A stretch of 64,000 bases of DNA from NCBI GenBank assembly GCA_039621445.1, contig CP154954.1:13572716-13636715 (forward strand), written 5' to 3'. Below the pieces are notes generated by a model that was not told the DNA's origin, made no database searches, and was given only the letters and a program-made list of their open reading frames with translations. The translations under genes and the position numbers were made by a program. This stretch comes from Euglena gracilis. Its lineage: Eukaryota. Shown here piece after piece: positions 1 through 64,000 of the stretch. Numbering within the stretch: the first letter of the stretch is position 1; each line of letters opens with the position of its first letter.

Positions 1-1799
1 AATTTGTCCAACCAACAGCGGGTTTCACACCGCAATTCGGCAGTATGCATTGCTGAAGATGCGCCAAATGTTCCAGGGTCGTGTTTCCATAACCCGATTC
101 TAGGTGCACATGCACCACCACCACCCGTGTCCTTCGTGTTACAATCCGCGATTCCGCGAATTGTGCCACCACTGGCCTTGCCCATAAGCCAAACCCAGTT
201 TTCGGATAAATTTCCCATTATGGGAACCGAATTTTCGGAAAGCACGGCGATTCCCCTAGTCTACACCAAGAAATCCAAATTTCCATACTTGTGCGCAGAA
301 TGAGCCAAACCCGTACCGGGGGTGGCCATATTCCGCGGGGCCTAATGTCAGAATCCTTTTAATTCGCACACAACTTTTGTCGTGAAAATGCCCGACGAAT
401 ACGGAGTGTTTGCGTGATAAAACCCTGACCTCTTTTCACCATATTTTCATGAAAGTTCCAATTAGGATCAGCCTATGCTAGCGCAGGCGACAACGCCAAG
501 GACTTCCTAGTTGGGTGTCAGGCGGGTGTATCTTCCTCTTGGAATTCGTTGATTATCTTTATTCTAACTCAAGATTCAAGCTATTTGATGGACACTGAAT
601 GCATTGGTATTGGATAGTTTGAAGATTGAAGCAGGTATGTCCATCCGAAGGTGTCCTTTTGAAGAATTTTTCTACTGGTCTTTTCTAGTGCATCTGGACC
701 ACTTTCAAAAATGTGGCATTTTCTCCAAAATTTGGTCCCCTGTGTATTAATTTTGAGGGCCACCATCTTGTTTGGCATGTCTTCTGCTGGGGGTCCTATT
801 TTTATGTCTTTTTCTGAGCGTTATCAAGGTTTTCTGGTCGTGTTTTACAGTATTGTAACTTTTGCTGCCATTTCACAGAGCTCCATCTGCAGCTCTCTGT
901 CTTTCGCCTGACGTTTTAAATACATTTTGGCCTTGCATTCCGTGTTTTCTTGCTTTTGTACTTACTTTCCTTCGCCTTCAAACTGCAATTCTGTAAATTG
1001 AACACATTGCATTGCATTGCGTCATGTTTTTTAGTGGTTCCACATTGCATGTCGTCTGTTTGTCTTTCATCCGTCATCCCTGACTCACAGGTTGAAGAGT
1101 GAAGAAACAGAAGATGAACCAAGAAGAGAGTAATGAAGTTAGGGTTTTCAGAATGTTTTTCTCAGGATCATGTGGTGTTTTGCGAAAGAAACACAGGACC
1201 CTGCCGCTGTAAATTGCATCTTCTTTGTTGCGACGTTTGCCTTTCCTTTGGTGCATTCAACAAGGTTGTTTCACTTGTTTGTTTTTGCCAAAAGAACTTT
1301 GGTTGTTCTGCGTTTCAGTTCTGAAAGCTTTCTGTTGAGACCACCCAGTTTGCGGAACACTTTTAGTGCCACAGGTGGAAACCAGTTTTGGTTCCCCAGG
1401 TGGGGACCAATTTTGGTGCCAAGGGTTTTTTTCTTGGGAAGGGGCGGGGGGGTGTTCAAAAGAAATTTATTGGTCCTTTTTATTTCCAGTCCAAAACTGA
1501 AGAGGAATTAGGCCGAATTCAATCCGTTTTTTTTCCAGAGTGGGGCTTTATGGGAGTGAATTCCCGGCAAGCCGGCTTTCGCACCGGTCGCCGGCAACAA
1601 AAACAGTTCAGTTTCTGTCTTTTACTCAATGAAAACGAACTTTTCATGCTCCGACAATTTACTCATTCAATTACGTGACACTTTTCGGCCTTGACTATTC
1701 CAGTACCGGAGTTCCTACTGCTCGCCGTTGAAGCGTCCGCCAGCATGGATGCTGTGATTAAACCTGTCGACCGCAGCCGTCGAGCGTAGTAAAAACCGG

Positions 1800-4330
1800 C
1801 GATGTTGGGCCGTGATGAATTTGCTCCACTTCGAATTTAGGCGCCCCCAGGTACACCGGAAGTAGGCCATATGTTGCATGCGCGACATACCCGTACACCG
1901 GAGAGTCCCTGTGTTACGGGTGTTTGCAACAGGGTTTGCGACCGGATTTTCGGTACCGGGATTCACCCTCACCAGAAAGTTCAGTATTCTGACAATAATC
2001 CGGAAAGGATGCGCTTGGTGCTCGTACATACTCTGGCCCAAAACCACGGAATACCACCGAGGGTCAATGGGTTTCTCAGAAAGACTTTAAGGGCATCATC
2101 GCAATCGCGAATAAGGTGAAACCCCAATGGGACGGCGATCCAGCCACATGGAGACAGTTTTACCGGGACTGGGAGTACTATTGGGCATTGAAAGGACCAA
2201 CCCAGGTCACAAACCCGGAGGTGATCAAGATGGAATTCATTGATTGCCTTCCAAGGGATGAGAAGGAGCGTGTGCGACAACTTGTAATTCGCTACTGCGT
2301 TTCCTTTGATGACCTGGTGGAGAAATACGCTTCCACCAGTTCAAGTTTGGTCGCTAGGATTACCCTAGAAACCAAGTGGCAGCAATGGGCCCCACCCGAT
2401 CGCAAGTGGAAGTCCATTGACCTTTGGTATGCCAAATGGTTGGGACTTGCCGCTGAAGTGGATGAACTAATTGAAAAGCGAATGCACGAACAGTTTGACG
2501 CTGTTCTTATGCATTTCATGCCTAGCCCCATTAAGGGTATCCACTGTGAGGAGTTGACGGGTCACCAATGACTCTTGACCAACGTTGGAACTATGTTTCC
2601 AAGCAGTTGAAGCTATCAGAGCTTCTTGGTCAGATTCAATCCGTTTAACGTACACCCAACCGCTGGATTACCGGCTGGTTCGGTGAACGCATTGCAAAAA
2701 TCACCGGTTTCACCCACTTCACCAAACACGGGATCGAAAACGCAATATCCGCGTTCTTCGGACAAAGCCATGGACAAAGTTTGCTTTTTGTGCAACAAAT
2801 CGGGACATATGTCTCGGGAATGCCCTAATCCTGAAACGCGAAAGCGTATTCAGAGTCCGAGGGGCTCGACCTCATCATGGATGTTCGGGCTCCTCCGCGT
2901 TCTCACACCAATCAGGCAATTCACGGTCATCGGGTTCCCGTTTCGGCGGTATTAGCCCCTGGTTCCCGTTCCGTGATGAGCGGAAACACGGTACCCCTCA
3001 GGGTGGGTCACCCGCTACCCCTGCCAAAGAATCGTAATTCTTATCACGAGACATCGCGATCGCGTTCGCGAAGCGGTCTCATCCTCTTCGCGATCCTCAT
3101 CGGGAAAACCCCGATACACCGGTCATGATCGACGGGATACCCGCTCACCAACACGGTTTGATGGGAAATCAAGAAACCGATCCCACCTGTTACCCAGAAT
3201 CGTGACACAAATCTCGGTGTTCGCTCTGTGGATCGAGTTCTCACCACTCATACAAATGTCCAAGGTCTCGATCTCCCCGCCCTGGCCAACGTCATCGCGG
3301 TATGAATCGCGGCGACAAGGGTTCGCTCCTCCAACCCCCAAAAAGTCGGTTTCAAGATATCTTGTTTGGAGGATGACACCCCGGCTTCGGGCAGGGAGGG
3401 GAGTGAGCCCACGGACACCGATTTGGAGGAGGCCCGCATGGCGGTGCACACGTTGAAATACGTTTATACCTCTAAAAGGCCCAGAGCCGGCTATTCGGCC
3501 GGTTCGGACCTGGACTAGGGGAGCCCAAGGTGCGAGGGCACGGGCCTTTGGGCTGATGAACAGATGGAGGTAGGACCTGATCAACCTATCTGCCTTTCTG
3601 GTCGGTACCCGGAAAAAATTCGGGTCCCCCACCCTCCACTCCAACTTTCCGCTCGGAATGTTGTGCAAAGTAGGAATGGGTTCATGGGAAAGCTGGCAAG
3701 AAAACGTGTTTTTGCCAAGCCCTTCACTTTGCCTACCCCCCATGGAACTTTTGGTCCAAGCGGAAATCAAAATGCAAAATTTTGGTGCAAAAGTTAAAAT
3801 TCTCATTGACACTGGTTGTCGCATTGCACTACTTTTTTGGTTCGGGATGATACCAACTCCCCTCTTGGTGATCAAAATTACGACGGCTGACAACACCCCC
3901 ATGTGCGGTGGTGACTTTTTGGGCATTGTCCTACCCCTCATCCCCAAGCACCACTCACCCCCCCCATCCACGAAATTTTCCGGATACCTGGGAATATGAA
4001 GCCGGAGTTCATGGTTCTGACGTAATTCTGGGATACCTCTTTTTACGTTAGCACCGGCTGGTAGTGGATAACCGCTCCCACGGTTTGCGCACATCACCAT
4101 TCTCTTCATTGCCCTCCAAAACCTCATCACCGGTGGTTTCAACCGCGACGACCACGAATTTTTTCGCACCGTTTCCCAAGACTTTTACCCCGTTACCAAC
4201 CACACCCACAAACGTTTTCCACAACGGGTGTACCGAGAAAGTTCACCCCCTGCGGACTAACTCACCAACTACCGTTCCCCATGAGGCAGGGCAAGCGAGT
4301 AGCGGTACCCCCCTTGTTCCACTGGGTTCC
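1800..4330 (+). pseudogene. Degraded gag and protease of Gypsy element B' (relative of element B)
   Basis: ORFs 2116-2571, 2626-2955 (zinc knuckle CFLCNKSGHMSREC) and 3658-3999 (ILIDTGC) align with 25819-28170 of element B, with several frameshifts. Left boundary approximate. Confidence 0.85.
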
Positions 4331-4689
4331 AAAACGTACGATTTGGAACAGGCGCTCACCCGGAGTACGGGCACAGTACGTTGGCGAGGACTGCGTGTTG
4401 GATTTCCAGCACGGTACGTCCTTGGCTTGGACGTGCACGGTGTGCCACCATGTGCGGCACAACCAACCGTTTGGGCAGTGTGCAAGCGGCAGGTGCAATC
4501 AACAACGTTCCGTCACAGGGAATATGTGCCAAACTGTGTGGCGCTCGTATGTGGCGAGTGCCTGAACGGTTGGAAGCACAGCTTGAACTACTCCTACAGT
4601 GAGAATGCTCACGACAGGGATATCCCTGCTTTGTGCATCAACTGTATGGGTGGCAAGTTCGTGCAGGCTGCAGATAGTGCAGTCACCAC
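4331..4689 (+). pseudogene. 5' part of Cys-rich accessory ORF of element B', interrupted by element A
   Basis: WNRRSPGVRAQYVGE...CTVCH and YVPNCVALVCGEC...LCINC match 36900-37020 and 38370-38560 of element B. Confidence 0.8.
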
Positions 4690-5509
4690 TGTTCGCCAGC
4701 CCCACCCCCTGTGCGCCGCCGGTCGCCCCCGTGACCGGCGAGTCCCGGTGGGCCGAGGGCCCGGGGGGGTCCTCGCCGTCGTGGATAACCACCGACAGCA
4801 GGGGGGTGGGTGTTTCCGGGGTGGGGCCTGCGCTTTCTCGGGGAATTGGTGGGCTCAAGCCAACCCCCATTTTTTCACCCAGATGGTTTCCCCAACCCCA
4901 GCCGGCGCGTAGGATCGTTTTTTCAATGTTTTCCGAAATTTTTGTGAAAAACGAAAAATCTGCCATTTGCAATGAAATCGAACTTTTCTCTCTGAAATCT
5001 CACTTTTCTCTCTTTCTCACTCTCACACCCTCTTGCACAAACCAACCCACAAACCAACCCACTGAAACTGAAATGAATCCCAACCCACTGGAGAAGCAAT
5101 CACACTGTTTGAAATCTGTGAGAGTGACTGAATGTAATGAAAAAAACAACCTGGGGCAAGGAAGAGGGGATAGGGAATAGGAGTGGCGGTGAGGGTGGCG
5201 GTGTTGTAGGGTCTCCTTCAAACCAATCCTTCAATGAATTCAACCAACAATGTAATGCCCAACAATGTAATTGCCAATTCCAATTCAACAATGTGATTGA
5301 TCAAATCCAATTCAATATATTTCCTCTTTGCCAAATAATGGGGAAAACCCCTCAAGTTCTGTGAACAAAAAGAATTTGAAAGGTCTTTGAAATTTGACCC
5401 GCTTCGAATTTAAGTCGCGGGTTTTTTTAACTGGTTGGCTGTTACCCGCGACTTTGAAATTTGCGCTTTCTGGCAATTTTTGGCTGCCGGCGAAAGCCGG
5501 CGGCCGACA
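4690..5509 (-). repeat. 3' LTR of element A
   Basis: Direct repeat of 15927-16746; preceded on the minus strand by PPT AAGGGAGGGGG (5510-5520). Confidence 0.95.
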
Positions 5510-5774
5510 CCCCCTCCCTTGCGACCTTAGTCGGACACCAAAAATTCGCCCCCCCCCCTGCTCACCAAAGAGGGGGGAACTCCTCCAATCGGCACTCCTT
5601 CACCCAAAGCCTATGTCCCACACATGATCCCTTGAACCAACCAAACGGGAAACAAAATTCAGGGACTATGGCTTTCAAGTGCCTTCGCACCATTGGGAAA
5701 GATTCACCAACCAATGGATATTTGGCTGCCCCCCCCCCCGCTTCTCACGGGTGGAATGAGGGTCTTCACCAAGA

Positions 5775-6155
5775 TCTGCCCCCCCCCCTTTCCAACGGGT
5801 CGGGGGATTTTTGGTAAAAATTCGGTTGGCGCCCCCCCCCCTCCTCGGGCCGGGGGGATTTTTGTCAAAAAATCGAGCGCCCCCCCCCCTCCTCGGGCCG
5901 GGGGGATTTTTGTCAAAAAATCGAGCGCCCCCCCCCCCCTCCTCGGGCCGGGGGGATTTTTGTCAAAAAATCGAGCCCCCCCCCCCTCCTCGGGCCGGGG
6001 GGATTTTTGTCAAAATATCAAGCGCCCCCCCCCCTCCTCGGGCCGGGGGGATTTTTGTCAAAAAATGAAGCGCCCCCCCCCCTCCTCGGGCCGGGGGGAT
6101 TTTTAAAATATCAAGCGCCCCCCCCCCCTCCTCGGGCCGGGGGGGATTTTTGTCA
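5775..6155. repeat. Minisatellite, ~48-bp unit, about 7-8 copies, in the 3' UTR of element A
   Basis: Repeated CCCCCCCCTCCTCGGGCCGGGGGGATTTTTGTCAAAAAATCGAGCG. Confidence 0.95.
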
Positions 6156-6639
6156 AATTGAAGGGGGGGCTCAATATGTGACCATGGACTCCCAACCACA
6201 ATGGAATCCCTCATCTCAAAGAATCAATCTCCAAACCCTAACAACACCGGGAGAGAAGAGGAGAGGACGGCAAATATAGGCGCAGTGGGGCGAGTACAAG
6301 TACAAATATAAGTGCGGTGGGGCAAATATAAGCGCAGTGGGGCGAGTACAACAGCAATGAGGCGGCGAATATACTGAGGTGCCCCGGCCCCCTTGTGGGG
6401 CCTTTTTCTCCAATTTCCATTCTCCTTGCCAATTCTTGCATTTGTACATTCTCTCATTTACACGCTCATGCGTGTGTGCGTGCACTCACACCCACACGGA
6501 CGTGCAAATCGGGTTTTTGAATTTTAAAAACAGCACTTTGCCTTCCCATTAGGCTCACGGTAGAGCCTTGGACAGGGCCTTATGGCTCACCTTAGAGCCT
6601 ACGGCCCACCGTCAATTTTAAGTTCGGACATTATGTCCA

Positions 6640-8200
6640 TTTTCACTTTTTTCTCACGGCAATACTTCACAAACTCCCCACTGAACCTGTGAATAAAATT
6701 CCCAGCCGGTTCCCAAGTCTCCTCCCCGTCCTCATATCCGACCTACTTGGTTAAAAATTCCCACTTTCCATCTTTTCCTTTTCGGTGCCTTAGAATTTTT
6801 TACACCTCCCACTCATCAGATAATGCCTCTTCTTCTTTTTCGGTCCGTTTATAATAAAAAAGAGGCACCCCCTTACCTTCCACTTGGGGTTCTCGATATT
6901 CCTTCAAAAAACTCCTATGAGCTTTTCTCTCCACCCCAGGTTTCATTTCGATTACATAACTCCGTTCCCCCTCTCTTCCCTTCACGACCCCAGGTCCCAC
7001 CCACCTAGAGTCAAGCTTCTCACCCGACCCTTCGGGTCTCCTATACCAAACCGTCGTCCCCACCTTTAGGGGTTCCATTTCTTTCCTCCCCTTATTTATC
7101 CTTGCCACCTCCTCCTCATGCTTTTTGTTGAGTATCCTAGCCACCCTCCCATCAATGTCTTGCATCCTTCGGAAAAACTCCACCGAATCCTCACATTCTT
7201 TGGGTGGTTGGTAGGGTACCCCTGCCAATGGTCTTTCCCTTCCAGTCACAATTTCATATGGGCTCAATCTGCTTTCCCCCTTTACGTCATGAATTCGGTC
7301 CAAAACTTGGGGTAAAGCTTCAACCCAATTAATTTTTTCCTCCACATACAATTTTCTCAACACCTCCATTACCTGCTGTCCGGCTCTCTCAACCCTCCCG
7401 TTTGCTTGGTGGTGGTATGCTTGGGAATGTGCTTGCCTAATCCCCAAAAGTGCACACATGTTTTTCCACCAAGTGCTTGTGAAATGGCTCCCTTGGTCAC
7501 TTGAGATGACCGAGGGAACCCCAAAAGGCCTCCACTGATTTTTCACCATTTCCTTAGCCAACTTGGCACCGGTTAATCCCTTGTCCTTGCATGCAACCCC
7601 CACAATCCAACCTGAATGCCTATCCACACAAAGGGCTAGGGTGTCATACTCCCCCCCATCGTGTAAAACCCTTGGCATTCGAAACAAATCGATGGCAACA
7701 CTTGTCATTAGTGCAGGAGGTATGGGTGTGGACTCGATTGGTCCTTTCAAACTCTCCCCCCTCACACTCGCTTGGCATGTGGAACAATTTTTGCTGCAAC
7801 TTTGGTTGAGTTGTTTTGCAGCCTTTTCATCAGCCCAAACAAAACGGATTGCCATGTGTTTCCAAACTTTTTCAGGGCCAACGTGCCCCAAAAACTCGTG
7901 AATTTCCTGAATCACCAAGTGTTGAAAACTTTCAGGCACACACAACTTTTCTTCAAAAAACAATTGACCATTTAGCACTTTGAAACCCTTTGGCCAAATT
8001 GAATCGCCTTTGGTAGCTACCCATTTTTCTTTCAATGTGGGGCATCGGGAATATGCTTCCCCCCAATCACGCTCCCATACGGGCTTAATATCCTTAGGGG
8101 TCGTACTTGGCAGGGCGTCCCCCACTTCCATACGAGTGTCCCCCCTCGAACTTTCAGCCGTCTCCGGGACGGGGGTCGTCTCCCCCCCCCACTTTGTCAT
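6640..8200 (-). CDS. pol: Integrase (HHCC + DDE) followed by a chromodomain carrying two stop codons
   Basis: ORF 6800-8200: IHEFLGH...CSTC, VAIDLF, SSDQGSHF, NGRVER. Past the stop the frame reads WEV*KILRHRKGKDGKWEFLTK*VGYEDGEETWEP. Confidence 0.92.
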
Positions 8201-8924
8201 CCCAAAAATGAACTCGTTTCTTTTCTTTCCTGGGCCCTTGTGAGTGGGTGTCCACAGGGGTGTCTTTTCCTCCTGGGTCTACCCCACCCTCGGTTCCCCT
8301 CCTTGTGCACTCTCCTTTTTCCTCCTCAGATGTTACGTTTTTGCCACTACGGGTTGTCACCCCCCGTATCCAGGCATTACGTAAATTGGGCTGGTTTTTG
8401 ATTCTTATCTCCAAACACTGTTTTTCCTCTTCTTTTTCCTCCCGGATAAAATTTTCCATTTCATCCTTGTCTTCGGCTGACCCATGCTTACTTATATCCC
8501 TTAGGGCCTGTGAAGCTGGGTATGCCCACCGACTAAGGATATCGGCTATGGTATTTTCTTTACCCGGGATATATCCCACCGTCAAATCATACTTGGAGAA
8601 AATTTGGTGCCATCTCGCCCTCCTCCCAACCGGACCACTGGGGGTGTCTAGGACTTCCCTTGTCCAAGACTCCAAACTTTGGTGGTCGGTTAAAACCAAA
8701 ACGGGTTGCAATCCAATCCAACTCTCCCATTTTTGTAGTGCCAAAATTATGGCGTACGTCTCCAACTCCCTGGGGGTCCATTTTCTTTGCCCCTCGGTCA
8801 ATTTTCGAGACATAAAAGCCACTGGCACAGTTTTTTTCTCAATCACATCCTGGGCTGTGGGTCTTCCTCCCCCCTCCTTCATTTGCTCTAACGTTGCCCC
8901 CCACGGCGTACCCACTGGCATCAA
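8154..8924 (-). CDS. pol: RNase H C-terminal part of element A pol (frameshifted)
   Basis: PVAFMSRKL, ELETYAI, LTDHQSL, NTIADILSR motifs. Confidence 0.92.
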   Translation of the reverse strand: MMPVGTPWGATLEQMKEGGGRPTAQDVIEKKTVPVAFMSRKLTEGQRKWTPRELETYAIILALQKWESWIGLQPVLVLTDHQSLESWTREVLDTPSGPVGRRARWHQIFSKYDLTVGYIPGKENTIADILSRWAYPASQALRDISKHGSAEDKDEMENFIREEKEEEKQCLEIRIKNQPNLRNAWIRGVTTRSGKNVTSEEEKGECTRRGTEGGVDPGGKDTPVDTHSQGPRKEKKRVHFWDDKVGGGDDPRPGDG

Positions 8925-11900
8925 CCCTTAGCACAAAGGGTTTATCTGGGTCTACCCGTTGCAACATTAGGCCCGAACACAACCTTTTTTTCAGCTCCTC
9001 AAAAGCTTTTAAATCCTCCCCATCAAATTCCACAGGTTTTCGACTTCCTTTCTTTCCCACCTCCCTGGGGACTTTCAATTTGTCTTGCAACCGGGCAGCT
9101 ACTTCCGCATACATGTGAATGTATGCATTGTAATAATTTGTGAATCCCAAAAAGGCTCTCAAAGCCGTAATTGTTTTCGGAACCTCCCACTTTTCGATCG
9201 CTCGTAGCTTACCCGGTGCTGGCCTCCTAGTCCCGTTTCCTAAAATCTGTCCACAAAATTCGACCTCCTCCACAAAAAGGTTGGCTTTGAATTCATCAGC
9301 CACCAAAAGTTCTGTTTTCAGCACTTCCAACACCCTTCTCAAATCTTTTTCGTGTGCCCCCACCAGATCCTCCCCTTCCCTGACCGTTGTCCCCACCAGT
9401 ATGTCATCTATGTACCCTGTGGCGATATCCCTTACTGGCGTCAAACGGTCATCGATCATTTGCTGAAATTGCTGGGGGGCATTTGTCAAACCCATTACAT
9501 TCACCCTCCACTGAAAAATCCCTTTGGGGGTGAAACAACACGTTATGGGTCGACTTTCTGGGTGTAAGGGTTGTTGGTGAAAAGCTTGCTTCAAATCGAT
9601 GATTGAAAACATTTGGTTTGCACCATGTTTGACCAAAATGTCTTCAATTTTGGGTAGGGGGTAGTTGCATCGCCTTGTTTGGCTGTTTGGCCCCCTGAGG
9701 TCCACCACCCCCCTCCAAGGAAAATCGTTGTATTTTTTTGGAACTGGAAAAGTCTGGGACAGCCATTCAGAATTTTTGGCTGTGGCTGGCTCAATGTATT
9801 TTTTGTCGAGCCAGTCTTGGGTGATTTTCTCAAGTGCCTCTTTCCGCTCACCGTGCATGAAAAAAGGTTTCTGTCTGGTTGGCTTTGCCCCCTCCTTCAA
9901 CGGTATGTATGCATAACCATATTGTCCTCTTTCGGGGGGGTCTGGAAATGGCGATGCCCGAAATACCGTCCCCCTGTAATCTTGCAAAACTTGTTCCCTC
10001 AACTTGACTACCCGTTCCTCCTCTTTTTTGTCCTCCCCCTCCCTTGCAACTATCATTCGGTTGATAACTTGCACTGGGGGGTCACTTCCCTCCAAATTTG
10101 TGGCAACCTCCCCTAGGTCCTCGTCACTCAAAAATTGCAATTCCTGGTCCAACCCTTCCAATGGCAAACAAAGACCAAGTTTTTGCAACCCAAACGAAGA
10201 CCCGTCCGCCACAGTCACATCGTCCACTGAAAAATTTGTGTCATCACTGAATTTTTGCGGACTCCTCTGTCTTTCAACACCCCGCAAAAAAATCAGGTCG
10301 GGGCTGTCTTTTACCAACGCCTTGTGGTGTGGAAAAATTCCCAGTTTTGCCTCCGCCAACCATGGATAAGAAAGAATGGCATCAACTTTAATGTTTGCCT
10401 CATAAAATTCAACCTCATATTGCACACACTCAATTTCCCTTTCCTCATTCCAATTTTGTTGAAGGATCATTTGCACCTTAGCACATCTGCTCCCCCCCGC
10501 CAAAGTTTGCCCATTGGCAGTTTCAAACCTTAACGGGTCCTTAGCAGGATACATTAGGTGGTCCCCTATCAACCCTTGTCGAATGAGGTTTGCCTCCGCC
10601 CCCGTGTCAATCAAAATTCGGACTGTTTTTTCCTCCCCATTGGTCAACCGAATCTGTGTTTTTAACAGCAGTTGTCTGTCCTCCCCGAGTTTCTTTGCTC
10701 CTCCCCGAGTTTTTGTCCCCCTCAACATTCTTTTTTTCAGCCGCACCAATTTTTTCTTCCCTGGGGCTGCCCCCCCCTGGGAGGGTTGCCTTCTATCGAT
10801 CAACAAGGCCCACACCCCCCAACGGGTACCCCTCAAAATCCTCCCATCAGCCTCAAACAACTTTGTCCCCTTGGGAAAATAAATCTTTTTGACAGCCATA
10901 GCCACCAGATTTTTCACCCACCTCCTATTCCAGTCTGGGCAAATACAAATTGCCCGACAATTGGAATTTTGCAATTTTTCAGCCACCTCAGGCCACAAAG
11001 TCCAGGGGGGGTTCATCCACAACGTTTCCTCCTCCCCCCATTCCTTTTTCATGGCATCATCATCCTCCCCATAAAACTTTTCACACCTGGCATTTTGGCT
11101 GGTTGCAAAACAATCCCGTTCCGCCTTAACCCGAAATTCCTTCTCAATTTCCTCCATACAAACTTTCCTAACAGCATAATCCTCCCTACGATATCCGCTT
11201 TTTCGTTCCAACACGGTTAACAAATACTCCACCAGTTGTTTGGGCATCCTCCATTTTTTCTGAGTGCCAACTGTCATTCCATATCCTCCCAACTTTTCTC
11301 GGTGACTCCTCCCCCCAGGAATCAAATTCGGGCAGGTCTGGCCATCACAAAGTTTGTTTTGTAGCTTGCTCAGATTTTCGCTCCCCCAGATTCGGGTGGG
11401 TTTTTGATATCCCCAATCTGAAAATTGACAATAATCAACATCAACAAAAGTCAGATTTTGAACACAGGGTCTTTTTCGAAGCAACCCATGACGGGGATTT
11501 TCAATCCACCACAACTTTGGTTTGAAATATTCGACAATTTCCAAAGTTTTTTTGACCAGCCGATCTGCCCCCTCCAAATTTCTGACTCCCAGTGTTTTGG
11601 CCAAGCTATATTCTGTACAGGGCACCCCCGCAGCGATGATCTGAAAATACCCGGGGGGGTACCTCCAATATCTCCACTCCAAAATATTTGCACAGTGGGT
11701 TGGGTTAAATCTGGGGTTTATGTCCACTGACACAACCTTAAACCCCTGCTCTCTCAGGCAATCCCCAACCGAGCCTTTACCGCAAAAAAGGTCTAAAGCT
11801 CTTTTCTTTACGGAAGGCTGTGCACGATCCCTTATGGGATCTGATTTTTTACAGATTTGGGCCGAGTCACAGATTTGCACGTCACGCATGCACGCACCCG

Positions 11901-12051
11901 ACACACTGGACACACCTTGCACAGAAGTCTCCTGGGATGGCAGATTTTTCATCGTGTTTTCACTCACACGAGATTTTTCTTGCCACCTGGGATTTGTGTA
12001 TGTCTTTGTGTGGGGCTGGGTATGCGAGCCCGGGGCGGCTCCCGCCCCCAA
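8839..12051 (-). CDS. pol: Pol of element A: C5-cytosine MTase, N6-adenine MTase-like domain, aspartic protease, RT, start of RNase H
   Basis: ALDLFCGKG, GVPCTEYS, WIENP, QKPTRIW (~11210-11805); DCFAT...LWMNPPW (~10795-11185); ILIDTGA (~10605); YIDD (~9410); VDAS. Confidence 0.93.
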   Translation of the reverse strand: MGAGAAPGSHTQPHTKTYTNPRWQEKSRVSENTMKNLPSQETSVQGVSSVSGACMRDVQICDSAQICKKSDPIRDRAQPSVKKRALDLFCGKGSVGDCLREQGFKVVSVDINPRFNPTHCANILEWRYWRYPPGYFQIIAAGVPCTEYSLAKTLGVRNLEGADRLVKKTLEIVEYFKPKLWWIENPRHGLLRKRPCVQNLTFVDVDYCQFSDWGYQKPTRIWGSENLSKLQNKLCDGQTCPNLIPGGRSHREKLGGYGMTVGTQKKWRMPKQLVEYLLTVLERKSGYRREDYAVRKVCMEEIEKEFRVKAERDCFATSQNARCEKFYGEDDDAMKKEWGEEETLWMNPPWTLWPEVAEKLQNSNCRAICICPDWNRRWVKNLVAMAVKKIYFPKGTKLFEADGRILRGTRWGVWALLIDRRQPSQGGAAPGKKKLVRLKKRMLRGTKTRGGAKKLGEDRQLLLKTQIRLTNGEEKTVRILIDTGAEANLIRQGLIGDHLMYPAKDPLRFETANGQTLAGGSRCAKVQMILQQNWNEEREIECVQYEVEFYEANIKVDAILSYPWLAEAKLGIFPHHKALVKDSPDLIFLRGVERQRSPQKFSDDTNFSVDDVTVADGSSFGLQKLGLCLPLEGLDQELQFLSDEDLGEVATNLEGSDPPVQVINRMIVAREGEDKKEEERVVKLREQVLQDYRGTVFRASPFPDPPERGQYGYAYIPLKEGAKPTRQKPFFMHGERKEALEKITQDWLDKKYIEPATAKNSEWLSQTFPVPKKYNDFPWRGVVDLRGPNSQTRRCNYPLPKIEDILVKHGANQMFSIIDLKQAFHQQPLHPESRPITCCFTPKGIFQWRVNVMGLTNAPQQFQQMIDDRLTPVRDIATGYIDDILVGTTVREGEDLVGAHEKDLRRVLEVLKTELLVADEFKANLFVEEVEFCGQILGNGTRRPAPGKLRAIEKWEVPKTITALRAFLGFTNYYNAYIHMYAEVAARLQDKLKVPREVGKKGSRKPVEFDGEDLKAFEELKKRLCSGLMLQRVDPDKPFVLRVDASGYAVGGNVRANEGGGRKTHSPGCD

Positions 12052-12069
12052 CGGTCCACCCCGGCTATC

Positions 12070-15000
12070 CTAGCAACGGTTTCCTTTCCCCCTTCCTTTG
12101 CCTTTGCCTTTTCCACCGTCCTGGCCCTTTCCCCTAGACCAGTCATTTCCATTGTTTCCTTTCCCCCAGGAATTGTTTCCTTTGCCCTTTCCTTTGCCTT
12201 TGCCTTTGCCACCACCAGACTGTGAATCAAAATTCTGTTGATTTGAGTGCCACCACTGATTTCCCTGAAAATTGGTGTTGGCATTTGAATTCCACCCAGA
12301 ATCATTTCTCCATCCACCCCCATTGCCAAATTGAGATTGCTGGGGGGGTGGCAATGACTGTGATCGAATCACTGGCACTGGATTTTGCACTGGGGGGTGC
12401 ACGTTTGTATTGGTCGCAGGAGCTGCCACCTGTGAATCTGATTTTCCAACGGACGGTTTTGCCAACGTTTCGCCCCCCTTTGCTGACCGTGTTGGGGAGG
12501 GTGTCCTGGACCCCTTGGCCCGATCTGCCTTAGCAGACCTGGCCCTCCGGTTTCCAAATGCATTTGGCTCCCTGGAACTGTGTAACATGTCTTGATCATC
12601 CCTGGATGACAATTTTCGCTCAATAAAACGGAAAATTTCTTCAGCTCCCATTTTTGGCTTTTCCTCCACAATTTTGATTCTTTTATCCGTGCCTGTGATT
12701 GGTTTCCCACTGACCTCTTTCAGTTTGTCGCAAATCGCAATATTGGGCAAAAAGACTTCGAACTCCAGCGGTGAAACTTTCGAAACCTTGCAGGGCTTTT
12801 CCCCAGTGACATGTTCCACGGCACAAATGATGTTTTCCTCAGTTGCAGGCACTCCAGGGTACATTCTGATTTTCGGTCCACACGTTGATTTCCTTTCCTC
12901 CTCATCGGCGACCCAATGCAAAATGAAATTTGGCAGTTTCCCCTTGACCAGTCTTTCTGCCTCATCGTCAGTGGCACTTTTCACCTGTCTCCAGGCCATT
13001 CTGAAATTTATGACAAAGTCTCGCCATTCCCGTACGGTAATTTTCCCTTGGTTCACAAGGTTGACATCATACCATTTTTTTCTGGCACAGTCGGACTGAG
13101 TTCCAGCATATTTCCCGTCAATCCTGTCAAATTCCTCCTCGAAAGATGTTTTTCCGTTAAATTCTATTCGGAATTGCAATTCCTTTTGATTTGTGTCATC
13201 CAGCGTCATTGCAAAAAGTCGAAGTTTGAGTGGATCAGACACATGTCCATTTTGCAAAATAACCAACGTCCTGAAATATTGATCCCAATCCCGCACAAAG
13301 GACGACCAGTCTTTTGGCTGTCCAGAAAAATTTGGAGCTACCAGGTTTTTCATCAATTGATGTGTTGCCACTGCATTTGATGAAACCAGCCCTGCACCTG
13401 CAGGCACTGCCCCCACAGGTCGTGCACAAACCTGCCTGACATGTGTCGCATGTGACCCTGGTTCTGTGTATTCATAGCCTTCAATTTCAACCGGATTTTT
13501 CTCGATCACAGGTAAATTGTTGTAACCAAAAAGATCAAACTCCTCGATTTCTGGGTTTCCAGCTGACTTTTCTCTCGTTTCCTTTGTCAGATCCACTGTC
13601 GCAGATTTGGCAGATTCAGCTTGCTGATTTTTCATCACCAAAAACTCAGCCTGAAATAAATCCAGCTTTTGTTGCAATTTTTTCCGCTCCTGCTGTTCTT
13701 TAAAAAGTTCACTGGACTGCTGTTGCAGTAAAACTCCAACCTGCTGTTTCATCGAATTTTCCATTTCAGCCCGAACGTTCTCAAACTGCCCCTCCCTTTC
13801 ACTCAGCCTCAACCTTTCCTGCAACATTTCACTGATAATGTCCTCCAAATTCTTTCTCGTTTGCAGCCCCAACTCCCTTTGCACCTCCAACCGAATTGTT
13901 TCCTCGCTCTTGTTAATCAGGTCACAGACTTTTTCAATGGGAAAATCTTTCCGACCCAGAAAATTCTCCAACCTCCCCAAACGATCATTCAGAGCTTTGC
14001 TCTCTCGCTCCAGGGACTGTGAAAATTCCTTCAATTTCTCAGCCTGCGCCTGAAATTTGGCACACTCAGTCTCCCCCAAACCTTTGCATTGCTGAAAAAT
14101 GATTCCGAAACGTCCCTCCAGACCAGAGCTTAGCTCACCGACTGCAGATTTGACCTGATTAACAGCAATTTCCTGCTGTTTTTCCTTCTCCCCCACTTGT
14201 TGCACCACGACATGCATTTCCCCCAAAGATTTTTCCAAAATCGACAGCTTCTGAGAAAAATCCCTCTCATTTTTTCTCAACCCCTCAACCTGGGCCTCAA
14301 AAAACGAGTTAACTCCATCCTCCACTTTCTTCACTTTTTCAGCAAACTGCCGTTCCATTTCCACACTCAACAAATGCCTTTGGCATTGGGCCAGATTTTG
14401 CACCATTTCACCATTTTGCTGAAACTGCAAAAGCAAGTCGTTTACAGTTGCACTCAGTTCAGCCTGAATTTCACGTTTCACCATGGCAATGTGATCAGCC
14501 ATTCGCCCATCATGCATGCCCAATGCCTCATTCACCAGATTCAATGTCTGCCCCTGTGACATGGCCAATGCCCGATTTAGCCTGTTTTCTGCCTCCCCCA
14601 CCAGATTTTCAGCCGTTTTTTCAGGATTTTTTCCTTCCTGCACCAAAAGTCTGCCATGTAAACATTCAATTTTGCAACTGATTTCTTCACCCCAGTTGTT
14701 CCAATCATCATCAGATTGGCCATAGCCCGATTCCATTTCCACATCATGCTGATTTTCAGGGTTTTCGGACCCAGTTTCTGCAGAAAAACTGGTGTTTGGC
14801 TGCAAATTTTGTGGCTGGGTCTGTGGAAAATCTGGCTGAATTGGCCAAAAAACCTGGGCTGGGCCTGTGTTTGAAGACACTGTTGACGCTGGCTGAAAAC
14901 TCTGCCCAGGCATCTGGGCTGGCCCCATGATTGCTGGGACAGATGACTCAGCCGAAAACTGCTGGGCTGGCTGAAAAACCTGTGAAGTCATCTGGGCTGG

Positions 15001-16209
15001 CCCCATGATTGCTGGGACAGATGACTCAGCCGAAAACTGCTGGGCTGGCTGAAAAACCTGTGAAATCATCTGGGCTGGGACAGATATCTCAGCCAAAAAC
15101 GGCTGGGCTGGCTGACAAACCTGCAGCTGGGCTGCAGCTGGCTGTGCTGACTGCGATTCTGAACTCTGTGTTAACAGCAATGGTTCTGGCTGGGCTGTTA
15201 AACACAAAATTTTTTGTTCTGGCCCTGGGCTGCTGTCTCGTGACACAGAAATTTGCTGAAAACCTGAAAAATTTACTGGCCACATGCCAGCAGCTTTCAT
15301 TCTCTGTATAACCATTTCCTGAATTATGGCGTTTTCAGCTCCTTTTTCTTCCTCTGATTCGCTTTCGTATGTTGGGGGGTCTGATTCGTCGTCACTGCCA
15401 TGCAGTGGAACCAGATGTAAATTTTCTGGCCCTAACACCGTGATGGGCCTAATGCATGTAAATGACCCCCTCTCCGAATCAGAATCAGATTCTGATTCCT
15501 GTGTCGTTTCTGAAAATCCTGAAGCCGATAAAGTTTCCGCAGCCTGAAAATTGTTTTCTGCCACAGATCTCAGAAAATTTTCACCACAATCTGAAATTCG
15601 GACAGATTGGCTGGGAAACGAGCAGATTTCTGCAGATTCTTCTGAAAATTCACAGACCACAGGGTTGATGAAACTGTCCTCGTGTACCATTCTGCTGGCA
15701 CAGCCACCAGAACAAATCTCTGTGACCGTGTCGACCGTCTCTGAAAAATTTTCACTGACTGGGTCAGTGAAACAACCTTTGCTTGCGATGTCAGCCGAAT
15801 CTGAAAACTTTGCACTGATTCTGCTGGTAGAGCCAGCGGAACAAATCTCTGCCACGATGTTCACCGAATCTGAAAAATCCTCAATGATTCTGCTGGCAGA
15901 GCCAGCAGAACAAACCTCTGCGACCATGTTCGCCGACCCCACCCCCTGTGCGCCGCCGGTCGCCCCCGCGACCGGCGAGTCCCGGTGGGCCGAGGGCCCG
16001 GGGGGGTCCTCGCCGTCGTGGATAACCACCGACAGCAGGGTGGTGGGTGTTTCCGGGGCGGGGCCTGCGCTTTTTCTGGGGGTTGGTGGGCTCAGGCCAA
16101 CTCCCATTTTTTCACCCAGGTGTTTCCCCCTACCCCAGCCGGTGCGTAGGATCGTTTTTTTAATGTTTTCTGAAAATTTGGTGAACACCGAAAAATCTGC
16201 CATTTGCAA
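12070..16209 (-). CDS. gag: Gag-like ORF of element A (true start uncertain; called ORF begins inside the LTR)
   Basis: 1379-aa ORF upstream of pol with a coiled-coil-like region, capsid-like PNFSGQPKDWSSFVRDW and a GK-rich tail; internal tandem repeats at ~14890-15120. Confidence 0.8.
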   Translation of the reverse strand: MQMADFSVFTKFSENIKKTILRTGWGRGKHLGEKMGVGLSPPTPRKSAGPAPETPTTLLSVVIHDGEDPPGPSAHRDSPVAGATGGAQGVGSANMVAEVCSAGSASRIIEDFSDSVNIVAEICSAGSTSRISAKFSDSADIASKGCFTDPVSENFSETVDTVTEICSGGCASRMVHEDSFINPVVCEFSEESAEICSFPSQSVRISDCGENFLRSVAENNFQAAETLSASGFSETTQESESDSDSERGSFTCIRPITVLGPENLHLVPLHGSDDESDPPTYESESEEEKGAENAIIQEMVIQRMKAAGMWPVNFSGFQQISVSRDSSPGPEQKILCLTAQPEPLLLTQSSESQSAQPAAAQLQVCQPAQPFLAEISVPAQMISQVFQPAQQFSAESSVPAIMGPAQMTSQVFQPAQQFSAESSVPAIMGPAQMPGQSFQPASTVSSNTGPAQVFWPIQPDFPQTQPQNLQPNTSFSAETGSENPENQHDVEMESGYGQSDDDWNNWGEEISCKIECLHGRLLVQEGKNPEKTAENLVGEAENRLNRALAMSQGQTLNLVNEALGMHDGRMADHIAMVKREIQAELSATVNDLLLQFQQNGEMVQNLAQCQRHLLSVEMERQFAEKVKKVEDGVNSFFEAQVEGLRKNERDFSQKLSILEKSLGEMHVVVQQVGEKEKQQEIAVNQVKSAVGELSSGLEGRFGIIFQQCKGLGETECAKFQAQAEKLKEFSQSLERESKALNDRLGRLENFLGRKDFPIEKVCDLINKSEETIRLEVQRELGLQTRKNLEDIISEMLQERLRLSEREGQFENVRAEMENSMKQQVGVLLQQQSSELFKEQQERKKLQQKLDLFQAEFLVMKNQQAESAKSATVDLTKETREKSAGNPEIEEFDLFGYNNLPVIEKNPVEIEGYEYTEPGSHATHVRQVCARPVGAVPAGAGLVSSNAVATHQLMKNLVAPNFSGQPKDWSSFVRDWDQYFRTLVILQNGHVSDPLKLRLFAMTLDDTNQKELQFRIEFNGKTSFEEEFDRIDGKYAGTQSDCARKKWYDVNLVNQGKITVREWRDFVINFRMAWRQVKSATDDEAERLVKGKLPNFILHWVADEEERKSTCGPKIRMYPGVPATEENIICAVEHVTGEKPCKVSKVSPLEFEVFLPNIAICDKLKEVSGKPITGTDKRIKIVEEKPKMGAEEIFRFIERKLSSRDDQDMLHSSREPNAFGNRRARSAKADRAKGSRTPSPTRSAKGGETLAKPSVGKSDSQVAAPATNTNVHPPVQNPVPVIRSQSLPPPQQSQFGNGGGWRNDSGWNSNANTNFQGNQWWHSNQQNFDSQSGGGKGKGKGKGKGNNSWGKGNNGNDWSRGKGQDGGKGKGKGRGKGNRC
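15915..15926 (-). promoter_or_regulatory. Primer binding site of element A, initiator-tRNA-Met-like
   Basis: TGGTCGCAGAGG directly after the 5' LTR; one mismatch to the common TGGTAGCAGAGG. Confidence 0.75.
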
Positions 16210-16746
16210 TGAAATCGAACTTTTCTCTCTGAAATCTCACTTTTCTCTCTTTCTCACTCTCACACCCTCTTGCACAAACCAACCCACAAACCAACCCACT
16301 GAAACTGAAATGAATCCCAACCCACTGGAGAAGCAATCACACTGTTTGAAATCTGTGAGAGTGACTGAATGTAATGAAAAAAACAACCTGGGGCAAGGAA
16401 GAGGGGATAGGGAATAGGAGTGGCGGTGAGGGTGGCGGTGTTGTAGGGTCTCCTTCAAACCAATCCTTCAATGAATTCAACCAACAATGTAATGCCCAAC
16501 AATGTAATTGCCAATTCCAATTCAACAATGTGATTGATCAAATCCAATTCAATGTATTTCCTCTTTGCCAAATAATGGGGAAAACCCCTCAAGTTCTGTG
16601 AACAAAAAGAATTTGAAAGGTCTTTGAAATTTGACCCGCTTCCAATTTAAGTCGCGGGTTTTTTTAACTGGTTGGCTGTTACCCGCGACTTTGAAATTTG
16701 CGCTTTCTGGCAATTTTTGGCTGCCGGCGAAAGCCGGCGGCCGACA
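15927..16746 (-). repeat. 5' LTR of element A
   Basis: Direct repeat of 4690-5509, followed by PBS. Confidence 0.95.
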
Positions 16747-16750
16747 CCAC

Positions 16751-18294
16751 CATCGTTCCCCAGCACTCGGAGACGTTGGAGAAGTCGAAGAAGGAGTACA
16801 AACAGGTGGAAGGTCGCCTGAAGCGCTCTGAATTCCGAAAGGTAGAAAGCTACCGCCACACGGGAATGGCCCGTAAGTTCCAGATCGACGGTAGGGCAAT
16901 GCGACTCGCCGTCGAGGAACATGCCAAGGTAAGAATGCCTTACCTCTGGTCCGTTGGCGACTGAGTGACACAGGTTTACCCGTTGTTCTCCAAGCGCCAA
17001 CAAAGGATTCGCCTTGCCACAGTGGCCTCATGAAGGTCACTATTTGGTGGAGTTCAGAGGTTGGTTGGCGGCTGTATTACGGCCCCATACCGCAAGAGCT
17101 CAGACAACGAGGTGGACGTATGACGTCAACTTCAAGCAGACCCCAGGGATGCCCCCGCAGGCGCCTGCGAATAACCCCCGGATGAATTACATCATCTGGC
17201 CGGTAATGCTGACTTTTCAGTATCATGCTGACCGGACCAGGGAGAGGCTACCGGACAGTTGGATCAAGGTCTGGGATACCCCATCCTTTGATATCAACGA
17301 TCCGGATCAGAACACCATCCGGAGTGAATCCACTCCGCAGCGTTCCCCACGCCAACTGGAGTTGGTTGAGGACCCATTAGGGGATACTCGACACCACTAC
17401 TGGCATGAGGTACGCAAACACCCGGCCGACAAAGGCAGGTGAGGTTCCTGTAAGCGCCAATGCGGCGCCTTTCAGAACCCTCGTCAGGTATTCGCCTGAC
17501 AGCTTGTTCGGATATTCGCCCGAAAATCCCTTCGAAGACCTTTGCGGTATTCGCCGCTAGTAAGTCCCCACCGGGATGCTACCATGTGCAGGATTCGGTG
17601 CGCATGCACGCACACCCCTCTCCCCTCTCCCCTCTCGCGAGCGTGCGACACGCAGCGCACAGGGCCGAAGGCCTACTTTTCCTGTTCTTTTTCTTTTTGG
17701 CCGTTTGAGGCCATAAGGTTGCCAGACAGAACAACTTTTTCTGGCCTAAGCCAACCCCACAGTCCTCTGTACTTTCCTCCCGGGACAAATGCTGTCGCCG
17801 GCAGTTGGTTTTGTACAGTAGGATTTTCTGTTTGCGTGGTCAGGTTTGACTGGCCATCCGCCCTGCCCAGGTTTAACTGGTCACGGGACCCCACCTTCCA
17901 CACCTTTCCCATGTGTTTTCCTGGAATGCCCATGGACCCAACCCCAAGTGCCTTGGGCACACCCAAACTGGGTGGATGGATTTGCTTGGCAAGGAAACCT
18001 GCCAGCCCCATTTTCCCCGGTGGGCTATAATATACTATTCCCATAAGCCCGCAGAAAAGGTGAAACTATTTTGCGCGTTTTCGGCTTTTTGTGTTCCCCT
18101 CCTTACAGCCCCCCCCCACCCTTGAGTGGCCCCCTGTGCGACGGAAAGGGCCCCTGTGGATTCACCAGAGTGCATCTCCCACGGACCAGGTCTGTGTCCG
18201 ACATCCCTGTGGCCAGAATGCCCGGTCCAAAGAGGAAATCGGGCATAGCCCTGGGAGGGGGATGTGTTCCAGGAGTATGCTTCTGTCCACTTCT
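16751..18294 (+). mobile_element. 3' part of element B': rest of accessory ORF, 3' UTR, PPT and start of 3' LTR
   Basis: YRHTGMARKFQIDG and LVEDPL match ORF 38210-39232; 17700-18273 resembles 39570-40124; PPT GGGAGGGGGA (18253-18262) then TGTGTTCCAGG. Confidence 0.85.
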
Positions 18295-21200
18295 GTTTTT
18301 TTAGGGGCTATAGCCGGCTTGCTGGGTCGCGCGTGCACTCTCTTCTCACCTTGTGGAGCGCACCAGGGCGGGCGAACTACCCTTTGCGTGTGTGTTGTTT
18401 TTGCCGGCTCCACTCTCCTTTGTGGCCTCGTTGGGCGGATACCTTTCGCCTGGCGTGTAGGCTCTTTTTTTTTGGTGGCTTCTTTTTTTAGTTTTTTTTT
18501 GTGGGGGGGGGCGCCTTTTGGGGGGTGTTTCCGTGGTGAACCTCCACGCTTTGTGGGTTGTGGCCGTCTTGGTCTTTGTCTTGCTCGCTTTTGGTGTGTT
18601 CTGCGGTGGGGGTTGAGGACTCACCATGGGTGGAGGGCCTCCTCCACGCGGTCTCTGGCGGAGAGCTGCCGCGCCACGTGGCGCATGAGTGTCACCGATA
18701 GTGCTTCCTGCATTTCTTGCAGGGCGATGTCTTTGGCCATCCCCGCAGGTGGCCCTTTTGGTCACCTCAAACAGCACCGCCTTGGCAGAGGTGGCCAGGC
18801 CTCTTCATGTGCTCAGGCCGAAGGGTGAGAAGCCCCACCCCTTCGCCTGAAACGGGGGGCCATCCGTCTGCACTTTCCTGGTTTCCACCTGGTTGCAATG
18901 GCTACGGGCATTGTCCACCACCAGAGGGTGCTCTCCCAGCCCCACGGGGTGGCTGCACACGAAATCAACTGCCACGTGTTGCCCCCGTGACCAGTTGATG
19001 AGGAGAACATCAGCTGGTCTTTTGTTCGCCAAACATTCTACCTCCTTCTCCACCGCAATGTTGTACCGGGCGCACATCGCCGCAAAAGCATCTCGGAGTG
19101 CATTGCGCCGTTGGGTGTTTCCATTCTGCTGGCAGCAGACGAAGTGATCCCCCAAGGGATCAATGGACCCTCGACCCAGTGGGCACCCCGGCAGCGTGAC
19201 GTGGTGGGCGGAGAAAGTGGCGGAAATGCAGAGCCAGCGAGTCGACGCGGTCGGCTCTGCCATGGACCGGGTGAGACGGGCTTGCCAAAAGGGACCAGTG
19301 GCAACGGGATGGCTGCAGATTTTGCCCAGCAAGGCACAGCACACAGCTTTCTCGGACACCCAATACCGGCTGCTACTGCGGTGGTGGCTTGGCCTGCCCA
19401 TCCTCCCTTCAACGGTGGCGTGTTCTGGTGCTGCGGAGGAGAGTGGGGTGGTGCCTGCGAGCCAGCTGGCCACAGGATCCATGTTGGGGCCAAGCCGTTG
19501 CTGCAACCGTTGTAGCGTGTCTTACATGTCCGGGGATGGGGTTGCCAACACCGAGGCTGGCACCCCGACTGCTTGGCTGCCGTGCATCCCCAGATTCAGC
19601 AAGGCCGCCATCCGTGCCGCGGGTTGCAACACTTCGGGGTCCGAGATTCCGAGTACCCCTTGGCGGATGGGCAGGGAGACTTGATCCCATGAACTCTCGG
19701 TGATTCCCAGTCCGAGGAGATCTTGTACGGCTTCCTGTAGCCGTGCCCTGAGAATGAGCGGGAGATCCCGTGGGTTTTCTCTCTCCGTTGATCGGAGGAG
19801 GTGGACCACCCCACATCCGTCAATACAATACCGCAAGAGTGCGTGCCGCACTTGCTCCTCCGGGTATACCCTGAGCCGTTCCAGGAGCAAGGTCGCCTTG
19901 TCCACGGTCTCTTCTCGTACGGCTTGGCATTGTGGTGCTCTTGGCGTGTCCTCTTGTGCTGTGCGATGCTCCCGCGGGGCATCAATTGGGACGCCCAGGG
20001 TCGTGATGCTCCTCGGTCCTCCAAAGGGAATCACAGGCACTTGTTGTCCCAAGTGGTCTTCTGCCAAACCGACTGGGTAACGTGGCCCGGCTTGATTGAC
20101 CGTTTGCATCCCAGGTCCCCAAAATATGCACTTGGCCAATTTGGGGTGGAGGCCTACTCGCTCCAGGACCGTGCTGAGGTCATGGAGGCGGGCCAACACC
20201 ACTGCTGATTTCCCCACGATGTGGCCGTCGTCGAGGTACCAAGACTCCCATGCCAATTCCCGGGCAAAGCACTGGTCAAGGGCGTAGTCCAAGCCCAGTG
20301 CAAAGCCCAAGGGCCCGCGTGCGTCTCCTTGATGCACTCCGATCTGGCTTGTACATAGGAGCCGCCCTTGGCAGAACAACGGACTTGGTCCACTGTAGCA
20401 AAAGTGCAGCCAGTTTTACGCCGTGGTGGCCAAGCATCCCCGGAGCACTGCATCTCTGCTGATGGAGTTGAAGGCATTACGCATATCCACCTGCAACACC
20501 ACATAGTCGTTGTCCCCTTGGAGGTGGCTTGACTGGACGTAGCGATGCAGGCCCATGCCCACCATCTCGGCGGCGTTGCACACTCCCATCCCGCACTGCC
20601 GCGGTTGTAGGGCTGCCAACTCCATCGTCACCGCTTCAGAATGGAGAAGGCACTTGCCTCCCACTCGCCGGAGGGTGTCCCTGACGGCAATGGGCTGCAC
20701 CGCCCCACCCTTCTTGCGGAGCGGGATGAGCGTGGAAGCGCATGGCCCTTCTCGCACGCTCTCCGGGAATGATGTGGTCAGGGCCGTCGCAGCAAGCTTG
20801 CCGAGAGCTTGGACCAGGGCCCCCCCCCGGCCCCAGCTTTCGGCAACACTCACTGAGGTGGATTGGACACAGCCCAGATGGTCTGCCTGTGGACCCCAGG
20901 GGGAAGGAGACCACGGCTGCCCAGGCCCGCTTGGACCACTGGTCGTTGCTCTCCTCTTCGTCCATGCCCTCGTTCACCAGGCGGCAGGCAATCGAGGTGG
21001 GCAAATCCCCTGCCGGGACCAAGTGTGGCTGTGGTGGGGGATCGAGGTCCCTCAGTACGGCTTCCACACCTGGTTCTTGCCTGTTGACTAGCCCATCTGA
21101 CACCAACAGCTTAGCGGCCTTGGACAGTGCGCCTTCCTCCACCAACGCCCTGATTTTTCCCCACCTGGGATGGTGACATTTCCCCTTCCTCCTCCCGCCT

Positions 21201-22358
21201 GGCCTGTGCCCTTGTGCACGCCGGTTGGTCCAATGGGGCCTGCCGTGCTTGGGCGTTCGCCTCGGCCCACAAGGTTCCCAGTTGGCCTTGCTGAAACAGA
21301 CGCAGCCGTCGGTCCATGTCATGTGCTGCCTGCCGCTGGTGCTTGCTTCCACCCCGGCCTGATGAAAGCAAGACCAGCTTTGGGAAACACATGAGACGGT
21401 GGGGGGCCTCCCAGGTTGGCACTGGGACCGCCATATCCCTCACCAGATGTGCCAGCTCTTGGGAGATGGCGATGCGACACACTGCCGGGCTGTGTCTCAC
21501 TATGGGCACATGCACGACGAGCACCTCGTCAAACGTCGGCGTCATTTGTAGGCATCTGCTTGTGGTTGGTGTTCCTGGCTGTGGCAGGGCTGCGTCTCTC
21601 GGGGGGATGAGAGGCACGGGGCCCCGTGTTGCCTCTGCGGCGTCGAGGCCTTGCGGTGCCACCTGGCAGTTCCTTCATCTCTTGCTTTGGGGCACAAGTG
21701 AGCGGCAGGGGCCTGCGCAGACCCGTACCCTCAGCATTTGGAGGACTGCTGACGGCACCACTTGGCCGTGCGACACGTGGCGCGCGGCCAGGTGCGACAC
21801 CAACGCTTTTCGGGACTTGGTGGTGAGGGCTTCTGGGCACGATGGAAAGGGACACATGAGGGTTGGTGGTCCCCTGCTTCTGCTTCTTCCTCTTCGTCCT
21901 CAGCCGCCACGTCATCCCCTTGCTTTCCTTCGACGTGGCGGCCGAGTGCCACGGGAATCCGTGGCGTGTCCCTGCTTTCTGCCCCCTTCCCTCCCCTTGG
22001 GGATGTTCTTCTTGGTGGTGCGTTTGGCTTGGGTGTGGTGGTGGCTGTGCCGCTGCTCGCTGAGGTGCGGAGGTTCACCACGTCCCTGCCCCTTACGGAC
22101 TCCAAAAATGCTACACCGGGGTCGTGGCTTACACCCAAACTGTCGCTGCGCTGCCTCTTGTTCCGCAGGCAACCAATTGAATCCTCCTCTGTGTTCATGT
22201 TCTGGTTGACGACTTGAACTTCTTTCCTTTTCTTGATACTTGTGCTTCAGGCGATGTTATTTGAAGGATGTGGAAGATCTTCAATAAGCTTGGACCCCAC
22301 CAGGGGCTTTCAAGACATGGTACTTAGGCCAGACGAAAAAAATAGACACTCAGAAAGT
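18295..22358 (-). mobile_element. Full-length, decayed CRE/SLACS-like non-LTR retrotransposon E starting with the SL exon
   Basis: C2H2 finger (CPFPSC...HLAARH), RT (GVHQGD, SWYLDDG ~20230), CCHC and RLE (GDHFVCC, RPADVLL); short A tail; TSD TCTGTCCACTTCT at 18282-18294 and 22358-22370. Confidence 0.9.
22334..22358 (-). other. Euglenid spliced-leader exon copy
   Basis: Minus strand ACTTTCTGAGTGTCTATTTTTTTCG, matching the Euglena-type SL as recalled, with a T7 run. Confidence 0.9.
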
Positions 22359-22413
22359 CTGTCCACTTCTCCACTTCCAGTTGTCCACTGTCCAGTTCTG
22401 TACACTTCCGATG

Positions 22414-22621
22414 TGGAACCAAGTTGAGGACCAGCGGTGGTGGGACGAATCCACCGACCAGTGGCATAGCCTACTGTATTTGTCTGAGTTCGTGGGAGGG
22501 GGGCTATGTACAGATGGGCAAAGCCCATGGGCAGTGAAAGTGTATGAGGAGGTGGTTGAATGGAAGGGAGGTTAAGGTGTTAGTTTGTAGCGGTAGTAGA
22601 GGCTTATGCCTGTAGCGTTTC
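22414..22621 (-). mobile_element. 208-bp extreme 5'-truncated non-LTR copy (3' terminal motif only)
   Basis: Flanked by 11-bp TSD CACTTCCGATG (22403-22413, 22622-22632); contains the conserved 3' motif at 22435-22530. Confidence 0.85.
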
Positions 22622-22650
22622 CACTTCCGATGAGAAATAAGTATTCGTGT

Positions 22651-23240
22651 TGGAACGGTGGTGGGACGAAATGAGTCCACCGACCAGTGGGACAGCCTAC
22701 TGGATTTGAATGTTCAGGGGAGAGCTATGTATAGATGGGGAAACCCCATGGATAGTCAGGGGAGGGTAAGCAGGAGTCGGCTCAGCGGCTTGTCATTACA
22801 GATGGTGTGTGGGACCGGGTGAGTGGTGGTTACCCTGGGGCATGCCGAGACGTACTTTGATGGACTGAGAGTGCGGGGTGTCAGTCCTTTGGCGCTACTT
22901 CGGGTCACGCTCCTGCTGCGGGTGCGCACCGTTGGGGCGGCTGCGTTGGCCACCCTCCTGCGATTAAGGACGAGCCCTGGCTGATCTTTGAGAGGGTGTG
23001 GTGATAGGCGGGGAGTATCGTGTTCGTGTCGGCGTGTCCCATGGTGCTGAGCGAAGGAAGTGCTTGGGGCGCAGCATCTGCACCACTTGGCGGAAGAGAG
23101 CCACCGCCAGCAGCTGGTAGCTCTCTGCCTGTCGTGTAGAGCGTATATCGGCCTGATCCCAGGCGGTGGTCCGTTTCATCATCCGGGAAAGAAACTTGGC
23201 CATCGCTTTCAGGGGCCGATGAGGGGGGGCTACTGACACA
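22651..23240 (-). mobile_element. 5'-truncated CRE-like copy (RLE C-terminus, 3' UTR, 3' motif)
   Basis: AKFLSRMMKRTTAWDQ...LRPKHFLR matches the C-terminus of 24699-25076; motif at 22656-22751. Confidence 0.8.
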
Positions 23241-23248
23241 CGGACCAT

Positions 23249-24360
23249 CGGTGGTGGGGCGAACCGAATACACCGACCAGTTGCACCCCCTACTGGGTTT
23301 GAGTGTTCAGGGGGGAGGGAGGCTATGTACAGATGGTGAAACCCCATGGGTAGTCAAAGGGGTAGCAGCGGCCAGGGAGGCTGTGCAAAGCGGAAGATAC
23401 AACGGGTTCGGAGCGTTGAGTGCTTTAGGCGCGGGGGTGTGGTAGGGAGCGGTGTGAGGGGAGCGCTTGGTGTTCAGTCAGGTGCGCGTGGTTTGTGTTT
23501 TGTGTGTGTGTGTTTTTTCCTGTGGGCTGCTTTGGCCTGTGCTTCTCCTTGGGTGTTACTAGTGTTTGCTTTTTGTCCCCTTGCTTCCGGGTTTGTTCCC
23601 GGTTTGTCAGGGATGCGTGCTGTTGTTGCCAATATCTTGACGACCTGCCTCATCAGGGAGATGGACAGTTGTTCGTGCAGTTCGTTGCTTTAATGTGGCG
23701 TTGTTCTCCCTCATGCCAGGAAGCTGCTCTATGAATTATTCTTTTGATATTTTTGGCGCCTTCAGGTCCACATCCACCCCATGTGCCAAAGGCAGCTGTT
23801 GCAAAACTCCAGCCTGCCTTTTGGCACGGTTCATCATATTTGTCATGTTTTTGTTTTTCTTTTTGTTTCAGGAAGGGTTTCCATTTTTTCTTTGCCTTGT
23901 CGGTTTGCGTTTTGCCAACTGTGGACCACTGTGAGGTCGAAGGCAGTGGGTTGGCCATTATCCCAGGCAGATAGCAGCAAGTCAGCGGGTCTGAGGTGTT
24001 GGTCTGGTTGATTTGGGATTTGTACTTCCTTGGTTAACCCCTGTCCAGAGATCCGGAGAATTTCAAACAATTTGTCTTGCAGGGCGTTGTGTCTCTCAGA
24101 ATAGTTGTTGCAATTACAACAAAGTACGTGATCTCCCCAATCATCGACTGTTGAGTTGCAACCTGGACATTGGGGTGCGTTTTGGGAGTGCAGCAGCTGT
24201 ACCCCGAGCCACCACTTCAATGAGAGGATGTATTCCTCCGATGACATGCTTGTGTGAAGTGTAGGCAGGGGTGTTGCCCACATCCATGCTGAAAACAGTC
24301 CATTCTATGTTTCTGACAGACGCGCTTGGTCTCGTGGTTGGCGGGCCGAGTTTAGTTTGT
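23249..24360 (-). mobile_element. 5'-truncated CRE-like copy (CCHC, RLE, 3' UTR, 3' motif)
   Basis: LKWWLG, CPGC...GDHVLCC...RHN, LRPADLLL, FGTWGG; motif at 23249-23349. Confidence 0.88.
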
Positions 24361-24404
24361 CCGGTGCTGCGCGGTGAAGGTGAGTTGTCCACCAATGTTG
24401 TGAT

Positions 24405-25019
24405 TATCGATTGGCCCGATGAGTTGCACAGCCTACTGGATTTGTGTGTTCAGGGGAGTCGGAGGCTATGTACAGATGAGGCAACCCCATGGTCAGGCAG
24501 TGGGGACAAGTGTGCGGGAGGGAAGCGGGCAAGACCCAACTTCCATATAAGGCGGAGGGGAGGGCAGGGCGGTGCGTCCCGTTGTCTGGTTTCGTGGTCC
24601 GCGGGTGTGGGAGAGGTGGGGGGCGGGTTGGTTGTTGTCTTCTGCTTCTTGTTTTCTTCTTTTCTCTTTCTTCTGCTCTGCTGCTGTTTTTTTTTTGGTC
24701 AACGGAGCAGGTGCTTGGGTTGCAGGAGGTGGAAAACCTCTCGTAGCAGGGAGATGGCCACGTTCTGGTAGATTTCCGCCTCCTTGATTTCGCGCTCGGC
24801 TCCCTGTTGCCAGGACGAGGCACGTTTGGCCACTCTGCTTAGTGTCTTGGCCGTTTCAGGGCCCGTGCCGCCCCACGTCCCCAGGGCGAACAGCGTGAAG
24901 CCCCACCCTGCTTGCTGGCAGGGGATGGTGTACTTCGGTTTCTTGGCCTCCTCCCTTCTCTTTAGGAAGGACCTCCAGCGCTCGCGGGTGGCATTGTGTT
25001 CTGTGGTCTGCCATCCGTG
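24405..25019 (-). mobile_element. 3' end of non-LTR element D, separated from its body by Gypsy B
   Basis: HGWQTTEH...LGTWGG continues ...STALDVTVCHG at 40512; 3' motif at ~24407-24492. Confidence 0.9.
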
Positions 25020-25818
25020 TGTGTTCCAGGCACGATCCCAGCTCTGTAGGAAACCTGCAGAGTCTGGATCCGTCACAATCTGACGGCTGTGATGAACACA
25101 GCCTGACGATCGTGGCAGATCCCTATGGGAATTAGCGACACGTATCAGACGTGCTCGCGTGATCTCTTTTCCTCACAGGTGGTATTATATTCTTCACATT
25201 CTGACTGTTTTGAAGTAAGAGGATAAACCTCTGAAAAGACTGAACACGACTGTGAAGGAAAATCCTTACACAGCGACTTGTCTTGTTCTCTGCCTCAGCA
25301 TAGGGGAATTGGGCAAAAGGGTTTTGTTACTCCAAGGATTTTTACTCACCTAAGTAGGTGCGCACCGGGAGAAAGCGAAACAAGCTTTTCCGGGGCGAAA
25401 GGGGACAAAGGGAAGTCCTTGGACGTACACTTGGTAGCAGAATTAGGTCACGATCCTACACATACTTCACAAACAAAGAGCTATCAAGTATTACACTGTC
25501 ACAACACATTTCTGATGAGGAAATTGCTCCCCCGCTCGAAAATTCGAGTCTTCACCAACAAATTCAACATTCCAACCTTGTACGAGGAATGAGCCAACAC
25601 CCCACACCTGGTATTGGTCATGTATCGCATTCGCGATCATACCAACCATCAATGGGTTCTGGATTACCAGATCACCCATCGGGTTTTCGGCGGGAAACCC
25701 GCCCCACCGGAGAATTTCACCAAATGTTTCGCAATTCCCGCAAGAAAATCCTGCCACCCTTACACTTGGTGCGGGAAATCCTGCACGGGGTTCACATGGA
25801 GCGGAAAATCCGCGGAAC

Positions 25819-27135
25819 GTGTTTGGTGTTAAGAATTACCTGGACCCAAACCCCTGGAATACCACCGAGGGTCAACGGGTTACTCAGAGAGACTTCAAGG
25901 GCACCATCGCAATCGCGAACAAGGTGAAACCCCAATGGGACGGGGATCCAACCACATGGAGACAATTTTTTCGGGACTGGGAGTACTATTGGGCACTCAA
26001 GGGACCCACCCAAGACCCGAATCCCGAGGTAGTCAAGATGTAATTCATCCATTGCCTACCAAGGGAGGAGCGAGAACGCGCACGCAATTTGGTGATACGT
26101 AATGGCGTATCATTCGATGACCTGGTTGAGCAATACGCTTCAACCAACTCAAGTTTGGTCACCAGGATTACCCTGGAGAAGAAATGGCGACAATCCGCGC
26201 CACCGGATCGCAAATGGAAATCCATTGACCTTTGGTATGCCAAATGGTTAGCACTTGCTTCCGAAGTTGATGAACTTAGCGAGAAGCAAATGCGCGAACA
26301 ATTCGATGCGGTTTTCTTGCATTTCATACCATCTCTCCTGAAGGACATCCATCGCGAGGAGTTGGCAGGGCATGAGATGAGTCTTGCCCAACGTTGGAAT
26401 TATGTGTCAAAGCAACTCAAGCTCCAACAAGTTATGGGACAAATACAGTCCGCTTTCCAATCACATCGCACCGCGGGAGTCCCTGCGGGTGCGGTAAATG
26501 CGTTGCAAAAATCACTCATGTCACCGAGATCACCCACCACGGGATCGAAAACGCGGAATCAGCGTTCTTCGGACCAAGGCACGGATAAACTGTGCTTTTT
26601 GTGCAACCAATCTGGTCACAAGTCTCGGGAATGCCCGAATCCCGATGCGCGAAAGCGTATTGGAAGCCCTAGGGGCTCGACCTCCTCACGGGGATCGGGT
26701 TCCTCGGCGTTTTCACGACAATCGGGAGTTTCACGTTCTTCGGAGAACCGCTTTAGCGGTAGTAGGCCCAAGTCACCATCGCGTGATGGTCGGGAAACCT
26801 GTCCTTCTCGCGGTCGGTCACCTGGCCCCCCTACCCGAAAACGGGATTTCAATGGCGACTCTTCACGATCTCGTTCGCAAAGTGGATCATCCTCTTCGTG
26901 TGAGTCATCGGGGAAACCCCGGTATACCGGTCATGGTCGACGGGAAAACCGTTCACCACGACGGTTTGACGGAAGAACGGAATACCGTTCCCCCCGTTAT
27001 GCAGAATCCCGCCACAAATCCCGTTGTACACTTTGCGGTTCCAAAGACCACCACTCATCCAAATGTCCAAGATCTCGTTCCCCCCGGCCCGGCTACGGAA
27101 ATCGCGGTAAACGCCGCGAGGACGGTGGTTACTGA
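25819..27135 (+). CDS. gag: Gag of element B (premature stop at 26041-26043)
   Basis: PQWDGDPTTWRQF capsid-like motif, CFLCNQSGHKSREC and CTLCGSKDHHSSKC knuckles, RS-rich tail. Confidence 0.88.
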
Positions 27136-27368
27136 TCCAACCGGCAAAAAGTCGGTTTCAAGATTTCTTGTTTGGAGGACCACACCCCGGCTTCGGGCAG
27201 GGAGGGGGATGAGACCTCGGACGGGGAATTTAATGACGCCCGAATGGCGGTGCGCTCATTGAATTCCATCTATTCCACCAAAAATCCGTTGCCGGCTATG
27301 CGGCCGGTTCAGACTTGGAGTAGGGGAGCCCGAGGTTCGAGGGCACGGACCTCTGGGCTGATGAACAG

Positions 27369-29789
27369 ATGGAGGTAAGGCCTGATCAACCTTGCCCCCC
27401 CTGCACATCCGCCTTCACGGTCTGTACCCGGAATTATTTCGGGTCCCCTACCCCCCACTCCACATTTCCGCTCGTAATGCTGAGGAAAGTAGGAAATGGT
27501 TCATGCGAAAGCTGGCATGCAAACGTATTTCTGCCAGACCCTTCACTTTGCGTACCACCAACGGAATTACTCGTCCAAGCGGAAATCCGCATTCAAAATT
27601 TCTCCACCAAAGTTAAAATTTTAATTGACACTGGTTGTCGCATTGCACTGCTTTTTTGGTTGGGGTTGATACCGACCCCGCTCTTGGTAAGCGCCAAGAA
27701 ACCGATCAAAATTTCAACCGCGGATAACACCCCCATGTGCGGTGGTGATTTGGGATGTGTGCTCGAGATACTCTTGCCCATCATCCCCAAGCATCACTCA
27801 CACCCCCCACAATTACAACATTTCACCAACATTTTTGGTTACGAGTCCAGAATTCACGGGTCTGACGTAATTTTGGGATACCCATTTTTACGCCAGTACC
27901 GATTGGTTGTGGATTGCAACTCCCACGGTTTGCGCACAGCACCCACCACTTCATTGACACCCAAACCACCATCACCGTTGGCATCCACTATGACGACCAC
28001 CACTTTTCCAACACCGTTACCCACAATGGCAACACCGTTATCCACCACACCAACAACCGTTTTCCACACCCGGGGTACGGAGAAAGCCTCCCCCCTACCC
28101 AATGACACACCTACATGCGTTCCACACGAGGTAGGGCAAGCGAGTAGCAGTACCCCCGCCGTTTCACTGGGTTACAAGACGAAAGCCCAAAGGCCTGAAG
28201 TAATTACGGTGTCGAGTAGTCGCCCAGCTACACCACCACTCCGTTTCCCACCAGTTGTGCCGAATCCAGGCACACCTGTACAAGACTCACCGGCTAATGC
28301 CATCGACACCCACTTATATGCACACCCGACACACCATCACACTTCCTACCAATGTGTGCACTGCAGGAGAATTTCCACCCAATCGGATTTCGATTGTGGA
28401 TGTTTAGTTGAAAATCCGACACTAATCGCTATTCCGAATACGGAATCCACACCCAAGGATACACTTGGTTGTAGCCCGCAATGCGCGGAGATACACCGAG
28501 TACTCCAACAACGCGGATTAGCCTCGTTGTTCGGAAACGCGAAAAGCGTCATTCCTTCCATTAACCGCGATCACACTTGGTACGGATTTGATGCGGAATG
28601 GGGAAATCCCCAACCTGTCCAAACTCCCTTGGGATTAACCCTTGAGGTAGTGGAAGACAGCCCGCATGTTTTTGGATCCATTCATTGTGTTTCTTCACTC
28701 CAACCCGGAATGCGGGTGCATGAATACGCGAAACGCGTATGGAATGCTTTCAATTTTGGTCAATATCGCATTTTGGAACGATGGTTTTCTAAAGTCGCGA
28801 CATTGGCCGATTCTTTTGATTTGGCATTGGAAATCGATGCCTTTTCATCCAATGCACATGCCCCGTCATTGCCACGTCATTGATCACAACACTCCAACGC
28901 ATGTGATAAATTTTGGGGTGATACGGTGTTATGGATGCACCCTCCCCCAAAACTTATCGGATGTGTGGTTGAGAAAATTCTGCGAGATGAAGCCCGTGGA
29001 GTTATTCTCATACCCATCATTCCGGATGCGGAATGGTTCACCCAACTATCGTACGTGTGTTTTCATTGGTGGGATTTACCCACTAATGTACCGATTTTTG
29101 AGGATTTTTGTGGTAAAATGTTACCACCCTTGCAAGAAATCATTTTTCAGCGTATGTTTCTTGGATGCATTCGGAATGTCCGAATTCGCGGTGCCGAGGA
29201 AGATCGGTAGCCCCAGGGATACCCTGGTGGTTTCCGCAGTCGTCGAGAGTGCAGGTCAGCATCCTAAGTCAGAAGAATTCTATTCGCGGATCACCCGCGA
29301 CTTTCACGGTGTGCTGGAAAATCCAGTATACGCGTGCGACATCGACCCCGCGGTACGCGGTCCGTTCGGTGTTTGTAAGATCGAGCTTAAGGAAGGAGCT
29401 AAACCTATGCACCGGAAAATTTTTCGTTGTTCGGGAGAACGCGAACAAGCTCTCAATGAAATGATTGAGAGGCTTATTCAGCGCAAGTGGATTGTCCCCT
29501 CGAAAAGCGAGTGGACATCCCAGGCATTTGTTGTTCCTAAACCCCCAGACCCCTCAGGTCAGAAGAAATGGAGACTGGTGTTGGATTACGGTACCTGAAC
29601 TCCCAAACAAGGGATGATCCCTTCCCGGTCCCCCTGATCACGGATTTGATCACCAAACAATCGGAAAACCGGTTGTGGTCAATTTTCGATCTGTAGGACG
29701 GTTTTCACCAAATGCACTTGCACCCTGACTCACAACCATACACGGCATTCGTGACATCCAAGGGTGTGTACCAATGAACGGTACTCCCC
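27369..29789 (+). pseudogene. pol: Pol 5' part of element B: protease, N6-MTase-like remnant (~28760-29150), RT N-terminus; frameshifts and stops
   Basis: ILIDTGC; LEIDAFSS then LWMHPPPKLIGCVVEKILRDEARGVILIP...W; KWRLVLDY. Confidence 0.85.
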
Positions 29790-32408
29790 ATGGGTGTTAA
29801 GAATGGCCCAGCCATGTTTCAACGCATGTTACAATGGGTTTTATGCGATTTACCGTTTGCCATTGCGTACATTGATGATGTGCCGGTGGGAACACCACCG
29901 CCATCCGCAAAATCGAGCGAGGATATCCTCGCCACACACTTCCACCATGTTTGCGCGGTATTAACCGCCTTTCAAAAACATGTGCTTTTTGCGAAAGGCA
30001 CGAAAATGCATTTGTTTCGGATACTTACAAAATTTTGTGGTCACATCCTCAACAATGGACAGCGGAAAGCCGCTCCGAGTAAACTCGAATCCATTAAGAA
30101 ATGGACCCCTGAGGTAATCAAAACGATTTCTCACCTCAAAGGATTTTTGGGATTAGCCCAATATTACGCGATATATATGAAGGACTTCGCGAACATCGCG
30201 GTGCCCCTCACCAAACAGCTCAAAAACCGGGCTGTTGACAATACCAAAGTCATTTGGGATAACCAAATGCGTGAGACCCTTGAGAAAATCAAGGTTTTGC
30301 TTTTGGTGAATGTTGTCCTCGAAATCGCGGACCCATACAAACCATACGTTCTGGAAGTCGACAGCAGCGATTACGCTGTTGGCGGAGTTCTTAGCCAGCA
30401 AAACGCGGCGAATGAACTCCGGCCTGTGGCTTTCTTCAGCCGAAAGCTACAGGGCGACGATGAAAAAGGTCAAGTCAAGTGGAGTATACGCGAGAAGGAG
30501 ACCTACGCAATCGTGCTTATACTCCATAAATTTCGCAGCTGGGTTGCCAGTAGCCTCGTCCAGATCCTCGTCAAGACCGATCATGAGAGTCTCCAACACT
30601 GGTACACCGAGGACTTGAACAAGGCCATGTCATCGGTCAGAAGGCGATGCAGATGGCATGAGTTCTTGAGTCAATTCCACCTTGTGGTTATTTATACCCC
30701 TGGTCACACACAAAAAGTAGCGGATCCGCTCAGTCGGGCCCCTTGGTATTACCCTGGGTACCTGGATGAGAGAGACCCGACTTTTCACGGAAGTCAGGAA
30801 GCTGACGAATACGCACGTCGAAACGACGCTGCGGACAATCTTTTGGATTATTTTCCCATTTCACAACTATTCCTGGTCGCACCAGTGCGCGGAAGGCGCC
30901 GACGTGGAAGCACGTCCGGACCCCGGCGTATTACGCGTACGGAGTCCCCTTCCCCACTGTTCTTTCGCGAATGGGATTATAGTCGTGATCCGGCGTATGA
31001 CACCATTGTCACCAGACTTCGTACTGGCGAAGTGCTGGACAATTACACTCTTTTTCGCAATGAATCGGGTTCCAAATATTGTATCCCCCAGGACCTGGTT
31101 GATGATGTGATTTTGTGCTATCACAACCACGGTCACCCTGGGGCCCCCAAACTTCTTTCGTTGGTGGGCCGCAGGTATTGCACAACCCTGAGCGAGAAAG
31201 AGCTTTACTCACGCTGTTTGCGAATAGCGCAACGGTGTCAAATTTGTCAAGCGGTAAAACCCCGCAGAGGTACCCCCCCTGGTACGATGGACTTTTTCCC
31301 CGTACCCCCTGACATTTTTACATCCCTCTGCATGGTTTTTCTGGAATTAGAACCGTGCAAAGGAACGGACGACAAAATTTACGATTACGTTTTTGTTGTC
31401 GTCTGCAGGCTGAGTGGGTACATTGTAGCCATTCCATGCCAGAAGTCAGGGTTGACTGCCCAAAGTTTGGCAACTATATTTTTGGAGAAATGCTTTTCCT
31501 TAATGGGATTACCGAATGAAATCGTGAGTGATCAAGACCATTTGATTTCTTCAAGGTTTTTCACCACTTTGTGCGGTTTACTCGGAATCGAGCAATATTT
31601 AACCATTATATACCGACCCAAAGGCAATGGTAGAGCCGAGGCAGCCGTGAAATCCGTCGTGAATATGCTTCGGCTTTCACTGGCTGACTCGCGCGGCAAC
31701 TGGATATCAGTGCTACCATGGTCTTTGTTTTATATCAATACCCTACCAGAGTTGGTTTTACCACACTCCCCCTATAAATTTGTTTTCGGACGGGACCCTC
31801 CGGCCATAGGGGATGTCCCTTCGGACAGACCCGCCCGAACGAGTGTCAGTTGCGAGCCCTGGTTTGCCGAAGTAGAAAATCTACGTTCTGCAATCCAGAA
31901 GCGCGTCACTGAAATTCATGCAACTAAACGGAAATGGTTTTTGCAGAATTTCCAGTCACCTGTGTATAGTCCCGGTGACCGCGTGTGGGTGCGGAATAGC
32001 CGTACTCGCATGCAGTCTTCCAAGCTGGACCCCCTCTGGCTCGGCCCCTGTGAAATCCTAGAAAGACTAGGTACCAGCGGGCGTTACAAGGTGGCATTAC
32101 CGAATGGTGTTGAGGACGTTCATATGGACGACTTCAAGCCATACCTGTCGCCACCGGATGGGAAACCCATCCCGTGCCTGCACTTCAAACCCCGTTCCAG
32201 ATTACCTGAGACGGACGACTTTGTAGTCGATAAAATTATCGATCACAAAATCGACAAAGGTATGCACCTTTGGAAGGTCCGCTGGAAAGGGTATGGGCCC
32301 GACGAGGACACTTGGGAGCAAGCAACCAGTTTTGTTGGGTATGTCCAGCAAGATTGGAAGCTGTGGAACAAGAAGCATAACATTGATGTTTCCATGACAA
32401 GTTTTTGA
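29790..32408 (+). CDS. pol: Pol 3' part of element B: RT, RNase H, integrase, intact chromodomain
   Basis: YIDD, VDSSDYAVGG, YHNHGH...CQIC, VSDQD, NGRAE, FVVDKIIDHK...KVRWKGYGPDEDTWE. Confidence 0.95.
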   Translation: MGVKNGPAMFQRMLQWVLCDLPFAIAYIDDVPVGTPPPSAKSSEDILATHFHHVCAVLTAFQKHVLFAKGTKMHLFRILTKFCGHILNNGQRKAAPSKLESIKKWTPEVIKTISHLKGFLGLAQYYAIYMKDFANIAVPLTKQLKNRAVDNTKVIWDNQMRETLEKIKVLLLVNVVLEIADPYKPYVLEVDSSDYAVGGVLSQQNAANELRPVAFFSRKLQGDDEKGQVKWSIREKETYAIVLILHKFRSWVASSLVQILVKTDHESLQHWYTEDLNKAMSSVRRRCRWHEFLSQFHLVVIYTPGHTQKVADPLSRAPWYYPGYLDERDPTFHGSQEADEYARRNDAADNLLDYFPISQLFLVAPVRGRRRRGSTSGPRRITRTESPSPLFFREWDYSRDPAYDTIVTRLRTGEVLDNYTLFRNESGSKYCIPQDLVDDVILCYHNHGHPGAPKLLSLVGRRYCTTLSEKELYSRCLRIAQRCQICQAVKPRRGTPPGTMDFFPVPPDIFTSLCMVFLELEPCKGTDDKIYDYVFVVVCRLSGYIVAIPCQKSGLTAQSLATIFLEKCFSLMGLPNEIVSDQDHLISSRFFTTLCGLLGIEQYLTIIYRPKGNGRAEAAVKSVVNMLRLSLADSRGNWISVLPWSLFYINTLPELVLPHSPYKFVFGRDPPAIGDVPSDRPARTSVSCEPWFAEVENLRSAIQKRVTEIHATKRKWFLQNFQSPVYSPGDRVWVRNSRTRMQSSKLDPLWLGPCEILERLGTSGRYKVALPNGVEDVHMDDFKPYLSPPDGKPIPCLHFKPRSRLPETDDFVVDKIIDHKIDKGMHLWKVRWKGYGPDEDTWEQATSFVGYVQQDWKLWNKKHNIDVSMTSF

Positions 32409-32569
32409 GAACACATGGGAAAACCATGTTGTTTTCTCTTCTTTTTATCATTGATTCTTAGCATTCTTTCTTTCCGCAGACTTTTTAGCCAATAATACTC
32501 AAGCGGTTACCCTTACAAACTCACAACCAACAACCCAACCAACCCACCGTACCGACCCCGGGCGGTATC

Positions 32570-35500
32570 ATGCTGCCCGGGGGAAGGGAGCCAGGCGGAG
32601 GACCGCCTTACCACCCCACCACTCACCCTCAACCTGACCAGTACGCGTACCGATACGGTACGCAGCCACCTGCACGGACAGCGGCTCAGGGAAACCCTGA
32701 AGCCAGCAGCAGTAGCAGGATGACCCCGATGTCCGCGGAAGCGCGGTCATCTCAGCCATCAGGCTCCCGTCGCCTCCCACCGTATGCGGGTGTGATGATC
32801 CACCGCACGGCGGAGACGATGAGCCGGGTTATGCGTATGAGCGCAAACCCGGCACCAGACCACCTCACCCAGGCATTGTGGGATGACCACTGCCGTAAAA
32901 TTTTGACCATCACGAATACCCCTCCAGCCCTGTGGTGTATGTGCGCCCAGGCGACGATGACCGATTTAGTGTATTACACCGACCCGGACACGTCGGGATT
33001 CGCGGCGGACATTACCATGCGTGACCTGGGCGTGGAAGTCCCGCCACAGGTAGCACGGCAAGTACCAACAGTTGGCACTTACACCGCACATTTTCGTGCT
33101 CACTCCCCCGGATTACCCGAGGAAGAGACAGTGGAAGCACCTGTCCGGAGAGAACACCCACGTGTGAAAGAAAGTATTTTTTGATCCCCTGAGTGCATGC
33201 CCCGGCGGGATTATCCTGCGCAGGAGCATGTGTCTCAGTACACCGTCTCTGGGGATTATCCCCAGGAGGCACCAATGCCACGGGATCAGTACGTGTATCC
33301 ACCTCAACCGCACCCAACTATACCTGACCCTGTGCCACGACGTCCTGTGGAGGGAAACCCTACCCCGAAGTCTGACACTGCCCGAAGCGTTCGCCCGCGG
33401 GAAGCCGCGGCAGCGCCTCGTGCGGCACCGGTTCCACAGGTACGGGATGAACCCGTCAACCCGTGGACTGATCGGCCGTTCGATACCGAGGAGGAGCGTC
33501 AACAGTATGAATATGCTGTGACGATCCAACGACAAATCGCACGTCGCTGGCCAGGGATACCCTGCCCGGGCGGAAATGACGAGAGAAGAGCGCCAGCAGT
33601 ATGATGCTGCTGTGTCGGCTCTCACAGGAGTCCCAGCTCCATCATGATCAAGTCAGCCAGTGCGACAGCAGGACGTTGCTGTGGCGGAAGCGCCATCAGC
33701 ACGACCCACAAGCTCTGCCGCCGGCAAGCGTGACCGCGGCCCGGAAAATCTGACGCCGCAGCCACAGCGCCGCTCGCTGAGGTCGGAAAATCCGCCCGCG
33801 GCGATGCACGTCGACGCTGAGGAGGAAGCTCCGCCAGCGCCAGACGTGACGGCGGAACGGGCACGTCGGGAAACCCGACCACCCCCGGTCGCACCGGTTT
33901 ACTCGAATCGTGGTGACGCTGAGCAGGAATTTGCTCGAACGCCCAGCACGGAATCCGTGACTTACCCTGCGTTTACACCAGAAGACCGAGAATACTGGTA
34001 CTACTGGGCGGCATTCGAATGGCTGTCTAACACAAAGGGTAAGGGGAAAGGTAAAGGCAAGGGTAAGGGAAAAGGAAAAGGCCAGGAGAAAGGTGAAAAA
34101 GCCCCACCTGGCAAAGGCGCAAAAGCCGCCTGGTCCGCTCCAGGCAAAGGCGGAAAATCTGCCGGACCCCCAGCAGGCAAAGGCGGAAAAGCCGCCGATC
34201 CTTCGAAAACGAAGGACTATGACGTTGCCTCGGTGTTCAAGTACCCTGAGGAGATCTGGCCGAAAATCGACGAAGATCTCCAAAAGTTCACAAAAGCAGG
34301 CAACGTGATCCACCGACCACCGGATGCGGTGCTCGAAGTGGTGCAGAATCGTATGAACGATCACTGCAAACTTTTTTTCTACAGCTCCGAACTTCACGCT
34401 TTTGAGGGATACCCTCATTCGAATGAAGTTGTCCTGGACCGGATGCCCGGTTTCTGGGAGCTGTGGTTCTGGTTGGGATACCCCTGCCAGAATTTCGGCA
34501 TTTTTACCGACCGAAACGGTCTGACGTATATCGATTGTATGAATACTTGTGAACACGACGAAACATTCGTCGCAAAGCTGAAGGAAATCTTCACGCACAT
34601 GTATTCCGTTGGAGCACTGGGAATCCAGTGGAAGTATTACCCCCTGCCGGAGAAACTCCAGGCGCAGGCCGCGGTAATGTTCACGTGCAATCTCCAGGTA
34701 TACTTGGACAGCATGTATGGCACGCTGTTCAAGGTACTGGACGTCAACACCCCCAGCGGTACAAACTGGAATGCCAGTTTTGCAAAGAAGTTCACATTGT
34801 TGACTTCTGGGGTTTCGGAGAACGCGGAAACCCGCCTCCGACTGCCGAGAATGCCGGCAGCCAGCCGACCAGGAGATTCCTCCTGCATCAGTGCCGGAAT
34901 CCCAATATCGGAACGCAAGATCGCAAGGTGCTGAAACTGCACCGGCAGAAAATATTTCTGTGTATATCTACTACCTGGAATACATGACCGCTGATGTGGA
35001 TATCCACAGAAGGTGGTTACCTCGGGGATACACCGAGGTAGACGCCAGACCCAATGATCCAGACCACCGCGGATGAACCTGCGGCCGGATTGGCATGAGG
35101 CCTGAAATCGGCCTCCAGGAGCACCTGGATACCAAGTTCGGGAACATCCTGATCTGGGAAGATTTCCAGATGTTTTTCGCGGCACACGAGGGGAAAGAAC
35201 CTCGTTATGCGTTGCCGCTGCCTGCTTTCCTGGAAGACACAGGAGAATACGGCATGCACGAGAATTGTCGACAGCAGTGGGAAGACCTCTGCCTGATCGA
35301 CGACGACGAGCCGCAACCTCCACCCGGAAGCTGGGTGAGAGCGTCGTGGCCACCCCCATACCCCAACTCTGACAGGAGTGAAAGTATAAGCTTTTACCGC
35401 CTGTCAGATGCCCAAGGGTGCTACAGAAGCGGAAAAGACCCGCGTACTGCAGCACAACTCCACACAGATGACTCCCTTCCGGAAGCGGAGGAGGAGGAAG

Positions 35501-38500
35501 AAACGGTCCCAATGGCCGAGGATGAACCTCAACCAGCAGAACCTCCGGCACGGGAAACCCGTAGCCCATCGGTCGTGATGCTGGACACTGTGTCAGAAAC
35601 TGCCCAGCGCCCAGGATCGCCGACAGGTGAAATGACACTTGTCCCACCGTCACCACCCTCACTGGGTACGCCGGGCGGACCGACCCCTCCGCGGGAAAAC
35701 CCGCCGGAGACGGTACCCCACACGCTTGAGGTATTACGCCGTAAGCTCCCTGTTTCCGGGGAAACCCCGTCGACAGAGGAGCCAGCGGAGGAGCCCACTT
35801 CAGGTGAAGAACCTGAACGGCGCACCTCGCTGGGCGGACGCGTACTCGGTGGTTTGAGGTCACTGATCGCAGTTGTCACTCCACGTGGCACTGTGGCCAG
35901 TTCTTCCACAGCTGCGGCGGGAACCGCCCAGTCGGCGGAAGACACACCTGACACAACAGCCATGGTGGAGGATGAACCTCCCCCAGCGGCGGCGCCACCG
36001 CCGGTGTAGGAAGCGACACGGACGGAAGGCGAACAGTCAGCAATGGCAGTGGAGACAACAGCAACCGTGCCGGTACGGGATGAACCTGTATCAGCACCGG
36101 TAGCGCCAGCCGAGGCACGGGATGAACCCGCACCTCAGCGCACATCCACCGCCACTGCACCAAAGCATTCGGGAACACGGACACCGGCGCCTGAAAAACA
36201 GGCCGGGCGGACGTCCACGCCCCCACCACAGGCTCAACCAGCGCGAAGTGCGCCGGCCAAGCCTACACCTACACCATCCCCCACGGCAACCCCTGGGAAA
36301 CCCACGGAAGCCGCGAAGGAACGCCTAGGACGACCCTCAGCTCGGGAAACCCCTGCTGAAGGTCCACGACGCTCGGCGTCGGGGAGAAGACCCCCGTCCC
36401 AGGCGTCACCGCGCACCTGGGCAAGCAAGCGCGACGCCGAAAGGCGGCCCTCGGATACTCCGGAAACCGGAAGTCCGAAGGCCCCGGCAAAAACAAAGCC
36501 GGGCGCCGCCCCTTGCAAGCCCGCACCCAAATCCGGTGATCAGCCCCCACCGAAAGGCGGTGGTGGTGCTGGCAGCCAGAGTGCTGCATCCTCTTCTCGG
36601 GGATCAACCTCGGGACAAGGATTCACGCACGTCGCATCATCCGGCTATTGGAAAACCTCACAGCCGAAACCTCCGTCAAAGGGGCAGGGAAAATCCCGCG
36701 CCTCAGCAGCCGAGACACCTTCGGAAGACGAAGTTGTCATCGACTGGACCGCGATCAATCAGGATGATCCTGAGACTCATGACCTGAAAAACAGGTACAT
36801 GATGATCGACCACAAACTAAGGACAAATCAATGCCTCAACCGGTGGATTGAGCCACTGTTCTGTCAGGGCCTAAAATGGTCCTTTGATCAGAACGTGACC
36901 TGGAATTATTACAATTCCAGATCCCCCCGTGTTTTGGCCCAATACTTCGGTGAGGAATTCCTCATCGACAAAACAACGGAAAACCGTTTTGTGTGGCTTT
37001 GCACTGTATGCCACAAGATGTATAACAGTGCACCTGACTTGGGATTACCCCTCATCCATGTGTGCAACCCTTGTGAGTGGTCCAGGTGCATTTTTATAGT
37101 CACCATGAAATCACAGGCTGAAGCCTAATTCAAACAGGCAGATCCTAATTCACAGAAAAAATGATGGTGCTGTCTGTAGGTGGCTGTCAACATACACTGT
37201 TCACTCTGTTGTCTGGGATTACTTTCCTGAGATTGGATTTGTTTGATTTTGTCTGCGGCGCAAGTTTATTTCAAGTTTGGTCATTGCTGTTGGAAGTGGG
37301 ATTTTGGGAAAGAGATTTCAGTGAAAGGGATGTCAAGTCAAGGAAGGGGCTCCAGAAGTCAGGTCCGTGGTAAGGGGACCTCGGACTTTCATGAACAGTG
37401 TACCAGGACAGTGTCCCAGTCCAGTTCGAACAGGGGACGCCATCGAGATGTACAGCCAGATTTGGTGAGATGTCGTTCGGTTGCCTGCCAGACAGATTCT
37501 CTGAGACTGGAATCCGTGGCTTGCCAGACATTTGGCAAAAGGCGGACAAGGGCCAGACTGCTAAAGCGGAGATGGCTCGACCACCAAAAAAGATTTGAAG
37601 ATTTGAAGATTGATGGACAAAATTGGGGACCAGATTGGACATTGCAAAGTGATTGTGATTGGTAATTACAATTTGCTGCAACTTTGATTGTGGTCGGCTG
37701 CAGGGTAATTGTCTTTGACTGTGGCCTGACGCCGCGGTACTGTGTGTACACCTGTGGATCGGCTGCGAAAGAATTTATCCGATGTGGCCTGATGCCGCAG
37801 AAGTGTGCTGCAATTTGGCTGCTAATCATTCATTGGCTGTAACATAGTCACTCAGATCGTGTCACCCCTGTGTGCTGTGTAGTGTGTCGGTGGCAGGTGT
37901 GAAGGCAATCACCCAGGACAGTACCATTGCAATTTCTAATGGACCACTTTTTTGCCTGGCCCCTCAAAAAATTTCGATGCACCTGACCCAATTTGGAGTC
38001 AGGTCAGATTGCCTAGGGCAATCTCTTGAGGAGGGGGGTGTGAGTGGTCCAGGTGCATTTTTATAGTCACCATGAAATCACAGGCTGAAGTCTAATTCAA
38101 ACAGGCAGATCCTAATTCACAGAAAAAATGATGGTGCTGTCTGTAGGTGGCTGTCAACATACACTGTTCACTCTGTTGTCTGGGATTACTTTCCTGAGAT
38201 TGGATTTGTTTGATTTTGTCTGCGGCGCAACTTTATTTCAAGTTTGGTCATTGCTGTTGGAAGTGGGATTTTGGGAAAGAGATTTCAGTGAAAGGGATGT
38301 CAAGTCAAGGAAGGGGCTCCAGAAGTCAGGTCCGTGGTAAGGGGACCTCGGACTTTCACCTTGTGGATCGGAAATCGTTCCACAAGGATGTATACATCCC
38401 CAACTGTGCCGCCTTGGTATGCGCCAAGTGCGTGGACAGTTGGACCCACAAGCACAATTTTAGCTACACCGAGCGAGATGGTACGAATGTACCAGTACTC

Positions 38501-39232
38501 TGCGTCAATTGCCTTCGAGGTACCTTCTGCCAAACTGCGGAAGGCGCAGTTCGCACAATTGTGAAAAGTGCCCAGAAGCCACTGGAGGAATACTCCACCT
38601 TGCACAAAAAGTACAAGGATTTTTTCAAGTACTCCAACCTCAAGCTTGACGACTACCGCCACACGGGAATGGCCCGTGGGTGGCAGATCGACAGTGGGGC
38701 GATACGCCTCGCTGCTGAGGAGGCAGGGGTAAGATTACCTTACCTCTGGGAGACAGCGGACAGGGAAAAGATATTTTTCCGCCTGTTCACAACCCAGGAC
38801 CGAAACGGTCGCTGGTGCCTGCCACAATGGCCACCCGAAGACCACGGGATGACCTGGAAAGACTGGCTGGGGGCCGTATTACGACCCCATACAGTCCGCG
38901 CGGAATGTGCGTATCACATGCCGATTGACTTCCACCCAGGGAATGCCCCGCAGGTATCAGCCAATCACCCACGGATGAATCACTTCATCTGGCCAGCCAC
39001 TCTGCCCAGGAAATTCTGGGAGAAGCTGCAATGGTTCCTCGCGGAAAGAGCGAGTGCAACCAAGCACACAGTCCCCGAAGGATGGGTTCGGGACTGGGTG
39101 GCACCTGACTTCGACTACGAATCGCCAGAAACCTGGCTCGTAGACAGGCCACCACCACCACAATTCCAAATGGTCCTGGTGGAAGATCCCCTGGACTCCT
39201 GCCATGATTATTGGCGGTTGGAAAGGATGTAA
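32570..39232 (+). CDS. Accessory ORF series of unknown function inside element B, probably one or two frameshifted long ORFs
   Basis: Consecutive same-strand ORFs 32570-33184, 33197-33604, 33660-34934 (KG repeat), 35095-36009, 36043-37128, 38210-39232; the C-terminal Cys-rich part is conserved in B'. Confidence 0.7.
37074..38358 (+). mobile_element. TRIM-like non-autonomous mini-LTR element
   Basis: 318-bp near-identical direct repeats 37074-37391 and 38041-38358 with TGA...TCA ends; TSD CCTTG; PPT-like GAGGAGGGGGG before the 3' repeat; no canonical PBS. Confidence 0.9.
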
Positions 39233-40549
39233 TGCCGAAACGGGCCCATGCAAGCTAAGCGCCTTCATGGAGCCTGGATACCCCTTATACTATATACACT
39301 GGTAGCAGAAATCGCTAAACAGCCCTGGGATGAACCTGGGTCTGTGTCACTCTGCGCTCTGGATGGAAACATCCAGGAGCCCCCCCCCCGCCACCCCTCT
39401 ACCAATGGCCATGCGGACGGAAACTGTCTGCAAGAGGTAAGCGCCTCTTATTGCGTCGTGAAGGAGCTACTGCTGTGAAGACCTTGGCAGCCGGGAAACC
39501 TGGCAAGCCGCTAAGTGACACACAGCACACAGCGCGCACGCCGTAATAATAGGCCAACTTGTCACGTTTCGGCCCTAAGGCCCCTCAAGGCTGCCAGAAA
39601 GCAAAAATTCTGTTCTGGCCTAAGCCAGCCCTCCTCTCCTCCCTACTTTCCCCCCACCCCCGCAAAGCTGTCGCCGGCAGTCGGTTTTGTAAGTAGGCTT
39701 TTGTTTCCTAGTGCGGATATGACCGCCTAGGAGCCCTATCCGGGTATGACCAGGATAGGAGCCTGCCCCCCCCCTTCCGCACCTCTCCCCTCGGGTTTTC
39801 AGCGAATACGCCTGACCAACCCCGCGTGCCTTTGGCACACCCAAAGTGGGTGGATGGGACACTTTGACAGGAAACCTGCCAGCCCCGTTTCCCACAGTGG
39901 GCTTTTTTGCACCCCTAAGCCGAAACGGCTAATAGGTAACCGCGATAAGCGGTAACCTTTTGCGCGTTTTCGGGTTCTTGGGTTGCGCCCCTGTGGAGAA
40001 AAGAGATCCGTGTTCTGGAAAGCAGAACCCGATCAGGACTGTGTCCGAAATCCGGACGGGACCTGGGATGACCTGGTCCAAGAAGGAAATCGGGCACAGC
40101 CCTGGGAGGGGGATGTGTACCAGGCACGATCCCAGCTCTGTAGGAAACCTGCAGAGTCTGGATCCGTCACAATCTGACGGCTGTGATGAACACAGCCTGA
40201 CGATCGTGGCAGATCCTATGGGAATTAGCGACACGTATCACACGTGCTCGCGTGATCTCTTTTCCTCACAGGTGGTATTCTATTCTTCACATTCTGCCTG
40301 TTTTGAAGTAAGAGGATAAACCTCTGAAAAGACTGAACACGACTGTGAAGGAAAATCCTTACACAGCGACTTGTCTTGTGCTCTGCCGCAGCATAGGGGA
40401 ATTGGGCAAAAGGGTTTTGTTACTCCAAGGATTTTTACTCACCTAAGTAGGTGCGCAAAACACGCTTTTCCGGGGCGAAAGGGGACAAAGGGAAGTCCTT
40501 GGACGTACACTCCGTGACAGACGGTGACATCCAGCGCCGTTGACTTCCC

Positions 40550-42643
40550 CTAAGACCAGCAGTCAAGCAGGAGGTCCGCTGGGCGGAGGTGACTGTCTCG
40601 GGCCGTCGGCAGGGAAACTTCCTTCTGCACCCGCTGACCGCTGTTGGACAGGGTTTGAAATAGTGCGTCCTGTACAGCGTTGTGGCGGGTTGCGAAGTTG
40701 TTCCTCCGGCAACAGAGGAGGTGGTCACCCTCCTTGTCCAGGTGTTGGCCGCAGCCTGTGCACGGCTGGCTGATATCCGTCAGCACCGGGAGGCCCAACC
40801 ACCACTTTAGTCCCAGGGTATAGTCTTCGGTGGAGAAGGTGGTGTGAGAGTTGTTCGAGGGGGCGGCCGCCATCCAGCCGTGTCCGAAACCCGTGGCCTG
40901 TTCCAGCAGGCGGTTCTGGTCCCGGGGCCGAGCCTGGTCCACCAGGTTGTCCATTGCCTTTTTGCCCAGCTCATGATTCCACCACTTTTGTTTCCGAGGT
41001 TCTTGGTCCGCGGACGCGATTCGTTGTGGGTTGTTCAGGAAGGTGGTCACGGTGGCATGTTTGGCTCCGAGCCTGCCCCTGAGGTCGTCCAAAACAGGTG
41101 TGGCCAAGGAAAGCTGCGGCCTGACTGCGTAGTCGGGCACTCCCACCCGCCGGGCCCCGTCTGAATAGAAGTCTGCCAGGCAGGAAATCCTTGCCGCGGG
41201 TTGAGTGTATGATGGTATGCGGAGTCCGCAGTCACCACTTGACAGGGGTAGCGAGGCCTGTGTCCGCTGTTGCGAGTTGAGTGCCGTGCCCAGTACGTCC
41301 TCGAAGGCGTTCATGATCGCTTCCGAGCAGCTGCTTACTTGGTCTTGGCTGCCATAGGAGTTGGACGCACGTAGGAGATGGTTCACCTTGCAGCCTTCCA
41401 GGCAGCTCCGCAGCAGATGATGCGCTACCTGGGCGTCGGTCAGGGAAGTTATTGTGGATGCGGCCTTCTCGATTTTGGCGGCAGCGTCTTTCCACGCAGT
41501 CTTGGTGGTGTCTGAAGATGCTGGGTCGTTAACTGGGATGCCGAGGACAGTAATGCCCTCCCCTGGTGTCCATGGGACAACTTGCAATCTGTCGCAGCTG
41601 GGTGTACTTTTTGCTCCCGGGCCCCACAGGACGCATTTTCGCAGGTTTAGGCCGAGACCTTTACGGTGGGACTCTTGCAGTAGGAATCGTAGGCAGTGTT
41701 CAACCCTGTCCGGGGTCCCGACCAAAAGGCCGTCGTCTAGGTACCAGCTGTTCCACAGTAGCTGGCCGTCCCTGGTAATCTGTTCCAGTAGGGGCTGTAG
41801 TGCCAGGGCGAACCCAATGGCGCCCAGAGGGCAGCCTTGGTGTGTCCCCCGTTGTGACAGGATGGACCGGCCGCCGCAGAAGAGGGGTACGGGCCCACTG
41901 TAGGCAAACCTTAGGGAATTGAACAGGCTGGGGGTGCCTGTTTCTGCTTCCGTGAGGATTGCCCCGCGGTCCACTGTGTTGAATGCGTTGGAGTAGTCCA
42001 CCTGGAGAGATACCCAGAGCGATGTGTCCCCTAGCCGACTGACGAGGTGTTGCGTGCCCAGGGCGACGGCTTCGGCCGCATTTCGTACCCCTACCCCGAC
42101 CTGTGTGGGTGCGAGGGTTGCGACCTCCGACCTTGCTTTTGGTGTCTGGAGCAGCGCTTTTCCCACCAGGCGTCGAATGGTCTCCCCCACCGCTACCGGT
42201 CGCACCCCATTGTCCTTCTTGCGGAGGGGCGTCAGGTTTGCGCAGAACCAGGCCGCAGCGTGGTGCGGTGGCAGCTGACCGTGAACCCAGACCTGGGTCA
42301 GCCGTGCAAGGGCTGTGATCAGCTTCGCTCCCCGGCCCGGTCTACGCAGACAGTCCTGGAGGTGGCTGGGCCGCAGGCGTGACGGTCCTGCTGCGGATCC
42401 CCGTGGGAAGCGGCGGATGGCCTCCTTCGGTCTGTCCTCCCATTCTGGGGTGTGGTTCTCTGGGAATGGCTGCACTTGCCGTGGGAGGTGGTTGGTGTCG
42501 ACGTTTCTGCCGGCCGGATGCAGCTTTTCCAGGGCGGTCCAGACTTCCGGGTCGTCTGGCTGGTGTGCGCCCTCGGAGAGCAGTACCTGGACCGCCTTTG
42601 CCGACGCCCCTTCGCCCGTGAGGGTGTGTACTCGTCTCGTCAT
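40550..42643 (-). CDS. Reverse transcriptase + CCHC + restriction-like endonuclease of element D
   Basis: VRPVAVGE, DYSNAFN, GTHQGCPLG, SWYLDDG (~41735), CTGC...GDHLLCC...RHN, LRPADLLL. Confidence 0.93.
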   Translation of the reverse strand: MTRRVHTLTGEGASAKAVQVLLSEGAHQPDDPEVWTALEKLHPAGRNVDTNHLPRQVQPFPENHTPEWEDRPKEAIRRFPRGSAAGPSRLRPSHLQDCLRRPGRGAKLITALARLTQVWVHGQLPPHHAAAWFCANLTPLRKKDNGVRPVAVGETIRRLVGKALLQTPKARSEVATLAPTQVGVGVRNAAEAVALGTQHLVSRLGDTSLWVSLQVDYSNAFNTVDRGAILTEAETGTPSLFNSLRFAYSGPVPLFCGGRSILSQRGTHQGCPLGAIGFALALQPLLEQITRDGQLLWNSWYLDDGLLVGTPDRVEHCLRFLLQESHRKGLGLNLRKCVLWGPGAKSTPSCDRLQVVPWTPGEGITVLGIPVNDPASSDTTKTAWKDAAAKIEKAASTITSLTDAQVAHHLLRSCLEGCKVNHLLRASNSYGSQDQVSSCSEAIMNAFEDVLGTALNSQQRTQASLPLSSGDCGLRIPSYTQPAARISCLADFYSDGARRVGVPDYAVRPQLSLATPVLDDLRGRLGAKHATVTTFLNNPQRIASADQEPRKQKWWNHELGKKAMDNLVDQARPRDQNRLLEQATGFGHGWMAAAPSNNSHTTFSTEDYTLGLKWWLGLPVLTDISQPCTGCGQHLDKEGDHLLCCRRNNFATRHNAVQDALFQTLSNSGQRVQKEVSLPTARDSHLRPADLLLDCWS

Positions 42644-43195
42644 GGCCTCACTAAGGGCAGACGGCTGTGTTCTAGAGCGTTTCTCCGCCCTGGTTTACAC
42701 GATGGAGTGTCGTGTCTGTGTGTCCTTCATTGCCTCGGACAGGAGGACGGCGTAATCCCCTTCGCGGAAAAGTCTGGTGCGCCTCAGCAGGATGGACTCC
42801 AGCTCAGCTGCCGGGGGTGGTGTGCTTGTTGAAGCTGGTCGCAGGACGAGCTTTGGGAAGGAGAGTACCCCGAACAATGCTGTGTCTGAGGGTGCGTGGG
42901 CATAGGTATTGATGGCATCCGCCATGGTATCAAAGACAGGTTGTTGGCAGGCCGAAGGTAGGTGAAGGAGGGTCGGGATTTTTTGCTGCAGGACGTGGGT
43001 GATGTCGCATGGGGGGGTGCCCACGACGAGGATGTGCGCGGACTGCCCTCTGAGATTAGACTTCTGCCCGGCGCTTTCGATGACCACTGTGGCGTCGCAT
43101 TCCGGGTGTGCAAGGTCCAACAACAGGAGGTCCTGGTCTCGGACAGCTGCCACCTCCGAGGCGGCGCGGGGTGACGCAGGTGCCGGGCGCTTGGG

Positions 43196-43249
43196 TGGAC
43201 CGGCATTCTCCTCCACGTCCCCACAGGTGAGGAGGCTGCCCCGTCCGCG
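43196..43249 (-). other. 2A-like (StopGo) peptide RGRGSLLTCGDVEENAGP
   Basis: 16/18 identical to T2A EGRGSLLTCGDVEENPGP; NAGP is one base from NPGP. Confidence 0.85.
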
Positions 43250-43819
43250 GTTTGCCCCCCTTCTTGTGCGCACACCGCCCGTGGGTGGACTGCGGCGGAA
43301 GGGCCTACCAAGCCCGATGTTCGAGGGGTGCGTGTTGTCGGCTTTGGAGTGAGGTGCTGGCCTTGGGTTTCTGGGGACGTCCCTGCTGGAAAGCAGATCT
43401 CCTCTGCCCTGGCACGGGGTTGTGGGGCGCATCCCACTTGTAATCTGAAAGGTAGGCGGGCCCGATTGGGCACGTGGGAGGGGGCCGATCAGGCGAATGA
43501 GGGTGTGGCAGTCCCATGGCCAGTGACTTTGGCCACAATGCGGACACTGTTCGTGGCCACAATGCGGCCATTGGCCACTGTTCTGGTGGCGGTAGACGAA
43601 TGTCCCAGAGATACCCTTTTTGCAATAGGAAGAGGCGTGAGGCAAACGGCACGAGCCGGAAGGATCCTTGGGCGCAGTCGAGGGCGACCCATTGCTCGGG
43701 GGGCGGTAGATCCGTGGTCCTGATGTACGGGATTTGGGTGGGGCGTGGACGGTGATACGGTGGCGTCATCCGACACCTCGGGCGGGCGGATGTGTAGGGC
43801 TGGGGCCTCGTGTGTATCC

Positions 43820-44205
43820 GCATGGCCCATGTAGACCAAGAAGGCGGTTCCAAAAGCAGATTCCCATGGGCACGATACAATGGGGTTCCGGTTGGTAATT
43901 GGAACGCGGTCTCCGCAATCAGAAGGAGGTGGTGCAGTTCTGGCCGCGTGGATGGACACAGGAGAAGGACATGTCCCCCTTCTGTCTTGAGTTTGTTAAG
44001 AATTTGAGGCAGCAAGTGCCACGGCGGGTTCATCCACACCGGGTTTCTCCGATTCCTGTCTTGTAGCAGCGCATCTGTGCTCCTATCCCAAAATTGAGGG
44101 TAATGAGTGTTATGTACTGCCGCGAAGGCGTCTATTTCGGGCTCCAGATCTGGGCTCAGCCTTTGGACAACTTTTCTTTGCCACGCGGCATCCAGCATGT
44201 AGTCT
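43820..44205 (-). CDS. N6-adenine (phage Dam/DIRS-type) methyltransferase-like domain in element D
   Basis: DYMLD...PEIDAFAAVHN...DALLQD...VWMNPPW...LLLCP within ORF 43305-44390. Confidence 0.85.
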
Positions 44206-44225
44206 CCGTCAGCCGAGGGGAGTCC

Positions 44226-44276
44226 CGGCCCCGGATCCTCCTCTACACAGCCCCCAGCAGTTGCCGTCCCCCGTTC
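44226..44276 (-). other. Degenerate 2A-like motif ERGTATAGGCVEEDPGP
   Basis: GxVEExPGP pattern, in frame and 7 codons upstream of the MTase domain. Confidence 0.55.
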
Positions 44277-46138
44277 AAGCGACTCAAATTCCTCTGCTTC
44301 CTTCAGAAACTGTGTGGTGCACACGAAATAATGTTGATCCAGCGTTTTGGGTTTGCTGGGCAGTAGGAGATGGCAGAGTCCACAGCGCACCCTGAAGTGC
44401 CCTTTCCTGCAGTCTTTTTGGAAGAGGAAACATTGTTCCCGTTTGCACCATACCGTGAAACGTGAGAGTTCTTGGCTTCTTTTCCTGTGTTGGAATGGGA
44501 CCGTTTTGGGGAGTTCTGCTCTTCTCTGCTTTCTCTTGGTTTGTCTCTCCGGGGGGGTTGCCTCTGGGGTGCACGCACGGACGGGATACTCTTCTCCGCT
44601 TTCGGAGTCCGTCTGCTGCCAGTAAGAGGGTGAGAGGAACTGACCGCCAAATCCAATGGGAATGCTGATGTGGAGGGGGTCGGCCCATTTCCTGGGATCA
44701 TATTTCCACAGGGGAGGAGGGTTAGCGTCCGGTTGGGGGCGATCCTCCTTTCGTCCTGGTGGTGGTTGGCTGGTGGTCTTCTTCGGGGGGGGGGGGCGGT
44801 GTGCATTGTGTGCACACTTCCATGAGGTCCGTCACAGTGGGGTTTTGAGGTGGTGATTTGGGCCTTGGGTGTCCCCACCTCGGCTGGGCAGTGGGGGCGG
44901 CATGTTGGGCTGGGGTCTCCCTGGTGCCCCCCTGGGGGGGTCTCTGCGGGAAGTGTTTGGGGTTTCCCCCCCCCGAGGATAATAGTCCCCGGTGCCGGTG
45001 CTGGTGGGGGGGGTGGGGGCTGAAAGGGTTTTGGAGCCCATTTGGACAACTTTAAGTCCAAACACCTACCCATGTGTTCCCACTTGTGCTTTTTGTCGGT
45101 GAGTCTTTCCTTTAAAATGTCTTCTAGGGGTATGACCCATGGTGTCGACCAACTTTTTTGTCTTAATTTCCAAAAATTCTTTTCATTGACCCCTCTGGGG
45201 GGGCTCCCCTCTCTAGAGGGGGGGGGGGCTCCTGGGAACCAACTGTCCAATCAGCGGACTTCCTGTTTTCATCCTCCAGGGTGTTGTAAATTGGGGTGGG
45301 AATTTGAAAGATGGAGCTTTTTTGGGACTGCTGGGGCTCATTTGGGGGATTGATTTGGGTGCTTTCTGGTGGGGTGTTTCTTGATTCCGGGGCAAGGCAA
45401 ACAGATACCATTCTGGAGAGGATATGGGCCAGGCTTGTTCCATTCAGTCCCAGATCTTCAGTTACTTCTGCAGCAAAACCTTCAGGGCCTGCAGGGCCTG
45501 TAGCAATTGTTGCTCCTCTTGTTGATTCTGGTTGCTGTGATTTTGGTTGCTTTGAAAAGTGCTATTCCAAATTTGCTGAGTGGGGCAAGATGGGGTAATC
45601 CATTGATAGGTGGGGACATACTTGAGGCCCTTGTGGGTTTCTGCTTGGGCTGGGATTCGAACTTGAGCTTGGGGCCACTGGTGGCCATTGATTCATGACC
45701 ATTGCTTGTCTTGGTTCAGCGGCCTGGGCCCATTGATGCTGGGGCCCTGGGGCCCCTTGGCTGCTGGATGCTGCTGCTGCTGTGTGCGGGACGTTTGGTC
45801 GTCTTCTTTGCCAGGGTGGTACATACTTGTCACCCCACCTTTGCTTCAGCCACTCTTTGTGACTGTCTTGCCAACTTCTGGCTCTCTTCTTAGGTGACCG
45901 GTGTATGGGAGGCGGTGTCGGGTCAGACTGCAGTCTGGAACAGACTGCGGCGGTCAGGGCGGGAAGCAACTCGTATAACAACTTCTTCTGCACGTCGGGG
46001 ACTTCGGGACTGCTGGCAGCGGGCTTGTTCTCATCACAATGCATGGCAATGGGCTTGTTGTCGTCACAGGCTTGAGAAGCAGGTGTCGATGGACCAAAAG
46101 TGGAGACCTCCCCCTTTCCAGCCATGTTCATGCGGAGA

Positions 46139-46165
46139 CGAAAAAAATAGACACTCAGAAAGTGT
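46139..46165 (-). other. Euglenid spliced-leader exon copy at the 5' end of element D
   Basis: Minus strand ACACTTTCTGAGTGTCTATTTTTTTCG, followed within 15 nt by ATG codons. Confidence 0.9.
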
Positions 46166-46176
46166 GAGTAAGTTAG

Positions 46177-47374
46177 TATATACGGTGGTGGGGCGAACCA
46201 AGTCCACCGACCAGTGGCACAGCCTACTGGGTTTGCCAGAGTTCGAGGGAGGGGGGCTATGTACAGATGGGCGCAGCCCATGGGCAGTGTGGTTGTGTGC
46301 GGTGGCAAGGTAGGGGGTAAGGGGGACTAGCAGCGGGGCCAGTGGGCTTCAAGGCGGTCGTGTAGGTGCCGGGGGTCTACTGCTGGTGGGGTTGGTGCCC
46401 TTCGGGCAACCTGGACCGTTATCGGGGAGATCACGTTCGCGGCTGTGGGGCATGGTTGTGGGCGGTTGGGTGGCTTTGTGGGCCACCGTTTGGCGGCTTT
46501 GTGAGCCACCGTTTGGTTCCCGGGCCTCGGTTTCTTTTTCCGGGCGTTGTGGTGACCGGCGGGCGTGTTGACGCAATCAGCGCGGAGTCGGTCAGAGAGG
46601 TCAACGAAGGAAGTGTTTCGGGCGTAGCATCTGTGCCACTTGGCGGAAGAGGGCCAACGCGAAAAGCTAATAGCCTTCGGCCTGTCGTGTGCAACGCACG
46701 TCACCCTGCTCCCACGTAGCGGTCCGTTTTACCATTCTGGCCAGTAGTTTGGCACTTTCCGGTCCCAGCCCACCCCACGTGCCCATTGCCACAGTGGCGA
46801 ATGACCAACCGCCGTTGCGACATGGGACATCGTATTTGGCGTGTTTCGCTTGCTCCCGACGCTTAAGGAAGGTTCTCCAGCGTTCCCGGGTCCCGCTTCT
46901 CTCCGCAGCTTGCCACCCGTGCGCAACGGTGAGATCGACAGCTGTGGGTTTGCCATCTTGCCATAGATCGGCTGGCCGGAGCGAGGTGTCCGGTTGATTG
47001 GGCACCTGAACTTCGCGCTGTACACTTTGGCCGTTTGCGGACAGGAGGTTAAAGAGGCGTCCTGGACGGCATTGTGCCTGTTGGCGAAATTGTTCCGGAT
47101 ACAGCAAATCTCATGGTCACCATAAATATCCGTGGTACTCTGGCAGCCTGCGCATGTCCCGTTGGCTTCAGCCAGGGGGAGGCCCAGCCACCAGCTCAGA
47201 CCCAGGCGGTAGTCGGCCGCGTCAATTGTGGTGTGAAGGGCCTCGTTGGGTGTGGCGACCATCCAGCCGTGACCGATGCCATGCGCTTGCTCCATCAGCC
47301 GGGCTTGATCTCTTGCAGGGATCCGGCTCAGCAGACCGTCCACCGTGGTCCGGGAGAGCTGGGTCTGCCATCCA
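46177..47374 (-). mobile_element. 5'-truncated CRE-like copy with 3' motif
   Basis: LSWWLG, CAGC...GDHEICC...RHN, LRPADL, MGTWGG; 13-bp TSD GTGAGTAAGTTAG at 46164-46176 and 47375-47387; motif at 46183-46283. Confidence 0.9.
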
Positions 47375-50300
47375 GTGAGTAAGTTAGGATGGAAGAACAT
47401 CCTATTAGGATTTCCTAATGGCTGCCCCTTCTCTCTCCACAGGTGGTATTCTGTTGTATTCTTATTCCTTTGTTTGTTTTCCTTCTCCCCCGGTCCGGAC
47501 TTGGTTAACCAGTCCGTCCTCTCTGCATTGCTCGTCATTGGGGGTCGGGACTGCCCCCCCCACGTTGTGGGCTGGGCCGCCTTGGCGGGGGCCCGTCCTC
47601 TTGAGAGGGGGGGGGGGCTGCCCCCCCCCCCCCGCTCTCTCCGGTGTGGAGGGGGGTTGGTGCTTGCCCCCCTCCCCCCCCCGGCGTGGTTAACTTCAAA
47701 AATTGGCCGACGGGGTGTATTTTTTAAAAATTGGTGGAAAATCGGCAGGCCCCCCCCTCCCCCGGCATGGTGGGCCGAGGACTTGAAACACTTGAAAGGC
47801 TCGAAAAAAATGACCACCCGGGGGCTCGAGGCACCCGTTGGGCCTCCGTGGCCCTGTGGGCCCTCGGGCCCGCAGGCGCCCGTGGACCCCCCTGTGGGCC
47901 CCTTCGGCGCCGCACCGTGCGGTGTGGTGCTCGTGCGGCGCGTGTGGCGCCACGTCTCGTGGGGCGCTTGCCCCTCGGGGCGCTATGTGGGCCGCGGGTG
48001 GTGGGCGAGGCCAGCCTTGGGGGGGGCTGTGGGCCCCTCAACCCTTGGGACCCCCCCCCGGTGCGCTCTTGTGGCCTCCTCGCCCCACCCGGGCGTCCCG
48101 TCGCCACTCCTGGCCCCCTCGCCCGTAGGGCACTGTGGGGTTGACTTCGCCGAAATTGAAATTGAGGTTGAACCTCCAAAACACAACAACAACAACAAAC
48201 AAAGGAAATCAGCTCGGTCCCTCCAAGGTTTTCCGCACCAACCCCATTTTCTCCCCCCCCCCGGTGGGCTAGCCTCCACAGGTAAGCCGGCCCAGGCTAC
48301 GTCTGGGTCGGCGGGGGGGGGGCTTAGGGGTCCTCATCGGAGCCGGGTCACAAGGGCTCGAACTCCGCGAGGAGCAGTTGGAGCACTCCGCCGGGCTCCC
48401 CGACCTGGTCCCCTTCGGCGTCCTCGGCCTCGGGGTCCCCGGCCGTGGCAGCCGCGGCGAGGAGGTCCAACGACCCCGACTCGCTTGCCTCCTCCTCGCT
48501 CCCCTGGTCGTCCCCTTCGCCATGCGCCTCCGCCTGCACCTCCGCATCCACCCGCTGCGGCGCTTCCTTGCCCACCAACCGCCCCACCACGCTCCGGAGG
48601 TGCTCCACCTCCTCCGCCAGCCCCTCAAGGTAGGCCAGCAGGGAGCGGAGGTCCTCCGGGCGTGTGGGGGACGGTGGTCGGAGGGAGTCGGCCGGCTGGG
48701 GAGGTTCCGCGGGGGTGTCAAGGCGGGGCGCTTGGGGACGGGCAAGAGGGTGAGGAGGGCGGCGTCCGCCTCGGCGGCCGATGGTGGCGGGGGGACGACG
48801 GGAAGAGGTCCAGGGACGTAGGGGCGACGGGGCACGTAGCGCTGCATCCTACGCACAAGAGAAGGACGTGCGTGTGCTCCGCCACCACCACAATCCCCAC
48901 ACCCGCCGTCCCCTCGCCTCCACCTCCTACCCCCCACCCTTATTGACCCCGTCCCCGCCCCCCCCCTCTTCCCGGGGCGGAGAAGTCCCACCACCTCCAA
49001 CGGAATCCCCTTGGCCGCACAATAATCCACCACATCCTCGTTGTAGGGGGGGAAGAAATCCGACCATGGCAGCCATTGGAGATCCGTCGGATCCCAATTT
49101 TTCCACCTCACCTGAAATTCCGGGACCCCCGTTTCCGGGTGGTTCCGGCTGCCCCTCTAACACCCACTCATCCCGTCCCACCTCCAGGGGGGCCGCCTTG
49201 TCGTTGAAATAGAACAGTGGGAGGGGTCGGTGGAGAACTCGTCCTCCGCGTGAATCTTGAGTTGGCTCCGGTGTGTGTCTTGGCGGGCCCCCGGGGCCAG
49301 CTCCACCACATATGAGTGGCGACCCCGGCGGGCCACCACAGACCCCCTTTTCCACTTGGTGGCCAACTTGTCTGTGCCCGGCTGTGTCTCGGGACGGTAC
49401 CACACCTTGGCACCGACCTCCAGGGGAGGTGGGTCCCTTCTCTTGGCGTTGATGGAAGCGCACCGTTTGGCGTGCAAGTCATTCAAGGTTGAGGCCACCT
49501 TTTCGTCCATAGCCCGCATCCGTGCCATGAAGTCGGCTGCCCCCTCGGCCTCTCGTGGGGGCTGGTGGGGCAGGCCTTGGAGTGGCCGGTGCCGCCCGAA
49601 GACCACCTCGTAGGGCGACAAGCCGGACTACCCAGGCACATCGTGAAGGTGCCGGAGAGCCTTGGGTAACAGCACCACCCATGAGGCCTCCTTTTCCGAC
49701 AAGTCGGCGATGATCTTGGACAGGGTGTTCATCACCCGTTGGCCTGCCACCTCTGCCCGACCGTTGGCCTGGTGGTGGTAGGCCTGCACGTAGGCACGCT
49801 TCACCCCCATGGCGGCGCACATTGTTTGCCACCAAGCCGAAGCAAAGTGGGGGCCACGGTCCGAGGTCACCACAGAGGGCACCCCGAACATGTCCCAGTG
49901 GCGGAACATGGCCTTGGCCACCACCTCAGATGTCAGGCCCTTGTACTTGTGGGGGGTGGCCACTGTCCACCCACTCTCACGGTCCACGCACAGGGCCAGA
50001 TAATCATACACCTGGCCCTCGTGGGTCACCTCAGGCATGGCGAACAGGTCCACTGCCACACTGTCCATGAGGAACGGTGGCACAGGGGTGGCTTCGAGAG
50101 CACACTTGAAAGGTGCTCGAGAGGGGTCACAGGCTTGGCAGATTTCAGATTGCCGCTGGATGCCTTGGGTTATTTTCTCAGCCCCCCTTGGATCCGCGAA
50201 CCTGTACCACCGCCCCATCTGGTGCCAGAGCCTGGAGGCTCATGGGTGGCCCGCGTCCCCGTGGTGGGCCCGGACCACGAGCCCCATCAGGCTGTTGGGC

Positions 50301-53095
50301 ACACAGAGGAGCCCGTCCGTGTACATTTTGTCCTCGTACAGACGGACTCCCTCAGGCCACTCCCCGACAGGGGCCTACACACTTGCATAAACAGGCCCCA
50401 CACAGGGCAATTGTCATATGCCCGTGACCAATCCCTGTCCATCACTGGGATGGAGGGATCCTCCTCCACCTCCTCCTGGGTGTGCACCCCCGTGTCTGGA
50501 GAAAGTGAAATTGGTTCCCCCACAGGTTCCCTGAGATCCCCCCGGTGGGGATTATCGATGGGAGGGTTTGGCTGCAGGTCCTCACTCAGAACTCTTCGCC
50601 CTGGTTGGTGTTCCTCATGTCCCCCCCTTCTTGCCGGCTGTTCATTCCCGAATTCATCCACGAAAAGATGGGCACGTGGGGAACCTCGTGTCTCCCGCGT
50701 GTCCAACCCAGGTCCCCCAGGTCCCTCCCCTCCCATGAGGATGGGACCCGAATCTCCCGAGGGGGCGTCCACAGGCCCCTCCCCCCCTGTGGGGTCAGGG
50801 CCAGGGCCCCCTGGCACTGAATCCTCAGCCCCCTCCCCCTCTGTGGGGCTGGGGCCAGGTCTGTGCTGTGCTGCTGTTTCTCTCCCACTGCGTGTTGTTA
50901 CCGCCACGTGGAGTTCCGCCCCCCCGTGCGGTGTCCCGCATTCTCGCTCTTCCCTCCGTTCTTCCTCGATCATGGCCCTCATTGCCTCATCATCCTCCTC
51001 GCTCCCGTGGAGGCTGATGTCGGCAAAAGCCTTGGAGGCAGGATATGCCCATCTGCTGAGGGCATCCGCCACCACATTTTCCTTTCCCGGGATGTAGACC
51101 ACGTGAAGGTCAAACCGGGAGAACATTTCATGCCAGCGTCCCCGCCTCCCGGCAGGTCCGCTGGGCGTGTTCAGGGTTTCCTTGGCCCAGGCCTCCACGG
51201 ACTTGTGGTCCGTGAGGACCAACACCGGCTGCAGGTTGTTGTAGGAGGCCCATTTTTGGAGGGCCAGGATGATGGCGTAGGTCTCCTTCTCCCGCGGAGA
51301 CCAGCTTTTCACCTGCCCAACTGTGAGTTTTCGGGAGCAGAAAGCCACAGGCACGGTTTTCCGTGTTGTGGCCTCCACAGCGGTGGGCATCCCCTCTGTT
51401 GGCTCCAAAAACTGTTCAAGGGCTGCCCCCACCGCCTTGTCACTCGCATCAACCCGGAGAATGAATGGCTGGTCCGGGTTGATGGTGTGGAGCTCCAATC
51501 CCCGGAGGAACTCCTGTTTCAGGGCGGTGAAGGCCTCCCGTTCCACTTGGCCGAATTTCACAGGTTTTTTACTCCCCTTTTTACCCTCCACTCGTCCCAC
51601 CTTGAGGATTTCCATCAGGGGGGCTGCATACCGGGCATACTCTTTCACGTAGCTGGAGTAGTAGTTGGTGACGCCCAGAAAGCCCCTGAGGGCTGTGATC
51701 GTGCGGGGCTCCTCCCACTTCTCCAGCGCCATGAGTTTGCCCGGTGCTGGCCTCCGTTTTCCTCCCCCCAGGATGTGGCCACAGAACTCCACTTCTCTTA
51801 CGAAGAAGCGGCATTTGTTTTTACCAGGCGGTGCTCCCGCAGTGCCCGCAACACTCGCCTTATGTCCTGGTCGTGTGCCTCCAGGGTAGCTTCCTCCGTG
51901 CCACACCACTCCGTCCCCACAATGATGTCGTCAACGTATGGGTTGGCGACATCAGCCACATCCCTCAGCGAGTAGTTGATCACCCGCTGAAAAATGGCCA
52001 CTCCATTTTTCAGGCCCATCACGACCACACACCACCGCTTGGACCCCCGGGGGGTGCTGCAGCAGGTGTATGGGCGTGAGTCTTCGTGTAGGGGCACCTG
52101 ATGGAAGGCATCCTTGAGATCAAGGACGGAGAACAGGTACCTCCGTCCCTGGTTCACCATGATGTCCTCGATCCTGGCGAGGGGGTATGCGTCCGTCACT
52201 GTGGCCTCGTTTAATGCCCGGAAATCCACAACCCCACGCCACTTCCCCTGTTTCTTGGCCACCACGAACGTAGGGCTGCTCCACGCACTCGGCACCCCCT
52301 CCTCCACCTTCTTGTCCCGAACCCACTCGTCCACCAGGTCGCACAGTGCCCTGTGTCTCTCCCCCGTCAGGTGGATGGGCCTCTGTTTTTTCGCCACAGA
52401 TCCGGTTTAAATTCGATTTTCCCTTCTCCCAGGGGCCCTCGAACGATTCTTTCCCCCCAAATCCTGTCTCGGAGAACCTCTCCCTCGAAGTCCATCCGGA
52501 GGGCTGCCCGGAGCTCCTCAGCCCGCTGGCTGGTCACCTGTTCCGCTTGGTGAACAAGGATGACCCCTTGGGCGGCCCGTGCCTCGAACTCCCGGGCTGC
52601 CCGCAAGAGTTCCTTGGCTACTGTCTCCTGGGTCGCCTCATCCTCGTGCAGGGTTTTTTCCTCCCACTCAGGCTCCTCGGTGTCCTCCCCCAGGGCTGCC
52701 TCTGGCAAAGCAAGCCGCAGTGCTCTGACTTTTTCCACCGTTTTCAGGTATCTCGCTCACTTTTGTGCCTTTTTATGGGCTGCTGGCTGAACTTGCTCAC
52801 CCTCCGCATCATTTCCCCGAAGGAGGACCACCTGCTCCCCCCTCAATGCCAAGGCCCGGAGGTGTGGGAACACCCCGAGCTGGTTTTCCTCCAGCCACGG
52901 GAAGCCGATGATGGCCTCCACGTGGATGTCGGCCTCATAGAAGGAGGCTGGGGCAGTCCACAGGGCCCCCTCCCCCTGACCCAGGCCCCCTTCCCGCCGG
53001 AGGACCAGGTCCAGGATTGCCTCCCGTTCCCCCCCTTCCATCTTGGCTCCACTTGCTGTCACCAGGGACAGGGGCTTGGGGGCAGGCAGGAGGTA

Positions 53096-54460
53096 CAGGC
53101 CCGGGCGCAAACCGCAAGTACATTAAATACGTCAGGAATTAAACCGCAAGGAATTTAATCCGGTGGGGCCCCGCCAGTCGGGGAATTAAATCCGGTCGCC
53201 CTTTTTTCCGCCGATTTTTTTTCTCTTCGGCGTCAGGGTTACGTCCCTCGCATTGTGTAAGAGATTTTTTTTGTGTCGGTTCGCAAACACCAGCAGAAAT
53301 AAACCATTTTTCAGACGAATTTTCAACTCCGCATTTTTGTGTAAAGGGGGCCTTCAAACTGAAAAAATGTTCCATTGCTGGACCCTTTTTCCGGGGCGTT
53401 GACTGGCGTGGACCCCCACTCTCCCCCCCGTGGGTCCACGACTAAAAAAAACCCCTGCCCCCAAACTGGCCACTGGTGGAAAATAAGTTGAGTGGAAAAT
53501 TGGCAACCACATCCACATCACCAGATCAATTTCCCAGTCAAAAAAACAGTTTGTTGCAAAATGGTGTCATGCTGGCCCAGGGCCTTTTCAGGCCACTGGT
53601 GTCAAAATGGTGTCAGTGGGGGGGGGGGGGGCTTTGCAGGCACTGAAAATGAAAATTGAACTTTTCAGATAGTTCCACACGGGAAAGGAAACACATTTGT
53701 AAATCACAACAATGCAGCAGAAAAAAAAGGATGCACTATGTTACAAAAAAATACAATGCAGCAGTTACAAAACATCTTCTTCTCCGGTTTCTCTGTTCTT
53801 CAGTTTCTCTCAATTCACCTGATGAAAAATACATGCATCCAAACACAACGGATGATGCCACAGAAAATACCCACAGAAAGAGGCATTGCATTAAAAAGCC
53901 ATTTGATGCCGCAGATGCATGCCACAGACATTTGATGCTACAGCCACAAACTTTTCATCAAAATTCATTTTCCCAGGCTACAGTGGAAAAGATCAACACA
54001 GACTTTCAGTGGAAATGAGCATTTCAGCAGAACAAGGGACAGGGGTCACACCTTCAACTGTGAAATTGTTTACCTTTAAATTTGCCCATTGCTGCATCTT
54101 CTGCCTGCACTCTTGGGAGTCCTGGGGTGTAGAGAAAAAATCGTTTGATTGGAAAGGGACATAAACCTATCTGTTGAACTTCTCAGCAGCTTAAACCAAC
54201 TCTTGTACCGCTTGAGGATTCGCCTTTTTATCATTGGGTTCCAAAAACTTCTTCATTGGTTTCTGACCAGGTGTGTAACTGTGGTGGTAGCTGAAAGAAC
54301 GCGTATACATTCGCTAATCGTTCGCTAATTCGGGTAAATAATACTCGGGGGAATTAATTCCGTGGACCACCCGAAAGTCGAGGAATTTAACCGGATTTAA
54401 TTCCCCCGAGGTTTTTTGTCCAACCGAATTAAATGCCCACGAGATTTAGGCCCGGGCCTG
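53096..54460. mobile_element. Non-autonomous TIR element (Tc1/mariner-like TA target) inserted in the protease of element C
   Basis: 11-bp TIR CAGGCCCGGGC and TA duplication; removal restores GMLPDTY|LLPAPKPL. Confidence 0.85.
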
Positions 54461-54689
54461 TATGTGTCGGGAAGCATGCCTCTTCGGACCAGGTTCACCT
54501 CTGCCCCTGTGTCAATGAGGGCATTGATGAAGTGGGACTGTCCGTCTGGCCCCCTGGCCTGCACTCGCATCAGCAGCTGCCGTTCCCCGGCACCCTGCCC
54601 CACCTCACGGAGCAAGACAGAGGGCACCACTCGCTCTGTCTGGGGGTCCCGCTCTGGCTCCGGAGACTCTGCAGCGTGGGCCTCCGGTG

Positions 54690-55310
54690 CTGGTGCTGTG
54701 GCAAGGTCACGGATGAGCGCCTCTGGGATCCGATATTTTAGGTGCCTGGGCAGGTTTTGGTGTTTGCTTCTGAGCCGGATTTTGTTCCGTCCCTTCTGTC
54801 CCCCTTCAGGTACCGGGCTTTCCAGGTTGGAGCAGGTCCGGCCGTCACACACCCGTGGCCTGAGACCCAAGACATGGGGGCTGCCCCATATCCTGGTGGG
54901 CTTCTGGTAGCCCCAGTCTGCATACTGGCAGTAATCCACGTCCACGTGTGGGATCCCTGCCATGTACCTGCGGGTCCGCAGGTACCCGTACCGGGGGTTT
55001 TCCAGCCACCACCGCTGTGGGCGGAGGTACTGGATGATGGCCAGGGCCGCTGCACCAGCCGATCAGCCAATTTAAAATCTCGTTCCCTGGTGGTCAGGGC
55101 CAGGCTGAACTCGGTGCAGGGGACCCCGCACACCACCACCTCAAAATCCCCAGGCTGGAACTGTTTTTTAAAATTCCATTTTAGCACGTCTACACAGATG
55201 TCTGGCCGCCACCTGGGGTCCACGTCCACCGACGTAACCTGGAAACCCAGGCTGCGGTAGACGTCCCCCACTGAACCTGTCCCGCAGAACAGGTCCAGCA
55301 TCCGTCTCGG
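54690..55310 (-). pseudogene. C5-cytosine methyltransferase domain of element C (frameshifted)
   Basis: MLDLFCGTG, CGVPCTEFS, DYCQYADWGYQKPTRIWGS; closely similar to element A. Confidence 0.9.
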
Positions 55311-55454
55311 CTGGTCCGCTCTCCCCACCTGCCCCAGGTGTGCCGGCTTGACCTGCACTGTGGCCCCCCCAGTCCCAGGGGGTGGCCCTGAAAAATGTGT
55401 CCCAAACCTGGTTTTTTTCTCCCTCCCCTTTCGTGTCACCTCCTCCCGCGTGCA

Positions 55455-55870
55455 TCAGTCTGGGTGCCCGCACAGCAAAAACGCTGTGATGGGCCACTTT
55501 GTCCCCCGGCACAACTCCTCCCCTCTGCCGAAAAATCGTGTTCCCTGAGGGAACGTGACTTGGCGCACTGCCAAGCCACTGGCCTCCCTATACCAACGCC
55601 GCCCCAGCCACCTGGGGGTCACCAGGATGGCATGGGCCTGATCCCTCCTGGTTTTTTCGAGAACCTCCTGTATTTTTTTATAAGGTGGGTTGATCCACAA
55701 AAACCTCCCTGCCCCAGTCCTGTTTGAAGGCATCTTCCCCTTCCCCACTCCTCGGCCCCCACCAGCGGACAAACCTGCGGTTTTCTTTGGCAGAAAAGGC
55801 GTCGACCTCCGGCTGGACCCCCAGGCGGCGGGTACGTCCCTGACGTACTCCTCCCGGACGTGGTAGTCCT
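55455..55870 (-). pseudogene. N6-adenine methyltransferase-like domain of element C (frameshifted)
   Basis: QDYHVRE, PEVDAFSAKEN, DAFKQDW, LWINPPY, ILVTPRW. Confidence 0.85.
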
Positions 55871-57615
55871 GGGAGATCCACCGGCAGGGCGACCTCCCAA
55901 ACCCTGAGGAACGGGCTGGGAGTGGTGCTGGGGGTGGTGTGGGGGTTGAGGTGGAAGGTGCGGTCCTGACGCACCTCACCTGGCGAATCGAAAAACCTGA
56001 ATCCCTTTCCGTGCTGGGGGCGGTTTCATCCGTGCCCTTGATGGTTTGGGGAACGTTGATGACCTCCCTCGCTGCCTCCCTGATTGATGCCTGTGAGAGC
56101 GTTTTGTCTTTTCTTTTTTCTTTTTTTGTTTTGCGTTTTCCCCCTCCCTTCCTGGTGTTGTGATCTGCGGTAGACTGGGTGTGCTGGAACCCGAAGACCC
56201 CTGGGCGGCCTGCTGCGGAGGGCCAGCCGCCTTGTATCCCTTCTCCCTTGTTCCCGAACCTGAACTCTGACCTGAGCCCCCCCCTGGACTGCCCTCGCTG
56301 GGGAAAAGCGCAGCCCAGGGGTTGGCAGAGTCGAATGGGAGGGCCTGCTGGCCCCCCCAGCCCCTTTTCGTGTCCCAGTCAGGGGGGGCTGGGGGGACCG
56401 TGCAGGCCCAGGTCCGGGTCTGCCGTTGGACCTTCCCTTGACCAAAACCCAACCCTCTCCGTGAACCCTTTCCTCACCCCCCTTCCGAGGGCCGTGCTGG
56501 GGGCACCCTGGGCCCCCGTCCCCTCCCTTCTGGCCCCCGCATTTTCAGGCACTCCCCCGCCGTGGTGGCGTGGAAGTCCCCTTCCCCTTTCCCCTTCTCC
56601 ACCAGCACTGTCGTGCCAGATGTCCCGTTTTCCCGCACTCATAACACTTCTTTCCTGGGCATTCCCGAGACCGGTAATCTGTGGCCCCGCACTGGCTGTA
56701 GGGCTGGTCCACCGAGGGGCCACTCCGGGGGCTCCTCGGGGGGGTTTGTTCCATGTTGGTGGCTGGGTGGGGGGTTGGGGACCTGGCTGGGCGAAAATCT
56801 GGCCGCCCCTGCCAGCTCCCTTGCCGAACCCCTTCCCCTTTTGCCCCGGACTGGGTGACCTGCGTCCCTCCCGTCCCTTTCCAGGTGACCCGCCTCGGTG
56901 CCGTGATTGCCTGTCCTGTGGCCCCTCGGGGCCTTTGGGGGGTCCTGCTTTTGCTCCCCCCTCAGCTGGCTGTGAAACGGTTTTCTGGGGCTGGGCTGGC
57001 CTGGCCTCCTGGGATTTAACTTCAGAGACTGAAAAAATGTCGAGGCCCCCGGCCCAGTGGTCCTCCTGGTGGCCTGGGACCCCCCGTCCGCCCCAAGAAC
57101 GGCCATAGCTGTCAGACCGTTCCTGGCACCGCAGCTCGTTTTCAGCGTGTCGAAAAACCTCTTCCAATCCCAGCTTTGTTTCGTGGGGGGTGATTTTCAC
57201 TGTATTGCCCCCCTGTAGCATGGCCCCGTTCCTCATCATCAGCCTCTCCAGCGCCCGTCGGCTGTAGAGCTTGATGAGGAAGGAGTCCCGGTGTGCCCTG
57301 ACTGTCACCGGCTCCCCCTCACCCACAGCCTCCTGGGCGAGTTGTGCTGCCTTCTCCACTGTCAACCCTGGGATGTGCCACAGCCGCACTGTGGGCGCAT
57401 CCTGATTTTTCCGTGTCTGTTCCCTGATTTTGGCCCTTCGCATGGAATCTGGGAGCAGCTGTAAAACCAGGGCCTGTGCTTCCTCCTCCGAGGGGTTTTC
57501 CATCCGGCAGAAAATTAATTTAAACTGGCTTTCATATTCACGCCACGCTGGGAGGGTTAACTTACCCGTGTTGACTGGTCTGAGGGCCCTGAGCTGCTCA
57601 TGCAGCGAGGCATGG

Positions 57616-59283
57616 GAGACAAGGCACAGGGGGGGGAGGGGGGGGTCCGAGGGGGGTGGTTGGAAGCTGTACAGGGGGGGGGGAGGGGGGGGGTCCCCAG
57701 AAAATCACAACTGTACTGCCCACCCCCGAGACATTTGCGACATTTTTCGTCCAATTGAGGTTGGCAATGATGGATTTTGCGAAATTCAGATGCATTTTGC
57801 AAAATATTTGTGTCTTGTAAAAAGAATGGTAGCCAGAGTTTTCACTTTAAACACTTAGCAGAAAGGCAGGAAGCAGCTTCAATCACTCCCCCTTGGCACA
57901 CCATGCGGAATTGAGCCAGGGTTGACGTTTTTTTTTGTTTTTCAACAAAGAACAAAATATGTTTTTTTTCCAAAAAAGAACACAAAAAAAAAACATGTTT
58001 TCTTTTTTAAAAAAGCAAAAATTGACCTTCTTCCTTGCGAAATGGCCATTTTTTGAGGAAAAAGTTTTAAGGTCATTTTTTTGGTCATCAAAAGTGACGT
58101 TTTTTTAGTTTTTCCGGACACTTCATCCAGCACCCTTCACGGACTACGAAGCTGCAGAGATGAAAAAAGACCTTTTTTCTAAAAAAAAAGTTTCAAAAAA
58201 ATTCCCCCAAACCCGCCATGAGGTTTTTTTTTTTTTTTTAAAAATTTTTTTTTCTTAGGGGGTGCCCCCCCCGTGACCCCCCCCCCCCCGTTACATCCCC
58301 GTGACCCCCCCGTGACCCGAGAATCGATCCTCCGCCATTCTTTTTTTCAAAAGCATTTTTTAAAAAACAATGAACTTTCATGTATCCTTGTCTGCCCAAT
58401 GCACCTTCATACCAGAGCTGGCGTTTTTTTTGTTTTTTTAAAAAAAAACAAAAAACGTGTTTTTTTTGAAAAAAAAACGGCAAAAAAACCGGTTTTTTTA
58501 AAAAAACCGGCCGAATCAAGCGCCAAGTCGCCGGCAACGGAAAAACTCAAAAAAAAACACCACACACATGCAACCCCCCCTTTCCTCGGTTTTGTATTGA
58601 CCTTTGAAGCATGGGCAAAAGAGGTTGGTTGAGAAAATAGCTATAAAAGTGACAGAAAAAAATGCAACAATTCCAAGATCATGTTGGGAACTGCCCAAAA
58701 AAAATGAAAAAATTTTTTTTCCACCATACCCCCGCTGGCGTTTTTTTTGTTTTTTTAAAAAAAACACAAAAAAAACAAAAAAAACCGTTTTTTGTTTTTT
58801 TGTTTTTTTTTGACTGCCGGCTTTGCTTCATACCCAAAAATGGCCAGAAATCTTTTCCCCTGAAAGAAGTGCCAAAAACTGGTGCATTTCCCCACCCAAA
58901 ACGGAATTTTGTCAAAAATGGCCCAAACTTCATCCCAAAAACGTGTTGGTCAAGAAAATCCTAACAAAATTCCCTTTCAAAAATGACCAATTTTATCACG
59001 ATGCAACGTCATGAATGTTGCCTCCCGGCTACCTGCAAAGTGGCATACTTCCCCCGTGACCCCCCCCCCCCCCCCCCCCTGACCCCCCCATGACCCCCCC
59101 AACCCGCACGTTTTTTTGTTTCAAAAAAAAACAAGCCGTTTTTTTAAATTTTTTTTTCATCTGTCTCGGGGGGGGTTGGAAGTGGGGGGGGAGGGGGGGG
59201 GGTCCCGGGAGGGGGGGGTTGGAACTGTACAGGGGGGGAGGGGGGGGGGTCCCAAGGTTTGACCAACTGTACTGCCTTGTCCC
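57616..59283. mobile_element. Non-autonomous insertion with short TIRs and a 22-bp target duplication, in gag of element C
   Basis: Ends GAGACAAGGCA and TGCCTTGTCCC; CTGCTCATGCAGCGAGGCATGG at 57594-57615 and 59284-59305. Confidence 0.85.
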
Positions 59284-61447
59284 CTGCTCATGCAGCGAGG
59301 CATGGATGTCACCGCCGTATTTCTGGGCCAGCCAGTTCCAGAAATCTTGGAACCTGACCCGTTCCCCCATCTCCTGTCGCCGATGGAGTTCCAGCCGGCT
59401 GCTGTGGTCCAGGCAGCCGGTCAGAACAAGCATTTTAAATTCCTCCCCCACTGGCTGTCCCATAGAAACCTGCTGCATATAGAGCTGAAATTTTACTGAA
59501 AAATCATGAAAATCACCTTTCAGCTCTGGTTTTACAAGGTCTTTGGTGAGGAGTGTCGCCAGCGGCCCCAAAAACATGGTGGCTGCTGGGCTGGGAGCTG
59601 CTGGCGCCATGTGGACCGGAGCTGCCTGGACCCCCCGGACCCAGGCTCCCGTGTCCTGGGACCCGAAGGCCAGAGGGGCAGCGTTGCACGATGCTGCCCC
59701 AGCCTCAGGGGCCCAGGCGAAAGGGTCCATTGCCCCCGTGAACTCCCCTCCTGCGGGGAATCCACGGGGCTGGGGGGGCCACTGGTGCTCGGCTGATTTC
59801 ATCCCAGGTTGATCCCTGCCCTGGCCCTGTAGATTTGCTGTGCCTGCTGCCTGTGGTTTCGCTGTGCTGGACTGTCCCGTCGTTCGTGAATTTTGCTGAG
59901 ACCGTTGCTGCTCCTGGGCTCCCAACCTGGCCAAAAAATTACAAAATCCGTGAGCCTTAATCTGGCGTTCCGCTTCCTCCCAATCCTCCCCCTGGAACCC
60001 GAACGTGCCAGGTGTCTGGGCAGCTGGGGTCCCTCCAGCATCGGGGACCTGGACCGGACTGCCCCCCGCAGCCATAGGACCCTGGGGCTGGCTGCCCCCC
60101 GCAGCCATGGGGCCCTGGGGCAGGCTGCTCCCCGCAACCATGGGACCCTGGGGCTGGCTGCCCCTTGGTGTCGAAGGGCCCACGCTGGCTGGGGGTACAT
60201 CCCCCTCTGCAGAGGAAACAAAACCAGGGACAACGCTGGGAGTCCTGGCCACTGAACCCACTGAACCCAGGGAAAACGGCTGAGGCAGAACTGGGGTTTG
60301 CAAAACGGTCACTGGTGAAACACGGGGATCTGGCCCCCCACAGCGGCATCACTGTGCTTTGCTTCTTGGGAAGTTGGGAAAAGGGTTTTTCTGTTACTCT
60401 GATTCTCAGTTCCCAAGTAGTGCGCCAAGGCGAAAGCGAAGGCTTTTTTGGGAATTGGGAAAGGGAATTGGGAATCAGACGTACACTGTTCCCCTTTGGC
60501 TTGGCCTTCCTGAATGGATTTTTCCCTTCTCAATGTTAAGTTGAAGTTGAAATATAACTTTCTGGGATTCGGCATGCACAAATCGTTGCTTGAAACATCA
60601 GAACCTGGGGGGAAAGGAACAATTAAAAGTCTGAAGGGAAACTTCGCTATTAAAAGTGCGTAGCCTTCCGCTACCCCCCCCCCCCCCCCCATTTTCCCCC
60701 CCCTTATTGTCCCTGGGCCCCGGCCGACAGACGGTTTTTTGGCCCGGCCAATGAAATTCCTTTGGTTGTCCCCCCCCCTGATTGTCTGATCTTGCCGGGG
60801 GCAGGTCGGTGAGACAATAAGGGGGGGGTAACCTGTGAGGCGGAGAGGGGGTGGAGCAATGCGCATCTCATCGGCAACGTCAGAAACGGTACAAACAGGG
60901 GGAAAGAATGTTACCGGCGGTACTGAGGGTACGACCCCAGGGGACCTAGAGAGTGGCCAGCAAGCAGACCTCCCGGACCAACTACGGTAGCCCATGACCA
61001 GGCTTCTGTTGCTCGCAAGCCGGACACACAGGCAGCAAAACGCCAAAGGCCAGGGCGGAAGGACCGGTCCACACCCCAAAGTCGGTGGCATCTTGGGCTT
61101 GGGTAATTCTCGGTCGCGCCTAAACACGTCTGTTTTTGGCGCGTTGTAATGCTCAGCGGTATTTCACTCAAGCAGCCAGTAAATCGGAGGGTCTCCGAGC
61201 CGAAGTTCAAGTGGGGGAGATCTACGGGGGGGGGGGGCCAAAAGTCATATGGCATTAAAGGCCGGCCAGCTTTAACCCGTGCGGTTTTATGTCGCCCTCT
61301 TGCCCTCCACCCGCTGGGCTTAATCCCTCCCCCCCTCCCGGAGGGGTATGACCGTATTTATCCCGACCCTGCAAAATTCCGCCCCCCGCCCTTGCCGTGA
61401 AAGTGAGTCGGTACCGAAGGCTGCGGCAGGGCATGCAGTGCTCACCG

Positions 61448-61908
61448 GAGGCTAGGCACAACGGGGGGGGGGGGGGGCGGGGGGGGGGGGGGGAGGGGCG
61501 CGCCGGGGGGCCGGGGGGGGGGGGGGGGGGGGGGAGGGGGGTCCGAGGGCGGCCGCGCGGGCGGAACGCATCCTAAAATCGGTGATTTTCGGATCCAAAA
61601 AGTGGTCATTTTTTGCCATTTTTGGGCCATTTTTGACCAAAAAAGTGCTTTTTTGGCCGCGCGCAGAGCGCGCGGCCCCAAATTTGCCATTTTTTGTCCG
61701 AAAATGGTCATTTTTGGTCATTTTTGGGCCTCAAAAAATCGCGATTTTTTCTCCAAAAAATTTTTTTCTTGGCTATGCTAGGCACAGTGGGGGGAGGGGG
61801 GGGTCCAGGGGGGGGCGAGCGGCCGCGCAGGCGGCCGCGCAGGGGCCGCGCGGGGGGGGGGGGGGGGGGGGGGGGGCCCGGACCCCCCCGAGCGGTGCGC
61901 CTAGCCTC
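61448..61908. mobile_element. G-tract-rich MITE-like element
   Basis: TIR GAGGCTAGGCACA / TGCGCCTAGCCTC flanked by CACCG on both sides; a related copy starts at ~63863. Confidence 0.7.
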
Positions 61909-62100
61909 CACCGTTCATGGATGCTGGGGGCCAGGCGCCGGGCCACGCGGCCGTCCGCCTCTAGCGACGCCTCCACTGCGGCCTTATCAGTCTGCCCCCC
62001 AGTGCGATCAAAATTTTAAGTCTCACATGGTGGGGGCTGAAAATTAAAATTTAAGACTCACGAGGGGGGGGGGCTGAAAATTTAAATTTTCAGTCTCACG

Positions 62101-62595
62101 GCAGGGGGGGGAAATTGATATCCGCAATTTTTCCGCAATTTCCGCAATTTTCCGCAATTTCTGCAATTTTCCGCATTTTTTCCGCAATTTCCGCAGTTTT
62201 TCCGCAATTTTCCACCATTTTTTTTGAAGAATTTTTTCCCCACCACCGAAGATGGAAGATGCAATGAGTTCAAGCCATTCTTCAAATGGATCAACAGGTG
62301 TGCTATTGTGTTTTGTTGTCCCCCCCCAGTTTACCAATTTTTCTCACAGGTGCACCACTGGTCACAGGATTGGGTGCGTCCCACCTGTGCAAAGAACATC
62401 AAGCGTGTTGATTTGTGCTCGCCTGCATCGACGTGGGTGTTGCGGTGTTCTGAACCTCACAATTGAAAATTTTCTCAGTCCCCCCAAGCAGAAATGTGTA
62501 TACCCGATATCAATTTTTCCGCAATTTTTCCGCAATTTTCGCATTTTTTCTGCAATTTTTCCGAAGGCCTCCGATATCAATTCCCCCCCCCCTGC
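62101..62595. repeat. MITE-like inverted-repeat element with internal 9-10-nt TTCCGCAATT satellites
   Basis: GCAGGGGGGGGAAATTGATATC and GATATCAATTCCCCCCCCCCTGC ends; tandem units at 62120-62210 and 62515-62560. Confidence 0.6.
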
Positions 62596-63721
62596 TCACA
62601 TGAGTGAAAATTAAAAGGCTGAAAATTAAAATTTCAGTCTCATTGGGGGGGGGGCTGAAAATTGAAAATTTAAGTCTCACATGGGGGGGGGGGGCTGAAA
62701 ATTCCATGTGGAACAAAACTAGTTAGGTGTGGCACCAAAACGGTCCAAGAAGTTGCACAAAACTGGCCAAAAGGTGTGGTGCCAAAACTGGCCGCATATG
62801 TGGTACCAGACTGGTGCCATGATGTTGCCCGAAAACTGGCCCCCACATGTGAATCTGAATCAAACAATTGTAAAGCAAATCATAATGCCCCAGATGACCA
62901 TTACGTTGTAAACAAAATGGACAAACAAACAAAAAACCTTCGAGTTTCAAGGCACAGCAACCATAGTGGGCCGACCTGTTTTTATTTGACGTTGTTTTCT
63001 TTGTTTTTTTAATTCTAACAATGTTTTTATTAAAAAAACAAAAAAAAACGCCCAGTGGGTTTTTAATGTAAATTTTTTTGAATGCACATTTTAAATGATT
63101 TTTAGCAACTTCTAGGTAATTTCTGCCAAAAACTTCCTTCCACAAAAATGAATAAAGTCATAAAATTCCATTTTTGTTGCATTTTTGGATGTTTTTGACC
63201 ATTTTTGGCAGTTTTTGCACTTAGTAGGATTCAAAGTATGGTTTGGGAGTTTCATAACGAGTTTTTTCAATGAAAATTTCCTTTTTTTGATATTTTTTTT
63301 TACTGTTTTTGAAGAAGAAAAAAACACGTTGTTTTGTTTTTTATTTATTAAAAAAAAAAAACAGAAAAGATGCCCACTATGACAGCAACAGAAATCGGAA
63401 AACATACACAACGGCCATTCCCAAGAAAAGGGAGCAGTTTAGTAGGGACATGCTCAGGTCCAGATTAGTCTTCCAATAAGTTCATTTCACGTCAATTCAC
63501 TAATTCAATGTAAGTCAACATCTTCACTGTAAGTCAACATCCCAAACTTCTCCAGCAGCAAAACAACCTTTTCAGCTTCTTGGTGTTGACTTGTCACTTG
63601 TAACTTGAAGTTGAAACTTGATGTTGATAACATACATTGATAAACCTTCCACCTTGACTTGCTCGGAACTCAAACACTACCCACTAGAGGCTTTCGGTTG
63701 TCGGGATGTGAATCAAGAAAT

Positions 63722-63723
<2 letters not shown>

Positions 63724-63780
<57 letters not shown>
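63724..63780. repeat. (AC)n microsatellite
   Basis: Pure AC run. Confidence 0.99.
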
Positions 63781-63784
<4 letters not shown>

Positions 63785-63920
63785 AAAAAATGGGGGGGAA
63801 TAGGTGGAAAATTATCTGTCGTGGTTCTTATTTCGTTCAGCGATCCACAAACCCCCCCCGTTAGGCTAGGCGCAGTGGGGGGGGGGTGAGGGGGGGGGCG
63901 AGCGGCTGCCGGCGGCCGCG

Positions 63921-63955
<35 letters not shown>

Positions 63956-64000
63956 CCGAGGGCGGCCGCGCAGGCGGTGCGGGGCCATTTTCGGGTCAAA

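Follow-up and report, generated by a model that had tools for sequence, protein, structure and literature searches.

The window analysed here is a 64-kb stretch of Euglena gracilis DNA, and all coordinates refer to it. On its minus strand lies a 4.06-kb element, E, set between exact 13-bp duplications (22370-22358 and 18294-18282). The duplicated sequence, AGAAGTGGACAGA, occurs exactly twice in the window, against 0.07 matches expected when up to one mismatch is allowed, and two occurrences were seen in 0 of 100 shuffles. Directly after the upstream copy (22358..22370, minus strand) the first bases of E form a complete spliced-leader (SL) exon, ACTTTCTGAGTGTCTATTTTTTTCG (22334..22358, minus strand), which has a run of seven T, continues through the final CG and stops exactly at the known splice junction. 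The last base of this target-site duplication (TSD) is also the first A of the SL and may belong to either, so that the TSD measures 13 bp with an SL of 24 nt, or 12 bp with one of 25 nt. A short leader follows (22307..22333, minus strand), made up of TCT, 12 nt and then CATGTCTTGAAAG; it is homologous to the start block of a second element, E2, described below. The start codon of E (ATG, 22318-22316) lies 15 nt past the SL and is in the frame of the main ORF, with two stops intervening. At the other end, the 3' UTR (18295..18623, minus strand) closes with A7 (18302-18296) and a C, so that E ends in ...CCCCTAAAAAAAC, immediately followed by the downstream TSD, an exact copy of the upstream one (18282..18294, minus strand). 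With the complete SL at its head, A7 near its end and a duplication of 12-13 bp around it, E has the marks of an SL-tagged processed retrocopy. An earlier note on this DNA had taken the SL for the 5' end of the element within the TSD, running into TCT without an SL-RNA intron, and had described the A tail as short. All of this holds: the exact duplication encloses the SL, the element and the A-rich tail; the tail is A7C; and SL RNA genes have GTAT where E has TCT. The CAG that it placed before the SL is also present, but the preceding stretch is purine-rich and has no pyrimidine tract.

The coding region of E (18624..22123, minus strand) is decayed, with at least three in-frame stops and about four frame changes, and is 57-62% identical to the intact relatives P0034, P0037 and P0042. 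From its N-terminus, it encodes a putative C2H2-type finger (about 21860-21780) with the C2H2-like CPFPSCPE...HLAARH common to E and these three relatives, an RT with YLDD (about 20980-19900), and a degenerate CCHC/RHN and RPAD restriction-like endonuclease (RLE; about 19250-18950), all on the minus strand. E has lost the second C and the H of RHN, consistent with a dead copy. Four separate pieces of E yielded no Pfam matches, and none of the eight pieces scanned matched the apurinic-type endonuclease Exo_endo_phos. A family profile built from 29 relatives recovered solved R2 proteins with an E-value of 1.7e-46, across the RT, CCHC and endonuclease, as against about 1e-17 for LINE-1 ORF2p. The profile-R2 alignment (9nl3_A, 9dou_A) spans CxxC...H...C, RHN, E, (R)PAD/KPD and DvtV, and C913, C916, H926, C930, H939, E960 and K1023 are invariant among the 29 relatives. 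With a predicted non-LTR RT, a C-terminal CCHC and PD-(D/E)xK-type endonuclease, an N-terminal zinc finger and no apurinic-type endonuclease found, E is, as judged from its deduced protein, a dead copy of an R2-like non-LTR retrotransposon with a restriction-like endonuclease.

E interrupts the last member of a head-to-tail stack of four 5'-truncated R2-like LINE 3' ends (22371..25019, minus strand). The tail of copy A (about 25019-24400) has diverged, copies B (about 24445-23249) and C (23248-22656) each end in a conserved ...CCACCACCG tail, and copy D (22655-22371 plus 18281-18274) likewise ends in ...CCACCACCG, its tail being split by E; all four are on the minus strand. LTR sequence duplicated over 11 bp, CCTGGAACACA (18263..18273 on the minus strand, repeated at 25030-25020), brackets the whole stack, including E, and the stack sits within a chromovirus LTR. 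This Gypsy LTR starts 8 nt past the downstream TSD copy of E and about 2.65 kb upstream of the upstream copy. Thus, the Gypsy LTR that the earlier note saw as the flank of E is indeed there but at one remove: the immediate flanks are the tail of LINE copy D, and it is that LINE which lies inside the LTR.

The second SL in the window, also with seven T (46139..46163, minus strand), heads E2. Searching for the SL 24-mer with up to three mismatches returned two copies in the window, those of E and E2 (the latter at 46162-46139), against 0.00 expected. The 3' 16-mer and 14-mer of the SL, searched with up to two mismatches, matched nowhere else in the window, so that the stacked relic SLs envisaged earlier are absent from it at that threshold. 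Upstream of the E2 SL there are AC and 19 nt of unrelated sequence, which follow the CCACCACCG end (46191-46183) of a truncated LINE; in these two cases the insertion points lie downstream of such LINE ends, by 77 nt for E and 19 nt for E2, with unlike site sequences. The E2 SL continues into a leader, TCTCCGC, and then ORF1 (45565..46138, minus strand), with ATGs at 46131 and 46125, a CATGGCTGGAAAG block at 46126-46114 and the start codon 13 nt past the SL. No relatives of ORF1 were detected. The pol region is preceded by a Dam-like methyltransferase segment and a 2A-like motif (together 43196..44147, minus strand), with NPPW at 44030-44019 and GDVEENAGP at 43222-43196, respectively. The pol region itself is an open 714-aa frame for an RT and CCHC/RLE (40553..42694, minus strand), with the RT matching Pfam RVT_1 at an E-value of 7e-11. 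An LTR cuts off the 3' end of E2 at about 40512, so that no TSD is readable for this element. E and E2 are long diverged: their RTs are 32% identical over 631 aa and their leaders can hardly be aligned, whereas their SLs are identical, and they have in common the SL+TCT junction and a homologous start-codon motif, CATGNCTNGAAAG. Both full-length LINEs in the window are SL-headed, as opposed to none of the five truncated copies.

SL RNA genes look different from either locus. In all nine copies on eight metagenome contigs the SL is followed by GTAT, has 8 or 9 T and is accompanied by AATTTTTGG-like sites, and a 5S gene adjoins the SL gene in three of the four loci scanned. The nearest AATTTTTGG on the strand of E2 lies inside that element (45178-45170), about 1 kb from its SL, and neither SL has an Sm-like site closer than about 150 nt. 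An Rfam scan of the window gave no family at gathering score, hence no 5S gene and no ribozyme, though a divergent ribozyme would escape it, and the window has no similarity to SL/5S repeat loci beyond the SL itself. E and E2 thus lack the marks of a genuine SL RNA gene, having SL+TCT without a GT donor and no 5S gene. Nor does E have those of an SL-gene-targeted insertion, as the AGAAGTGGACAGA duplication encloses the SL and there is no intron, 5S gene or similarity to the repeats beyond the SL. Accordingly, the SL is cargo and not target, as had been proposed, because it lies inside the duplication and the flanks are not the SL/5S repeat.

This sets E apart from the known elements of SL loci. 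CRE1/CRE2, SLACS and CZAR of kinetoplastids and NeSL-1 of nematodes use the SL as a target, breaking into SL RNA genes at one set internal site and being flanked on each side by SL gene sequence. Like them, E combines an RT with a C-terminal zinc knuckle and a restriction-like endonuclease, resides in a trans-splicing host and has an SL at its 5' junction; unlike them, it has the whole SL exon inside the duplication, LINE-tail and LTR flanks and no SL intron. It is nevertheless conceivable, if improbable, that E and E2 are off-target insertions of co-transcripts from SL-gene-specific families, whose masters would sit at the SL exon-intron border and use the SL RNA promoter. SL exons are targets of some RLE LINE lineages, according to one study (PMC4640811), and gene models of Diplonema include some annotated as SLACS-like RTs in another (PMC10161547). 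Furthermore, the AC before the E2 SL is as in SL genes, seven of the eight bases before TTTCTG match some SL gene loci, and the loss of the 3' flank leaves an SL gene target possible for E2. Against this origin, the sequence duplicated around E, with the SL inside it, bears no relation to SL genes, and the window offers none of the SL intron, 5S gene and nearby Sm-like site just discussed. Two ectopic copies in a 64-kb window, with none in an SL gene, would also be odd for a site-specific family, and two divergent families would each need an endonuclease that cleaves precisely at the splice donor.

The T-run bears on where the SL came from. The E. gracilis SL, as given in PMC6242988, has the same sequence with 8 T, not 7. 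In public runs labelled as this species, contigs over the T-run of the E2 SL carry an extra T for most of their depth, and in one contig an 8-T SL runs into a variant E2-type leader at the identical junction. The read comparison covered E2, over which RNA reads were very few, numbering 48 and 66 in about 5-6% of two runs; 14 RNA reads start inside the SL, where their alignments break off at the T-run, and traverse a variant E2-type leader (TCTCCGCAT..). No outron-bearing source copy with an AG before the TCT was among the matches listed, which counts against a trans-spliced template. The 7-T form could stem from slippage of the reverse transcriptase, a minor SL RNA variant or a homopolymer assembly error.

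The RNA template of E began with the host SL. We infer that the SL was put on this RNA by trans-splicing rather than by transcription from an SL-type start, and that the source copy had an AG acceptor directly before the TCT. Most Euglena mRNAs are trans-spliced, and a trans-spliced mRNA is the simplest template because the SL ends exactly at the known splice junction; the junction of E2 is alike. To this extent the trans-spliced template of the earlier note stands, with the trans-splicing itself probable rather than observed. We accordingly favor, with some reserve, the full-length copying of a trans-spliced mRNA as the origin of the SL-headed E. The element mRNA would have received the SL a few nucleotides ahead of its start codon; target-primed reverse transcription of this mature mRNA would then have gone right to the 5' end, leaving the 25-nt SL at the head of the new DNA copy and within the TSD. 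The identical SL of E and E2, despite 32% RT identity, fits an SL renewed from the host rather than slowly inherited. The seven T of both SLs count against a fresh host SL, given the 8 T of the published SL and the 8 or 9 T of SL genes. The missing stacked SLs also count against this origin, since they are expected if SL-headed copies were re-spliced at the internal AG of the SL, as in dinoflagellates.

The closest parallels for such copying come from other trans-splicing lineages. In dinoflagellates the leader is reverse-transcribed with the mRNA into the 5' end of the retrocopy and has been proposed to aid expression (PMC5585692; PMC12014239), and DinoSL relics mark these retrocopies (PMC5585692). 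E resembles them in having a leader of trans-splicing built into genomic DNA at the front of a retrocopy. However, dinoflagellate retrogenes are host genes mobilised in trans, whereas the mRNA copied into E was the retrotransposon's own. DinoSL relics are also clipped at an internal AG, while the SL of E is of full length, free of stacked relics and enclosed by a clean duplication. Transposable elements (TEs) of Hydra likewise use host SL trans-splicing for their transcripts, with about 30% of TE Iso-Seq reads bearing an SL (PMC12220107); there the evidence is at the RNA level, whereas E has the SL fixed in a genomic copy inside a TSD.

A difficulty for the copying of a trans-spliced mRNA is that the SL ends in CG and not AG: with the acceptor lost in the copy, SL-headed copies should not remake an SL|TCT RNA. 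The SL|TCT junction and a homologous start block in two long-diverged families, in turn, argue for a heritable 5' end. We consider it possible, but rather unlikely, that the SL is such a module, with SL-headed copies being active sources and the SL of E copied from parental DNA; transcription might then begin at or near SL base 1, through an initiator or internal promoter element, or a DNA-encoded SL might be swapped for a new one, variants we regard with the same doubt. The persistence of SL|TCT and CATGNCTNGAAAG at 32% RT identity seems to need competent SL-headed sources, both SLs have the minority 7-T form against at least 8 T in SL genes and most SL-bearing contigs, the window lacks relic SLs, and in dinoflagellates DinoSL relics have been proposed as elements of this kind (PMC5585692; PMC12014239). 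Nevertheless, 25 nt inherited by DNA alone should diverge unless strongly selected, yet they are identical in E and E2; public contigs show eight T in a variant E2-family 5' end; and promoter activity of the SL is hypothetical. The broader proposition, that the euglenid SL serves R2-like LINEs as a portable heritable 5' end, with SL-headed masters in which it directs initiation or its own replacement, is held here only as a tentative, doubtful one. If true, every full-length progeny would be born with a working 5' end, a new solution to the 'lost promoter' problem of LINEs, and the common 7-T leader and homologous SL-to-ATG spacing would be footprints of inheritance.

Far less probable is the addition of the SL during reverse transcription itself. 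Here, the enzyme would have reached the RNA 5' end at TCT and jumped to a free SL exon, which is an intermediate of the first trans-splicing step; or else E would have been joined to the cDNA of copy D via two template switches. R2 enzymes do jump between templates end to end, and the four truncated LINE 3' ends, bracketed together by one 11-bp duplication, resemble serial jumps. The SL-headed elements of the window, in both cases, come just after LINE tails, and one read contig has an SL start near such a tail. Yet a whole SL RNA would carry the intron, which is not present; a free SL exon is rare and short-lived, but the SL is in both full-length copies; the two-switch variant still requires an E RNA beginning with the SL; and the 14 RNA reads already point to an SL at this junction in the RNA of an E2 relative.

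Each new generation of a LINE needs a 5' end that is defined and can be translated, and the known solutions are internal promoters and 5' ribozymes. E is direct evidence, in the genome, for the mobilisation of an R2-like LINE from an RNA headed by the host SL. R2, whose protein architecture is related to that of the E family, has an HDV-like ribozyme, and L1Tc has Pr77 and a ribozyme; in both, as would be so for E under the favored reading, the 5' end is set by RNA processing of a longer co-transcript, with no conventional promoter of the element's own. The comparison in the earlier note, that trans-splicing may define the 5' end as the ribozyme does for R2, is imperfect: the ribozyme is downstream of its cut and is passed on, but the acceptor for trans-splicing is upstream and drops out of the copy; no HDV-like ribozyme reached Rfam gathering scores at an element 5' end in the window, a level that a divergent one would escape. 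That the acceptor is lost while the junction is conserved across divergent families implies either hidden outron-bearing masters or an SL that itself restores expression. A full-text search, with subscription journals and supplements outside its coverage, found no paper describing SL-headed LINE copies in Euglena. In the genomes of euglenids the SL is an inbuilt label of insertions that are full-length and derived from mRNA, usable to count and date retrotransposition events like the DinoSL relics of dinoflagellates. Finally, relatives of E2 also bear N-terminal 2A peptides, in parallel to L1Tc, which carries one.

On the minus strand, the retrotransposon E and its target-site duplications form a single insertion at 22370-18282. 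The two copies of the duplication, the 13-mer AGAAGTGGACAGA, lie at 22370-22358 and 18294-18282 and are the sole occurrences of this sequence in the window even when one mismatch is allowed; 0.07 would be expected and none of 100 shuffled sequences had two, which rules out a chance origin. A copy of the spliced leader (SL), ACTTTCTGAGTGTCTATTTTTTTCG, follows the upstream duplication directly at 22358-22334, its first A being equally the last base of the duplication. Across the window a 24-mer of the SL has two matches at up to three mismatches, where none is expected. Element sequence joins the SL through TCT, the 5' end of this family after the SL reading TCTGGCCTAAG..., and the 3' terminus, ...CCCCTAAAAAAAC, is followed at once by the downstream duplication. 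From this anatomy, the RNA copied into E had the SL at its start and an A-rich tail at its end. The duplication, the SL head and the A-rich 3' end were all re-located by sequence, and the earlier note had placed and described them correctly. An alternative origin of the 13-bp repeat would be the placement of E cDNA into the cDNA of a neighboring LINE copy, D, by two template switches, although this too requires an E RNA headed by the SL.

The SL came with the inserted nucleic acid and was not part of the target, as the earlier note had held, since it is enclosed by the duplication and does not recur on the 3' side; an SL belonging to the target would recur there, and that candidate is accordingly rejected. 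The SLs of the window can likewise be ruled out as SL RNA genes, as they have no GT donor. As a control set, and not as a source of further cases, we took eight loci with nine SL copies that a scan of public metagenomic contigs for 21 nt of the SL had yielded. All nine are ordinary SL RNA genes, with GTAT after the SL and a AATTTTTGG-like site farther on, and a 5S rRNA gene adjoins the SL gene in three of the four loci scanned with Rfam; no SL-headed element came from this 21-mer scan. In BLAST comparisons, the eight gene loci share with the window the SL itself (21-29 nt) and a GT microsatellite and nothing else, and Rfam at gathering scores found no 5S, SL-type RNA or ribozyme anywhere in the window. 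By both searches the flanks of E are not an SL gene repeat, in agreement with the earlier note. A CRE/SLACS-like origin, in which the SL would have been co-transcribed from an SL gene, fails for E on these flanks; for E2, a second SL-headed LINE in the window, it is conceivable, given that no 3' side survives and that ..CTCAC AC, just ahead of its SL, is similar to the ..CTTAC AC of SL genes. Overall we regard such co-transcription as distinctly improbable. Among viral contigs the family profile gave 70 pattern matches, none of them a relative, and the SL 21-mer gave no match; translation reading through the SL was found in none of the 119 predicted relative proteins.

E is a series of broken reading frames on the minus strand, in which a C2H2-type finger (CPFPSCPE...HLAARH), a reverse transcriptase (RT) with YLDD and a C-terminal cysteine-histidine motif followed by ...RPADVLL...VAVDFV... 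are recognizable. Pfam had no match to the separate pieces, and a protein atlas search returned generic RVT_1 clusters alone. By tblastn E is 57-62% identical, over nearly its full length, to three intact proteins of 1087-1174 aa from public assemblies (P0034, P0037 and P0042). A profile made from an alignment of 29 of the 119 relatives, which had been found with the RT of E2, was searched against solved structures, and its best matches were R2 retrotransposon proteins (E-values 1.7e-46, 3e-46 and 1.4e-38). One of these alignments spans the RT, the CCHC knuckle and the RHN, glutamate, (R)PAD/KPD, DvtV and lysine positions of the restriction-like endonuclease (RLE), while LINE-1 ORF2 proteins match the profile in the RT part alone (~1e-17). 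The family profile was required for this, a single-sequence search of E2 against solved structures having given no R2 match. Since the R2 matches run through the RLE and the eight pieces scanned with Pfam contain no apurinic-type endonuclease, E is, as judged by sequence, an R2-like, RLE-bearing non-LTR retrotransposon, a placement at the level of the group and not of a named clade (R2, NeSL, CRE, Utopia etc.). The element is dead: in-frame stops number at least three, the frame changes about four times, and the knuckle and RHN motif are degenerate.

The only other SL in the window heads E2, at 46163-46139 on the minus strand. The order in E2 is SL, TCTCCGC, ATG AAC ATG GCT GGA AAG..., an orphan ORF1 for which searches in the near and longer length classes found no relatives, a Dam-like segment, a 2A-like motif and the RT frame. 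The Dam-like adenine methyltransferase segment, with NPPW at 44030-44019, scores below the cutoff in Pfam (Dam, E-value 6.8e-5, 23 bits) and is 30% identical (3e-15) to the Dam domain of a Gypsy element (~11130-10762). It is followed by the 2A-like GDVEENAGP (43222-43196) and by an open 714-aa frame, on the same strand, with an R2-like RT and CCHC/RLE. E2 may be a 'DAM-LINE'. An excerpt of a 2026 preprint on DAM retrotransposons (10.64898/2026.05.21.726589) notes DAM elements of Euglena with RTs that branch with LINEs. A canonical 2A peptide, D[VI]ExNPGP, occurs near the N-terminus in eight of the 119 relatives of the E2 polymerase (P0001, P0005, P0008, P0009, P0022, P0027, P0056 and P0078), twice in two of them, so ribosome skipping seems common in this group of LINEs. 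E2 begins 19 nt past a truncated LINE that closes with CCACCACCG and is cut off at ~40512 by another LTR copy; a search of the window for the rest of E2 past this LTR was negative, and with the 3' end missing no duplication is readable.

Over 631 aa of RT, E and E2 share 32% identity, and by this measure the two are deeply separated families. Nevertheless, both bear the same SL, with seven T, followed by TCT, the E2-family 5' end after the SL being T(C/G)TCCGCAT.... Twelve nucleotides (E) and ten (E2) after the TCT comes a block, CATG(T/G)CT(T/G)GAAAG, at 22319-22307 and 46126-46114 on the minus strand, the two versions agreeing at 13 of 15 positions. ORF1 of E2 begins with this block; in E the ATG of the block shares the frame of the main ORF, from which two stops separate it. 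Probably both families open their first ORF here (M-A/S-G-K). The identical SL, the TCT and the homologous block together indicate that the SL is attached at corresponding positions in the two families, 13-15 nt ahead of a homologous start codon. The SL heads both LINE copies of the window whose 5' end is intact and is absent in all five truncated copies (the four LINE 3' ends A-D and one at ~47418-46604).

How the SL reached the RNA we infer as follows. Most mRNAs of this organism are trans-spliced, and as the default reading we consider it fairly probable that trans-splicing put the SL on the LINE RNA, which was then copied as a full-length mRNA. The LINE mRNA would be trans-spliced, with the SL added just upstream of the start codon, and target-primed reverse transcription would copy the mature mRNA to its end, SL included. 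Such a template fits an SL that ends exactly at the splice junction, a very short leader before the start codon and an SL identical in two families with diverged leaders. That the enzyme instead jumped onto a free SL exon is formally possible, and very unlikely indeed. The weak point of the trans-spliced mRNA template is inheritance: the acceptor, consisting of a pyrimidine tract and AG, precedes the splice point and never enters the mRNA, so that the copy reads ...TTTCG joined to TCT, with no AG. In three ways only could such a copy give rise to the same RNA: new masters might be founded by rare unspliced, outron-bearing transcripts; a DNA-encoded SL might direct initiation at its first base; or the SL might be removed at a non-AG site. 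Re-splicing at the internal AG of the SL, or at the CAG before the SL of E, would be expected to give stacked leaders, and the window has no stacked or relic SL. Excerpts of PMC12014239 and PMC5585692 describe stacked leaders left by re-splicing in dinoflagellates.

The second of these ways touches on a rival explanation, namely that the SL is heritable as the 5' end of SL-headed LINEs. Two observations lean toward it: the junction is kept in two old families, and the T-run of the SL has seven T in both E (22341-22347) and E2 (46141-46147), as opposed to eight in the literature, an extra T in most read contigs and eight or nine in all nine metagenomic SL genes; even so, we hold heritability to be unlikely. 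An excerpt of PMC6242988 gives the Euglena gracilis SL as the ACTTTCTGAGTGTCTATTTTTTTCG sequence plus one T, and a primer in PMC5654406 agrees with it. The host SL therefore differs from that of the window, a difference the earlier note had said would speak against its reading, but trivially, in the one T, the sequence being otherwise the same. In two public runs with the same species label, the extra T at the T-run of E2 carries most of the contig depth (12 and 13 contigs; summed depth 17,020 of 21,606 and 52,881 of 67,392). The seven-T form could reflect a minor variant of the SL, slippage by the reverse transcriptase, DNA-borne inheritance or homopolymer error.

Public data were mapped onto 40000-47000, the E2 region, from two runs of raw RNA reads, chosen by species label, the run search having listed no RNA run, and from two runs in contig form, which cannot reveal RNA starts. 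The RNA reads mapped on E2 number 48 and 66, from about 5-6% of each run. A contig from run X1 has an eight-T SL, then TGTCCGCATACACATGGAACG, then E2 from 46007; this 5' end is a variant one, yet its SL is joined where that of E2 is. In run X21, fourteen RNA reads traverse TCTCCGCATACAC... and part from the window at 46112; toward the SL, their alignments go no farther than its T-run (seven end at 46147), consistent with an eight-T leader. This suggests that an SL-headed RNA of an E2 relative exists. The fourteen reads match the leader to ...GGAAAGG (46113-46112) and then run into unrelated sequence on which they agree completely; this departure reflects either a related family or an unconventional splice. 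Among the loose ends listed there was no copy with other sequence before the TCT, which is not evidence of absence.

As in the mRNA recycling of dinoflagellates, the retrocopy in E is headed by a leader that has become part of the DNA; what sets E apart is a full-length leader and an RNA that comes from the retrotransposon itself. CRE, SLACS, CZAR and NeSL are the mirror image of E, the SL being their target. The R2 ribozyme and Pr77 of L1Tc are functional analogues of the SL in E, as all provide a defined 5' end, though inheritance differs. SL-bearing transposable element transcripts are reported in Hydra in an excerpt of PMC12220107, and no report of SL-headed LINE copies in Euglena was found in the literature searched. 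An SL-headed LINE is an expected outcome of trans-splicing, yet one that is undocumented here. The SL is a useful tag for full-length LINE insertions, and the real puzzle is how SL-headed LINEs persist.

Upstream of E, from 25019 to 22371 on the minus strand, the four 5'-truncated LINE 3' ends A-D stand head to tail. A conserved tail, ...CAGTAGGCTGTGCCACTGGTCGGTGGA...CCACCACCG, closes B, C and D and has diverged in A. E was inserted 77 nt past the CCACCACCG of D, in its purine-rich tail, which resumes for 8 nt past the downstream duplication. The whole stack, with E, is bracketed by an 11-bp duplication, CCTGGAACACA, at 25030-25020 and 18273-18263 (minus strand), and the sequence containing CCTGGAACACA is uninterrupted in a second copy at 40124-40114. 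On the plus strand the duplicated-sequence unit ends in ...GGACGTACA, followed by TTGGTAGCAGAATTAGG, presumably a primer-binding site, and sits directly upstream of a plus-strand chromovirus (gag knuckle at 26044-27132; RT, RNase H, integrase and chromodomain at 29778-32405). The sequence carrying CCTGGAACACA thus behaves as an LTR. The earlier note had given E Gypsy LTR flanks; such an LTR does enclose everything, but the immediate flanks are a LINE tail, within a LINE stack, within the Gypsy LTR.

The stacking of A-D within one 11-bp duplication of an LTR resembles the product either of serial template jumps, end to end, during a single insertion event or of insertions made repeatedly into the tails of LINEs. 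Contigs of the public reads show the conserved LINE tail ending in CCACCACCG(T) at 46182-46183, after which their sequences are diverse (68 contigs in X1, agreement 0.37), and one contig links the SL start (46163) to 46260 inside such a tail. SL-headed elements may often sit right after conserved LINE tails.

Elsewhere, 57600-64000 holds long G-rich low-complexity repeats, with a (GT)n run at ~63724-63780. A Gypsy-type element at 6803-16236 on the minus strand combines in one ORF a cytosine methylase-like segment that narrowly misses the cutoff (E-value 3.4e-4), Dam (38 bits), protease, RT and RNase H; after it come an integrase ORF and a 1388-aa ORF without a Pfam match. Its LTRs (4685-5514 and 15923-16751) are 97% identical, and it resembles the 'EpiLTR' described in an excerpt of the same 2026 preprint.
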